A DNA stretch of 63,797 nt, the filler included, from Globobulimina sp. (taxonomy: Eukaryota): assembly GCA_003354225.1 (NCBI GenBank). It is 35 parts of 35 records of this genome, joined end to end, with 100 filler letters (N's around TTAATTAATTAA, not from the genome) between each part and the next. Parts side by side here need not be neighbours in the genome. Positions count along the whole stretch, not along the records: positions 3,655 to 5,381 come from PIVH01012648.1; 34 more parts are not named here. One strand, given 5' to 3'. How positions within the stretch are numbered: the first letter of the stretch is position 1; each line of letters opens with the position of its first letter. The notes beneath the pieces were generated by a model, which worked only from the letters and a program-made list of their open reading frames with translations, made no database searches and was not told where the DNA came from. The position numbers were made by a program, and so were the translations under genes. Below, in pieces: positions 1 through 63,797 of the stretch.

Positions 1-1111
1 GAATTAATTCTTTGATAAAAGGAATCAATTCTTCATCTGTGTAACGCATATATCTGTAGGATACATGCGGTAAATTTGCAGGTTTCCAGCCTACATATTT
101 TAATATTTTTGGATGTGGGCTTAAGTTATTATTTGCAAGCGAAGCACCTCCAATTCTGAAGGAATAGGAAGTATATCTTTTTGCTTCTGATAATTTGTTT
201 AATTTGCTTATTTCTTTTGTGATTTTTGTAAACATTTTTGTTGTTAAATCGACATTATTTGTATACCTAAATATATTCGAATTTGGTGTTAATGGAAAAT
301 GGGGATTATCGGAAGCAAATTGTTTCTGGCGCATTAAGAAGACTTTTAATAATAAATACGGATTAAAGTAGTTACAGGGGCATGTTCTGGAGGTACCGTA
401 AATATATTTATTACCACATCGAGAGTCACCAACAATGACTTTTTTTATTACTTTCCTATATTTCTGATTTTTAAATGATACAATATATAATATAAAATGT
501 GATTTTCTTTTGTCTTTTTTATCTTTTATGTGCCGAATGTATTTTAATTTAAGTCCGTGTTTAGTTTTGCCGTTTGAACTTATAATTAATTCACACGGTC
601 TTACCATTGTGGCATAGTATAATTGAGCCAATGTGACTTTTAATAAATTATTTAATTTTATTGTTGCTAAGTATTTACCAAATGCTTTATAAAATTGTGT
701 GTATTTAATAATATGTTTTAATTCAAATGGTAATCTGCTATCTGTTTCTGTGCCGTATTCTTTTTTTAATCCATCTTTAAAATTATCAAAATCCCTATCT
801 TTAACGCATTCAATACTGCTGTTTTTCAGATCACATAACCAAATTAAGGTAGCTTGCCACATATGAATTGAAGCAACACTGCCTAATTGGAGCGATCTTT
901 CCGAAAACCAATATGTTACTACTAATGGGTCCAATGGCATTTCCAAAGGATCTTCATCGATTAATACACAATATTTGGCCCAGTTTCTCAGATTTGAGAC
1001 GTAGTGCGTTTTTGTTAATGTACATTTCTTTATCGTGCGGATTTTTACAATGTGGTTTGTGTTTTTTGGGTCTTTTGGTGCAATTCTATTATTTGATAAT
1101 CTCACTTTCAT
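1..1111 (-). CDS. DIRS/Crypton-like tyrosine recombinase, ~370 codons, no stop before contig end (missed by the ORF track)
   Basis: Manual translation MKVRLSNNRIAPKD...TMVRPCE...SFKNQ...CPCNY...YSFRIGGASL...VGWKP...YRYMRY...IKELI, colinear with the 13413 ORF. Confidence 0.9.
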   Translation of the reverse strand, partial: MKVRLSNNRIAPKDPKNTNHIVKIRTIKKCTLTKTHYVSNLRNWAKYCVLIDEDPLEMPLDPLVVTYWFSERSLQLGSVASIHMWQATLIWLCDLKNSSIECVKDRDFDNFKDGLKKEYGTETDSRLPFELKHIIKYTQFYKAFGKYLATIKLNNLLKVTLAQLYYATMVRPCELIISSNGKTKHGLKLKYIRHIKDKKDKRKSHFILYIVSFKNQKYRKVIKKVIVGDSRCGNKYIYGTSRTCPCNYFNPYLLLKVFLMRQKQFASDNPHFPLTPNSNIFRYTNNVDLTTKMFTKITKEISKLNKLSEAKRYTSYSFRIGGASLANNNLSPHPKILKYVGWKPANLPHVSYRYMRYTDEELIPFIKELI

Positions 1112-1727
1112 AAATTCTATTACGTATATTTAAAATAAAAACAATAAATCAACAGTGATTGGTTGAACAAATTTGGTATAAATTATATTACACATTATAG
1201 TATAAATTATTTGCATTACAATAACGCCTTACACGATTAGTTAATGACAATAATATATTGTAAAAACTAAAGGCTTTTTATAGGTTTCGTTACAGTACAA
1301 ACTGTTTTTTGTTTATAAAAGTACATTTTTAGATAACGACAAAAAAACTCTACAGTCACTTACTTCAAAAGAAGGGAAACTACACAGTTTGTTGAGACGC
1401 ATAACATTTTATGTAACCACATTGGATACAATGGTGATATTTCAATTTTATAATTCAGTTTCTTTGTAATTAAATTGATGCCATTTAAAGCATATTAAAC
1501 AACAACATTTAGCAATATTAACCAATTAAAATTAATTTAAAGGAAGCACATTAAAATGGCCTTAAAATAATACAATATTAACTTTTAATAAATGGACATT
1601 TAAACAACGAAATTTATGAGTAATGCCCTGATATTTTAGGGAATACAGTAGTGTTCCCGATAAGAGGTACGCATATTAGTACTAATATATATATATTAGT
1701 TACTAATATATTTATATTCTGGAGCAC
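1112..1727 (-). ncRNA. Candidate structured non-coding leader of YR element copy A
   Basis: Shares CTGTATTCCCTAAAATA, TGCGTCTCAA, AAGTGAC and GTCATTnnCTAATCGT with copies B/C in the same order; equivalent hairpins. Confidence 0.4.
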
Positions 1728-1827
1728 NNNNNNNNNNNNNNNNNNNNNNNNNNNNNNNNNNNNNNNNNNNNTTAATTAATTAANNNNNNNNNNNNNNNNN
1801 NNNNNNNNNNNNNNNNNNNNNNNNNNN
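1728..1827. other. Artificial contig linker (44 N + TTAATTAATTAA + 44 N), repeated every ~1826 nt across the window
   Basis: Same spacer with stops in all six frames recurs throughout; contig lengths decrease slowly (1727, 1726, 1725...), i.e. a length-sorted assembly. Confidence 0.98.
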
Positions 1828-3554
1828 TGTGATGCTTTGGTATTGGACGCGTCATCCACACAAAATTTAGGTGGACGAGACGGGGATTATAATTGGACAT
1901 TGCTTGGAGAGATTATTGACCCGGACAATAATGATACGGTGCTGTATAATATGTCCTCTTTTGATGGTAATGATCAAGTGTTTGAATGGAATGAGATTGC
2001 ACCAAATTCCGATTTAATGTTGTATTTAAATGTCACGTCTTGGTTTGGTCAACATAGTTCCACGCAATTTGCTATAAAAAAAGATAATAGACCACAGCCG
2101 CAGATATCTGTGGATGGACCACAAATATTCCAGATCAACAATGAGAATTTGAATGGCGTGGTTATATTGACTGCGATAATTACTTTTGATGATACATGTT
2201 TAAGGAACAACACTGCCAATATACCGTATAAATTAGAGTGGAATGTCACATGCGATTTGTGCACTAATATTGGTGTATTATTGTCCTATTTGCATGGTAT
2301 AACCAGCGCAGACGGCAAAGCTGATGTAATATCGATTTTAGCAGAGGATTATTTAGAAGTTGGCGCATCATATATATTTGAAGTGAATTTAGAATGTTTG
2401 GAAGAGTTAGAATGTTCAACTTATGGCACATTATCTATGGAGTATATATATTCCGATATAATTTGCCAGATTGCAAATGCGGATATATTTCTCGGTACAA
2501 TGACCTTGAGTCAATTTAAAGCATACAACAGTTTGTATTTGGATGGTATTACCTTTACTTATGACCCTGATCACGATATCAATGACAAAAGCAATTTATT
2601 ATGGGATTGGGAATGTTTACAAACTGAATATCATGGTTCAATCAGTTGTGATTTGTTATTATATGATAGCAGCAATGCACAGACCTCCACTGAGGATAAT
2701 TCATGTTATATACATTTTGGTGACGAGACTGGCACCCTTTCATATGATGAAACCTATCAATTTACATTCACAATGCATGTATATGATAAGACCCAATTAA
2801 ATCGACCACAGTGTATAGATACCACCACTGTGGCGGTTACCATTGACACGCAAGGCGCAGACATGGATTTTATTATATTGGTGGTACAGATAATTGCCAC
2901 GGAAAGAATTGTCAATGTCGATGATACTGTGCGGTTAATAGTATCTTTTATTGAGATCAATAATAATGATAATTTTGAGCTCAGTCATCCCGATGCGTAT
3001 TTAATATATGAATGGAGCGAAGAAAATGATTTATTAAGCACACAAGAGATAAAACTATTAAATATAAATAATGACGGCAGTGGCAACCTTGTCATACCAC
3101 CAAGTTCATTAAGTAATGGTGTATATAAATTTAACATCGCCATTACCGTCTATTTAGGCGAGGAGCTGATTGGCGGTGGTTCAGCAGGCATACAAATTGA
3201 AATAAAGCCAGGTCCATTAATTACGTCGTTTATGATCGCACCGGAATGCGACCATATTACATTGGCCACATTGGATGAATTATTTTCTATGAGATATAAT
3301 CTATTTGTAGAGGCAGAAAGTAATTATCCACCTTTGAGTTATGCATTTTCAAAGACACAGCATGCCCCTCCAACTACGGCTTATTTACACAATCAGTTGC
3401 TAAATAATGGAGAATTAATGAATGTCATGTTACCGGTGGGAGTGTTTGATCTTAATGCGCATGTATTTGATGTGAGCGGTACTTTATCCGTAAAGAGTAA
3501 GGCATGTGATATTCAAATGGATGATAATTATTCCATCAAGGCCAATGCTACGGT
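1828..3554 (+). CDS. REJ/PKD-domain extracellular protein, internal fragment
   Basis: Open across the whole contig; LDASS...YNW, LDG..TYDPD...WDWEC and LPVG motifs typical of REJ modules. Confidence 0.7.
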
Positions 3555-3654
3555 NNNNNNNNNNNNNNNNNNNNNNNNNNNNNNNNNNNNNNNNNNNNTT
3601 AATTAATTAANNNNNNNNNNNNNNNNNNNNNNNNNNNNNNNNNNNNNNNNNNNN

Positions 3655-4260
3655 GCAGCTACATTGACATGACATTTTGCACAAAATGTCATGTCTAAAC
3701 TCATAATTCGCCTTAATTATGAGATATAATTATATTTAGCTGCTGTATTCCCTAAAATACAGCGGTATAAAATTCATATTGATTGATTAGTGTAATTCGA
3801 CTCAAATCGTAATGGATTTCCGCATAAATGAATTATTCCTAATTTGCAACAATTTGACTCAAATCGTAACTGATTTCCGCAAAATATGATTGTTTCTCAA
3901 TTAATTGAATCTAATTTATATTAATTTTCAAATATTACTTTATTAATAATCTTCTCTCTGACACCACAGCGATAATTGAAATTACATAACTTTGACGTTG
4001 CATTGCACACTTTTACAATGTTTGTGCGTCTCAATTTTGTCACGAGCCCATCCTTTAAGTGAAGTGACCCAACTTTGAACTGAATTTTCTTAAATACTTA
4101 AAAAACTTTGTCAACTTAAATGTAACCCTTCAAGCTTTAAGGGAGTACCATTTATATGGTCATTCTCTAATCGTTCTGGGCATTTTTGTTTTGTGTTTGC
4201 CCTATAAAATTTTTGCATTTTGTTAATTATACTTAATAATATTAAACGTATACAATTTCA
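3655..4260 (+). ncRNA. Candidate structured non-coding leader of YR element copy B
   Basis: Stems 3655-3661/3737-3743, 3666-3695, 3700-3723, 3742-3763, 4147-4160, 4178-4202; indels versus copy C argue against coding. Confidence 0.45.
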
Positions 4261-4266
4261 GAATAT

Positions 4267-5381
4267 CTGAAAGCCAGATTGGGTAAAAATAGAATAGCAC
4301 CAAAAGATAAGCTTAATACTGCCCATATAAAGAAGATTAGAACCGGAGATAAAATACATTTAACGAAAACACATTATGTTTCTGCGTTGAAAAACTGGAC
4401 CAAATATTGCCTACAAATTGATGAAAATCCTTTGGGAATGCCTATAGACCCATTGGTTGTAACATATTGGTTCTCTGAGAGATCACTCCAATTAGGAAGT
4501 GTTGCATCAATAACTACATGGCAATCGTGCTTAGGATGGCTGTGTGACTTAAAAGGAGGATCCCATGAATGGAAAAATGATTATGATTTCAACCAATTCA
4601 AAAAAGGATTAAAAATTGAATATGCAGTAATTGCCGATCCAAGACTGCCTTTTGAATTAGAAAACTTAATAAAATATACAAAGAAATATAAAGCCTATGG
4701 TAGGCACTTAATTACAATTGATTTGAATATATTAATGAATGTTTTATTAATGCAAATATATTTTTGTACCATGGTAAGACCGTGTGAATATTTAGTAAAT
4801 ATCCGAAGCAAAACCAAATTCTGACTTAAAATGAAAAATATTGAACATTTATGGTCAACAAAAGTAAAGGAATGGTACTTCAGATTATCTGTCTTATCCT
4901 TCAAAAATCAAAAATATAGAAAAGTAATAAAAATTGTAATTATCGGTGATTCAAAATGTGGCAAAAGATACATGACAGGAACCAGCAAAACATGTCCCTG
5001 TAATTACATCAATCGATATTTATTATCAAAAGTATATCTAAATAGAATACGAGAATTTTCAATCAAAAATTCTCATTATATTTTAAATAAAAATTCAAAT
5101 GTATTTAGATTTAAAAACGGTTTGGATGTTTCAACCAAACATCTCGCGGACTTAGCGACCGAATTAAAAATACTTTGCAAATTATCCGAACCCAAACGAT
5201 ATACAGCATATTCGTACAGAATTGGTGGTGCATCTTTGTCGAATAATAACCGAATACCACACCCAAAAATATTGAAATATGTTGGATGGAAACCTGCAAA
5301 TCTCCCTCATGTGTCTTACCTATATATGAGATACAAAGAGGATGATTTTATAATATTTATTAGAGAATTGTTACATGGATC
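4267..5381 (+). pseudogene. Tyrosine recombinase with in-frame TGA at 4822-4824
   Basis: ORFs 4279-4824 and 4831-end are one frame; TGA replaces the GGA (Gly) of copies A and C. Confidence 0.85.
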
Positions 5382-5918
5382 NNNNNNNNNNNNNNNNNNN
5401 NNNNNNNNNNNNNNNNNNNNNNNNNTTAATTAATTAANNNNNNNNNNNNNNNNNNNNNNNNNNNNNNNNNNNNNNNNNNNNGATTTCTGTGGAACCGGAT
5501 TGGACTGCCTTTGTAACATTGGTCATGAAACAAATAAAGCCAAAATACAATTTATGTACATATATTAGACAATGTTTACAAAATAATAACTATTTATTTT
5601 TTGAAATAAGCTCGTTTTATAATATTTTTATGACTGAATATGAAGCAAAAAAATTATTTAAATTATTTATTGTTGAAGATTTATATCATAGTCCTGATTA
5701 TCATAATGGTGCTATTTCAAACGATGAACTAAAAGAAATTGATTTACTGATAAACAAAGAATTTGGTAAATTGATTGCACCGCATAATGGTTCCAATAAT
5801 ATTGTATATAAACAAAATACAAATTGGTTTGTTATAAAAAAAGGGACAATGAAATCCAAATTATAGAATAATAATTTAATTTACACTTCCATTTGAACTT
5901 TTTTGTATCTTTGTTATA

Positions 5919-6061
5919 CTTTAGAATATGACCTGTTTAAAACACATTGTTTTTAAAATCCGCAAATTCGCAAGCCGTTTTGTTGGGAGATGGTGATGAC
6001 CTCTCCATAGGTTTTAAAATTTTTCTAAAACGCAGTGTTTCAAACAGGTCATATTCTAAAG
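5919..6061. mobile_element. MITE, ~27-bp TIR CTTTAGAATATGACCTGTTT(A/G)AAACAC, TA-flanked
   Basis: TIR pair with one mismatch, TA on both sides; related copies at 26627-26837 and 52144-52169. Confidence 0.8.
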
Positions 6062-6721
6062 TAATAGTAATAATACAGAAAATAGAAACTTTTTGCTTCC
6101 AGTTTTGAGTTTTCTAGTGTTGAGTTAATTTCTTATTTGCACCTATCATATGGATCAGCGGCAGCCAATGTTCTGTGAAACTGTAGCGACAGCCAATGGA
6201 CAAAACAAATTATTGCAATTGGTATGTTGAAGTGGTGTAGTCATCGAATACAGTAACTCTTTGTCCCATTAATCAAATGTAGCAATACTTGAATGTAATA
6301 AATATATGTTTTGATTAATATGGAGATTAACAATAACAAATGGTTCGGTATCTCAATGATAGAGAATGCGTCTGCGGCTTCGGTCGTATCCTGGAGGCTC
6401 GCCTTCATTTATATGGTGGTTACTAACCAAATTGACAAACCGCTCGAAGCGGTTTATAGATTTCCCGATGAAGAGAGAGTGTTTGTTAGCAATAACTTAT
6501 TATTACAAACCAATGCTATACATTCAATTCGCATGGATGTAGGTTTAAATCCTACCCGAACCAATATCATTAATTTTTGGAGATGGTATTAATATTAAAA
6601 TTGCAATCGAAGTTATTTTGCTCATGCTGTTGTTCTTGGAATGCAATATTTATTGCTCAGCATGGAACAAACACAAAAGAAGTGTGACCATAAAAAGTCA
6701 ATTACATAACACAAAAATATT

Positions 6722-7208
6722 TCACTTTGTAGTTTCAAATTCTCTTAATTTATGTCTTTGTATTTTTTTTGAAATGGTCATAGGTAAATCCTCAACAAAT
6801 TCAACAATTCGCGGATATTCATGTTTTCCGACATGCTGCTTTGCAAAATTTTGAATATCTATTTTCAACTCATTCAATTTATTCTCGTCATTAATTTTAT
6901 ATTTCAACACAACAAACAATTTCACGATTTCATTCCTTAACTCATCAGCAACCCCAATGGCTGCACAATTTGCAATCAACTCATGTTTCATGCAAACATT
7001 CTCGATCTCTGATGGGCCAATCCGGTATCCCGCAGATATTATAACATCGTCACACCGTGAATAATAATAAAAATATCCATCCTCATCTTTTCTCGCTAAA
7101 TCCCCCGTAATGAGCCACTTTCTATTCCTTTCTGCATCCAATATAAACTTTTCATTTTTTTTTTTTTCATCCATCCAATAATTTAAAAACATGACTGGAT
7201 CGGGTGCG
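6722..7208 (-). CDS. Acyl-CoA synthetase (AMP-binding) C-terminal fragment
   Basis: TGDLARKDEDGY, R.DDVIISAGYRIGPSEIE, LPMTISKKIQR. Confidence 0.9.
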
Positions 7209-7418
7209 NNNNNNNNNNNNNNNNNNNNNNNNNNNNNNNNNNNNNNNNNNNNTTAATTAATTAANNNNNNNNNNNNNNNNNNNNNNNNNNNNNNNNNNNN
7301 NNNNNNNNAATCAACAAAAATAAAATACTAAAACGATAAGTAAAGTGAAATCCGCTCTGGTTTTTTTTTAATCTTTCATTATTTCCCCTTGTGTTTTTAA
7401 GGAAACACTTGATAAACC

Positions 7419-7793
7419 ATGGGAATTATATACAGCTCAATTTACGGTGTGGACAGAACAAATGCTCTTTGCGAGTTCTCTTCTTTTATATATTGCATTG
7501 GAAGCGTTGACGTGGTTGTATTTTCTGATAGATTGTCATATGAAGATAACACATTATTTACTGAATGTTATACACCTTATGCTGTGGGCTGTGGATCATG
7601 TCAAAAAACAATATATTACACAGATATAATTAAATTAGATGAACATCTTGAACATCCAGCATATATTACAAAGACAAGTGTTGGAATCAAAATAAAGACA
7701 AGAACTGAAGAAATATATATATATCCTGTTGCGAGAAATAACATTGCAAAAATACAACGCCTATGGGCTATGGTGCAGAGCACACTAAAATAA
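7419..7793 (+). CDS. Small hypothetical protein
   Basis: 124-aa ATG-initiated ORF; no recognised motif. Confidence 0.45.
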   Translation: MGIIYSSIYGVDRTNALCEFSSFIYCIGSVDVVVFSDRLSYEDNTLFTECYTPYAVGCGSCQKTIYYTDIIKLDEHLEHPAYITKTSVGIKIKTRTEEIYIYPVARNNIAKIQRLWAMVQSTLK

Positions 7794-8013
7794 GTCAGTT
7801 TCATTGTTTAATTTGTAATGTTTTAATAGTAGTCTTGCTATTGACTATTGTAACAATATGACTCTTTCCACAGAGACACTACCAGATTGGCCCTTTTTTG
7901 TATACCTCATATGATGCGTTTCTTTGGACGGTCTGTCCCCACTTTTGGATACGCGTTGCTCTGATAGATGAAAAGTTTTCTGGTTCAATTTTCCTTGACT
8001 TGACATTGTAACC

Positions 8014-9035
8014 ATGGCAAGGAGTTCTTTTTATCGTCTTCGCAGTTTCAAAATATTATTTGTTATTAATCTTTGGTTTATTTGTTGGATCATAATATGG
8101 CATTTTGCGCTTATTTGGCACACAGGATATGGTTTGACTAATGTTTTTAATGTCGATCACAAACCAAGTACAACAACAGAAACGAGAAGCACTGTCACTA
8201 ATAATACTCAAAAGCAACGAGAAATAGAAATATTAGTAAATGCACTAATTGACAACATAACGATATTGGATAGCAACCCCGTGTACAGAGTGGGCAATAT
8301 TTTATTGCATGATGGCGCCAAATGGAAACAGGATATTGATACAATTAAACATAACAAATCGTATAACGATACCATATTACATCGTTATCTAAATTTATTG
8401 CATTATAAGTATTCCAATTTCACAAGCTCGAAATTTAGAAAAGCAATTGATTGGTACACAAAAAACAACCAAAACAATATATATTATCCACAACAAAATG
8501 AATTTATAATACATTTGCGTCTCGGTGATGTTGTCGAAAAAGCATGGTTTCTGAAGCAACCATTCGATGTAATTATAAATAATACAATTTCTAAATATAA
8601 AAATATCTCTAAAATAACGTTTTTATGCGCAATGCATTGGGGTGGATATGTTGAGAGTCGATCGTTTTTTTACAATGCAACTGCGGAGGCTGAGAATGAA
8701 AGGAAATTACGAGATTTGTTCACAACAATTATAGATACATTTGGCACAAATAAACAAATTAAATCATACCAGTTAGTGTCAAATAAGAATGTTGATCGTG
8801 ATCTGATCGTAGCGGTAAAAGCCAAATATTTGTATACCAATCGATGTAAAAGTACATTTGCCAAAGTGCTAACAAAATTAAATTACGCTGGATATAAAAG
8901 GATATGGGATGCTATGCATAATAAGCGGCAGCTATGTTGGCTCAGATCTGGGTATCGAATAAAAAAGAGATATAAACAAAAACATAAACATAGGCATGGG
9001 CATAAACACCATCATCATACACATGAGACAAAGAA
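8014..9035 (+). CDS. Type II membrane glycosyltransferase-like (fucosyltransferase-like) protein with His-rich tail
   Basis: N-terminal TM segment, S/T stem, IHLRLGD motif (HxRxGD). Confidence 0.55.
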
Positions 9036-9423
9036 NNNNNNNNNNNNNNNNNNNNNNNNNNNNNNNNNNNNNNNNNNNNTTAATTAATTAANNNNNNNNN
9101 NNNNNNNNNNNNNNNNNNNNNNNNNNNNNNNNNNNATGGACACAATAATGGAAAAAAACGAAATTTTTGGCGGATCAATATCCTTAACTGTTATATATAT
9201 GTTGTTAATTATTCTTAGTTTTGGTAGGCTCCTATCGCTAAAAAAAGAAAGTTGTCAATATTTTTATCATATATATTTAGAATAAATCTATAAATATAAC
9301 ACAATAAGTCTATAAATACACACACATACACACACACACACACACAAACAAACACACACACATACAAGACACAACATAAAAACATGTCACTTGACAGCAC
9401 CTTAGAGTCTATCGATGGTTTAA

Positions 9424-10515
9424 TTGGTTTCGCCAGCATCATCACAAGGTAACTCACAACATATTTTTGTCACCCCAACAGCAGTAAGAAATCAACACAT
9501 GAATTTAGGACAAATGAGAGGTGTCGTTCAAATATTTAGACATTATTTCCCAAAAGGAACGGGTAAAAGAATGAATAAAGAGCAAAAGCAAAGGAAATGG
9601 AACAGTTATAAAAACAAAATTTATCAATCATATCGAAGAATAATTACTGGGAAGCTTGCGTCTGAAAAAGCATTAGTAAAAAGATATTCTGAACCATTAG
9701 CTTTCATAAAATATAAATTAAAACGTGCAACAAATTTAAAGGTAACAGATTTAAACCTAAATGATCAAGATTATTTTCATGAAATTGGTGGTGTTGATGA
9801 TATAAATGAGTTAATAAAAAAAACATATAACATTGACTCAGTGGGCAAAATGTCTCAGACATTTCAACCATTATTTGGTGGTCGAAAAAGACGTAGAACA
9901 AATAATAATAATAATAATAATAATAATGATGATGATGCTGAAGATGATGATATTGATATATTATTACCACCAACTGTAACAATACCAAAGGTAGAAAATA
10001 TTAATGGTGGACGAAAATTAACACATGCATTGACAGTATTAAATGATAAATTGGATATTTTCGAAAGAGAGCAATTAGAGAAAAAAAAGATTGAAATGTT
10101 TGAAATCACCAAACAAAAAATATCAGCTTTAATTACTTCAGTCGAAACACAATTTATTAATAAACCACATATGATTGGTTGCATTCCTGGTATTACTGCA
10201 GGTGATCAAGAAAAATTATCATTTATTTGTTGGTTAAATACATATAAAGATGTGATTAAGCAAGATAATGCAATAACAAATATTACAATGGAAATATTTA
10301 TATCCCAAATAGTGACACTTCAAACAGATGTTATGGCTTGGCATGAATTTTTTACAAGATGGAGGTTAAACAGAATTATATATAATGATAATTTTGAAAT
10401 TATTTGGAAAAAAGTAAAACATAATTTAAATATATATGATATTGATGATATTAATGATGATGAAGAAGAAGAAAAAGAATTTGAATTAAATATTAATGAT
10501 AAAGAAGAACTATGA
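9424..10515 (+). CDS. Hypothetical nuclear protein, possibly Myb/SANT-like transposon accessory protein
   Basis: 363-aa ORF; EQKQRKWNSYKNKIY, NLS-like RKRRR, coiled-coil; followed by long hairpins. Confidence 0.5.
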   Translation: MVSPASSQGNSQHIFVTPTAVRNQHMNLGQMRGVVQIFRHYFPKGTGKRMNKEQKQRKWNSYKNKIYQSYRRIITGKLASEKALVKRYSEPLAFIKYKLKRATNLKVTDLNLNDQDYFHEIGGVDDINELIKKTYNIDSVGKMSQTFQPLFGGRKRRRTNNNNNNNNNDDDAEDDDIDILLPPTVTIPKVENINGGRKLTHALTVLNDKLDIFEREQLEKKKIEMFEITKQKISALITSVETQFINKPHMIGCIPGITAGDQEKLSFICWLNTYKDVIKQDNAITNITMEIFISQIVTLQTDVMAWHEFFTRWRLNRIIYNDNFEIIWKKVKHNLNIYDIDDINDDEEEEKEFELNINDKEEL

Positions 10516-10592
10516 CATTTTTTTTTTATTATTATTTTTCCTTAATAATATTTAATATATATATATATATATAGTATACACCGAAATATCAG

Positions 10593-10852
10593 AAACATGT
10601 ACAAAATATTACTTGGTTAATATTTTGTACATGTTTGAAAATGCTATTTCAAAACATGTACAAAATATTACTAGGTTAATATTTTGTACATGTTATTAGT
10701 CTAGTCGAAAATATTATATACAAACAAGTTATTATATATATATATTAACTTATTTTATTGCAAATTTGAAGATAACATCTCAGCCACACCTTGTACACTT
10801 CCAATTGACTCAACTGAACTCAGCGCCAAGCGCTGAGCTCATTTGAGTCAAT
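10593..10852. repeat. Two tandem 18-19-bp-stem palindromes plus a long GC-cored hairpin
   Basis: 10593-10636 and 10653-10694 perfect stems; 10804-10852 hairpin. Confidence 0.85.
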
Positions 10853-10962
10853 ATTCCAGTGTNNNNNNNNNNNNNNNNNNNNNNNNNNNNNNNNNNNNNN
10901 NNNNNNTTAATTAATTAANNNNNNNNNNNNNNNNNNNNNNNNNNNNNNNNNNNNNNNNNNNN

Positions 10963-11305
10963 AATACTAAAGAACCCGCCATGTTTGTAGTTCATCATAT
11001 AGGAACTTACCCCATAAGTGAAACCATTATTTTCACGAAGATTCGACATTAATCTTGATCCGAAATAACCGCCGAGAACAGTGTTAAGAACAATAAGACT
11101 GTTGTAATCAGGATGTTGCTTGCTAATAATTGGTCTTCCGATTCGTATTGCCGATTGTAGAGCTCCTTCCTTTTCTACAAACTTATCCAAATCTTCAACT
11201 TCATTAACAATATTTATATTTGAGTAGGGAGCATTGATTTTACTCCCATTTTCTTTTCCAAAGTGCTTGTTGATTAAAGAAATCGTTTGGTCATTAATTT
11301 TACCG
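10963..11305 (-). CDS. Bacterial M16 (insulinase-family) peptidase fragment
   Basis: QSAIRIG...HPDY..L.VLNTVLGGYFGSRLMSNLRENNGFTYGV. Confidence 0.85.
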
Positions 11306-12689
11306 CTCATTTTGCGCATTTTATTGACTCGGCCTATCCAAAAAACAGCAATCTCACAGTGCCGCAACTGAAGATTGCTAATAATATCATAACGGCGTCC
11401 CCTATAATTCTGCCGTTTAAGTTATTCGATTACAAACACAACCAACGTCTCATGCTGTGGTCATTTGACGTCAAGGCAATGTATCCCAGTCTGATCCATT
11501 CATTTTGCCTGCAAGTTTTGGATCTGTATTGGGATAAATACTCCGCTTCCCTCCCTCCAAACCCATCCAAAAACTGTGTTAAAGCATTCCTATGGTTCTC
11601 CATTAAAAACGCCATCTCAACCTTCAATGGCAAACTCTATCAGAAAATTGCAGGCATTGGAGCCGGTGAGGACTTTGCTGCTCAGTTAGCAGACATATCT
11701 ATCAGTTACGTTTGCGAATTCCTGCATAGTGCCCGGTGGCTATCCAACACGACGACGGGCAATCTGTTTTACAATGGAGCATACAGAGACGATATGTTTA
11801 ATGTTGGATACACTTCATACCATCACATCGAACAAATTCGTAATGGTATTAGCACTTTAACCGAAGGCATTGTTTTTACTTCAGACATAAAATGTGGAGG
11901 TTTAGTATGTGTGTTCTTAGACTCAAAACTGTTTCTGACACCTTCAGGAATCCAGGTACAGATATTCGCAAAGACCACGGACGACCACGCTTATCTCAAA
12001 ACGTCGTCGCAACATCCGGCATATCAATGGAAGGGCATCGTGAAAGGCGTTGCCCTCAAAGCCCGCAGTATTTGTGATGATTATTTCGTCGACGAAGCCT
12101 TCTATAACTACAAATGTTTCATGATTCGAAGAGATTATAACCATGTATTGGTCAATCAGATATTCAATGAGCTGCGCAAGAAATCAAAGGAGGAAGCGTT
12201 GAAATTGTGGTTTCCCAACAAACCCAGAACACGCTATCGCAAATCGTCAAGGCCACAACCACCACATCTCAACTCTGAGACTGTTCCAACAAATCCCCAA
12301 CAATCTCTCCCTCCAACAGTCCATACCAACAAACTCAATCTCAAAATCATGCACCATTTATTTCGCGAAACCAACAATCCCATATTTTATAACTCCCTCA
12401 ATAAACTTAAATATTTAGGCCATGCACCTTTGTCATTCATTGATGACAATCCAAATCTGTCCTTATTCATCAATCCAACCCTGGACAATGATGAAAAGTG
12501 GCAGCTCAATAATATAAACTGTGCATACCACAAACCAATCAAATCTGCCAATTCGACCCCAGCCCCAAAGCTGTGGTTAGTTCGTGAGTTCCATCCGAAT
12601 CACGCGGACTTCTACAAAATCGCCAAAGTCAATTACAGCAAGTTCCTCCGCACCAAACCAACCTTGTCCGTGTTATTCCCGTTGGAGGA
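11287..12689 (+). mobile_element. Penelope-like retroelement reverse transcriptase, partial
   Basis: FDVKAMYPS, YQKIAGIGAG, YRDD, FLD, K.TD..AYL...S.HP......IVKG thumb motif. Confidence 0.85.
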
Positions 12690-12789
12690 NNNNNNNNNNN
12701 NNNNNNNNNNNNNNNNNNNNNNNNNNNNNNNNNTTAATTAATTAANNNNNNNNNNNNNNNNNNNNNNNNNNNNNNNNNNNNNNNNNNNN

Positions 12790-13394
12790 GCAGCTACATT
12801 GACATGACATTTTGCACAAAATGTCATGTCTAAACTCATAATTCGCCTTAATTATGAGATATAAATATATTTAGCTGCTGTATTCCCTAAAATACAGTGG
12901 TATAAAATTCATATTGATGAATTAGAGTAATTCGACTCAAATCGTAATGGATTTCCGCATAAATGAATTATTTCTAATTTGCAACAATTTGACTCAAATC
13001 GTAATTGATTTCCGCAAAATATGATTGTTCTCAATTAATTGAATTTAATCTTCAAATATATAATGTTGAATAGTTTATTATTAATCTTCTCTCTGACACC
13101 TCAGCAATATTTGATGTTTTATGACTTGATATTGCATTGCACACTCTTTACAATGTCTGTGCGTCCCAATTTTGTCACGAGCCCATCCTTTAAGCGAAGT
13201 GACTCAACTTTGAACTGTATTTTCTTAAACTTTTAAAAAACTTTGTCAACTTAAATGAAACCCTACAAGCTTTAAGGGAATACCATTATTATGGTCATTC
13301 TCTAATCGTTCTGGGCATTTTTGTGTTGTGTTTGCCCTTAAAAATTTGCATATTGTTAATTATAATTTAATAATATTAAACGTATACAATTTCA
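12790..13394 (+). ncRNA. Candidate structured non-coding leader of YR element copy C
   Basis: Same stems as copy B; several differences keep pairing through G-U or A-U. Confidence 0.45.
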
Positions 13395-13400
13395 GAATAT

Positions 13401-14515
13401 CTGAAAGCCAGATTGGGTGATAATAGAATAGCACCAAAAGATAAGCTTAATACTGCCCATATAAAGAAGATTAGAACTGGGGATAAAATACATTTAACTA
13501 AAACTCATTATGTTTCAGCGTTGAAAAATTGGACCAAATATTGCTTACAAATTGATGAAAATCCATTGGGAATGCCTTTAGACCCATTGGTTGTAACATA
13601 TTGGTTCTCTGAAAGATCACTCCAATTAGGAAGTGTTGCATCAATAACCACATGGCAATCTTGCTTAGGATGGCTGTGTGACTTAAAAGGAGGATCCCAT
13701 GAATGGAAAAATGATTATGATTTCAACCAATTTAAAAAAGGATTAAAAATTGAATATGCAGTTAATGCCGATCCAAGACTGCCATTTGAATTAGAAAACT
13801 TAATAAAATATACAAAGAAATATAAAGCCTATGGACGGCACTTAATAACAATTGATTTGAATATATTAATGAATGTTTTATTAATGCAAATATATTTTTG
13901 TACCATGGTAAGACCGTGCGAATATTTGGTAAATATCCGTAGCAAAACCAAATTCGGACTTAAAATGAAAAACATTGAACATTTATGGTCAACAAAAGTA
14001 AAGGAATGGTACTTCAGATTATCTGTATTATCTTTCAAGAATCAAAAATACAGAAAAGTAATAAAAATTGTAATTATCGGAGATTCAAAATGTGGCAAAA
14101 GGTATATGCCAGGAACCAGCAAAACATGTCCTTGTAATTATATTAATCCATATCTATTATTAAAAGTATATCTTAAGAGAATACGAGAATTCTCAATTAA
14201 ATATTCGCATTATAATTTAAATAAAGATTCGAATGTATTTAGATTTAAGAATGGATTGGATGTTTCAACTAAACATCTCGCGGACTTATCCACCGAATTA
14301 AAAACACTTTGCAAATTATCTGAACCCAAACGATATACAGCATATTCGTACAGGATTGGTGGAGCATCCTTGTCGAACAATAATCGAATACCACATCCAA
14401 AAATATTGAAATATGTTGGATGGAAACCTGCAAATCTCCCTCATGTGTCTTACCTATATATGAGATACAAAGAGGATGATTTTATAATATTTATTAGAGA
14501 ATTGTTACATGGATC
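13401..14515 (+). CDS. DIRS/Crypton-like tyrosine recombinase, no stop before contig end
   Basis: Core-binding N-domain; catalytic R (MVRPCE), K (SFKNQ), YSYRIGGA, GW, YMRY. Confidence 0.9.
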
Positions 14516-14615
14516 NNNNNNNNNNNNNNNNNNNNNNNNNNNNNNNNNNNNNNNNNNNNTTAATTAATTAANNNNNNNNNNNNNNNNNNNNNNNNNNNNN
14601 NNNNNNNNNNNNNNN

Positions 14616-16211
14616 TTACACTTTGAAAATTGGTTAGAATCCAATGAAAATAAATTAAAATTGGAAAATAGTCGAGAAATAAATGAAATTAATCAGGAAA
14701 TGATTGAACAAAGAAATAAATTGAAACAAGAAACAAATTTAAGTTCATTAGAATTAAAATTAACGCTAACTTCAGAATTACAAAGATCTAAATTGGATGC
14801 ATTGAATAAAAAACTACAAACTGCCAAACCATTGCAAGAAAACAAAGATTTAATAAATAAAAATGAAGACATTGAAAATGAAGAAAAAGCGCGAGAAATA
14901 AAAAATATTCAAAAGGAAAATGAAGAAAAAAATCGTCAGGAAATATTAGAACAAGAAAATGTGTCATATTTTGAGAATGGAGCTTTTTTACGAGATTATG
15001 AAATACAGCAACAGTTATTGGAGATATTTGGTTATTTTATAAAAATATGGAACGAAAATCAAGCACAAAATGAAGAAAATGATAAATTATTTATTTCAAC
15101 ACTGTATTTATTACAAAACTTATGCAAAAGATTGCGAGAAATAATATCGATGAAAACACTAAAAACGTTGCGATTAAATGAAGAAATTATGATTAAAATG
15201 AAAAAAAATGAGTTTATTGCAAATCATATGGATAATTTATTGTGTTCCATTGGTTTTACATTATCAGCAGCCAATGACAAGGCAAATGGATATATTCCCC
15301 AACAATCAAATATTTTCATTGATGCCGGTATTTGTAATATTTTAGCCAAATTAGATGAATATCATAGCAAATATAAGAAATATTTATTCAAAGTGAATGA
15401 TAAAAATATAGATTATATAAAATCATTTGAAATGGATTATAGAAAATCAGTAAACAAGAAAGGTGCGCCTAGGAAAGTGATGACATGCAATGAAAATAAA
15501 AATGTAATTGATACTCCGTACATTGCAGCATCCCAATCACCGTCACCATCACCAGCACCACATCATTCTCATACTCATACTCATTCAGATAATAATAAAC
15601 ATTGTAGTTGCTGTCCAATTGACTCACCAAAAAGGGCAACAAAAATGGATTATTTAGGAAGAAATAGAAAGAATGTGATATCAATGAATGAGTTAGAAAA
15701 TTATTCAACAGCAGTTTCAGATATACAATTAAACTCAAAATACATTGAAACGGAAGGTTCTGTACAACAGAGAGTGCGAACAACATCAACATTTCCTCGA
15801 TTATTGAGTTCAAAGGATGCATTTCCGACTATTGTTATTCAGCCACATTGTATTGATTTTGGTGATATTTTAATTGGATATATTTACAGATTTACGGCAT
15901 CGATAACAAATCATGGACATAGTCAGGCGAGATTTAAAATAGATATTGAGGGAAATAATAATCCAGACATTCATATCAAACCATATTACAGAGCTGGTGG
16001 TATTGCGCCTGGCATCACCATTATGTTAGAAATTGAATTTTATGCAAAGCGTCTGAAAGCAGGGAAATATGCAAACCGTTTAAAAATAAAAACACAAAAA
16101 CATATTTTTAATGTCAATATAAAAGCGAATATAATTGAAGATAGTTTTATTAATCCTGTCAATAATAATAACAAAAAAAGTAGAGTCACTTGTTTAGGAA
16201 AGAAATACTGA
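14616..16211 (+). CDS. Coiled-coil protein with C-terminal ASH/Hydin-like Ig domain, 5'-partial
   Basis: IDFGDILIG...ITNHG..ARFKI...GGIAPG. Confidence 0.6.
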   Translation, partial: LHFENWLESNENKLKLENSREINEINQEMIEQRNKLKQETNLSSLELKLTLTSELQRSKLDALNKKLQTAKPLQENKDLINKNEDIENEEKAREIKNIQKENEEKNRQEILEQENVSYFENGAFLRDYEIQQQLLEIFGYFIKIWNENQAQNEENDKLFISTLYLLQNLCKRLREIISMKTLKTLRLNEEIMIKMKKNEFIANHMDNLLCSIGFTLSAANDKANGYIPQQSNIFIDAGICNILAKLDEYHSKYKKYLFKVNDKNIDYIKSFEMDYRKSVNKKGAPRKVMTCNENKNVIDTPYIAASQSPSPSPAPHHSHTHTHSDNNKHCSCCPIDSPKRATKMDYLGRNRKNVISMNELENYSTAVSDIQLNSKYIETEGSVQQRVRTTSTFPRLLSSKDAFPTIVIQPHCIDFGDILIGYIYRFTASITNHGHSQARFKIDIEGNNNPDIHIKPYYRAGGIAPGITIMLEIEFYAKRLKAGKYANRLKIKTQKHIFNVNIKANIIEDSFINPVNNNNKKSRVTCLGKKY

Positions 16212-16441
16212 TGTTTCTTGTTCTGAGTTTGTCATTTATTTAATTTAAACTAATTCACTATATATAGGGGGAATCCATCAATTTGTATAACTTGGAGCAT
16301 AACTGTTACTTAAATATTACATGGCACGTATTTGATTGCTGNNNNNNNNNNNNNNNNNNNNNNNNNNNNNNNNNNNNNNNNNNNNTTAATTAATTAANNN
16401 NNNNNNNNNNNNNNNNNNNNNNNNNNNNNNNNNNNNNNNNN

Positions 16442-16899
16442 TTTGTGCTGATACAATATACAGAGTAAGATGTACTGTGAGGTTTGTTAATCAATTAATT
16501 GTAGATATCAACAGAGCTTTTATCGAAAATATAAAGGTTGAGGATGTAGGAACTGGTTTAAGAGTTAAATTTGGTCCATTTCAAATGCCTTTGTGCTATA
16601 TGGGTGATGTAACCATCCCATACGATAATATTAAGTCGTATCATGAACCAAATGGTAGTTGTGATGGTTTTTGTGGGTTTGGAGTTGGATATAATCGATT
16701 CGTTAGTTTGAGGCAACATTCATTGTGTTCGTGTGATTGCAGTCATATACAATTGGTGATTGAGCATAAAACTGAGGAGTCAATGTGTCTTGGACGTTAT
16801 GATAAAATTACAATTGCTGTCAACGGTGATGATTATTTAGCATTGACACGATTACTCGATGAGAAACTTGGTGTTCTCAGCAAAACAGCCATCATATAA
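16442..16899 (+). CDS. Hypothetical protein, 5'-partial
   Basis: 140-aa ORF; no confident family. Confidence 0.45.
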
Positions 16900-17086
16900 T
16901 AAATAGCATTCACTGGGTGTTAATATCAATTATAATGTAATTATTATTTTTTTTATAAATAAATCTTTCTGACAGTTTCTGTTCGCTGGCTACTGACCAC
17001 CAAAATAACGAATAATTGAAAAATTAGAATTAAATTATTACCTAACGTACAAACTACTATTTACACTCATTAAAAATCAAAATCAT

Positions 17087-18167
17087 TTAATTCTTCTTCA
17101 ATATAACAGTATTTGCAATTGATAACTTAAACGAGAATGCGTTTTTTCTTTCAATAAACGACATTTTATCTTCTTTGATCAATGTAAACATTCTTAACAT
17201 TTCCTTCAATGCATCGGAAGATGTCTTATTTCCTGTACCGCCAATCCATTTTATTTTGTTTGTAACAGTGTCATTCCAATCATAACACTCACTAAAAATC
17301 AATATTCCTCCTTTATTCACTCTCCTTTGGATTGAATTTACAAATTTCTTTGGCGAATGCAACTTATCCAACAAATTTAAGATTACAACACAATCATATT
17401 TATTATACGACAATGCAATCGTGTGATAATCCTTAATCTCTACAAAATTACATTTACTCAATATAGTTTTATCACATTTTAAGTCCTTAAATGCCGCCGA
17501 TTTATACCCATCCACTATATCGCCGTGATTTGGTAGTTCCCACTCGATCATTTGTGCCGTTTTAAAGGTATTTGCAGCGGCGATACAATCTCCATTGGTG
17601 TCGATGCCGTCCATTGCAACAAAATGTTTTGCCATTTCAAATACTAAACGACCGGAGCCACAGCCCACGACCATCCCTTTCCGCTTTATTTTGCTGCTTA
17701 AAACCCCGATTTCTGACAATGTTTGGGGAAATTGGCGATTCCATATTGAGATTCATCGAAGAAATTAAAATGGATATTCATATTTTTTACTATTATTCGT
17801 CGTTTTTCTTCTGTTTCTGTTTAGTTTATAGTACTGTATATATACTGAAGTATGACAATATAAGTTAGAACCTTTATTGTCATCTGAATTGAGTGATCGT
17901 TGAGAGATTTGTCGATTTAATTGTGCAGATACTTGGGTTTGATGGCCGGATATTTGTGCTGGATGAGGCCGCTTTGCATAATGCTGTGATTGTCCTTGTG
18001 CTGATACCTGTGGTTGGTGACCACGGTTTGCATATTGTTGTTGCTGTTGTTTAGGTGGAGATGGTTGCCAATGCTGTGGTTGTTGGTTTTGTTTAGGTGG
18101 TTGACTTGGAAGTGGTTTCCCAGATTGTTGTTGAGGCTGAGGTTGCTCATATTGTTTAGGTGGAGGT
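17087..18167 (-). CDS. P/Q-rich region fused to an OvoA C-terminal-like SAM methyltransferase; intron 17817-17871; apparent 1-nt frameshift near 17722
   Basis: GCGSGRLVFEMAKHF..GID, LNLLDKL..P, W.....K.KWIGG; upstream frame NIHF...YGIANFP matches the OvoA C-domain start. Confidence 0.65.
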
Positions 18168-18267
18168 NNNNNNNNNNNNNNNNNNNNNNNNNNNNNNNNN
18201 NNNNNNNNNNNTTAATTAATTAANNNNNNNNNNNNNNNNNNNNNNNNNNNNNNNNNNNNNNNNNNNN

Positions 18268-18877
18268 AACTGTTTATAATATACGAATATGAAAGATTTA
18301 TATCGGAAAATGAATAAGTTTGCAAATTTGGTAGAATTTCATCATGAAACAAAGATAATGCAAAATCATATTTGTTTACAAATTGAGTACAAACATATAA
18401 CATTGACATAGTGACACAATTTATATTATTTTGGTAATAGGGATCATTTTTATTTTCATTTTGTGTTTTGATTAATTGGTATAACTGTTTGCATGCATTG
18501 TAATCATTTAAGCGCATCAATTTGTGCATTGCCATTGAAATTAGATATTTATCGAAATTTCTATCGTTTAGCATTTCAGAGCGCGAAATAGTTTTTAAAA
18601 CAGCAAATACTTGCCGTCGATTCAAACATTCCTCAATCTGTTGCTTATAAATACCATGAAACTGTTTTGGTTTATATTTCTTTTGTGTGATATTGCTGGT
18701 TAAAATGTTTTGAATAGACACATTCCGCGAAGAATAGTTTAATTCTTCCAGTTTTTCGTTTAATTTGTCCAATTGAACAATGGTTGATGGTGTCAGTTTT
18801 GTTGAATTAAACCGTATAAAAAGTCTTTGAATGTAGAAGCGATGACTCCTAGCATATAACAACAAACGTTTTTTCAT
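18268..18877 (-). CDS. Putative mitochondrial helical-repeat (PPR-like) protein, N-terminal part
   Basis: Arg-rich presequence-like N-terminus; helical repeats. Confidence 0.5.
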
Positions 18878-19182
18878 AGTTTTCTTCGGACTAAAAACAA
18901 GGTCAACCTTTAATTTAAATAATGTCAGTTAATTCAGCCACACCTTTTTTGCAAGTCTTGCCACCGTCAACAAGACAGACACATCGAAGAGTGAGTGTTA
19001 AAGATGTATTTGTAAAGAGAAAGCAAAATCTAACGCTGAATGAACTGTCGCAAGTATGCCATATATAATCTACAAATCTATCCTCGCACTTGTATCACAT
19101 GAAGCAAATATACTTTATTTAGCATGAAGGATATCGTGTTTACTATTTCATATTTGCCCGGATACGATGGTTATTAATATTA

Positions 19183-19953
19183 TTGGGTTTATGGGCGCCA
19201 CGAGGTGGTGGATGGGGCCATTGGTGTCTTCGTAATTTATATCCAGTATTCATATATATCTGTATTTTATATCCATGGACGACGTTCCTCACTCAAGAAG
19301 CCTATTGGTCAGTGCCTGTTTTCTTATTTATTAATCTGCATTTAAGCGGCATCTTTGCCTATCGATCGGCACGGAAATATTGGAAACAACAACCAAATCA
19401 TTTGGTTTCTTTCATAACTTCAACATTTATTCCATTCTATGATGATATCTCTCAATTTCAGCGTTCTTACGAACGATCAATCAAACAAACAGATGATCAA
19501 AGTCACAGTCAAAGTGATACCTCTTTTAGCCATAAACAGAAAACAACCACATTACAAATGGGATTTCAACAAAGAAATAAAAAATATAACCGTCAAAGAA
19601 ATAGGATGACAAAAAAATATCATCAATATGGCATCGGAATTGGTTTAGGTGGTTTTGGACTGGCCACGGCCACCGATGCTCTTATTCAACAAAATAATGT
19701 GACAAAATCCAGACCGGTACGTTCGCAAAATCAATCTGCTCAAAAACAGTTAAAACACAAAGAGAAACAGCAACCGAATGAGAAAAAAAGTGATGATGAA
19801 TTTGACGAATTTGATATTCATGAATCTTTGAAAAAAATTCGCCAAGAAACTGCTGATCCATTCTTGCAAAAAGAAGAAAATATTTCATCGTGGTCCAATA
19901 TCGCTGGAACGGAAAATAAATTATCACTCTCACTGTTTTATGAAGGTAAGTAA
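19183..19953 (+). CDS. Membrane protein exon, unknown family
   Basis: TM segments; ends at a GTAAGT donor-like site. Confidence 0.5.
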   Translation: MGLWAPRGGGWGHWCLRNLYPVFIYICILYPWTTFLTQEAYWSVPVFLFINLHLSGIFAYRSARKYWKQQPNHLVSFITSTFIPFYDDISQFQRSYERSIKQTDDQSHSQSDTSFSHKQKTTTLQMGFQQRNKKYNRQRNRMTKKYHQYGIGIGLGGFGLATATDALIQQNNVTKSRPVRSQNQSAQKQLKHKEKQQPNEKKSDDEFDEFDIHESLKKIRQETADPFLQKEENISSWSNIAGTENKLSLSLFYEGK

Positions 19954-20910
19954 CATTGTATTGCTATATTTTTTTTCTTTGTAACATGAGATTNNNNNNN
20001 NNNNNNNNNNNNNNNNNNNNNNNNNNNNNNNNNNNNNTTAATTAATTAANNNNNNNNNNNNNNNNNNNNNNNNNNNNNNNNNNNNNNNNNNNNTTGTATT
20101 CCGTTGCATTGCTTTCATTCATTACATGACATGATTTGATCTGCAAACAATGTTAACAAACACATTCAAAAAAATAGATTCAATTCATTCGATTGATTGC
20201 ATTGGTATCATTCCTTTCATTCATTACATGATTTGATCTGCAAACAATGTTAACAAACACATTAAAAAAATAGATTGCATTGGTATCATTGCACTCATTT
20301 CATTCACACTGAACAATCACAATTAACGCGCATACAAACACAATTAACACGACGCAAATGTTCGTTGTTGGGATCATTGTTACACGAGTGGTTATTTTAA
20401 TAGTTTTATTCGTTATAATACACTCAATTCGTATTTGTTTGTTGTTTTGTCCATTGATATGTCCATTGATGCTGATCAGGATTACGATGTGTACAATGTT
20501 TTTTGCGTCGCACTTATTGGTTGCACATGTTCCAAGCCGAGTTGACTCAATTTTGAAAACTTTTCGCCCATCGTTTCGTTTCCAGAAAAAAAGGATAAAT
20601 TACACCATGAATCAACACGCACATTTAGTCCGACAGACAGAATTGCTGATAAAAGATAAGGACGTCATAAAGGGTGGAAATAGAACCAATCAATGCAATC
20701 AGATCATAAGGGTGGAAATAGAATGCTTGAATTTGCAGGAATGTCATTTTTAGTCACAGGATACCAATATGCAACCAAAGTCGCATGGTTAGAATATATT
20801 GAAATCATCCATTGCTGTTCAATGAATCTATGTATGTTTTTATTTCAATGCCATTACATTGAATCCATTAATTACATTGAATCCAAGAATCCATTGGATT
20901 ATTCAAATTA

Positions 20911-21390
20911 AAAGACATAAGAAAGACTCATGTGCTTCGTGCATTTGTACATGAAGCAATGAGGTTATATCCCGTCTTCAGAACCACCTTAGCAAGAAAT
21001 GATATAAATGTCACTAATTTAAAAATTGGCGGTTATAATATTCCAAATAATTCCGAAATTTATGGAAATATACAACATATTTCTCATAGTAAATTGTATT
21101 GGAAATGTCCAAATTCATTTTGTATTGACAATTTTTTAGATGATGAAAAATTTAAAACAAACTCAGCATTTATTAATTTTGGATATGGTAGAAGAAATTG
21201 TCCCGGACAGCACATTGCGATCAATAATTTGTATTTAATAATATCATCATTAATATACAGATATAAATTTGAGATTCCACACAATTGTTATCAAACAAAT
21301 GATCAATTCATTATTCCAAATTTTATTGTTGGAGAAAATCAAAATGATGGAACAAACCACTTATTTATACAAATTTTAAAACGTCAATGA
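20911..21390 (+). CDS. Cytochrome P450 C-terminal fragment
   Basis: EAMR (ExxR) and FGYGRRNCPG heme motif; upstream part missing. Confidence 0.9.
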   Translation, partial: KDIRKTHVLRAFVHEAMRLYPVFRTTLARNDINVTNLKIGGYNIPNNSEIYGNIQHISHSKLYWKCPNSFCIDNFLDDEKFKTNSAFINFGYGRRNCPGQHIAINNLYLIISSLIYRYKFEIPHNCYQTNDQFIIPNFIVGENQNDGTNHLFIQILKRQ

Positions 21391-21971
21391 TTAAAGTTAA
21401 TTTAAACAATATAATAAAAAATAGCAGTGATCTTTTTGTTGTGAAAAATAAATCATTATTTTATGGGTTGTTTTTCTACGTTATTTTTCATTTTTTTAAT
21501 AATCAAAATAGAAACATTCGTGAGGTACTTGTAGACATAGTCAAAATTTTGTTCATTCTTGTCATTTGTAAATATTTCATCGGATTTTCGTTTTTTTGGA
21601 TTTATATGAGCGTTTCGTTGTTTCCAAAATATTGGTCGATTTCTGAAACATTTGTATACAAAGTTTGATAATTGAAGAGTCGTCATTTAAAAGGAACACT
21701 TAACTCTTTTTTTAGCTATATCCAATCATACAATCTTATCCTAACAAAATCCGATGACTTCAATGATGCCATGTCTATTTCCATCCATATCCAATCATAC
21801 AATCTTATCCTAACAAAATNNNNNNNNNNNNNNNNNNNNNNNNNNNNNNNNNNNNNNNNNNNNTTAATTAATTAANNNNNNNNNNNNNNNNNNNNNNNNN
21901 NNNNNNNNNNNNNNNNNNNGTATATTTAAAAAACGAAAAGAAAAGTAAAATATTAAATTAATGATTGCAAT

Positions 21972-23020
21972 TTACATGCTTGGGAATAAGAGTGACTGAT
22001 ATCGTCTGCAACAAACAGCAAATTCATTGAAATCTAATTCTTCATTTCCGTCCGAATCCGCTAAATGCATAATTTTCTCCACTCGTTCAGTTAATTGGTT
22101 GCCTTTTAATAATTGTGTAGCAGAAATAATTGCCGTTAATTCCTGTTTGTCAATCAATCCATTACCATCAATATCAAATATCTCAAATGAAAATTGAATT
22201 TTCATTTCTAAACTTGGGGCTAAAATCGAAACAAGTGATATTAAAAAATATCTATAATCGATATATTTATCACTGCCAAGTGATTCATGTTGAAATAAAC
22301 TGAATAATTCTTTACTTTCCTGTGTTACCTTAATTTTTGTACATGCACAGAAATCGGCAAAATCACATATTCCCTTTTTACGGTCATCCATGTCGTCCAT
22401 TAACAAAAAGTTATTATGTATATCTTTCATTGATTTGGTTTCGAAAACTAATATTTCTAATAATTGCCTTAACCGTTCGGTTCGATTCCGTTGTTGTTGT
22501 AATATATCAATATCAGCCACAGAAAATTTGGTTGCCATTCGGTTGAGGATTGTAACGGGTTTTTTATAGATTCCTGCTTCTCTACAAACCATTGCTTCAA
22601 ATTCTTCATATTCGATTTGTCCATCCCCATTCTGTCAGAATCAGTTGCAATTAATTAATATTATACATTTTATATCGGAAAAACAAAAGAAAAACACATT
22701 TTACACGTAACTTCATCGCACATTTTGATCATTTCATCGACTTCTTTGTCAGTTACTTTCTCGCCTAATCTCGTAAAGCAAATCTTTATTTCTGCAGCGC
22801 AAACAAATCCGTTGCTATCAAGATCAAAATCATCAAAGCATTGCTTCATTTCTTTATCAGAGAAATGTTTTATATTTGAATTATTCACTGTAAATTCACT
22901 TTTTGCAGGTTTCGTTTCCACATTTTCATCGGGATCCAGCGGACTTTTAGCAAATGTTAATGGCGGTAACGACTCCTTCTTCCTTTTATTTGGAGTAAAG
23001 ACTCTTTTAATCGCATCCAT
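21972..23020 (-). CDS. Multi-EF-hand calcium-binding protein, intron 22632-22711
   Basis: DLDSNG, spliced DE|NGDGQIEYEEF, DIDGNG, DSDGNE. Confidence 0.9.
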
Positions 23021-23104
23021 TTATTAAACTTTGATAGCAACATTTTCTGAAAAAAAAACTTGAAAAGTTTAAAGTGACTGCTACAGAATAATACGACAAA
23101 CAAT

Positions 23105-23645
23105 ATGTTGAAATCACTTTCCAATTTAAGACAGGCAGAGCGCGATGTAGTGACAGGATATTATCGACTGAATTTCTACAGATATCTGTCGATGGAGATT
23201 ATGCATTTATCCATGTTATATACATGGCTGTTGGAAGAATTTGACTGTACTGTTAACTCGAAAAATATTAAAATCAAAGGAAAGAATAAAACCATATGCT
23301 ATGCACTGAAGAACCATCATTATGGCTCAGTATTTGGTAGAAATAGCATCAGCTCCGCACCGAATGAGTTGCATAATTATTATCATTGGAGATTCAAAAT
23401 ATTGGCTATTCCAAATATCGCGAACGTATTAACATTGGAGATTCAAAATAATTTTATTATTGGTCTAATGAAGGAATCTGAAACTTGCAATTGTGGCAAT
23501 TTATCATTTGCGACGGTAACAGGAATTAAGCAAACTGCATTTGCATTCATTGGAAATCAGTTCTCAACAATCAGAGGAAGTAACCATTCAATTAACTCAT
23601 ATTCAAACGAAGCATTCAAAAATAAACATGATATCCTCGATATGT
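23105..23645 (+). CDS. SPRY/B30.2-like protein, partial
   Basis: SVFG....YHWRFKI...FIIG pattern shared with the 31247 and 54831 genes. Confidence 0.5.
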
Positions 23646-23745
23646 NNNNNNNNNNNNNNNNNNNNNNNNNNNNNNNNNNNNNNNNNNNNTTAATTAATTA
23701 ANNNNNNNNNNNNNNNNNNNNNNNNNNNNNNNNNNNNNNNNNNNN

Positions 23746-24561
23746 AGTTAAGATAATCAAATCAGGTTTGTGCAATAATATATCTTTACATATTTTTTGT
23801 AACCTTTCCACTGTGCATAATGCCCCCAAATGACAATCAGTAATTTGACATATTTTTAGTGCATTTAATCCATTTGATTTTGTATTCTCGTGAATAATAT
23901 AAGCTTTATCTGATATTCTCATCGGTTTGGTACATGACAGTTTATGGTATTTTAATAAATTTGGTATGTTGATATTGCAATATGTCCATCTCGTATTTAA
24001 GCTAATATGTATGCCATGTATTGAACTTAAGAAATATAAAATATATATCATTAAACATGGTTGATATGTATTATAATTGGATAAGATGGGAAATATTGGC
24101 AATGTCCATAGTTCTAAAAATAAAATTGAAAAATGAATTGATGCAGGCCAATTTATTAGAATTCGGTATAATATTGAACGTTTTCCAGGATTTGTTAAAT
24201 AATTCAATATATCTAAAAATAACGTTATATGCATATATTCTAACACAAAAGCTATGCCATATTTTATCTTGCTGTTAGAAGTATTAATATCAATGGAATT
24301 TAGAATTGATGTATGGACAATAACATTTACTAATGATGTCGCTGAACCTGCCACTAACGGCAAGATCGGGAAACGTGTATTTGGATTTTTGTATTGATTT
24401 GCATATTTTAATAATACAGCAAGCAATACATGAATAGAAGCAGATGGCAATGCAAATTTCCATATTAATTTAGATTTAAAATACAGTCTGGATGTAAATA
24501 ATGCACCTCCAATGAGTCCTGTGAGTAGTGACATTGCAACTAGTCTACTTGGTCTTGCCAT
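23746..24561 (-). CDS. Transmembrane metallophosphoesterase (TMPPE-like), N-terminal part
   Basis: Several TMs, then ICQITDCHLG and KPDLIILT. Confidence 0.8.
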
Positions 24562-24664
24562 TGCAACTAGAAACGAATAAGTGTTTTTTTTATTATTTTC
24601 TTTATAGTTTTTTGCTTAAATTATCCTTCAGTTTGCTTAAATTGTACACAAGTCGTACATTTAC

Positions 24665-25471
24665 AATGCTGAAAAATATTCCCGAAGCAGCAGTATTGTC
24701 TGTCATTGTGAAAGGGTTTATGAGCGCAACACAACGTATTTTATATCCTCAAATCATTCCAAATGAAATTAATGATCTATGTTTAAAATACTATTTTGAA
24801 GTTGAGTTTTATTTGAATATATAACGTTGTCTGAATTGTTATTTGTAATAAATGAAAAGTTGTGTAAAGATCCAATGATTAATTTGGATCGTTCACAACA
24901 ATTGGCAAAAGAAGGAAATTTGAGCGAAGCATATTATGAAATGGCTCGATCATTTGAATGTGAGTGGAAACAGTCATTTTTAAAATATTATAAATCATTG
25001 AAATTAGTAAAAGACAAAAAAATACAAGAAGCGTATGCTGAAATGAGACCGACATTTCACTCACACTTTGAAATAACAAGAGCGCGAAAACAATTTACCG
25101 TTTTTGCACATAACATCCTTATTCCATTGGGAAAATATGAAGAATTACATTCATTGATATCAAAATTAATTCGCAAAGATCCACAGTTTGATGCAGTGTA
25201 TCTCGATACTAAAGCTGACCTATTACAAATCCAAAATAAAATGAATGAAGCACTCAAAATTGCACAAACAAACACCAAAAATTATCCAAATAACCAATTT
25301 TTCTGGAATACACAAAGTAATATTTTGTTTGAGATGGGAGAATACGACAAATCTAAAGAATGCATATTGAAAGCAATGGAATTGGAACCAAACTATGTTC
25401 GGATTAATGAGAGATATATTAATTTGCTGCGCAAATGTGGAAAATGGAAAGAAATTGAACCATTTACAGAC
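24665..25471 (+). CDS. TPR-repeat protein, probably spliced, partial
   Basis: TPR pattern W...SNILFEMGEYDKSKECILKAMELEP. Confidence 0.7.
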
Positions 25472-25634
25472 NNNNNNNNNNNNNNNNNNNNNNNNNNNNN
25501 NNNNNNNNNNNNNNNTTAATTAATTAANNNNNNNNNNNNNNNNNNNNNNNNNNNNNNNNNNNNNNNNNNNNTATAAGTGAGAGTCATGCAAGAAAGAAAT
25601 CACAAAATATCATAAACTTTTTGTGTTTATATAA

Positions 25635-26462
25635 TTAATTGAATAATCCAGAATATTCACCGCCTCCACGTTGCCGTTTTATAATTGATCTCAATTCAAT
25701 TCCTTTTAAAGAATCCTCCAACCGGCGATGTCTCATTCTATCCTTGTTTTTTGACCTTTTATAGCATATTCCAATACATATCAAACATCCACATCCCAAT
25801 ATTGTGGCTATTGATACCAAATAAAATGCTGTCATATATTTATTTTGCCCTTTAGATGGTACCTCTGTTACCACTCTCCCTGTCACTGTCGGAGAATTTG
25901 TCGGTTCTAACGTTGGAGAATTAGTTGGATCAAATATAAATTCCGGACTCATACTCGGCTGCATGGTCAATGGAGATAATGTTGGCGGAGTTGATGGCTT
26001 CTTCGTAGGTTCCGTTGTTGGGGAACGTGTTGGAGAACGTGTTGGATTTGATGATGGATTGGTTGGTGCGTGTGTCTCATATGTAAATGTCGGCGAATTT
26101 GAGGGAGAAAGTGTTGGGTTTGATGATGGATTGCTTGGTAGTTTGGTTGGTGAGTTTGTCTCATACGTAATTGTCGGCGAATTTGATGGAGGGTCTGTTA
26201 TTTCGGCAGGATTCATTGATGGTGGCAATGTTGGATTTATTGTGCTTTCTGATGGAGACAATGTCGGATTTATTGTTGGATGTATTGTGGGCTCTAACGT
26301 CGGCTCCACGGTGGGCTCTGCCGTAGGCTCCAAGGTTGGCTGAGTTGGCTCTAACGTCGGCGCCATTGTGGTTGCAGTAGTGGATGTATTTGTTGTAAAC
26401 AATATTAATACCCACATTAGGAAGCATATTTTCAAATAGCAATATGTTGTGTATTTATGCAT
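25635..26462 (-). CDS. Type I membrane mucin-like protein with PT/PS repeats
   Basis: Signal peptide, xxPT repeats, TM, basic tail. Confidence 0.8.
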   Translation of the reverse strand: MHKYTTYCYLKICFLMWVLILFTTNTSTTATTMAPTLEPTQPTLEPTAEPTVEPTLEPTIHPTINPTLSPSESTINPTLPPSMNPAEITDPPSNSPTITYETNSPTKLPSNPSSNPTLSPSNSPTFTYETHAPTNPSSNPTRSPTRSPTTEPTKKPSTPPTLSPLTMQPSMSPEFIFDPTNSPTLEPTNSPTVTGRVVTEVPSKGQNKYMTAFYLVSIATILGCGCLICIGICYKRSKNKDRMRHRRLEDSLKGIELRSIIKRQRGGGEYSGLFN

Positions 26463-26626
26463 TTTGTTGACTCGTCACAACGGCATTATCATTAATGATT
26501 TTTTTTCAATAAGTTAAGACTGACTTGAACAATGCTATTAAAAGATACTACACCTCCTGCGAACGCAAGGGAATGTTCGGACTACAGTGGTGGAGTATCT
26601 ATCTGAATATATCGTTGAGCTGTATA

Positions 26627-26837
26627 CTTTAGAATAGGACCTGTTTGAAACACATTGTTTTTAAAATTACAGTTTGAATTCAAAACATTTCGTTTTTGAA
26701 ACACTGCCTGTTTATAGCCTATGTGCGTATGAATGTAATTTATGTAACATCACGAATTTAAAACAGATGAGTTTAAAATAAGCTCTTTAAATCAAAATTT
26801 CCAAAAGGCGATATTCTAAACACGTCCTATTCTAAAG
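26627..26837. mobile_element. MITE, same TIR family as 5919-6061
   Basis: TA|CTTTAGAATAGGACCTGTTTGAAACAC ... GTCCTATTCTAAAG|TA. Confidence 0.75.
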
Positions 26838-26909
26838 TACACAACAAATATTGGTAATTAAAAAAATACGGGTACTAATAAGTACTATACAATTTAATAT
26901 TATTTATTA

Positions 26910-27297
26910 TTAATATTGTGTAGATCTGGCCGCCGATGTTGCATAAAATGTAATAATATCCGCTGCAAAATTAGAAACATCTACCACATAATCTAATTGT
27001 TGATATTTATCATCATTAAAAATCGATTTTGGATACAATAAGTTTTGTACGGGACCATAGATACTTATTTCAAACACCACAACAAAAAATATATTTGCCC
27101 ACCATGCCATATCTTTGCAATATCCCATAACCGTCGTTGTAATTAAGTGTGCTATGCCAATGCCTAAACATATCCAAATTGGTTTTGATGTTATAAATGG
27201 TATAAACATCAACCAACTAAAAAACATTGCAATCCAAATTATTGACCAAAACCATCCTGTTTCATAACCTTCATCTTCTTCAAACTGATTTGTTTTG
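26910..27297 (-). CDS. Multi-pass membrane protein, C-terminal fragment
   Basis: Hydrophobic ORF open to contig end. Confidence 0.5.
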
Positions 27298-28211
27298 NNN
27301 NNNNNNNNNNNNNNNNNNNNNNNNNNNNNNNNNNNNNNNNNTTAATTAATTAANNNNNNNNNNNNNNNNNNNNNNNNNNNNNNNNNNNNNNNNNNNNTTT
27401 ACAAAGATTTTGTGTTCGGTTCATGCTTGCCATCGTTTATTTTGGCTATGTTTGAGAATATTCTTTGACGTTGAAGTTGTGTTAGTACAGTATTTGTTTT
27501 AGAGGTTTTAGAGTCCCAGTTTTTTCTGTGACATGAAAGTAGGTTCCTCTGGTCGCAGAATCAAAATAATCTGGTCGCAGTTTACACATTTATGTTATTT
27601 GGTTATTATAGTAGGTTTTAAAGAAACCTACGATGCAAAACATACGATCAAATTTGTGGTGACATCTGTGTCGACAATCAAAAAGTATGGCAAAAGTAAA
27701 AATAATATCCAATTGGCAATCAACAGCATTCCAAAATACATGTGCAACTCCATTTGGACTATCACAATAAATACGAAGTATATCATATCAAGTTTATTGG
27801 TTAACAAACTGTCTGGACGTACATTTATCAGCAATTGGTTATCATTATTACTTGATTGTGATTTATAATCCGCTTAAAATGGATACCGTTTTGTAAACAA
27901 TGTGCTTTGAATTTGGCACAATTTAAATCGGTGCATGGTGTATCAACAACGCAAATATCGCATGTTATGCCAGTCTCGCTCCATATCAAACAACCAAACA
28001 ATTTTGCATAATTTTGCAATGATTACAAGGAATTTGCAACATAGTGAACATACGATTCAATCTTATGTTATTTCAATTTGCTTAAATCTTACGTTTGGCA
28101 AAAAGTGCGTCAGAAACAACACAAGTTTTGTTTTGGACACAGTTTTTAAGTTTTGTTTTGGACACTAAATCCTCTAATTTGTTTTTTGTTATTATTTATT
28201 GATATTGAAGA

Positions 28212-29095
28212 ATGGCACTGCAACTGATCGATAAATTATTGGCTAAAATCACAAACGATACTAATGTTAATTATAATACATTGTTGGAAACGCCATCAAT
28301 CGAGTCAACCATATTATTAATTTGTGATATGCAACAATCTGAATATAAAGATAGTAGTCAATCTAGCACAAATATTAAATCTATGTTGGTCAATTCACAA
28401 TTTGTGATTAACTCATGCTTTGTATTTGAGATTCCATGCATCTTTTCATTCCATGAGAATGCTGATAATATGTACAAATATCCTCAACTTAACGTCAACA
28501 AAGAAATGGAGAAAAATAAAAATGTCTATATTTTCAATAAAACATCATTTTCAATGATTAAGGTATGCTACAAATTGGATTTTGAGCAAGTTGGATTTGT
28601 CACCAGTCTACGCTTAGTGGGCAGCGCCAAGATTGACAGAGAAGTTTACTGATCCAACTTGCTCAAAATTCAACCACATACTGATCACAACCTATAAAGG
28701 ATTCAAACATTGAACAAAGATTACAAACAATGGGCAAACGTACTGGCAAAGTGAATATAATAATTGTTGGCAGAAATGAACGCAATGCATTGATTGAAAC
28801 AGTGATTGATTTAATAAAAAATGAATATATTGTTCATGTTTGTATAGATTGCATAGATATCATTGATAACAAACAGAGAGATGTTATTTGTAACAGATTA
28901 TTACAAATCGGGTCAAATATAACAACATCGCAGTCTGTAATTTATCAACTAATGAAAGACAAAAATCATAACAAATTTAAAAGTATATTACATCTCACAA
29001 AACAACATATAAAATCGTTAAATTCATTGCCATTTAACTTTTTTGGCTTAGTTTCGTTTCGTTTCATTTCAACGATTAGAAAAGTTTTTGGTTAG
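28212..29095 (+). CDS. Isochorismatase-domain protein (ISOC-like), intron 28563-28699
   Basis: LLICDMQ, KTSFSM, VHVCIDCI, TTSQSVIYQL; GT-AG intron joins the two ORFs in frame. Confidence 0.8.
28575..28673. repeat. 22-bp inverted repeat spanning most of the intron (MITE-like)
   Basis: TTGGATTTTGAGCAAGTTGGAT / ATCCAACTTGCTCAAAATTCAA. Confidence 0.8.
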
Positions 29096-29242
29096 CTAGA
29101 GTGGTTTTGAACCTAGCATTCGANNNNNNNNNNNNNNNNNNNNNNNNNNNNNNNNNNNNNNNNNNNNTTAATTAATTAANNNNNNNNNNNNNNNNNNNNN
29201 NNNNNNNNNNNNNNNNNNNNNNNTGAAATTTCTGGATATTTC

Positions 29243-29911
29243 TCAACTTTGTGATGTTGGATTGTGAACCGCCGGTTTTTCAGTATCTTTCCTGGCAAAG
29301 CCAGCTCTTAATTGCCTCGAATTGTACATAATTCCTGCAACTTCATCCAATGCTGTTTGTGCATCCTTGTCATTTTCAAATGTGACAAATCCAAATCCAC
29401 GATTATGGAAATCACGGTTTTTATTTGCTGGCAAATGAACATCAATCACAGTGCCGTAATTTTCACACAATTCCCATAAATCATTGCGATTTGTACTAAA
29501 ATTTAAATTTGAAATAATTAATCTGTCTTTCATGATTAAATCGGGGGATAAGTCATCATGGCCAAATTTCCATTGATCTGATTTTTGTTTTTGTTGTTGT
29601 GGTGGTGCTTTTTTTGTATTTATTTCTGCATTTTCTGTATCTGATTCGTCAGAGTCACTAAAATCAGAGAAATCCGATAAATCTGAATCTGTATCAAAAG
29701 CCTCATCGTTGGTTTTTTTGGTACAGAATGAAAATGCGTAATGATTATTATACAAATTATTATTTGATATTTGTTGTTGATTTACAAAGAGATGCTTTTG
29801 AGATGTGGTTATACATTGTTTTTGTGTTAGAATAAGACGTGATATGGCTGCAGAATTAAATAATTTCGAATGAGATATTCTGTTCAATAATCTATAATTT
29901 GCAGATGACAT
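29243..29911 (-). CDS. RRM protein with putative mitochondrial presequence
   Basis: LIISNL (RNP2), RGFGFVTF (RNP1). Confidence 0.9.
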   Translation of the reverse strand: MSSANYRLLNRISHSKLFNSAAISRLILTQKQCITTSQKHLFVNQQQISNNNLYNNHYAFSFCTKKTNDEAFDTDSDLSDFSDFSDSDESDTENAEINTKKAPPQQQKQKSDQWKFGHDDLSPDLIMKDRLIISNLNFSTNRNDLWELCENYGTVIDVHLPANKNRDFHNRGFGFVTFENDKDAQTALDEVAGIMYNSRQLRAGFARKDTEKPAVHNPTSQS

Positions 29912-29991
29912 TTGTTGCTATAAGAACGGTATTGTTGCTAGGATGTATACGTAATTTCCGGAAAATTCGTGGTTTAACGAAAAATTTTATA

Positions 29992-30949
29992 ATGGCAACT
30001 GCAATTTCATTACAAAATGATGAGTCACCAAAGGACAACAATAATAACAGTCCGGATGTGGACAAAGCTTTTGATTTGCCTCTGATTGTATCAATTTGCA
30101 CTGAGTATTGTGATTCAGATGAAGAAATCTATAGAGATAATGTATATGACACTTCTAATTCTGATGATGTAGAGTTAAATAACAATCATCGTCAACATCA
30201 ATCCACAGCGGACACAAAGAATCAATCCACAGTGTCGTATTCGAGATTGAAAGATAATACAAAGCGTGAACGGGAAGAGAAGGATAAAATTGATAAATAT
30301 TGGAGACAATTAGTGCTGTATATAATTTATAATTCGTTGAGATTTTTACTGATTGGTATCATAATATTGATTGTCAACATTCGGCATGCAAATGACGTAC
30401 AAAATTTTAAGGTGTGATAATTATCGGATTTTGAACAACATCATATAGTGTTTCTACATTTTTTTTACAGAATGGCAATGATAAAATGGTTTGTTGTTTG
30501 TGTTATAACTATGCCAAATCTCAGCAGGTGACCTATAGAATGGATTGGAGTATGTGTTACGAGCCATGTAATCATTGCAAATCCTGTGAAAATATTAATG
30601 ATTCGAATGACGAATGTAAGATGCCCTCAAAGTCCATGCCCATGGAGTTTATGAACAGTGTAGATACTAATAATTCTGATGAATGTCCGGAGAAATTATC
30701 AATAACATCGTTCAAATTCTTTGTCAAAAATTATTTATTTTACGGCGTGGGAGCTCTGAGCTGCGTCATCGTGTATATTATATTTATGATTGTTGCGTCA
30801 ATTATTAATAAAGCAACAATCATATCCTCTGCGGTGGTGTTTATATTTGCAAACATTCAGATATCATTAGTTTGCGCTTATTGCATCACAAAACCATATC
30901 AACATTATTTAGAGACATTTCCCTATGATACCTTTCAATTTGAATGTGA
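29992..30949 (+). CDS. Membrane protein, spliced, partial
   Basis: Two ORFs with TM segments separated by a GT..AG interval. Confidence 0.55.
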
Positions 30950-31246
30950 NNNNNNNNNNNNNNNNNNNNNNNNNNNNNNNNNNNNNNNNNNNNTTAATTA
31001 ATTAANNNNNNNNNNNNNNNNNNNNNNNNNNNNNNNNNNNNNNNNNNNNAACACATCGAAGGTACGGAACTGGTTTTTTTGTTTTTCTTACTTTTAACGC
31101 GGCCATTGCTGATTTGGATACCTTTGGGCCGCGCTTTTAATGCGTCCATTGTAGTTACAATTTTTCAAAACTGAACCCTCTGAACCAATCTACAGGGAAA
31201 GTACTTGTCAAACCCAAAAATCTCTTTTATTAAGTGACTGGCAACC

Positions 31247-32729
31247 ATGTTACAATTCTTGCAGCCAATGCTGTCTTTACTACCTAAACGTAAATGGGTC
31301 TGTAATTCAGCCACAGATTTCTGTAATGTATGTTGTACCAAAATTAAATCTGGTTTATTATCAAGTAATAAACATCATTGTCGATATTGGTATGTCCATC
31401 ACATAAAATTAAACAACGCCAATATATATATACATACATACACCAACACACAGTGGGAACATTGTATGTCATCAGTGCAGCGCCACCACATTAAAGAAAC
31501 ACCGCATCTGCGACAGCTGTGCTCAATTAATCCGACAACAACAAAGCAATCGTAACCCATTTAACAACACGGACTGCGACAGTGACAGCGAAGAAAAGGA
31601 AGAATTGTCACCGTACAACACACCAATGTTGAAATATAAAGAATGCTCAGTCGATACCATCGACGAAATGGACATAATCGACAATGAATACACATGCCTG
31701 GACATCGCATTGCCGCCCACCACATCGTCCATATCAATGTCCTCATTTAATATATTCACAATGGAGAACACCCACTCATTATATAACAGCAATCATTTTG
31801 CCAAAAAACAACAGATTAAATCCTATTTAGTGCATGGATTTGTGCGTAAATGTTGGAAGATATCCTTACAATTTAATTGCTGCAAATTAATGAGTGAATA
31901 TCCATGCGATGATATCATGCATTTATTGGTAGAATTATTGAGTATATCCGACTCATTCGATGAATACCACACCAATTTAAATATTATCATTAGTAATAAG
32001 CCATTGTACCATTTAAAGTCGTATAGGAATGTCCAATATGTGGAGAGAACCAAGGAGTGGAATATGGAGTGTTACCATAGCTTTGGTAATGATGTCATAC
32101 GTCGCGGTGCTAAGAAAGTGTGGAAATTTAAGATTTGCGGCGAGAGAAATAATGCACAGAAACCGTGCATTCTTATTGGTATCGTGGAAGATGACAAAGT
32201 TAAGAACTTCGTGGATGAATATTGTGGCAGTTTCAATGATGAATGGAATGACGGATATGCGCTATATACGGCGGACTGGAACATTTATCACAAAGATGCA
32301 AAAGGTACTTATACCTGTTTGTTTACATATTTTTTACATATTCTTTGTGTACCTTACTTGCAATAAATAACCAATTTCAGTTTGAAACTGCGTGAAATAT
32401 CACAACAATTAATTTTTTTGTTGAAAGGTATACGATTTACATCAGATTTTGTAGGGATTGATATAACACCAAATGATTTGATCAGCGTTGAAGTTGATTT
32501 AACACAAAAATATCCTGCAAATATTAGTAATTCGTCAAAATCGACGATGACATTAACAGAATATTCAAATAATTCTCGGTGTGGCACATTGAGATATTTA
32601 TTTAATGGGAAATCAAATGTATTCCAAAATGATGGGATTGCATTTGATAATATAGATATTAATAAATCATATCGATTGGCCGTTGGTATGTATTTAAGAG
32701 ATAAATTGGCTATGTTTCAGATTGTATAA
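31247..32729 (+). CDS. FYVE-finger + SPRY-like protein, introns ~31390-31453 and ~32305-32428
   Basis: Splicing restores KHHCRYCGNIVCHQCS...RICDSC. Confidence 0.8.
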
Positions 32730-32875
32730 TTTAGATTTTATTATTGTTTATTGTTTTTTTTTATATATTTCAAATNNNNNNNNNNNNNNNNNNNNNNNNN
32801 NNNNNNNNNNNNNNNNNNNTTAATTAATTAANNNNNNNNNNNNNNNNNNNNNNNNNNNNNNNNNNNNNNNNNNNN

Positions 32876-33351
32876 CCTCGACTGTGTCTAACATGGAACA
32901 GTATGCTATCAAAGCATATGCCAAATCATTAGAGGTTGTGCCAAGAACACTTGCTGAAAATACTGGATTGAATGATACCGAAATTATATCAAAATTATAC
33001 AAAGCACACTCGGAGCCAATGGAAGAGTCCAAAACTGAAACAAAAGAGGATTTTTTTTTTAGACAGGACGAGGATGAGGATGAGGTTGAGGATGAGGATA
33101 AGAATGAGATATTGAAATCAATCGTGGCGTCGCCAGCAAACATAGGAGTTGATATTGTCAATGGCGGTGTCCGTGATATGACCAAAGATGGTGTGGTAGA
33201 TTTAATGGCTACGCGACAAATGGGGATCAAATTAGCAACGCAAGCAGCCACTACTATATTGCGCGTGGATCATATTATCATGAAAAAACCTGCGGGCGGG
33301 CCTAGAAAACCAAACAGAGGACATTGGGATGATAACGATGAAACCTGGTAA
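32876..33351 (+). CDS. CCT8: T-complex protein 1 subunit theta, C-terminus
   Basis: EQYAIKAYAKSLEVVPRTLAENTG...TILRVDHIIMKKPAGGP. Confidence 0.9.
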
Positions 33352-33481
33352 ATGGACAACATATATTTATTGCATGATATTACTTTAATTTGTGATTAAC
33401 TTGTTTCGCTACACGCCATTTTGACTTCCATCGCAATTTTTTTCTGAATTTAAAAAAACGTTTACTTGAAGATCTTTTTTA

Positions 33482-34531
33482 ATGTGTTCAATACATACTC
33501 TTGTAATATGTCTGGTAATCGAGTTCGCTGTTCACCATTATGCAGAAGAAATATTTTATGATGACTGCTCTTCGTTTGCAGGATGGACAAAAACACAAGC
33601 AGCATTATCCAATATTGATTGTGTGAGTGAATGGTGTTTTCAGATCGCTGCAGGTAATGCAATTACGAGTTCAGCAATTTCCGTCAGAAATTATCAAAAT
33701 ATTAAACTTAAATTCGCCATTAAACCTAGTGAGTTTTGTAAAGTTTATTACAAACCCAATAACAATGATACTTGGATGTTAGTGCGGCAGTATGGATCTC
33801 ATATGAACAACATATGGCAAAATTCAGTTATTGAGTCATTACCAAGCAATTGCAATAATATTCAAATTAGGTTTTATTTACAAAAAAACAATAATGAAAC
33901 AGACAGCTGTTTTATTGATGAAATATATTTATTTGGAAATAAAATGAATAAATCAATCACTAAATACGGATTGCATTTTATTATTAAATTTAAATATGAA
34001 TTATTACTGAATGCAACAATCGATACTATTAATTTATTATTACAGAATATAACAAATTCTTTGATTGGTGATGCTGGTATAAAGTATAAAGATGTACAGA
34101 TTTTAAATAATAATAAATCCGTAATAATAAATGCAACAATACATGTATGTGATGCAAACACGCAAAACAAATTGATTGTACATTTCGGAAATAGTTCAGA
34201 AACAGAAGCAAATTTTATGAAGCAAGTCAATCAAAAACAGATTATTGTTGCTGTCGATGGATCTGTGGTGGTTGACGTGGAACCTATTTATATTTTCAAC
34301 AATACAGTGAATGAGGTCCCACACATAATAGTGATTGGCTTTGTTTTATTAGCGTCAGTCGGCGTTCTTGTTATAATATTTTTATTCAAAACATTGAGCG
34401 AACAAATCGAAACATGCAATATTTGCGCTATGTGTAATAAAAATAATATTTATAATAAGGAGAATAATATCATTGATGATTGTGATATAAATCAAAATGA
34501 ATTTGAAAATGAAAATGAAAATTGGCATTAG
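33482..34531 (+). CDS. Type I membrane protein, unknown function
   Basis: Signal peptide, beta-rich ectodomain, C-terminal TM. Confidence 0.6.
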   Translation: MCSIHTLVICLVIEFAVHHYAEEIFYDDCSSFAGWTKTQAALSNIDCVSEWCFQIAAGNAITSSAISVRNYQNIKLKFAIKPSEFCKVYYKPNNNDTWMLVRQYGSHMNNIWQNSVIESLPSNCNNIQIRFYLQKNNNETDSCFIDEIYLFGNKMNKSITKYGLHFIIKFKYELLLNATIDTINLLLQNITNSLIGDAGIKYKDVQILNNNKSVIINATIHVCDANTQNKLIVHFGNSSETEANFMKQVNQKQIIVAVDGSVVVDVEPIYIFNNTVNEVPHIIVIGFVLLASVGVLVIIFLFKTLSEQIETCNICAMCNKNNIYNKENNIIDDCDINQNEFENENENWH

Positions 34532-34700
34532 CTGTTACAATTATATATATTACTAGCTTTGAGTTGTTATTCTTTTATGAAATTATATTCTTTTATGAAA
34601 NNNNNNNNNNNNNNNNNNNNNNNNNNNNNNNNNNNNNNNNNNNNTTAATTAATTAANNNNNNNNNNNNNNNNNNNNNNNNNNNNNNNNNNNNNNNNNNNN

Positions 34701-35978
34701 CCAGAGGAATCAGGATGCTACGTACATGAAAATATGGATAATTGTTGTCGATGCCAATCGTATGCCAAAAAATATATAATATTACAAGCTTCGGGAGCTG
34801 ACATTGATAACATGCCAAACTCAGACCAGCCATATTACCAACGATTGATACAATTATATGAGAATTTTATACCATTACACATTCAGAACAAAGCAAAACA
34901 AGATCTTAAAGCACAAATAAAAGAAAACGCACAGCAACGTAGCGATATGATAGATGATGAAGAAGAAGAAAAATATGACTCAACCACTTGTTTATTGGCT
35001 GCAGCTGATAATTATGACAAAGCAGCATATGTTTACAGTGCATCAGCTTTACCAATCTGTCCCAAAGTAGTCTTATTGGGTTTGGATCAAGTTTATAATA
35101 AAGAGAGTGGAATGGCGGAACCGCATAATACCTCTGTTTATACGCCGTGCAGTTATGTGGAACAAATCGCCGCTGCCAATAAACATATATTTTTGTTGGG
35201 TCCTTCCATCAATCCCTATCGCAAAGACTGTTTGCAAAAACTCATTGAATTTAAAAACAAGGGCTGTAATATCATCAAATGGTTACCCAATTCGATGGGC
35301 ATTGATCCAATGGATATGCGATGTGATGCCTTTTATGATAAATTAGCAGAATTGGACATGTTTTTGTTGACTCATACTGGACATGAACATAGTTTGGATG
35401 ATGCGGATTATACGGTGCAGGAATACGGCAATCCATTGCGACTTCGGCGTGCATTGGATAAGGGAGTAAAGGTAATAATGGCGCACTGTGCGAGTGAAGG
35501 GGATGACGCAGATTTGGATGCTGTGGAAATGGAGAATGGGCAATGCAAAGCAGGGAATGCCTGTGATTTGTTTATAAGAATGATGCGAGAGGAGAAATAC
35601 GAAGGGCTGTTATTTGGGGACATTTCTGCAATTACTGCGTTTAAACGAGTTGGAGCGTTACAAAAAATCATACAATGTAAGGATATTCATCACAGACTAA
35701 TTTATGGCAGCGATTATCCGGTGCCTGCTGTGAATGGCGTTGTGTGGTATGGCAGATTGGTCTCAAATGGATTGATTACCAAACAACAGGCTGTTGCTCT
35801 AAGAGAGATATTCAAATATAATCCAATTTTAGCGGACTTTATATCAAAACGAATCATGAGATATACGGATAGATTTGGAAACGTTCATCAATTTTCTCCG
35901 GTGGTGTTTCAACAGCTTCCATTGATTTGTAGCAATATCGGGGTTAATTTGAGCGTTAAACAGAAAAAAGATCAGTAA
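34701..35978 (+). CDS. Amidohydrolase-family (Amidohydro_2-like) protein, 5'-partial
   Basis: KWLP, HTGHE, GNPLRLRRAL, IMAHCA, YGSDYP. Confidence 0.85.
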   Translation, partial: PEESGCYVHENMDNCCRCQSYAKKYIILQASGADIDNMPNSDQPYYQRLIQLYENFIPLHIQNKAKQDLKAQIKENAQQRSDMIDDEEEEKYDSTTCLLAAADNYDKAAYVYSASALPICPKVVLLGLDQVYNKESGMAEPHNTSVYTPCSYVEQIAAANKHIFLLGPSINPYRKDCLQKLIEFKNKGCNIIKWLPNSMGIDPMDMRCDAFYDKLAELDMFLLTHTGHEHSLDDADYTVQEYGNPLRLRRALDKGVKVIMAHCASEGDDADLDAVEMENGQCKAGNACDLFIRMMREEKYEGLLFGDISAITAFKRVGALQKIIQCKDIHHRLIYGSDYPVPAVNGVVWYGRLVSNGLITKQQAVALREIFKYNPILADFISKRIMRYTDRFGNVHQFSPVVFQQLPLICSNIGVNLSVKQKKDQ

Positions 35979-36937
35979 TCAATTAATCATTGCATGCACT
36001 GTGGACCTTTATGTCCGAAAATTGCCGATTTCACAGCAGTACTGCCAGTACATCACAAAATGAAAATACTCAAATAGCACTCTTCTTCTTCAAAACTCTA
36101 AGAAATCAATTTTTGATTTTAGATGTACTAAAGTAAAAGGACTGGTTAAATGGACTGACGAATGTGCAGTCAATAAATAAAAATACTTAGTATAATAATG
36201 AAATAAAACACAAAAATCGGATAAATAACAAGCTAACAGATAGAATACAATCATAGAAATACAGTCACATATTTTTAAAAAAGTTTCATAAAAGCGATAG
36301 AAAACTATTATCCATTTTAACTGCAGCTGAGTCACAATACTCACAACATTTAATGCAACAACAACAACATTTGTAATACCATTCGCCATAATATCCATAC
36401 ATTAACATGATAGAAATACAATTTANNNNNNNNNNNNNNNNNNNNNNNNNNNNNNNNNNNNNNNNNNNNTTAATTAATTAANNNNNNNNNNNNNNNNNNN
36501 NNNNNNNNNNNNNNNNNNNNNNNNNCACACCCACAGTCTCAACAATCATATATATCATCTCCAACACATAAATATCATGAATTGCACCAACTCCTCATCA
36601 AATATCATAAAATTCCAACTCTCCAAATGGTTATCTATATAATAGCTGTCACGACCTATTAAATCCAAAATGATAGCTGTCATCCTCATCATATATACGA
36701 ATTTTGAATCACACGCTAAATATATAGAAATCCACGCTCTAATCAGTAATCACACAAATAACAATCGCAATCACACAAATTAACAATCTCATTATTCTGT
36801 CATTGTAACATGCTGCAAAGTAAGACAGAAGAGAGTCAAGAAAGGTTTTTGAAACATCACTCACAGTATTTATAATTTCAAACATGGCAAAGCAACCATG
36901 GCAAACTAAACAAAATGCAAATACCAAATACAAATAA

Positions 36938-37991
36938 TTACATCGCAAACTTATTGAAACAATGCAGTGAATGTACAAAAATTGGATTATAGGTGGAATT
37001 AAACAGTGTAAAAGTGATTATTACAAATATTACAGTACCTAAATATGCTGTTTGTATTAATGGATTTCCGGGTAATACATAATGCGCTGTTAATCTCAGT
37101 ATTTTTTCAGATGTTTTCTTCTTTTTATATTCGCTAAAATCGATTGTAAAATGTATTGCCGGAGGAAACGAAGCCATTACAATTTGCATATCATTTTCAA
37201 ATTTTTGTTTCTCAATCAAATATTCATTATTTACATTTCGCGATATTGTCGTTCCAACACATATTGCGCCACATTCACGTAATGATTTAACGGGTTTTCC
37301 TTTTGCTACACCCAAATTATATGCAGCTGTCACCATATCATCAAATCCCGCACCCTCCACAATCATAAACGGCCTCAAATCTTTTGCCACAAATTTTACA
37401 GCCCCGTTTGTTAATTTTTTTATTTCAGCAGTTGTAAATTTAATAATTTTTGATTTTTTTAATTCCATTGTTTGCTGCAATGTCAATTGGATATTTCCAT
37501 CATTATCCTTTTGATTTTCTTGTTTAATATTATGTGCATTCTGTAAATGCGAATTCCAGCTTGATAATGATGTGTTTAATGAATAAATTAAAACACAATG
37601 ATCACATTTAATAGCAATCTCTTTACCTGTGTCCTCATTGAATATAATAGATACATTTTTCCATACAAATGATTTCCATTTCACTCCGTCTCTTCTTGAT
37701 AATTTATATTCTTTTTTTTTAAGTCTTTCTAATATTCCTTCTTTATCAAGTTTTCGTCTTTTTGCCCTTGGCTGAGATTTATCGCCATCTTCTTCTTGTT
37801 TTCTTTCAATATTATGGTTTGACATTAGTAAGCGCACTGTTTGGAAAAGAATAAGTACGAAGGAATAAGTTGTTTTAGTTAAATAATCACACAAGTCACG
37901 GCTAAATGTGCTAGTCATGACTACATTTTAGTCATGACTTAGTCACGAGTTAGTCATCATTTTCACAAATTAGTCACGAGTCAGGGGTCTG
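36938..37991 (-). mobile_element. hAT DNA transposon left end and 5' part of the transposase (likely ATG at 37825)
   Basis: BED finger (VW...C..C...HL...H), DLRPFMIVEGAGF, FTID, LTAHY; terminus CAGACCCCTGACTCGTGACTAA; TAGTCAYG subterminal repeats. Confidence 0.85.
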
Positions 37992-38806
37992 GTCCAACGC
38001 AAAGTACGCAAATTCTCATTGAAATTTGCAATCTCATAATTGTTGATGATGAAATTCGTAGCATTTTGAGTTTAATTGCTTGAATATTGAAAGAAATAAA
38101 TTGATTGAACCATTATTTATGAGTTGAATGCCTTGATTTTAATTCACTTGAATTGAATTAATTTGTACATTTACAATCCGTTTGAATAAAATAAATTGAA
38201 TTATAATAATCATAAAATCTCATCACAATAATCATATTTTGCGTGCTTATNNNNNNNNNNNNNNNNNNNNNNNNNNNNNNNNNNNNNNNNNNNNTTAATT
38301 AATTAANNNNNNNNNNNNNNNNNNNNNNNNNNNNNNNNNNNNNNNNNNNNTGTTACCCATGCCCTGTGAATATGTGTGCCAAACCCTATGAGATAAAAAA
38401 AGACAAGTCTCTAAAGTCCAGAAATAAATTCAGATGAGGTAAACTGTGATATCAGCCAACACAGAAATAAATTATTTTGCCTGCCATTTTAACTTTTCTA
38501 GTAGTCCTATCCTTTTGTTGGGGGGGGTTAAACTTTCAGTTTGAAGGGGGGTGACTTCTCCAGTAACCCCTATTAATTTTACACTGTTTGAAACCATGTT
38601 TTGGAGGCAGGGGATCATCATATTTTTCATCTGTTTTTTTACATGTGATGATTTGCTAATATGCTTGGCTTCTGGGGGCTGCTCCTCCAGACCCTGGCTT
38701 AATTTAACCCAGTCTTTCTTGCATACCTCTTTATATTTGCTTATGAGGTATACATTAACTGGTCTCTTGTGATAAGGAATCACATGAATTCATGATTATA
38801 CCAAGA

Positions 38807-39994
38807 TTATACAGGGACTTCTTGATTGGACATTGAACCACCAAACTTGACACACTTCACAATCCACAACACAAAATACACCACCACCACTACGCAAACC
38901 CACACCAAAAAACCCGTCCTATACACCTCCGCATCCACAACCAGCCCGAGGCCGAGCCCCAAATAAACCACATACTGCGCCAACAACCAGCCACCATATC
39001 CACACAACTTATGCACAATTACCCAGATAGTCCGCTTCAACGGTCGTTTCTCGCCACTCTTCCCCGGATGTGGCCTCACCAACGCATTCAACGGCTGCCA
39101 TACGCTCACCAATGTCACCACCAACCCCAACCGCTGATGCCATCCATTAAAATGCGGCGACTGCGCATCCTGCGTGAAATACACAGCCAGCCCAAATGCG
39201 CACAAATCCAATACCACACAGGCAATCTGCACTGCTCTGTGCACTTTAAACCACCTATCCGCTCCCTTCTTTTTCCCATACAAAAACCTCGCCGCACTCG
39301 ATATGATCCCCACCGCGCACAATACGCTCCACGCCACCGTCATCAACGCACCATGCACCTGCTTCAACAGATGATTTTCGACCTCACCCACTGTCACCGC
39401 GCCCGTTTCTAAATTAATAGTGTACGGCGCAATGCTCCGCGTCTTATGATATTCCAATTGTAAGTCATAGCCCACCGCCCAGCGAAAAACAATATCATTA
39501 TCGCCCTCTACAAATTGTGTGCTGCTTAACGGTGTCTCATACACCAAATTCAGCTCTGTATCGCCAGTCTGCAGTCTCCGCCGAGAACTCTCCACATTGT
39601 GCCAGTTTAGCAACGGTTTATAAATCACTTTGTCCGCGCTTTTCGCGATGTTGTCATACGCATAGAAGCCCACTTCGCGACTGTACCCTCGCTTGCCATT
39701 GGTATAAATAATGGCATCGCCAAACATCGTCTCAGAAAACACAAACCCGAACCAATTGTCCTCATACGCATGATACGTCACATTGATGCTAAACATATCG
39801 CGTTCGCAGTCGATCTCAAACACCAATGTGAATATATCGTCGATGGTCACCGGCTTATTATTCTTTCTCTTAGTCGGCCCACAATTTTTTTTATCCTCCT
39901 CACTGTCCGTAACCTCGTCATCGAAGTCCGTCACTACACACTCATTATCCACGTCATCGCACCAATATAAGTCTGTAATCTCCGGTGCAGGCAC
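38807..39994 (-). CDS. DOMON + cytochrome b561 (ferric-chelate reductase-like), 5'-partial
   Basis: WFGFVFS..M.GDAII; HGALM..AW, WFKVHRAVQ, HQRLG, VHKLCG. Confidence 0.9.
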   Translation of the reverse strand: MPAPEITDLYWCDDVDNECVVTDFDDEVTDSEEDKKNCGPTKRKNNKPVTIDDIFTLVFEIDCERDMFSINVTYHAYEDNWFGFVFSETMFGDAIIYTNGKRGYSREVGFYAYDNIAKSADKVIYKPLLNWHNVESSRRRLQTGDTELNLVYETPLSSTQFVEGDNDIVFRWAVGYDLQLEYHKTRSIAPYTINLETGAVTVGEVENHLLKQVHGALMTVAWSVLCAVGIISSAARFLYGKKKGADRWFKVHRAVQIACVVLDLCAFGLAVYFTQDAQSPHFNGWHQRLGLVVTLVSVWQPLNALVRPHPGKSGEKRPLKRTIWVIVHKLCGYGGWLLAQYVVYLGLGLGLVVDAEVYRTGFLVWVCVVVVVYFVLWIVKCVKFGGSMSNQEVPV

Positions 39995-40175
39995 AATGGG
40001 AAAGGTTTTATAGCCACGATAGGGCGCCGCGCCATGCGCTTGTAAGGCAATAGAAAGGTTAGAGAAATGAAAAAANNNNNNNNNNNNNNNNNNNNNNNNN
40101 NNNNNNNNNNNNNNNNNNNTTAATTAATTAANNNNNNNNNNNNNNNNNNNNNNNNNNNNNNNNNNNNNNNNNNNN

Positions 40176-40727
40176 CTATCAAATGAGTCATCGTTTGGTG
40201 CTATGCATATGGATAAAAATTTAAACAAAACACAATTATCCATCTTAAATGCATTTAAGTCTATGATCGAAGATGGATTATATTTTATATTGGTTTGGCG
40301 CAGAATGTGTTTGGATGATAATATATATAAATATATGGAAATGATGATTGGCGATCAAATCGCTGCGTGGAAACGGAAATTGTTCATACTTTTATACTTC
40401 AAAAAACATGAAAGAGATAAAATGTGGGCACAGGGAATTGCGCGATTGGAAGCAAATGACATTTATAAAAAAGGAAACAAAATGATTGAAAATGTTGTGG
40501 ATTATATTGGTGAAAAGGAATTCTTTTTTGGTCATGAATTAACTACATTGGATTTAACTATTTATGGTCACATTGGTTCAATGTATCAGTTATCTTCGGT
40601 GTTGACATGGGGTCAAAGCAAGGCATTGCCGGCAAAATTACAATATAAGAAAGAAATAAATGAATATATGAAACGAATTGAAGCGGCATGTTTTGGTGAA
40701 TTGAAATATTGGAAGGATATTGTATAA
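40176..40727 (+). CDS. Metaxin/FAX-like GST C-terminal domain protein, partial
   Basis: IGEKEFFFGHELTTLDLTIYGHI. Confidence 0.75.
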   Translation, partial: LSNESSFGAMHMDKNLNKTQLSILNAFKSMIEDGLYFILVWRRMCLDDNIYKYMEMMIGDQIAAWKRKLFILLYFKKHERDKMWAQGIARLEANDIYKKGNKMIENVVDYIGEKEFFFGHELTTLDLTIYGHIGSMYQLSSVLTWGQSKALPAKLQYKKEINEYMKRIEAACFGELKYWKDIV

Positions 40728-41035
40728 TTTTATCAAGTCATTGTGGTTTTTATTTTGCATTATTTTGTGTTTTTATTTTTAAGTTTGAAGATAGTAAAAT
40801 TAAAAAACGTTTTCCTGTACTTTCATCAACTTCAACCATTTCACCACTCCCTTCATTACTTTTCATCTGTTAACAATATTCGTAGCATTGATTGAAGCGA
40901 CACAGAGATAGACTTTCTTTCGTGTTCTAATCATTTTATATTTGTTATATTACGGCAATAGGAGATTGTTGTAAAGATTGAAACAGAAATCGTTTGTAAC
41001 AAGGATATATTGCCAGATTTTAACAATCAATAAAA

Positions 41036-41865
41036 ATGCAAGCAGCAACAAATAGCAATGTCGATATTGACGAATTAACAGAGAAATTAATTGATTTTAA
41101 AGCCAAATTATCAAAGAAAGAGAAAATATGCAATGGTGATAGCGAAGATGATGAAAATGGGGCAAACACACAAAGCAAAACAACTACTAACACCGTATCC
41201 AAATCATTAAAAAATAAACAAATCGCAAACAAACAGTCGCAACCACCAAGGAAACCATTGTCGAATTTAACAAATACAATCGAGTCAAAACACAAAACGA
41301 ACAACAATGAAGCAATTATTTTATATGCTAAAAAACATGAAAATAATTCATTTCATAATCAAGCATCGACAACAAATCCATATCTTAATTATAATCAACA
41401 ACATCAATGGTATAATCGTGCTAATTTTGTGCAAGAACCATATTACGAATATCAATATTTTATGAATCAGCCACAAATTCAAAATAATGCGATTTATAAT
41501 CAATATAATCCATTAACCGCATCGTTAGCAGCACCCGTCGATAATGACAGCATTTGCTCAACGGATCAAACAACAGCACCAAATATCAAAAGTTTAGTTT
41601 TTATATTTTTATTCCGCGTGTAATGCGATTGCTTATTTACATATAAATATTGTCAGAAATGCATTTAGATCCACATTTATTGTCAGATCAAGCATGGATA
41701 AGATATACAGAACAATTAGCAATGGCACATTCGCCGTACATTGCGTGGGACGCACCGTATGCGATTGCAAACGTACAGTTTGCAGATCCATTCGATTTAA
41801 TTTTAAAAGTGTGGCATGAAAAGCCTTTGGATACGAAAAAATATTTTAAGTTTTGTACAAACTAG
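41036..41865 (+). CDS. Low-complexity hypothetical protein, spliced
   Basis: N/Q/Y-rich ORF followed by a probable short intron and second exon. Confidence 0.45.
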
Positions 41866-42000
41866 TTTGCTTTACTCGGTTTGGAAACGGTTTTTACATT
41901 NNNNNNNNNNNNNNNNNNNNNNNNNNNNNNNNNNNNNNNNNNNNTTAATTAATTAANNNNNNNNNNNNNNNNNNNNNNNNNNNNNNNNNNNNNNNNNNNN

Positions 42001-42941
42001 GGAAGCAAAATATGAGGCTTTGAAACAAAAATACAATGAATATCAGAACATGCAGCACTCACAGTATTCAACTTGGACTGCCCAAGACATTGCAGATTGG
42101 ATTATAAACATTGATCACACGAATTATCGGAAGTATTACAAAAAACTGAGCAGCCGAATGATAAAAGAATGCATTGATGGCAATTATTTACAGGATTTGG
42201 ATAAAAATGACTTGCATCGTTTGGGTATTGTTTCTTTCAAAGATAAAAGAAATATTTATAACTGTATGCAAGATCTAATTAGAAAATCAAAACGGTTGCA
42301 ACAATATGAAAACAAAAACATATGGAAATATAAAGCGCTTTCAAACTGGACAACTGATGATATAATAAAGTGGCTAATGACGCTAAATTTGGCTGACCAT
42401 TGTTACTACAAAATACTGAATGAAATTGAAAACTGTGAATGTAACGGTGAGGATATTATTTCTTTGACATGTTGGGAAGATGTTGGCTAAGCATTTGGTA
42501 TTGAAAACTATAAAAAAGTGTGCAAGCAAATATTTAAAGAAATTCTGCACATTCAACTGGAACATAAAGTTGATATGGAACAGAAGGAGAATGCAGCGAC
42601 GCAAAGAGATGATGGATTTTATATTAATATTTTCAGTCAAGGAAAATATATGCTTTTGAATGAGAGAGTGACTGAAAATGTAAGAGTGGAATCAGTAAAG
42701 CAAATATATCGGAATTTATCAGGAGTTACAACAGATATTGACGACATTCATTTTTATTCCAAATTTAAATTGTTACCTCCAAATGTATGTTGTTGAACTA
42801 TCTTAACTTGTTTTGTTGGCTCGTAACATATAATAAAAATATGCTGTACTGTATATGCAGAGAACTTTGAAAGAAGTGAATATTGTGGATGACAAACATT
42901 TAATCACAGTTAAATTTGGTACAGATGGAGCTGATATGTAG
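42001..42941 (+). pseudogene. Tandem SAM domains + ubiquitin-like domain, with in-frame TAA at 42488-42490
   Basis: WTAQDIADWI...DLHRLGI; frame continues past the TAA; intron near 42785-42860, then RTLKEVNI. Confidence 0.6.
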
Positions 42942-43047
42942 TTATAATTAATCGATACGTATTGTTCAATTTTGTTGAGTTTGTGATTGATTTCTTAGTG
43001 TTTAATTTGAAGACGATTTTTCTACAAAACTTTGAAACAGCAATTGC

Positions 43048-43725
43048 ATGACCATGGCCAACGCTTTTGTAGAATCTTTTATGTCAACGTTTCACGAAAA
43101 AGTGAAAAAAGATGCTGACGGCCAAATGAAAAAAGATGCTGATATTTATAAAGAAAAATTAGCTCAACTTCAACGAAACACTGCGAGTTTATTGAAACAT
43201 ACCATTGCTGATTACAATAAAAAGCAAAACAAATTGGGAAAGCGCATGGTCGATATGATTGCGAAAAAGGAAAATGAATCAAACAGAAGACTTAGAAATG
43301 AACTGACAATGATAACGGATGACTTGTTATGTGATATTTATTCCTCATATATCTGTAAAACCAAACAAGTAACAAACATATTTTATAGGTTCAATGATCC
43401 AAAACAATTACTCGAGAAAATACAAAAAGCCACTCGCAACCTTGAAAATGTTAAACCAATTCCTCATATTCCTTACACTCTCATTGTACGATATGTTGTG
43501 TGACCGACATTATTTTTTACAAAATATAGGTTCAAAAGGAATTTGCCAATGAGAAAAAAGAATGGATGAATGACGATAAACGAATCGTGGAATGGTTAGG
43601 GAGACCATTGAAAAACGCAATGGATGAGAAGGAAACTGGCAAATCGGATTTTGATTTTATTACAATCAAAGTCGATGACCGAACATTCAGGACATATCGC
43701 AAGACATTAACACAAGTCCAAGGGT
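43048..43725 (+). CDS. Coiled-coil protein entering a BTB/POZ (KCTD-like) domain, partial
   Basis: ITIKVDDRTFRTYRKTLT. Confidence 0.55.
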
Positions 43726-43825
43726 NNNNNNNNNNNNNNNNNNNNNNNNNNNNNNNNNNNNNNNNNNNNTTAATTAATTAANNNNNNNNNNNNNNNNNNN
43801 NNNNNNNNNNNNNNNNNNNNNNNNN

Positions 43826-45307
43826 TATAATAAAGGACATACATTATTTTTCCATGGAACATCCCAAGTGAATAAAAATGCAGAGATAAACAATGGATTA
43901 ATATATTATAACACCACACAGTTACAACAACTGAGAGCTTGGGGATTTAAAGCAATTCGTCTAGGTTTTCTATGGAATGCTTACGAAACATCACCAGGTA
44001 TATTCAACGAAGCATACATGAACGGAATAGAAAATATAACCAATTTATACGCTGCATATGGTATGTATACAATATTGGATATGCATCAAGATTTGTGGTC
44101 GCCATTATTCTGCGGTGGACACGGCATCCCTGAATTTTACAGTTATCCTGATAACACCACACAAGAATACTGGAAATATCACAATAAAACCTATCCATTG
44201 CCGCACTTCCAACCGCATGGCTATACTGACAACGATGTATATGCCAACGTTTTCGGCCACGTAGATGGCATAACATGCAATGAAATGGTTACTAATACCA
44301 CAGTTGGCTGGGCCTCATCATATACTACTTTTGCGTTAGGAAATGCAGCACAGAGATTATACGATAACGCTGATGGATATCTTGACAAATTTGCACATAA
44401 TTTCTGGAGGAAAGTGGCTGCAAAATTTGTCGACAACCCTGCTGTTTTAGGCTACGAATTGATAAATGAGCCGTGGGTCGGTGATGTGACAAATTTCCCT
44501 GAACTGTACACACCGAAAGCATGCGATGTGCTCAATTTACGGCATGTGTATAAATATTTAAATGATGTTATCAGATTGGTTGATAATGAAACCATAATAT
44601 TTTATGAACCTTGCACTGGAGGCAACGATTTGGATGCCACGCCATGCGGATTTAATGCTGGTCCGGGTGGCAATGCGTACGATGACAAACAATCGTTGTC
44701 GTATCATATATATTGTCCATTTATTCAAACGGACGTACCAATCACAAACGATACGAGAGTGAATAATACATTGTTGCGGATTTGCTATGATATAAATAAT
44801 TTGCAATGGTACTGGAGGTTACTTGATACAAAACGGTTAAAAACAGCTGGGTTTTTAACTGAGTTTGGTGCGGTGCCGTATACGCCGATGGGATGGAGTA
44901 TGATTAAGTATATGGCTGATAAATGTGACGAGAATTTGGTGTCTTGGACTTATTGGTATATGGACTTGCATAGTGCACGGGATATGGCACAGATACATTA
45001 TATTACGCGGACGTATGCGTATCAAGTGGCAGCCACAAATGTTACGGAAATGTATTATAATGCGACAAGTGAATATTTCAGATTGCAGTATGTTTTGATG
45101 GAGGATATGGTGGAAAGGAATTTAACGACAAGGATATATTTTTCATATAAATTGCATTATTCGAATGGTGTGAATTGGAGTGTGTCGCCTGAGAAAATGG
45201 TAAATGTTGAAGTTAATTACGAGGATAACGATATCATTTTGCGTCCAATACAGAATCCGGAGAATAATAACACAATATTGCTGTTTGAGTTGCGATCTAA
45301 ATCGTGA
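43826..45307 (+). CDS. GH5 endoglycoceramidase-like glycosidase, 5'-partial
   Basis: IRLGFLW, LDMHQD, GYELINEP, LTEFG, RTYA. Confidence 0.9.
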   Translation, partial: YNKGHTLFFHGTSQVNKNAEINNGLIYYNTTQLQQLRAWGFKAIRLGFLWNAYETSPGIFNEAYMNGIENITNLYAAYGMYTILDMHQDLWSPLFCGGHGIPEFYSYPDNTTQEYWKYHNKTYPLPHFQPHGYTDNDVYANVFGHVDGITCNEMVTNTTVGWASSYTTFALGNAAQRLYDNADGYLDKFAHNFWRKVAAKFVDNPAVLGYELINEPWVGDVTNFPELYTPKACDVLNLRHVYKYLNDVIRLVDNETIIFYEPCTGGNDLDATPCGFNAGPGGNAYDDKQSLSYHIYCPFIQTDVPITNDTRVNNTLLRICYDINNLQWYWRLLDTKRLKTAGFLTEFGAVPYTPMGWSMIKYMADKCDENLVSWTYWYMDLHSARDMAQIHYITRTYAYQVAATNVTEMYYNATSEYFRLQYVLMEDMVERNLTTRIYFSYKLHYSNGVNWSVSPEKMVNVEVNYEDNDIILRPIQNPENNNTILLFELRSKS

Positions 45308-45650
45308 CTTGTGTATATGTGGATGTTATAAATTTTAAGTGAAAACCTCTCAAGTAAATTATAAATATTTATAATTAAAAATGTTCATTTTTATGCTGTC
45401 ATATATTGCGTTTTTATGCTGTACATATATTGTATTTTAATCCAAACCACAAACAGCCAACACCAATTTTTCATAATCTCCTCCAAGATCTTTTTTTATC
45501 CAATTATTCAATGTTTTCCCTTCGCCATATCTTTGCCCAAACACAATACCNNNNNNNNNNNNNNNNNNNNNNNNNNNNNNNNNNNNNNNNNNNNTTAATT
45601 AATTAANNNNNNNNNNNNNNNNNNNNNNNNNNNNNNNNNNNNNNNNNNNN

Positions 45651-46728
45651 CAATATCAGCTTTGCTCACAATCGAAGCATCCGCAACTTGAGAATATAAT
45701 ATAGAATACATATCATCGCCAACTGTAAATCTCCACAGACGATGATTATACACATAGCCATCAGTAACATTCATAACATACACTCCGCTCCATACGGAAT
45801 ATACGCCATCAATAGCGATGGTATAGGATGCTACACATAACATACTCACATTACTATCCCTATCAATACCGCATACATCAGCATCAATATCAAATGTATG
45901 GTCCACAACGTCGCCAACCACCCATTCTGCACATAACGTTGGTACAAATTGAATGTAACTGTTATTTATAGACACATCCAGCTCCGAATAAACACACAAT
46001 GCTTTCGTAACTGTGCCCACATTGATCTTCCAGCCATATCGCTCTAGCAAGCCTGAGGAGGACATGAAGCGAAAAAGCGTCCAATGTAAATATGAAACAA
46101 CCCCATCAGTGCTGGTATAAAACCATTCAGCCACACCATCAATTTGCTGTACATATGTGCCAGTATACGCAGCCAGCTCTGGAGAACGCGACAGGACACA
46201 AAAATGCGTGCCGTTGGCATTTGGATCAGGAGCTGGGCACAAATCGCCTTCCAGCAGTAATTCAGTAGAGATTTGATATAAAAAGGAATTGATGGGTTTC
46301 TCATACCATATATCGCAATCCGTTGGATCCGCAGTGATGGTATCATTACAATAAGCAACCGGAAGGTACGAAGTGCCCTCTCCAATCACCCAGTTCATAT
46401 AGGTATTCATATCAAAATATATGCGCCAATCGACATTTTCATCAATATTATATCTTTTATCCTGCTGCCATACTGGATGACCATTGTCGTCACTGTCAAT
46501 CAGCTGTTCATATTCGCCCGTGATCCTCGTATATTGTTCATCATATTCCCTGTCCTCAATACATATCGTTGTCAGTGTTGGACTTGAAGTAAAATAAACA
46601 GTCGTGTTTGGTGAGATGGTGGTTGTTAAACTTGTTGAGTTTGTTGAGTTTGTATTGTTTTGTGATCGCACAGCATTTAGAATCACAACCAAAAGTAATA
46701 AAATATAGTGGAAAAAAGCAGCAGCCAT
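45651..46728 (-). CDS. Secreted protein with repeated Cys/Trp modules, partial
   Basis: Signal peptide; three G.Y...W...C..W modules. Confidence 0.65.
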
Positions 46729-47475
46729 GTGACAGATGGTGGATGATTACTGACTAGTAAGCTGTTTTTTTTAGAGTTTAAAAACTGCTAAATAGGTAAT
46801 TATTGAAGGAAAATAGGTTAAAAATATAATGTTAAAAGAGTCGCTCATCTGGTGAATTGATTGGTTTCTTAGTCAAATGGAAACAGTATTTGTATACTTG
46901 TACATACAACAGTATATTGTTTCAGTTGTACATACAACCTTGTTTTAGATTTATTGCATGGCTCTGAAAATTCTTGCCATATATCTCGCCCAATATTTCC
47001 TTCATCAAAAAAAATCATCTAAGCTGACCATATTCAGTATACAGTGGAGGGGATTATCTATCTGAATATATCGTTGAGGGATTATTTTACACATTTCTTA
47101 ATCTAACACAATCGGACCAACAGAAATCGTTTCTGAAAGTTTATTAAACACCGAATCAAAATCATTGTCATTATAATTATGTTGAATAGTGCGAAATAAG
47201 CGAGACAAACACTGTTTAAAATATATTCGTCGTTCCATTCTTCCTAATTTTGAACTCTCTCCTTCAATTTTCAATTTATTTTTTATTTCATCATCATTAT
47301 AATCAATATCCTCATAATTCAATTCATTATTTTCATTGTCTTCAATATCTGGAAAATCAACAAACATTTCCAATCNNNNNNNNNNNNNNNNNNNNNNNNN
47401 NNNNNNNNNNNNNNNNNNNTTAATTAATTAANNNNNNNNNNNNNNNNNNNNNNNNNNNNNNNNNNNNNNNNNNNN

Positions 47476-48673
47476 AGTGCCGTCGTTTTTAGATTGTATG
47501 CAAGGCGGCGCTGAGAGATCTTGATGCGTTGCTATCGATGTTAAGATGACAGATATATTTATATTTTATATACACTTTAAAACACTGCAGCAAAAATATG
47601 ACAGTTTACCGGATCCAATGGGCATCCAAAAGATGTGCACAGTTACGCTATATACTGGTACTTGCAATTGGATGTGCATTATGTGGTGGATTTTATATAG
47701 GTTTACATCATATTTATGGTTCGCAGCCATCTCGCTATCAAACTGCACTCCGACAAATTGGAAATATTGTGTCAGTTTATGACTTTGACAAAAAGTTGCC
47801 AGTCTGGTATGAACTATGCAGTGTTAAATTGTGCTGACCATAAAAGTGCGACTGTGGCAAATACCGCATAGGGGCTTCGGAGCTTGGATGGATGGCGTGG
47901 TGTTCCATGATTTTGCGCTGAATTTTGATGAGTCCAATCCTGAGGTTCAAGGCATTTATGGCGCGGAACAAATATATTTGAATGGACTTCGAGCGGAGAT
48001 GTTTCAATTAAGCGGTCCGACATTGTTTCAACCGGTATTAAAAAAAGCGAAATACTGTGCACAAATTGCTCATAAAACAGATGATTTGTATTATTTGATA
48101 TTGCTAATATTGACAGACGGCGTAATCAATGATATGAAGCAAAGCAAAGATGAGATTGTCGAGATGGCCAATACGGATTTGCCGATTAGTGTCATTATTG
48201 TTGGTATTGGTGACGCTGATTTTGGAGCTATGAGGGAGTTGGACGGCGATGAGAGAGGTTTGATGGATTCGAGAGGACAATCTGCCAAAAGAGATGTGGT
48301 GCAATTTGTGCGCATGGATTCTTATAAGAGTTTGAATCAACTCTCGAAACAGACTTTGATGGAAATACCCAGACAGTTTTTATCATACACAAAAGCACAT
48401 AATATTGAACCTGCGCAGAAAAGGAAAATGCAAGAAAATGAAAATTTATTTGGTGTCTCTGGAGATGATTTGAAGCAAAACGAAGAAGAAGCGCAATATC
48501 GGCAATTGCATGCGTCAGAGTCGGAGTATAATGCAGTTGCGGATATCTATGCCAATGCTCCTTTGCCGGAGGGCTGGGAAAAGGGATATGATGAAAGTGA
48601 TAGACCATATTATGTTGATAATATAAGCAAAAAAACTCAGTGGGAGCATCCATCTTCGATTAAAAAGCAATGA
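47476..48673 (+). CDS. Copine (vWA domain) with C-terminal WW domain, spliced, 5'-partial
   Basis: LSGPTLF, LLILTDGVI, PISVIIVGIG, RDVVQFV; LPEGWE..Y....PYYVD..T.WEHP. Confidence 0.9.
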
Positions 48674-49483
48674 AAATCAATTTAGTAGATTCGAGTAAAT
48701 AGATTATGAAAGTAGGTTTTTTAATTCCATTTCTAGTGCATACCTCACTTCAAGAAAATCGTTATATCAGGGTTCTCACCTTATAGACGACAGTGCAAGG
48801 ATAGATTTTTCCAACATTTCGCAAAACCCCTCAGTTTAAGAGTTGCTCAACAATGACAGCGTTGTTTGTCAGCCTTTTTTTATGGTGGATTCAAAATACA
48901 TTTGCTCAAGAATATCCATGTTATGTGAGTGGCAATGATCCTTCGCCTGGGTACTCCCGAGTATGTACATAACAGATGCTCGATAATTCTGCTACTGGCT
49001 CGGCTATATAACAAATATTAAAATTAAAGGTTTACTTCACTTATCCTGTGAAATATTAAAATTAAAGGCTCTGCAATGGTCAGTGTTTCATACCGATAAC
49101 TCTGGTTATTCACAAACTGATAATTATGCTCCGGGTAATTCTGTTGGATATCCAGACACTGTCGAAGGTATATTATTATATACAATATATCCCAAAACAT
49201 NNNNNNNNNNNNNNNNNNNNNNNNNNNNNNNNNNNNNNNNNNNNTTAATTAATTAANNNNNNNNNNNNNNNNNNNNNNNNNNNNNNNNNNNNNNNNNNNN
49301 TTATACGAAATTCCCTCGTAAAAATCATATTTAGGATTGCCAATCTAAAAGACAAGTGTAGACATTGGAGACATGAAATGTAACGGTCTCGAAAATCACT
49401 TAGTTGAGCATAGTCAATTTAGAGAATTGCAGAAAATCGCTTAAGTTTAACTATTTTAGTAGTACTGGAAGAAAAACTATTTT

Positions 49484-50302
49484 ATGGCAGATTTGGAAAC
49501 TTTTAACAGGGCGAAATTAATATCAGCCAATGAGATCTCTTTGAATGTATGGTTTGCTGTGAACAACGGAAAGTTTTCAGATGATAAATATTTATTAGAG
49601 GCATACAGTAAATATAAACCAAAACGAACACCATTGCATTTGCCATGGATTATTCCCGACAGAAATGGAATTCAATTATCATTTAAAACTTTTGGATACA
49701 TAGCTCATTCTGTTTATCCATATTGGTGTTATCATGTTGAAAAATATGGTGCAGGAACACTTGTAATTGAACAGAGAAACACATTTAATACACAAACTGA
49801 TCCAAATAGGATAATTGTTACTTATTTAAATTTAAAGCAACTTAAAATATTCTTACATACAATGGAATTTATTAAGGGCGCTGACGGACATTTAAAATAT
49901 AAAAGTAACATATATTTAGCACTTAGAGCGTATAAAGAACGCAAAAATCCGAATTGTTCAGGAATGAGTGTTTTTTATTTGAGTAATAATGATTCGTTTT
50001 CAGTGATTAAATCGGCGTCCGAATACAATGAATCATATACAAAGGAATGGAAAAACTTTGAAAATGCAATGAAAAGAGCAAAATTAAGAAAATGTCGCGT
50101 GAACCGTATACTGGAATTGGATTTAAAAAATAAATCAGTATCATGTATGAATATCAAATTAAAACATTGTTCATGGAAATACTGTAATAATTTGAAAAAT
50201 ACACATTTTAAAATTTGCTCAAGATGTAAGCTAATGCGATATTGCTGTCGATCGCATCAAAAAAGAGATTGGAACTCTCATCACAAATATTATTGTAATT
50301 AA
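49484..50302 (+). CDS. MYND zinc-finger protein
   Basis: CSWKYC...CSRCKLMRYCCRSHQKRDW..HH..C. Confidence 0.85.
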   Translation: MADLETFNRAKLISANEISLNVWFAVNNGKFSDDKYLLEAYSKYKPKRTPLHLPWIIPDRNGIQLSFKTFGYIAHSVYPYWCYHVEKYGAGTLVIEQRNTFNTQTDPNRIIVTYLNLKQLKIFLHTMEFIKGADGHLKYKSNIYLALRAYKERKNPNCSGMSVFYLSNNDSFSVIKSASEYNESYTKEWKNFENAMKRAKLRKCRVNRILELDLKNKSVSCMNIKLKHCSWKYCNNLKNTHFKICSRCKLMRYCCRSHQKRDWNSHHKYYCN

Positions 50303-50471
50303 GAAATAAAATGAACGAGTAAAGTCTATCATAAATTATTTTATTGAATGTTTGTGACTTTGATTGTTTGATATTGAATTCTAAAGTATCATGCACTGTA
50401 AATTTAGAGAGTTGCTAGTTACCTTCCAGAAAACAGCTTAACTATTTTAGTAATACTGGAAGAAAAAGACC

Positions 50472-51025
50472 ATGGCAGATTGGGAAATGTTTAACAGGGC
50501 AAAATTAACTATTTCATGCATGAAAGCTTTGAATCTAAATTCAAAATCAGCTGATGGGATCTCTTTGAATGTATTGTTTGCTGTGAACAACGGAAAGTTT
50601 TCAGATGAGAACTATTTATTGCTACTAAGTAAATATAAACCAAAACGAACACGATTGCATTTGCCATGGATTATTCCCAACAAAAATAAAATTCAATTAT
50701 CATTTAAAACGGTGCAAGGAAGACCGCCAACATCCATGCAATTGTCTTATGGATATTTATTTGGATACATAGCGCATTGTGTTTATCCGTATTGGTGTTA
50801 TCATGTTGAAAAATATGGTGCAGGAACACTTGTAATTGAACCGAGAAATATTAAACCTTTGAATTCCGTAATAAATACAAACACATTTAATATACAAACT
50901 GATCCAAACAAGATCTTTGTTACTTATTTAAATTTAAAGCAACTTAAAATATTCATAAATACAATGGAATTTACTAAGGGCGTTTATGGACCTTTAAAAT
51001 ATAAAAACAACCTAGATTTAGCACT
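50472..51025 (+). CDS. Tandem paralog of the MYND protein, partial
   Basis: High similarity to the 49484 ORF, with three in-frame insertions. Confidence 0.85.
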
Positions 51026-51125
51026 NNNNNNNNNNNNNNNNNNNNNNNNNNNNNNNNNNNNNNNNNNNNTTAATTAATTAANNNNNNNNNNNNNNNNNNN
51101 NNNNNNNNNNNNNNNNNNNNNNNNN

Positions 51126-51368
51126 TGCACATTGCCTAAGAGATAGGCTTATATAATACGCACTGCCTCAAAGATAGGCTTATATAGTACACACTGCCTA
51201 AGAGATAGGCTTATATATATTGCACATTGCCTAAAAGCTAGGCTTTATAGTACACACTGCCTAAGAGATAGGCTTATATAATACGCACTGCCTCAAAGAT
51301 AGGCTTATATAGTATACACTGCCTAAGAGATAGGCATATATATTACACATTGCCTACGAGATAGGCTT
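51126..51368. repeat. ~31-bp minisatellite, 8 copies, palindromic core GCCTA-n5-TAGGC
   Basis: TACACACTGCCTAAGAGATAGGCTTATATA repeated. Confidence 0.9.
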
Positions 51369-52143
51369 TGTTTATACCTAAAAAAATAGGTAAAACGTAC
51401 ACCAACTCCGTACACAAAATTAGCGTAAATAATGTATATAGTTACATCAATAAGAAACGCAAGAGACCAAATAAACGTATTTTAAAACAATTCTGTTGTT
51501 AATATTTGCTTTGCAAAATGTACACAAATCATCCACAAATCAAAAAGCGTAAATAAACAAGAATAATATATATTTACTTTACCGTAATACCAATACAATT
51601 ATGCATGAATATCCATTATAAAACAAATACAATAAAACAAAATACATTAATATGCATTCCTTATAATTATCTATTTGGTACTATTAATGCATCAGATTTT
51701 ATATAATCATTATGTGTCTTTAACAACATTCCGTATTAATTTTATATATTCGCACCAAACATTATATTTTCTATTAAAAATAATTCATTGCGATCACAAT
51801 TTTAAAATTTAATTCCAATTCAAACTCTTTACATAATTGTATTAAATCATTGCAATATTCAATACGCCTGCAACTGTTGGATAATTGTGGCAATATACAT
51901 TCATTCAAAGTGAATACTATTCATTTATTCAGATTATTCCCGTATAGCAGATTGTAAAATTTTCTTCCAGACTATTCATTTAATTCCAGACTATTCATTC
52001 AAAGTGAATACTATTCATTTAATTCCAGACTATAGATTTTCTATCCATTTTTTCCCATCAATATTCTTTCTTATTTTCTTTTTATTTTCTACCTTTTGGA
52101 AACACCGCGTGCAAGGATAATGTATACAATTTCAAAAGAAAAG

Positions 52144-52169
52144 GGTTTCAAACAGGTCCTATTCTAAAG
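52144..52169. mobile_element. Solo TIR of the 5919-6061 MITE family
   Basis: GGTTTCAAACAGGTCCTATTCTAAAG. Confidence 0.6.
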
Positions 52170-52234
52170 CTAGTACTGTATTCGGAAATTGATAATATAT
52201 AAATTATACAAAGAAAAATGTACATATAATTTAA

Positions 52235-52850
52235 TTATAATTCTTGGCCAGTGATAGAATGGTAAATGCTCTGAACATGCGATTTATATGTTTTGTATGG
52301 GAAAAGTTTTTGATTTTCATCATATTGATATACCATTCCATTCAAAGGACCATCATTAAAAATACCAATAGTTAATCGTTGAAAATCTGTGATTGGTATA
52401 ACACGATGACGACAGGCTGTAAAAGGAATCTTTGTATTTTTTGTTGCCTCAGCTATTAAACAGCCAAAATTCAACACAAAATTTTCATTCCTATCATGAT
52501 AATCAATATCATACCATTCACCATTATAAAATACTTGAAAACCAGGACCTCCACTCCTTAAAATCGTAAGTAATCCGCTATCGCTATGCCCGGCTAATCC
52601 TTGCATTGCTTCCTTGCCTCTGCTCATTGTCAACGTGTGCGGATCGTAATTGTTTACAGCAATTATTTGATTTAATTCTTTTTTTCCGCCCAACATTGTT
52701 TCAATATCACTCAATGGAAATATTTCTAATTTTAGCCATATTTTCTCAAATATTTCATACGACTCAGTACAAAGATAATCAAATAATGCCATCACATTCT
52801 TCATTTCTTTAAATGGATTCAATTCGTGATTCATCACTGCTGGATTCATA
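52235..52850 (-). CDS. 2OG-Fe(II) oxygenase, C-terminal part
   Basis: HSDSGLLTIL, GFQV, NFG, HRV, RLT. Confidence 0.9.
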
Positions 52851-53115
52851 NNNNNNNNNNNNNNNNNNNNNNNNNNNNNNNNNNNNNNNNNNNNTTAATT
52901 AATTAANNNNNNNNNNNNNNNNNNNNNNNNNNNNNNNNNNNNNNNNNNNNTCGTTTTTTCTGACAACGACTATTTTTGTAACGAGAAGCAATTGAAGTGT
53001 CTGCTTTTACGACAGCTCTAATGGGTTATATTTATGCCTATTGCAACACACAAAAAGTCAAGCAAAATGACGAAAGAGTTAGTGTAGTCAAGCCTATTTC
53101 TAGTGCGTATAGATA

Positions 53116-54231
53116 TTATGAAGGCAGATCGATTGGGATCTGGCTACAATTAATTCCCTTAAACAGTGTATAATTATATTTGAGTGCGTATGGTCTTATT
53201 GACTCCCAGAAATCGCATAAAATCTTTGTTTCCCCACTTTGTATCAACTCATTGATGGCGAAATCCAATGAAACATATTTTGTATCATTTCTTATTGATC
53301 TGTGAATGATGCCAAATCTTCCATAATTATTCTTTATCAAACTATCTTTTATACAACGAATTTTCTCCGATAATTTGTACTGTATTTTTGCATAATATTC
53401 ATCATTATATAGAAACTTTGCAATTTTATTCAATTGTTGCAAACTTGCTTCACTTTCATTGCTAAAAAATGTCTCAAACTTTACAACAATATGTTTAAAA
53501 TTATATTTCTTGTATAACTCCAACAAAACGAATATAGAATTGGCTGCCCGCCCCTTTCTTGTATCCATTTGAATTATTCTTTTAAATATTGTAATGTTCC
53601 AATTTTTCCTCTGAACCAAAGATGTGTGTTGATTCTGTTGTTTTTCCTTATGACCTTTCATAAAATTGAACATTGCAAACATTGCTTTCCAGGGATCTCT
53701 CACAATAAAAATTGCTGTGGTGTAACCCCATTTAATTTGGTCAGATTTGCGCCATCCGAAACATGCAGTTAATAAATTTTGAGGATCTTTAAATTTCAAT
53801 CGGAGATGTTCAGGATGTGCCTTTACAGCAATTACTTTATACTGTTCAGCACAAATTCCTTCTCCTTTGAAACCAATGCTTTTCAAAGAAGGGTCGTTGT
53901 AAATTGCTCCGGTCCATATTCCAGTAATATGTTCAATTAATAATCTCGTAAACGTATTACCTGAGCCACTGTGCGAAAATAAAAATGATGGATATTGGAA
54001 TCGAAATTTATGTTTTGTTTCATTTTTATCCAAAAAATGTATTTTTTCATCATCTGCTTCAATTTTTGTTATGCATTCAATTTTTGTCATTGTCATTCGT
54101 ATAGTTTTTTCTTGGTGCAAATAATCGCTTGCAATAAATGTATAGTTTTGTTTCATTTTTTCTTGGTGCGAAATGTATAGGAAGGCAACAATAAATACAA
54201 CCATGAATACTAACATTCCTATACACTTCAT
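53116..54231 (-). CDS. Type II membrane sulfotransferase (WSCD-like)
   Basis: SHSGSGNTFTRLLIE..TG..TG.IY.D, VKAH, VRDP; the longer ORF call runs into the minisatellite. Confidence 0.85.
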   Translation of the reverse strand: MKCIGMLVFMVVFIVAFLYISHQEKMKQNYTFIASDYLHQEKTIRMTMTKIECITKIEADDEKIHFLDKNETKHKFRFQYPSFLFSHSGSGNTFTRLLIEHITGIWTGAIYNDPSLKSIGFKGEGICAEQYKVIAVKAHPEHLRLKFKDPQNLLTACFGWRKSDQIKWGYTTAIFIVRDPWKAMFAMFNFMKGHKEKQQNQHTSLVQRKNWNITIFKRIIQMDTRKGRAANSIFVLLELYKKYNFKHIVVKFETFFSNESEASLQQLNKIAKFLYNDEYYAKIQYKLSEKIRCIKDSLIKNNYGRFGIIHRSIRNDTKYVSLDFAINELIQSGETKILCDFWESIRPYALKYNYTLFKGINCSQIPIDLPS

Positions 54232-54328
54232 ACTTTTGATGTATGGTTGAAACCAAAAAAATGAACCATGATGATCGGACTGGTGCTTTAAAAACTGATG
54301 TTTTGAACTAAGTTTTGAGCACTGCTCT

Positions 54329-54675
54329 GTGCCAAATGTGAGATAGGCACCATTCCGTGCCAAATGTAAGAGAGGCACCAACCCGTGCCAAATGTAGGCT
54401 CGGCACCAACCCGTGCCAAATGTAGGCTAGGCACCAACCCGTGCCAAATGTAACCTTGGCACCAATCCGTGCCAAATGTAGGCTCGGCACCAACCCGTGC
54501 TAAATGTAGGCTCGGCACCAACCCGTGCTAAATGTAGGCTCGGCACCAACCCGTGCTAAATGTAGGCTAGGCACCAACCCGTGCTAAATGTAGGCTAGGC
54601 ACCAACCCGTGCCAAATGTAGGCTCGGCACCAACCCGTGCCAAATGTAGGCTCGGCACCAACCCGTGCTAAATGT
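54329..54675. repeat. 28-bp minisatellite, ~12 copies, hairpin core GTGCC...GGCAC
   Basis: GTGCCAAATGTAGGCTCGGCACCAACCC repeated to contig end. Confidence 0.92.
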
Positions 54676-54830
54676 NNNNNNNNNNNNNNNNNNNNNNNNN
54701 NNNNNNNNNNNNNNNNNNNTTAATTAATTAANNNNNNNNNNNNNNNNNNNNNNNNNNNNNNNNNNNNNNNNNNNNTACATTAATATGTCATTAATATGAC
54801 ATTAATATGAAATATCGCATTAATATCGCA

Positions 54831-55685
54831 TTAATATGAATGCTTTCTTAAATACCTTATCAATTTCCTGACTTTTTTATCATTTAAAAAGAATAATATT
54901 GAACCTTTATCCAAATCCAAACAAATTTTAATTTCGTCATTGTCTGACCATGACCATGACCTAAGCGCAGATAAAGATTTATTACATCGACATGAACCAT
55001 CTGCGTTGTAACTTGCATAATAAAATGCATTTATTTCAGGCGTACCGGTATTGCCATAAAGTGCCCTGGCACCAAATCCATCGTTATCTCCAATTCCATC
55101 AAAATCACCAATATATATATCCCTATTTAAATTTGACACAATACCAAATTCTTGCCGTAGTGAATCACATTGTATTATCTTAATTGTCCACTCATGAGAC
55201 CCAGTCTTAAAGCCATTGGATGACATGAAATATTTATTATATTTGCTATTTATAACATTAAATCCATTAATATGCGATGTATCGATAGGTGATGGCGGTG
55301 GTGACGATATCACAAATTCGGGTGAGTTACATGACGATATGGCAGAGGGTGACGCAGTGGAACAGGTTGTAGCGGCCGACAATGTGGAAACAATTGGATT
55401 ATAAGCTGACAATGTTGAAACGGCAGATTGGGCAGAAATACTTACTGGCATTGAACATGGATCTGACGATGTTTTATTTGGTATTTTTATTGATGGCACT
55501 TTAATTTTGTATTTTTTCGTATCATTTGGTGGGTTGTTATTATTCATATCTTGCAATTGGTCATTATCATCATTACAAGCAAATAAGTCATAACACTCGT
55601 TAGTGCTATGTGGTGAATCTGTTAATAAGGGATTATTGTTACTTTGATCTTTAGATATAATAAACCGTTGTGCTTTCATTATCAA
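54831..55685 (-). CDS. Ser/Pro-rich + SPRY-like protein
   Basis: GSHEWTIKI...FGI...DEIKICLDLDKGSILFFLN. Confidence 0.65.
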   Translation of the reverse strand: MIMKAQRFIISKDQSNNNPLLTDSPHSTNECYDLFACNDDNDQLQDMNNNNPPNDTKKYKIKVPSIKIPNKTSSDPCSMPVSISAQSAVSTLSAYNPIVSTLSAATTCSTASPSAISSCNSPEFVISSPPPSPIDTSHINGFNVINSKYNKYFMSSNGFKTGSHEWTIKIIQCDSLRQEFGIVSNLNRDIYIGDFDGIGDNDGFGARALYGNTGTPEINAFYYASYNADGSCRCNKSLSALRSWSWSDNDEIKICLDLDKGSILFFLNDKKVRKLIRYLRKHSY

Positions 55686-55743
55686 GCTAAAATGTTTAAA
55701 AAAAAAAACTTTTATACAATCATCATACTTATTTTTTTTTACA

Positions 55744-56500
55744 ATGGCATATGATGGTTTTAGTGAAAAAGATTATGAAAATATGCGTCGGCCAGGTAGC
55801 AAAATGTCATTAACAATGAACGGCCACTCCAACATCGCAACAGTAGTCTCCTTTGACCCATCCCTTTGCCAAGTAAGCGTAAAATACGAACGCAATACAT
55901 TTATGAAACAAGATTTATTGGACAGATTGCGAGAAGACGAGTTTTCAATTGATTTGCGTGGCTACGACCACCAATGGATCGATTCCGAATCGGATTTATA
56001 TTGCTTAGCCTGCCATTCCTTAGAATTGGATCACTTATTTGTATGTAATCATGACTCCCACTCAGAGCCTGGCCAACAAATAGCATTTCATGACCGATGT
56101 TTGGATGTAAATTTAGGTCATACCATTCCAACCAATGACAACAACCGGCAATGGATTTGTCCGATGCATTCAAATATGTTACAAAAAATTGATCCAAAAT
56201 CATTGCGTCGTCGGCGCGGTCCTTATGACTTTGAGTTCGATCGACCTCTCAAAAAAAGAAGACTTAACCTCTCCGACTCTGATGCAAATTGGCTCAAATT
56301 ACCAAAAGGTACCTTATATTATACATCCTTGCACCGCGTACACGTAATACACACATAAAAAGACATTGAAGCTGTATATCCCATTCACATTTCGTGTGAA
56401 TACTGTTATTCTGAAGGCATTGCATCGGAGTGTGATGGGCATCGGCCATGTAGCCATTGTATGAAATATATCAAAGATGAGGTATTAGATATGAATCAAT
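55744..56500 (+). CDS. PHD-like finger + Zn2Cys6-like cluster protein, intron 56309-56362, 3'-partial
   Basis: CLAC...C...FHDRCL...WICPMH; spliced exon SCEYCYSEGIASECDGHRPCSHC. Confidence 0.65.
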
Positions 56501-56600
56501 NNNNNNNNNNNNNNNNNNNNNNNNNNNNNNNNNNNNNNNNNNNNTTAATTAATTAANNNNNNNNNNNNNNNNNNNNNNNNNNNNNNNNNNNNNNNNNNNN

Positions 56601-58325
56601 CCGATCAATTTAGCAGAAATCATCAGAGCCATATTGCAGTTGCCGGATAAATTGCAGCCGCGATGTGAGGCCAACAACCCTCGATACAAATTCATAGTAT
56701 ATGACGACCGCAATATTAATATATTTAACTTAACAGATTGGTCGCAGCAATACGCAAACCCGGACCCGAATCGTTTTAATACATATGACAGATTCTACGG
56801 TATCCAACGAAGAGGCCGTGGTCGTGGACGTGGCCGTGGTGGACGTGGACGAGGTAACTTTCGTGGTCGTGGACGTGGCAGAGGTCGAGGCCGAGGGCGA
56901 GGAGGCTCGTTCCGTGCACGTGGAAGAGGCCGCGGGTTATCCGGAAATCGCAGACCAAGGCCAGGTAATTGGAATAATGACAGCAGCGCAAAACGCGCCA
57001 AGGTGGAATGCTTCCGATGTGGCAAAATTGGCCATTACCAAAGTGATTGCTATGCGACGTATCATAAAAACGGCCAACCTTTAAAGAAACAGACAAATGA
57101 TAAACCAGACAGGAAAAGGGGCGCACAAACCGGTGGCATGAAATGCTATCGCTGCGGACGAGATAATCATATGAGGCGCGATTGTATCGCAAATAAGACT
57201 GTTTCTGGCGAAGATATTCACGATTTACAGTTTTATAATAATTCCACTGCATCAAATGCGCCAAAGGCAGTACAGCAACAACGTGCGAATGAACAGAACA
57301 AAAAGAATCAACGCCAACAATTCACAATAACCATATCGCAGCCACAGAAACAGGATAAAAACGACGATAATAATGATCATAACCATAATAAGAAAAAGAA
57401 AAGGCAGCGCCCCCGGACACACTCAGAATCAGTCGACATCTTCTTCGATGCCACAAATTAATGCCTCAAAACCACAACAATCAAAACCAATCATATCCCG
57501 CACTCCAAAACATGCAAAACCAACACAAAAACATAGCACTTATTACGTAGGGTCATCATATTACGGATTCGATCATGGCCGCTCGCCTATGATCAGACAT
57601 GATGGCTCAGAGAGTGCATATCCTTCAAAACCAATCGAACCAGCATCTAAACCAGAACCTAAACCAACCCCTAAACCCATATTGCAATCGCGACCAATAT
57701 ATAATGACGAAGACGATGATGAAATAACCGACGATATCCCTGCATTAACCAACGTGTTGCGCGATCATCCGTGCTTTCATTTGAATAATCCGATATATGC
57801 TAAACGGTTCCGCGAGATATATGCAACGGAGAGCATAAATACAGCATATATCGATGTGCCTGTTAATACAATCAACTTTGAAGCAGTTTTCCCGTTTGAT
57901 GCTACTATTAATGCGGTGGCCGACGATGGCTCGAATATACAATGTATTAATTTTAAAACTGCTTTGAAATATAAGAAATACCTATTACACGATCGACGAC
58001 ACACAAAGGTGCGTACCGGCAATGGCTATACCACGGTGCACGAATATTTGCCAATGAAAATCAAACATAAAAATCGAATTATAACTACTAAATTCTATGT
58101 ACTGCACCAACTGCCGGATACGATCGATTTCCTCGTTGGCAGAGCCTTATTACATGTGCTTAACTATAAATTGGTACAAATGACAGACTCATTTGTCCAT
58201 AAATTCCAGCCCGAATTCTATGATGATGACTTTGATGATATGCCGTGTGAGCTATATCCATTAGATACGGATGGCGAAAACGTAAATTTTGACATAGTGA
58301 TACAGAGCGAGGCAGCGCGTAAACC
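56601..58325 (+). mobile_element. LTR retrotransposon gag (RGG + two CCHC knuckles) and +1-frame protease ORF
   Basis: CFRCGKIGHYQSDC, CYRCGRDNHMRRDC; AVADDGS ... DFLVG retropepsin-like motifs. Confidence 0.8.
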
Positions 58326-58584
58326 NNNNNNNNNNNNNNNNNNNNNNNNNNNNNNNNNNNNNNNNNNNNTTAATTAATTAANNNNNNNNNNNNNNNNNNN
58401 NNNNNNNNNNNNNNNNNNNNNNNNNAAGTAGCCTAGCGAAATTAGTAATTAGTAGTAGTAGTAGGGGGCTAGTCTTAGTTATAAGAACACTAAGAAATAG
58501 TTATAAGAACACTAAGAAATCAATTATAAGAAAAATACACAAATTATTAAATTTTGTCAATAACAGTAGTGTTGTTTAAACATT

Positions 58585-60149
58585 TTAATAATATGATTTT
58601 TGCGTTTTCTTTTTTGATAAGGGCGGACCATATGATTTTGCATGATATGATGGCATTAACTGTGGATTATTCTGACTCTGATTCTGATTCTTGTTTTTAT
58701 GCGGATGCGGCTGCGGATGATACGAAGATGTATTATTAAAAGAAGGTTGTTGTTGTTGTTGCAGTATAAATATTTTTTCTTTTGGTATTAAAATTGCTGA
58801 TTCTTTATTATATAAATATTTTAAGGGAGGAAAAGTTAAAATAAATTGAGACAATGTCAGTAACTTTTGACCACAAATAAATGTGCCATCATTAGTCGGC
58901 GATAAGTCACACTTTAAATTGCTCACTTTATTTGCACTCTGTTTGTAAGAAATGGCAATGGATTTTGCTTCTTTGTATCGAAAACGAATAAGAAATGTGC
59001 CGCAAACTATGGACTGCGCAGACAACATTTGCTGTGCTTCGGAGCGCGACACAAAGCCGTGGATAACGAGCGGATTTAAGCAATTATAGTAAGTGGACAA
59101 TGTCTGTACCAATCGGGTCAAGCCATTGAACCACGAATAGATTGCATCAAATGTCTGGATGGAAATCGTTAAATCGTTTTTCATCCCCAATCCGCGAAAG
59201 CATTCAATCAAATTATTTTCTTCCAATGAGCGCCGACTCAACGTAAATTCACTAAAATCAGACTTTAAGATTTCAAAGATTTTATAATAATGACAGACGA
59301 GCATTGCATGCGCTTTTCGCCAAACTTGCTGTGCCGACACGTTGCAAATATGCAAATCGATCAATTGTTGCCGATTATTTATAATATTATTATTGCTGTT
59401 GCTGTTGCTGTTATTTTGCTGCAATTTGTGTTTTCTCTCCAATTTATGCTTAAAATTGTAGGTTTCCACCAATTTGGTCAATGTGGCACATTCCCACTGA
59501 TTTTTTAGCTTTGCCAACTGGTGGATTTGCAAGGGATTGTTTTTTAATATGCTCATAATATCTATATTTTCTTTGATGTCATTGGGTCGCCAGGTCATTG
59601 CCGTTAATTTGGCGAATAAATTGGCGCTCTGCGTCGACGACAACCGCCGTAACTGATAGGTTTTGGGCGAAATGGTGGAATTGTTATTATTTTCATACAT
59701 TGCGCCATCGCAGATTTTCTTGCTGATGATGACAAACTTTATCTTTTCAGACACTAATAACAAGATTTTGGATATAACACAAAATAACTCCTTGTTGAGA
59801 TCGATTGAGTTCATTTTATAATAACTTATCAATTCGTCAATGTCGTCAATGATAAATAAGGCATATCGACAAAATAATTTTAAATTATTTATTAGTGAGC
59901 ATTTGCTTTTATTGTTGTTGTTGTTGAATTTGACAATGACCGTTTGAGTGAGCATTTGAGTGAGAGTCACGTTGCCGTTGCCATTGCCGTTGCCAATAAA
60001 TTTCAGACTGTCAATGTAGTAAATACCATTCGGGAAATAGATTTTTCTGTCGTTTAAGTAGCGAGCGACCATAATGCAGCACGCCGACTTTCCAACGCCA
60101 TGATCGCCGTAAATATTCAATATGCGGCAACAAAACGAATTAGTCGTAG
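58585..60149 (-). CDS. STAND/NB-ARC-like P-loop NTPase + SH2-domain protein, 5'-partial
   Basis: GDHGVGKS, LFIIDD, NNPL; IHGFVSRSEAQQML...GTFLIRF...IAISY. Confidence 0.75.
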
Positions 60150-60257
60150 NNNNNNNNNNNNNNNNNNNNNNNNNNNNNNNNNNNNNNNNNNNNTTAATTA
60201 ATTAANNNNNNNNNNNNNNNNNNNNNNNNNNNNNNNNNNNNNNNNNNNNCTAGCAAT

Positions 60258-60653
60258 TTAAGCACGTTTTTTATTTTTACCTTTTCCATCACATTGTGGA
60301 CAATTTATTTTTTTTTCAATGGTTCCGCGTCCAATACAATCGTCACAGATATCGGTTCGTCCTCTTCCATTGCATTTATCACATCTAACATCTCTAAATG
60401 TTTTTTCTTGGTGCTCCAATCGCCCGGTTCCATTACAAACTGTGCATTTATCGGCGGTGTTACTTCTCCCACCGCACGCATTACAAAATTTTATATCTGC
60501 GGAATAATCTATTTTTTGAATTCTTCCACTTGCATTGCATTTATTACAATCCATTTTCGATAAATATTTACCATTTCCTTTGCAACTAACGCATTTTATC
60601 TCTGCTATAATCTGACCAACACCTGCACAATGGGTACATTGCTCATTTCCCAT
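60258..60653 (-). CDS. DnaJ-type CxxCxGxG zinc-finger protein lacking a J domain
   Basis: Eight CxxC motifs, most followed by xGxG; MGNEQC start. Confidence 0.8.
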   Translation of the reverse strand: MGNEQCTHCAGVGQIIAEIKCVSCKGNGKYLSKMDCNKCNASGRIQKIDYSADIKFCNACGGRSNTADKCTVCNGTGRLEHQEKTFRDVRCDKCNGRGRTDICDDCIGRGTIEKKINCPQCDGKGKNKKRA

Positions 60654-60928
60654 TTTGTAGTAGTTCCCAAACCTCAAAACTTTGTTTTCAATTTTTCATC
60701 GGATTTGTTTTCAAAACTTAGTTGCACAATTTAGTAGGAATTAACGTTTTTGAATCGTCATTTATTGTTTCCTCCGTATTTCCGAATCAGCAAAACAAAG
60801 AAAAATTAATAATTAAAGTGAATATCAATAATAATTAAGGACGCGTACACAACAAAATTGAACTAAAACTAGACACAACAAAACAAAGTTTATAGGCATG
60901 CAGTATATAAACGTTGCATATGACTTAT

Positions 60929-61973
60929 TTAAATTTTTGCATACGATAGTTTTCGCTGCAATTTATTATTTTTCGTGTATGTCTCCACGACAACAATTCT
61001 AACATCTTTTTTCTGTTTTTCCCCTTTCTGTATCACATCGCTCAGAATTTTAATTTCGTTGAAGTTTAATCCATCCAATTTCAAAATAATATCTTCAAAC
61101 TCACCATCCATGCAAACCAATATATTATTATTCAAATCAATGCATTTAAATACATATTCCCGTTTAACTAACTTTGAGATATTATCACTGCAAATATTGA
61201 TTGAATCAATCAAATTTGTTGCGATTGAAATGTATTTTGATATAGTTTGAATTATTTCGTTTGATAAATATTTGTTGCTTTTAGTACATCGAAAATATCC
61301 ATAAATTAAAAATTCATTTTTATTTCCAATATTTTCTTTTTTACATTGCAAATTAATCAAAAGTTGTTCCATAAATATTTTATATTCAGCTTGTTTATAT
61401 TTTTTTAATTTCCCTTCGATAAACCCAACTAAATCACGATAGCACTCATATGGCTTATCAACATTGATACTTTTTGTTTTAATCAAACTTATCAAATATT
61501 TATTAAGTTCACTGCTATTTTCATAACTTTTTTCAACTTCAATCCAAAGTTTGTAAATTTGTTTTTGTTTTTTTAATGGTTCGCCAATAAAAAACGATAA
61601 CAAATAATTCCGAAATAAATCACAAACAGTCTGAGAATAACCAGGTCGATCACCACCACTATGTTCAACAAATAATTCTCTCTCAAAAAACCATTGATAA
61701 ATTGAATGCGATGCAGTTGTTTTTTCAATTTTGGGTATTCCAACGTAGACAAATTTAAACTGAGTCAATAAATGGTTGAAAAGTAATTCAATTTTAGTAA
61801 ATCCATTGTATTCTTGCAATCGTAATTGTTGATCAAAAAACGTTTTTGCTGAATAAATATAATTGTTTTCGAGCTCGCTTTTATTATTTGGCACTTTGTC
61901 AAATAGCACATTATAAAAATATGAGCGATCTAAATATGTTGGTAAAAAGCGAACAAATTCTTGCAATGAATCG
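60929..61973 (-). CDS. Hypothetical: DUF262/GmrSD-like segment + eIF5A C-terminal-like OB domain, 5'-partial
   Basis: FVYV...IYQWF...G...DLFRNYLL; VKREY...ID....VCMD......LKL...KDVRIVV. Confidence 0.45.
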
Positions 61974-62073
61974 NNNNNNNNNNNNNNNNNNNNNNNNNNN
62001 NNNNNNNNNNNNNNNNNTTAATTAATTAANNNNNNNNNNNNNNNNNNNNNNNNNNNNNNNNNNNNNNNNNNNN

Positions 62074-63246
62074 AATGAATCATGGTTTGGCACTAAAATA
62101 ATTTATGAGAATGACATATATTTTGATAAAGCATTCAATAAACAATTATTTAATTGGATAATTGATGCAAAATTAATTAAAAAAATGAAAAATTCTTTAA
62201 ATGGAAAACGATTTGAATCACCAATTTATAATAAAATGTGGTGTTTAAGTATTGCACCAAATGGATGCAAAACAACACGCAAAGATTGTTTTGATGTTTT
62301 TCTTCAAATTTGTGCATTTCCACGCAATATCTCTAAAATATCGGTTCGATATAAAATAAATTGTAAAGAAATTCAAATAAATACAGATTGGACAAATGAT
62401 TTTGATATTAATGGGGATTATGGTTGGCGTTGGGCTGATTGGGATGAAAATATATTATCATTCACAGATTTTAGGAATTATAATTTAAATGGAGCAGAAT
62501 TTGAAGTAAATGTAAATATTTTATCAATTTATGATAACAATGGAAAGAAAATCAATAAAAATGAATGGAATAAATATATAAAAATAAATAAAAGTCAAAA
62601 TATGAATGAAAATGATGAAAAAAAAGAATGTGAAAATAGTAATAATATTATTTTAGAATCATTAGTAACGAGAATGGATGAAATGAATTCACAAATTAAA
62701 TCATTAACAAATATCATTACAAATATGCAACAAAATCAACAACAAAATCAACAGAAAAATGAGAAACGATTTGTAAATCTAGAACAGAATGCAAATAAAC
62801 AACAACAGAAAAACGAGCAAAGATTAGCAAATGTAGAGGAACAAATTAATAAATTGATAGAGAATAAAGAAGAGAATAAAGAGGAATCGGAAGTACATAA
62901 AATCGGAAATTGGATGCGAGATATTGTTGGCTTTGAAGAATACACACAAATATTATTAGAAAATGGTTTCGATTCAATGGAGAGTCTTATTGATATTACA
63001 ATTAATGACTTGAATCAAATCGGTATTCATAAAATTGGACATAGAAAAAAAATATTTAAATATGCTCAAAAATTAGCGGATCAACAACAACAACAAAATA
63101 TAAATGTAAATGTAGATGGATGGAAATGTGGAATGTGTGATACACAAAATGCAAATAATATATTTGAATGCAAATTATGTGGCTTTAAAAAGCATTCTAT
63201 GAATAGGGATGTTGAAGGAACAAATATCATCGATACTGCACAATAA
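62074..63246 (+). CDS. MATH + coiled-coil + SAM + RanBP2-type zinc-finger protein, 5'-partial
   Basis: WCLSIAPNG; EEYTQILLENGFD...DLNQIGIHKIGHRKKI; WKCGMCDTQN.....CKLCG. Confidence 0.85.
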   Translation, partial: NESWFGTKIIYENDIYFDKAFNKQLFNWIIDAKLIKKMKNSLNGKRFESPIYNKMWCLSIAPNGCKTTRKDCFDVFLQICAFPRNISKISVRYKINCKEIQINTDWTNDFDINGDYGWRWADWDENILSFTDFRNYNLNGAEFEVNVNILSIYDNNGKKINKNEWNKYIKINKSQNMNENDEKKECENSNNIILESLVTRMDEMNSQIKSLTNIITNMQQNQQQNQQKNEKRFVNLEQNANKQQQKNEQRLANVEEQINKLIENKEENKEESEVHKIGNWMRDIVGFEEYTQILLENGFDSMESLIDITINDLNQIGIHKIGHRKKIFKYAQKLADQQQQQNINVNVDGWKCGMCDTQNANNIFECKLCGFKKHSMNRDVEGTNIIDTAQ

Positions 63247-63424
63247 ATGTGTACGTAAATAACATATTTTATAAGTATTATTTTTAAATTTAATCCACTT
63301 CATTGCGTCGAATCGAACGCGAGTTTTGACCGATCTATCTAAAATATATAAGTATAAATTGCATGCACATTTGTTTAAATAAACAGCTACAGTCTCACTC
63401 ACAAGTCAAATCAACACAATCTCA

Positions 63425-63797
63425 CTATTCACTCTCCGAATCATATTCATCACCAAACTCTTGTTTTACTTTAACATCGCTATAATTAATACTCCCATTA
63501 TTATTTGCCATATAAATATCATAATCCTCATCACCATCATCGTCAGATGCCACATCTGTTAAATCAATACATTTTATTTGCCCACACAGCTTAAACATAA
63601 ACACATCGTCACTTTCCAACCACGGCGGCTTTTCTGTGTCTACATGCAATATGCCCCAAGTTATGTGTTTGTTGTATATCCGCATCAAAGTATACAACCT
63701 AAATTTCATATCTTTTTTGATATCATAGCCAATATTGTATACCACATATTTTTTCCTATCCTTACAACGAATGTAATCTCTCCAATCAACCTCCAAT
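63425..63797 (-). CDS. Hypothetical protein C-terminus
   Basis: ORF open to window end. Confidence 0.4.
   Translation of the reverse strand, partial: LEVDWRDYIRCKDRKKYVVYNIGYDIKKDMKFRLYTLMRIYNKHITWGILHVDTEKPPWLESDDVFMFKLCGQIKCIDLTDVASDDDGDEDYDIYMANNNGSINYSDVKVKQEFGDEYDSESE

Follow-up and report, generated by a model that had tools for sequence, protein, structure and literature searches.

The non-coding leader upstream of a tyrosine recombinase (YR) gene in this DNA is best read, with a confidence only a little better than even, as the spacer between the pol gene (reverse transcriptase (RT)/RNase H) and the YR gene of a Ngaro-like retrotransposon of the DIRS order, serving as a composite cis-acting region in an AT-rich eukaryote. 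The leader probably works in cis and not as a free-standing RNA gene. In relatives that retain upstream DNA, RT/RNase H sequence lies directly upstream of YR, which makes an internal retrotransposon spacer the most likely identity of the leader. From its architecture and its conservation we infer roles for its parts. A 5' module (3655-3909) would act at the nucleic-acid level in replication or recombination of the element, while a 3' module (4000-4266) may serve expression of the YR ORF, either through an internal promoter and 5' UTR or as a splice acceptor.

Three copies of a recombinase gene and its leader

The window, by which we mean the whole stretch of 63,797 nucleotides that was analyzed, consists of 35 short eukaryotic contigs (~1.7 kb) joined by linkers. 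The copy B leader occupies 3655..4266 on the plus strand (612 nt), from the contig's first base to the codon preceding the conserved YR start position. Its YR ORF (4267..5381, plus strand) has CTG at that position, carries a nonsense TGA at 4822-4824, and is truncated by the contig end ~33 codons short of the stop expected from relatives. Copy C (12790-14515) is 93% identical to copy B from end to end; its spacer lies at 12790..13400 and its ORF at 13401..14515, both on the plus strand, and this ORF is intact, likewise starting with CTG and truncated by the contig end. Copy A is on the minus strand, with a 616-nt spacer at 1112..1727, from contig start to start codon, and an ORF of 370 codons (2..1111) that starts with ATG and runs off the contig end. 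Its ORF is 69% identical to that of copy B by BLASTN, and the spacers are otherwise barely alignable. In global alignment, the B and A leaders scored z 4.3 over dinucleotide shuffles, versus z 0.5 for the reverse-complement control, and alignment of the spacers with that of a metagenomic relative, locus L001, is weak (z 2.0 and 2.1; reverse-complement controls 0.2-0.5).

The contigs of copies B and C have identical ends of 75 nt and 119 nt, the first 75 nt of the two copies being the same. A restriction or library artefact was rejected as the origin of the contig ends, as no end motif is common to the 35 contigs. Circular or tandem units in which the YR ORF continues across the junction were also dropped: joining end to start in copy B gives a stop after 4 codons, and the joined end does not reproduce the IYDPW motif that the relatives conserve at the C terminus. 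Elsewhere in the window there is another foldback, at 5911-6070.

The downstream ORF had been called a tyrosine recombinase, and its predicted fold bears this out. An AF2 model of a full-length relative (P0002), built with a 50-sequence alignment, reached a pLDDT of 89.8. In a Foldseek search of the pdb database with 55 matches at E<=0.001, ranks 1-15 were all Cre-family chains (Cre, Cre variants and Tre; best E 2.4e-9, TMt 0.69), with XerH, lambda Int and Tn1549 Int ranking below them. The modeled protein thus has the two-domain Cre/integrase fold. Among the 50 relatives, R171, K214 and W342 are invariant, while R319 and Y354 are conserved in 90% or more; all five catalytic residues are present in copies A, B and C, and the xxR box begins with Y instead of H. 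In sequence searches, only one of eight members matched Pfam Phage_integrase (E 0.012), copy A's YR matched 0 Pfam families, and a PDB sequence search with the YR profile returned a single weak, unrelated match (E 0.016). With the same profile, none of 95 pattern matches in viral contigs and none of 19 in genome contigs was confirmed. Atlas look-alikes comprise eukaryotic integrase-like and RT clusters, which we treat as leads only.

The leader is non-coding, as originally predicted: between copies B and C it has indels at 7 alignment columns, which do not come in threes, versus 0 in the ORF, and it contains no conserved ORF. The two YR ORFs differ at 63 positions, 48 of them at codon position 3, giving dN 0.0148, dS 0.258 and dN/dS 0.057 over 370 codons. 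The leader divergence K between B and C is 0.028 over the 5' 254 nt and 0.071 over the 3' 265 nt. Between these parts lies a fast-evolving AT-rich stretch of 90 nt (3910..3999, plus strand) with K 0.37, where 26 of 89 aligned nt differ, alongside 2 gap columns, with no sign of constraint. Within the 5' module, K is 0.018 for hairpins H1-H3 and 0.036 for the repeats that follow (3767-3909), so that constraint is strongest at the extreme 5' end, 350-600 nt away from the start codon. Values well below the ORF dS of 0.26 in both the 5' and the 3' parts support purifying selection on the leader; gene conversion between B and C could be part of the cause of the low 5' K and of the identical contig ends.

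Hairpins, palindromes and repeats of the 5' module

Every copy B hairpin described in the original prediction was found at its place between 3655 and 4202. H1 (3666-3695) is a 30-nt palindrome with 14-bp perfect arms and a 2-nt centre, not assigned to a strand; its reverse strand differs at the 2 central bases only, and shuffling the window gives an expectation of 0.00 occurrences of the 30-mer. Read alternatively, 3666-3695 consists of 11-nt inverted arms flanking an 8-nt centre, TTGCACAA, asymmetric at its middle two bases, and this agrees with a lox/FRT-like layout of 11-13 bp inverted arms around an asymmetric 6-8 bp centre. H2 (3700-3723, again without strand) is a 9-bp perfect stem with a 6-nt loop. 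H3 (3742-3763, plus strand) pairs GCTGTATT with AATACAGC in an 8-bp perfect stem with the loop CCCTAA, and is extended to 3739..3766 by G-U pairs, which exist on the sense strand only. The arms of H1, H2 and H3 are unrelated in sequence. In copy C the three hairpins lie at 12801-12830, 12835-12858 and 12877-12898.

Outside these hairpins, a closing stem had been proposed. Its complementary 7-mers, GCAGCTA and TAGCTGC, are indeed present in copy B (3655-3661 / 3737-3743), but the stem is unused in the minimum-energy fold of the sense strand. It competes with the extension of the third hairpin and appears only when the minus strand is folded as DNA, where 3655-3743 becomes a three-way junction of closing stem, H2 and H1. 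Since the first base of the leader is the first base of the contig, the closing stem stands without known upstream context.

Downstream of H3, two tandem 57-nt units with 77% identity (3794..3902, plus strand) share the core GACTCAAATCGTAAnnGATTTCCGCA at 3799-3824 and 3856-3881 (12934-12959 and 12991-13016 on the plus strand in copy C), and each contains a 5-6-5 inverted repeat (3804-3819 and 3861-3876, plus strand). The pair is a putative accessory protein-binding site. Copy A, at the aligned place, repeats a 10-mer of its own exactly, at a distance of 60 nt (1573-1582 and 1513-1522). A TRF search of the leaders found no long tandem array beyond a 21-nt unit in copy A and a 29-nt unit in L001.

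Divergent copy A retains the place of the hairpins with other sequence, as had been claimed for its terminal multi-hairpin: AT-only palindromes at 1681-1718 are perfect and stand where copy B has its hairpins, and the 5'-end fold scored z -3.1 and -3.5. Inside H3, the 17-mer at 3743-3759 of copy B is identical in copy A (1632-1648), and hence conserved as sequence, loop included, rather than through covariation. Twelve matches of this 17-mer in viral contigs, all unrelated, were judged to be chance by a rough estimate of the expected number rather than a computed control.

The 5' hairpins are exceptionally stable. As RNA, nt 3655-3770 fold with z -7.13, and 0 of 200 shuffles fold equally well. 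This stability speaks for an alternative that we hold to be unlikely, in which the leader or its 5' 110 nt is a structured RNA that serves packaging or dimerisation, aids translation of YR, or works with the recombinase. The whole leader also folds better in the sense direction (z -3.07) than in the antisense (z -2.08), and a retrotransposon would be transcribed through the region anyway. Yet H1-H3 consist of perfect Watson-Crick pairs that are equally stable on both strands, with z -6.99 (plus) and -6.97 (minus) for the same segment folded as DNA. The start of the L001 spacer has no hairpin module (z +0.41), and no Rfam covariance model matched any of the three leaders (cmscan over 1..15000, E<=1). 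In addition, strong hairpins ~500 nt from the start codon are poorly placed for an IRES. Of the original proposal of a structured non-coding RNA encoded with a YR, what holds is that the region is non-coding, conserved and in part very stably folded. A structured RNA transcribed from the module as a partner of the recombinase appears highly improbable. H1-H3 are as compatible with inverted repeats at the DNA level or hairpins in cDNA as with RNA. Two weak miRNA-model matches in the same cmscan search lie outside the leaders.

H1 also occurs beyond copies B and C, on other contigs of the source run that are of greater depth. The bin 3655-3712 has a word depth of 417 when summed over the contigs of that run, versus 12.7-51.8 in the other 29 bins, although summed depth from contigs is not copy number and the run is probably the window's own source, hence not independent. 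The excess is limited to the first bin and does not cover the whole 89 nt (3713-3770 has 45.5). Loose ends occur at 3665/3666 and 3695/3696, with at least five contig records breaking at the two borders of H1; one source-run contig, at the loose end behind 3696, continues from H1 into a similar H2-like stem with a different loop. The H1 30-mer had 0 matches in viral contigs and 0 in genome contigs. The depth and the contig breaks fit an H1 that is kept across subfamilies or placed at junctions.

The depth of the H1 bin and the loose ends on both of its sides would also fit an insertion, into the ancestor of B and C, of an unrelated palindromic or foldback repeat present in many copies and consisting of H1 or of the 89-nt block 3655-3743 bounded by the 7-nt inverted repeats, its prominence owing in part to assembler breaks. 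The leader does start at a contig end where B and C are identical over 75 nt, the block is absent in L001, and the window holds the other foldback mentioned above. We nevertheless consider such an insertion improbable: the extra depth is confined to one bin, the other source-run contig with H1 and an H2-like stem suggests relatives of the same module, and copy A has perfect palindromes of other sequence at the same place, where two independent insertions are unlikely.

Within the proposed retrotransposon spacer, H1 may be a core site of the lox/FRT type or, alternatively, a hairpin in RNA or in single-stranded cDNA. Core sites such as lox, FRT and dif have inverted arms around a short asymmetric centre. 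H1, with its 11-nt arms and asymmetric 8-nt centre, resembles them by analogy, and it stands next to a gene for a Cre-like two-domain protein; it differs in that H2 and H3 have other arms and that the H1 stem continues through its nearly palindromic 'spacer'. Unrelated arms in H1-H3 are odd for a set of sites bound by one recombinase. Tyrosine recombinases use integron attC and CTX phage attP as folded single strands, and parvovirus ITRs are T-shaped. The three-way junction of the minus-strand DNA at 3655-3743 is similar, and DIRS-1 cDNA is mostly linear and single-stranded according to the passages cited here (PMC7192593), but the position in our element is internal, not shown terminal, and the closing stem has only 7 bp. 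By these analogies it is conceivable, though doubtful, that the H1-H3 module is the recombination substrate of the YR, in the form of a lox-like duplex or of a hairpin folded in single-stranded cDNA. H1 would then be a hub for the exchange of leader-plus-YR modules and flanks.

The 3' module and its proposed role in expression of the recombinase

The 3' module (4000..4266, plus strand) contains short islands common to copies B and A. These are TGCGTCTCAA (4025-4034, plus, in B; 1392-1401, minus, in A), AAGTGAC (4062-4068, plus; 1355-1361, minus), and GTCATTCTCTAATCGT (4159-4174, plus, in B), whose counterpart region in copy A reads GTCATTAACTAATCGT (1233-1248, minus). Together with the H3 17-mer, the four motifs that had been listed for copy A (1632-1648, 1392-1401, 1355-1361 and 1233-1248) are all present there and collinear with copy B. 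A motif in the L001 spacer, CCCTAAAA, is not collinear and was treated as chance. The module also includes, on the plus strand of copy B, the hairpin H5 (4140-4168; 13275-13303, plus, in copy C), the inverted repeat GGGCA...TGCCC (4178-4202), a TATA-like box, TATAAAA (4203-4209), and TTTCAG (4256-4261), which is present in both B and C.

H5 includes ACCAT/ATGGT (4147-4160), for which copy A has an ACAAT/ATTGT hairpin (1247-1261, minus strand). The compensatory change noted earlier is real, but it is one of three compensatory pairs in a 12-pair hairpin of which two pairs are broken in copy A, and the observed value for compensatory pairs (A vs B/C) is reached by 19 of 500 shuffles. H5 in copy B folds at -16.2 kcal/mol in the sense direction versus -9.5 kcal/mol in the antisense and, like the H3 extension, has sense-only G-U pairs. 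The B-to-C stem changes keep pairing, as had been stated: C-to-T at 3763 turns a G-C pair of H3 into G-U, and a G-to-A change in H5 is likewise tolerated. The compensatory pairs, the sense-only G-U pairs and the retained pairing speak for the structured-RNA alternative, against which stands the conservation of the H3 17-mer by sequence; covariation among the alignable leaders is without statistical weight, as there are four of them and two are 93% alike. For H3 and H5 at least, the sense-only G-U pairs suggest a role in RNA or on the plus strand.

The placement of a TATA-like box and conserved islands ahead of the YR start also fits a reading of the whole leader as ordinary DNA-level control of YR expression. 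It would then comprise a 5' UTR together with an internal promoter or enhancer, or else be an intron or outron spliced out at a conserved AG, and the hairpins would be incidental inverted-repeat sites for transcription factors. A second eukaryotic ORF ~600 nt past a stop codon needs its own promoter or splice, and all four aligned leaders (4/4) have AG at -7/-6 relative to the start position. Copies B and C have CTG where at least 90% of the 50 relatives start with M, yet their ORFs evolve under the strong constraint given above. In L001, by our own reading of the sequence, a GT 13 nt before the pol stop is in phase with the AG before the YR start. We find this explanation rather unlikely for the leader as a whole, because its strongest constraint lies at the end far from the start codon, perfect palindromes are unusual for a promoter, and H1 is common to other contigs of the run. 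Nor were RT-YR fusions found: there were 0 matches among proteins of 712-2030 aa, and the best 150 representatives were all <=483 aa, which is weak evidence; prokaryote-style gene calls would miss spliced forms.

Probable retrotransposon context

The reading of the leader as a pol-YR spacer draws on relatives. A metagenome scan gave three confirmed loci, two of which (L001 and L003) have upstream DNA, and in both of these a pol ORF directly precedes YR in the same orientation. The L001 ORF (3..1274) matches RVT_1 (1.6e-6) and RT_RNaseH (6.3e-5), both slightly below Pfam's own cut-offs; these were its only Pfam matches, with none to a methyltransferase, and it ends ~115 aa past the RNase H match. 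In L003, the ORF that ends at 479 shows homology to the RNase H part of L001 (35% identity, E 7e-26). The L001 spacer, at 596 nt, is close in size to those of copies B and A and is followed by a YR ORF of 406 aa, while the intergenic gap of L003 is only ~80 nt. The contigs of copies A, B and C end where a pol ORF would end, and RT/RNase H sequence was found neither on them nor elsewhere in the window; by homology to L001 and L003 only, it would be expected immediately upstream. Given the absence of a hairpin module in L001 and the short gap in L003, the module is lineage-specific and no requirement of the family.

Among known elements, Ngaro is the closest. Ngaro elements lack a methyltransferase, mostly lack ORF overlaps and encode a YR, as far as the cited descriptions extend (PMC3266345, PMC4157794, PMC8547959). 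The relatives studied here, with an RT/RNase H ORF lacking a methyltransferase match and then a YR ORF that is separate from it, does not overlap it and runs in the same direction, are alike in these respects, and eukaryotic hosts are shared as well in those accounts (PMC3266345, PMC4157794, PMC8547959, PMC9210276). They differ in the ~600-nt pol-YR spacer, which is under selection and carries a module of hairpins and palindromes; the passages cited place the internal repeats of Ngaro downstream of YR and describe no such spacer.

The internal segments of other DIRS-order elements offer a second comparison. Kangaroo carries, between its methyltransferase and YR domains, internal repeats pairing with its termini, by the part of the account cited (PMC4157794); these occupy the same kind of place as the spacer here. 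The internal complementary region (ICR) of DIRS-1 is described as essential in the passages cited (PMC7192593), and, like the A2B1 repeats of PAT and Kangaroo, it is a non-coding internal segment needed for completing the element's ends. These segments are self-complementary and hard to assemble or amplify, as is the region here. Membership of this class depends on identity or complementarity to the element's termini, which lie off all contigs; the only hint is the presence of H1 on other source-run contigs. L001 has no significant direct repeat of the split A1-[ORFs]-B1A2B2 type, the 5' end of the element, with the place of a gag-like first ORF, being absent from every locus, and a comparison of its spacer with its 3' tail for terminus-matching repeats scored 27 versus a shuffle mean of 29.7. 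In view of this, the reading as a recombination junction draws no direct support from L001.

As in Cryptons, the window contigs show a YR ORF alone with non-coding DNA upstream, but they end before the region in question, and the informative relatives, L001 and L003, have RT/RNase H adjoining YR. These two relatives are not of the YR-only kind, and the window copies probably are not either.

These results bear on three gaps in our understanding of YR retrotransposons, namely the recognition target of the recombinase, the priming of reverse transcription, and the expression of a downstream YR ORF. For DIRS-1, the cited passages know of no primer and give the specificity of the YR as untested (PMC7192593). 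What looks like a 'structured leader' in raw sequence can turn out to be an inner segment of a mobile element truncated at contig ends. Here the region offers short candidates next to a recombinase gene, non-coding and evolving about nine times more slowly than synonymous sites, with a lox-like perfect palindrome among them. Should H1-H3 prove to be a recombination substrate, a recombination site would for the first time be defined for a eukaryotic YR retrotransposon.

A tyrosine recombinase gene on three contigs

The 63,797-base window consists of 35 contigs of 1,724-1,727 nt each, apparently ordered by size, with linkers of the form N...TTAATTAATTAA...N between them and a contig GC range of 27-46%. 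Since these contigs are short and the long open reading frames (ORFs) of those without a recombinase match eukaryotic families (REJ, SH2, SAM, cytochrome b561, HYDIN-like Ig domain, GH5 cellulase), the window is a fragmented eukaryotic assembly. The GH5 cellulase ORF (43826-45304, Pfam E 1.8e-24) lies amid otherwise animal-like genes (SH2, REJ, SAM). Two further features may be mobile DNA. A foldback of ~160 nt at 5911-6070, with inverted arms of roughly 28 nt (ACTTTAGAATATGACCTGTTTAAAACAC and its complement), weakly matches a plant miRNA model (E 0.028; 30.3 bits, where the gathering score is 139) and looks like a MITE or foldback rather than a called miRNA. A 329-aa ORF at 36941-37927 (minus strand) weakly matches the Hermes transposase DNA-binding domain (E 6.2e-4, 19.8 bits, cut-off 20.5) and may be a hAT-type transposon remnant.

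The recombinase is present on 3 of the 35 contigs: copy B (3655-5381), copy C (12790-14515), which is 93% identical to B across its entire length, and copy A (1-1727, minus strand), which is 69% identical to B in the ORF only. The leader, the non-coding DNA 5' of the ORF, begins in copy B at 3655, which is base 1 of the third contig and hence a contig edge. Sequence alone hardly identifies the ORF: Pfam matched no family in copy A, and one of eight family members matched Phage_integrase, at E 0.012. A profile search gave 378 representatives at E<=0.001, the best 150 of which are all at most 483 aa. The AF2 model of a full-length relative, P0002 (pLDDT 89.8), had 55 matches at E<=0.001 among PDB structures and matched Cre recombinase over both domains (E 2.4e-9). 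Three residues, R171, K214 and W342, do not vary, and R319 and Y354 are almost always retained. On this structural model and these residues, the ORF beside the leader is a tyrosine recombinase (YR).

All three ORFs leave their contigs ~33-36 codons short of the stop in relatives, which terminate with a conserved IYDPW motif, and the three contig ends lie no more than 6 nt from one shared codon (..HGS). L001, a related locus from a metagenome scan, has an 8-nt inverted repeat made up of the codons for HGS (CATGGATC) and those for DPW (GATCCATG), which stand 58 nt apart. At the other end of the gene, the start codon is ATG in A and L001, and methionine occupies this column in at least 90% of 50 relatives, whereas B (4267-4269) and C (13401-13403) carry CTG at the start position, with 57 codons lacking an in-frame ATG. 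The CTG-starting gene is still strongly selected: B and C differ in the ORF by 63 substitutions (10, 5 and 48 at codon positions 1, 2 and 3), no indels and 12 amino acids, with dN 0.0148, dS 0.258 and dN/dS 0.057 over 370 codons. At 4822-4824 copy B reads TGA, a nonsense codon, in place of the GGA of C, and is therefore dead. An AG lies 5 nt before the start position in all four leaders (TTTCAG in B and C); judged from sequence, it may serve splicing as a cis or trans acceptor; another possibility is translation from a non-AUG codon in B and C. A leader devoted purely to expression control, or an intron, would accommodate this AG; set beside the slow change of the hairpins at its far end, described below, this reading is rather improbable.

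Slow evolution and folding of the leader

Between B and C, 121 alignment columns differ, 58 of them in the leader, including 7 indels. Jukes-Cantor distances are 0.018 for the segment of hairpins H1-H3 (3655-3766; 2 differences in 112 nt), 0.036 for a pair of 57-nt repeats (3767-3909), 0.37 for a variable stretch (3910-3999) and 0.071 for the 3' module (4000-4266). Apart from the one 90-nt stretch, this spacer evolves 4 to 14 times more slowly than synonymous sites, and the 5' module (3655-3909) is as slow as non-synonymous sites. Within what one pair of copies can indicate, nothing argues more strongly for a function of the non-coding region than this slow evolution. Gene conversion could contribute to the low divergence, because B and C share every base in the first 75 nt of their contigs and in the last 119 nt (5263-5381, 14397-14515), the latter without a synonymous change.

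The original prediction took the leader for a structured RNA encoded with a YR, and its hairpins and motifs were all recovered in place. The fold of 3655-3770 consists of three perfect hairpins, H1 (3666-3695), H2 (3700-3723) and H3 (3742-3763, extended by G-U pairs to 3739-3766). This fold reaches -38.3 kcal/mol as RNA (z -7.13; 0 of 200 shuffles as stable) and z -6.99 and -6.97 as DNA on the plus and minus strands. The complementary words of a proposed 7-nt closing stem are present, but the sense-strand fold leaves them unused, in competition with the H3 extension; when the minus strand is folded as DNA, the stem does pair and creates a three-way junction. The whole B leader folds with z -3.07 (sense) and -2.08 (antisense; 20 shuffles each), and that of A with z -2.10. 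The first 116 nt of the A leader hold AT-only perfect palindromes of sequence unlike B (z -3.1 and -3.5).

Global alignment of the B and A leaders gives z 4.3, versus 0.5 for the reverse-complement control; on this alignment they are homologous and far diverged. Collinear islands common to both are a 17-mer in H3, TGCGTCTCAA, AAGTGAC and GTCATTnnCTAATCGT. Positions 3794-3902 comprise two 57-nt units of 77% identity, each containing a core of 26 nt and an inverted repeat of the 5-6-5 form, and at the aligned place copy A has its own exact 10-mer twice, spaced 60 nt. Paired repeats that change together in each lineage may mark binding sites for the element's own protein. Downstream, all three copies retain the 12-pair hairpin H5 (4140-4168), with three pairs changed on both sides, one changed on one side and two broken in A. 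Its covariation, reached by 19 of 500 shuffles, is suggestive only, coming from three sequences. In copy B the sense strand is favoured (-16.2 versus -9.5 kcal/mol antisense); L001 has nothing comparable (z -0.30).

Contigs of one public sequencing run match the copy B stretch, and this run is probably the source of the window itself. Their summed word depth, which is not copy number, is 417 in the bin 3655-3712 and 12.7-51.8 in the remaining 29 bins. Loose ends in at least 5 records fall before H1 (3665/3666) and behind it (3695/3696); in one, an H2-like stem with a different loop follows H1, and another adds 7 bases upstream of the contig start. H1 is evidently also present in different surroundings, on other contigs of greater depth, and the assembler therefore ended contigs at H1, which is either kept across element subfamilies or located at junctions. 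Outside copies B and C, no H1 was found in the rest of the window, in viral_contigs or in genome_contigs. The varied contexts of H1 would also suit a palindromic repeat unrelated to the element; with copy A holding perfect palindromes of its own at the matching place, such a repeat seems very unlikely. Source-run contigs also skip 100 nt and 270 nt within the YR ORF (4502-4603, 4946-5217), indicating deletion-bearing element copies in that sample.

A polymerase gene upstream in relatives

The metagenome scan yielded three related loci, two of which extend upstream of the YR, and both (L001 and L003) carry a same-orientation polymerase ORF there; L002 begins within the YR and is uninformative on this point. 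The L001 ORF (3..1274) matches RVT_1 and RT_RNaseH, both slightly below Pfam cut-offs, and has no Pfam match to a methyltransferase; the L003 ORF ends at 479 and, in its RNase H part, shares 35% identity with the L001 counterpart (E 7e-26). In descriptions of Ngaro elements, an RT/RNase H without methyltransferase is followed by a separate YR (PMC3266345, PMC4157794, PMC8547959, PMC9210276). Because the gene order of L001 and L003 fits this arrangement, the leader is, by homology, most likely the pol-YR spacer of an Ngaro-like retrotransposon. The L001 spacer measures 596 nt from polymerase stop to YR start, and contig start to YR start position measures 612 nt in B and 616 nt in A. Alignment of the L001 spacer to the B and A leaders is weak, with z 2.0 and 2.1 (0.2-0.5 in controls); the L003 spacer is only ~80 nt. 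No RT was found on the A, B and C contigs or elsewhere within the window, and no split direct repeats in L001; element 5' ends are absent from every locus. The L001 spacer opens with a 29-nt unit repeated twice (1294-1348), not with hairpins. An opposite-strand 260-aa ORF (3358-4140, minus) ends 266 nt past the L001 YR stop, so the 3' part is short or this copy is truncated.

A probable composite cis-acting region

We consider the leader to be probably a composite cis-acting region. The preferred specific reading, still a tentative one drawn by analogy, makes H1 the putative core site of the recombinase. In H1, inverted arms of 11 nt flank a centre of 8 nt whose two middle bases break the symmetry. 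The lox and FRT sites likewise have inverted arms around an asymmetric centre, and H1 resembles them in this arm-centre-arm layout. This layout, the Cre-like adjoining protein and the hub behaviour of H1 in the assembly together suggest the core site.

Alternatively, within the same composite frame, a 5'-module hairpin would be used on RNA or single-stranded cDNA. For DIRS-1, the parts of PMC7192593 consulted describe cDNA that is mostly linear and single-stranded, an essential internal complementary region, and an unknown primer, for which a hairpin was proposed. Kangaroo is described as having terminus-matching internal repeats between its methyltransferase and YR domains (PMC4157794), a place comparable to the leader of copies A-C. 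The retrotransposon type itself is already known. A pol-YR spacer that is long, under selection and furnished with a lox-like palindrome is undescribed in the passages of the Ngaro/DIRS literature compared, a comparison of general scope; in the text consulted, 'hairpin' has no mention in PMC3266345, PMC8547959 and PMC9210276 and one in PMC7192593.

Against the composite reading, L001 is without the hairpin module (z +0.41), the arms of H1, H2 and H3 are unrelated, and the G-U pairs in H3 and H5 are sense-specific. The last point would suit the structured RNA of the original prediction; with 3655-3770 folding as DNA on either strand, that reading is unlikely. In the composite region that we favour, the 5' module would act when the element replicates or recombines, and the 3' module would serve expression of its recombinase.
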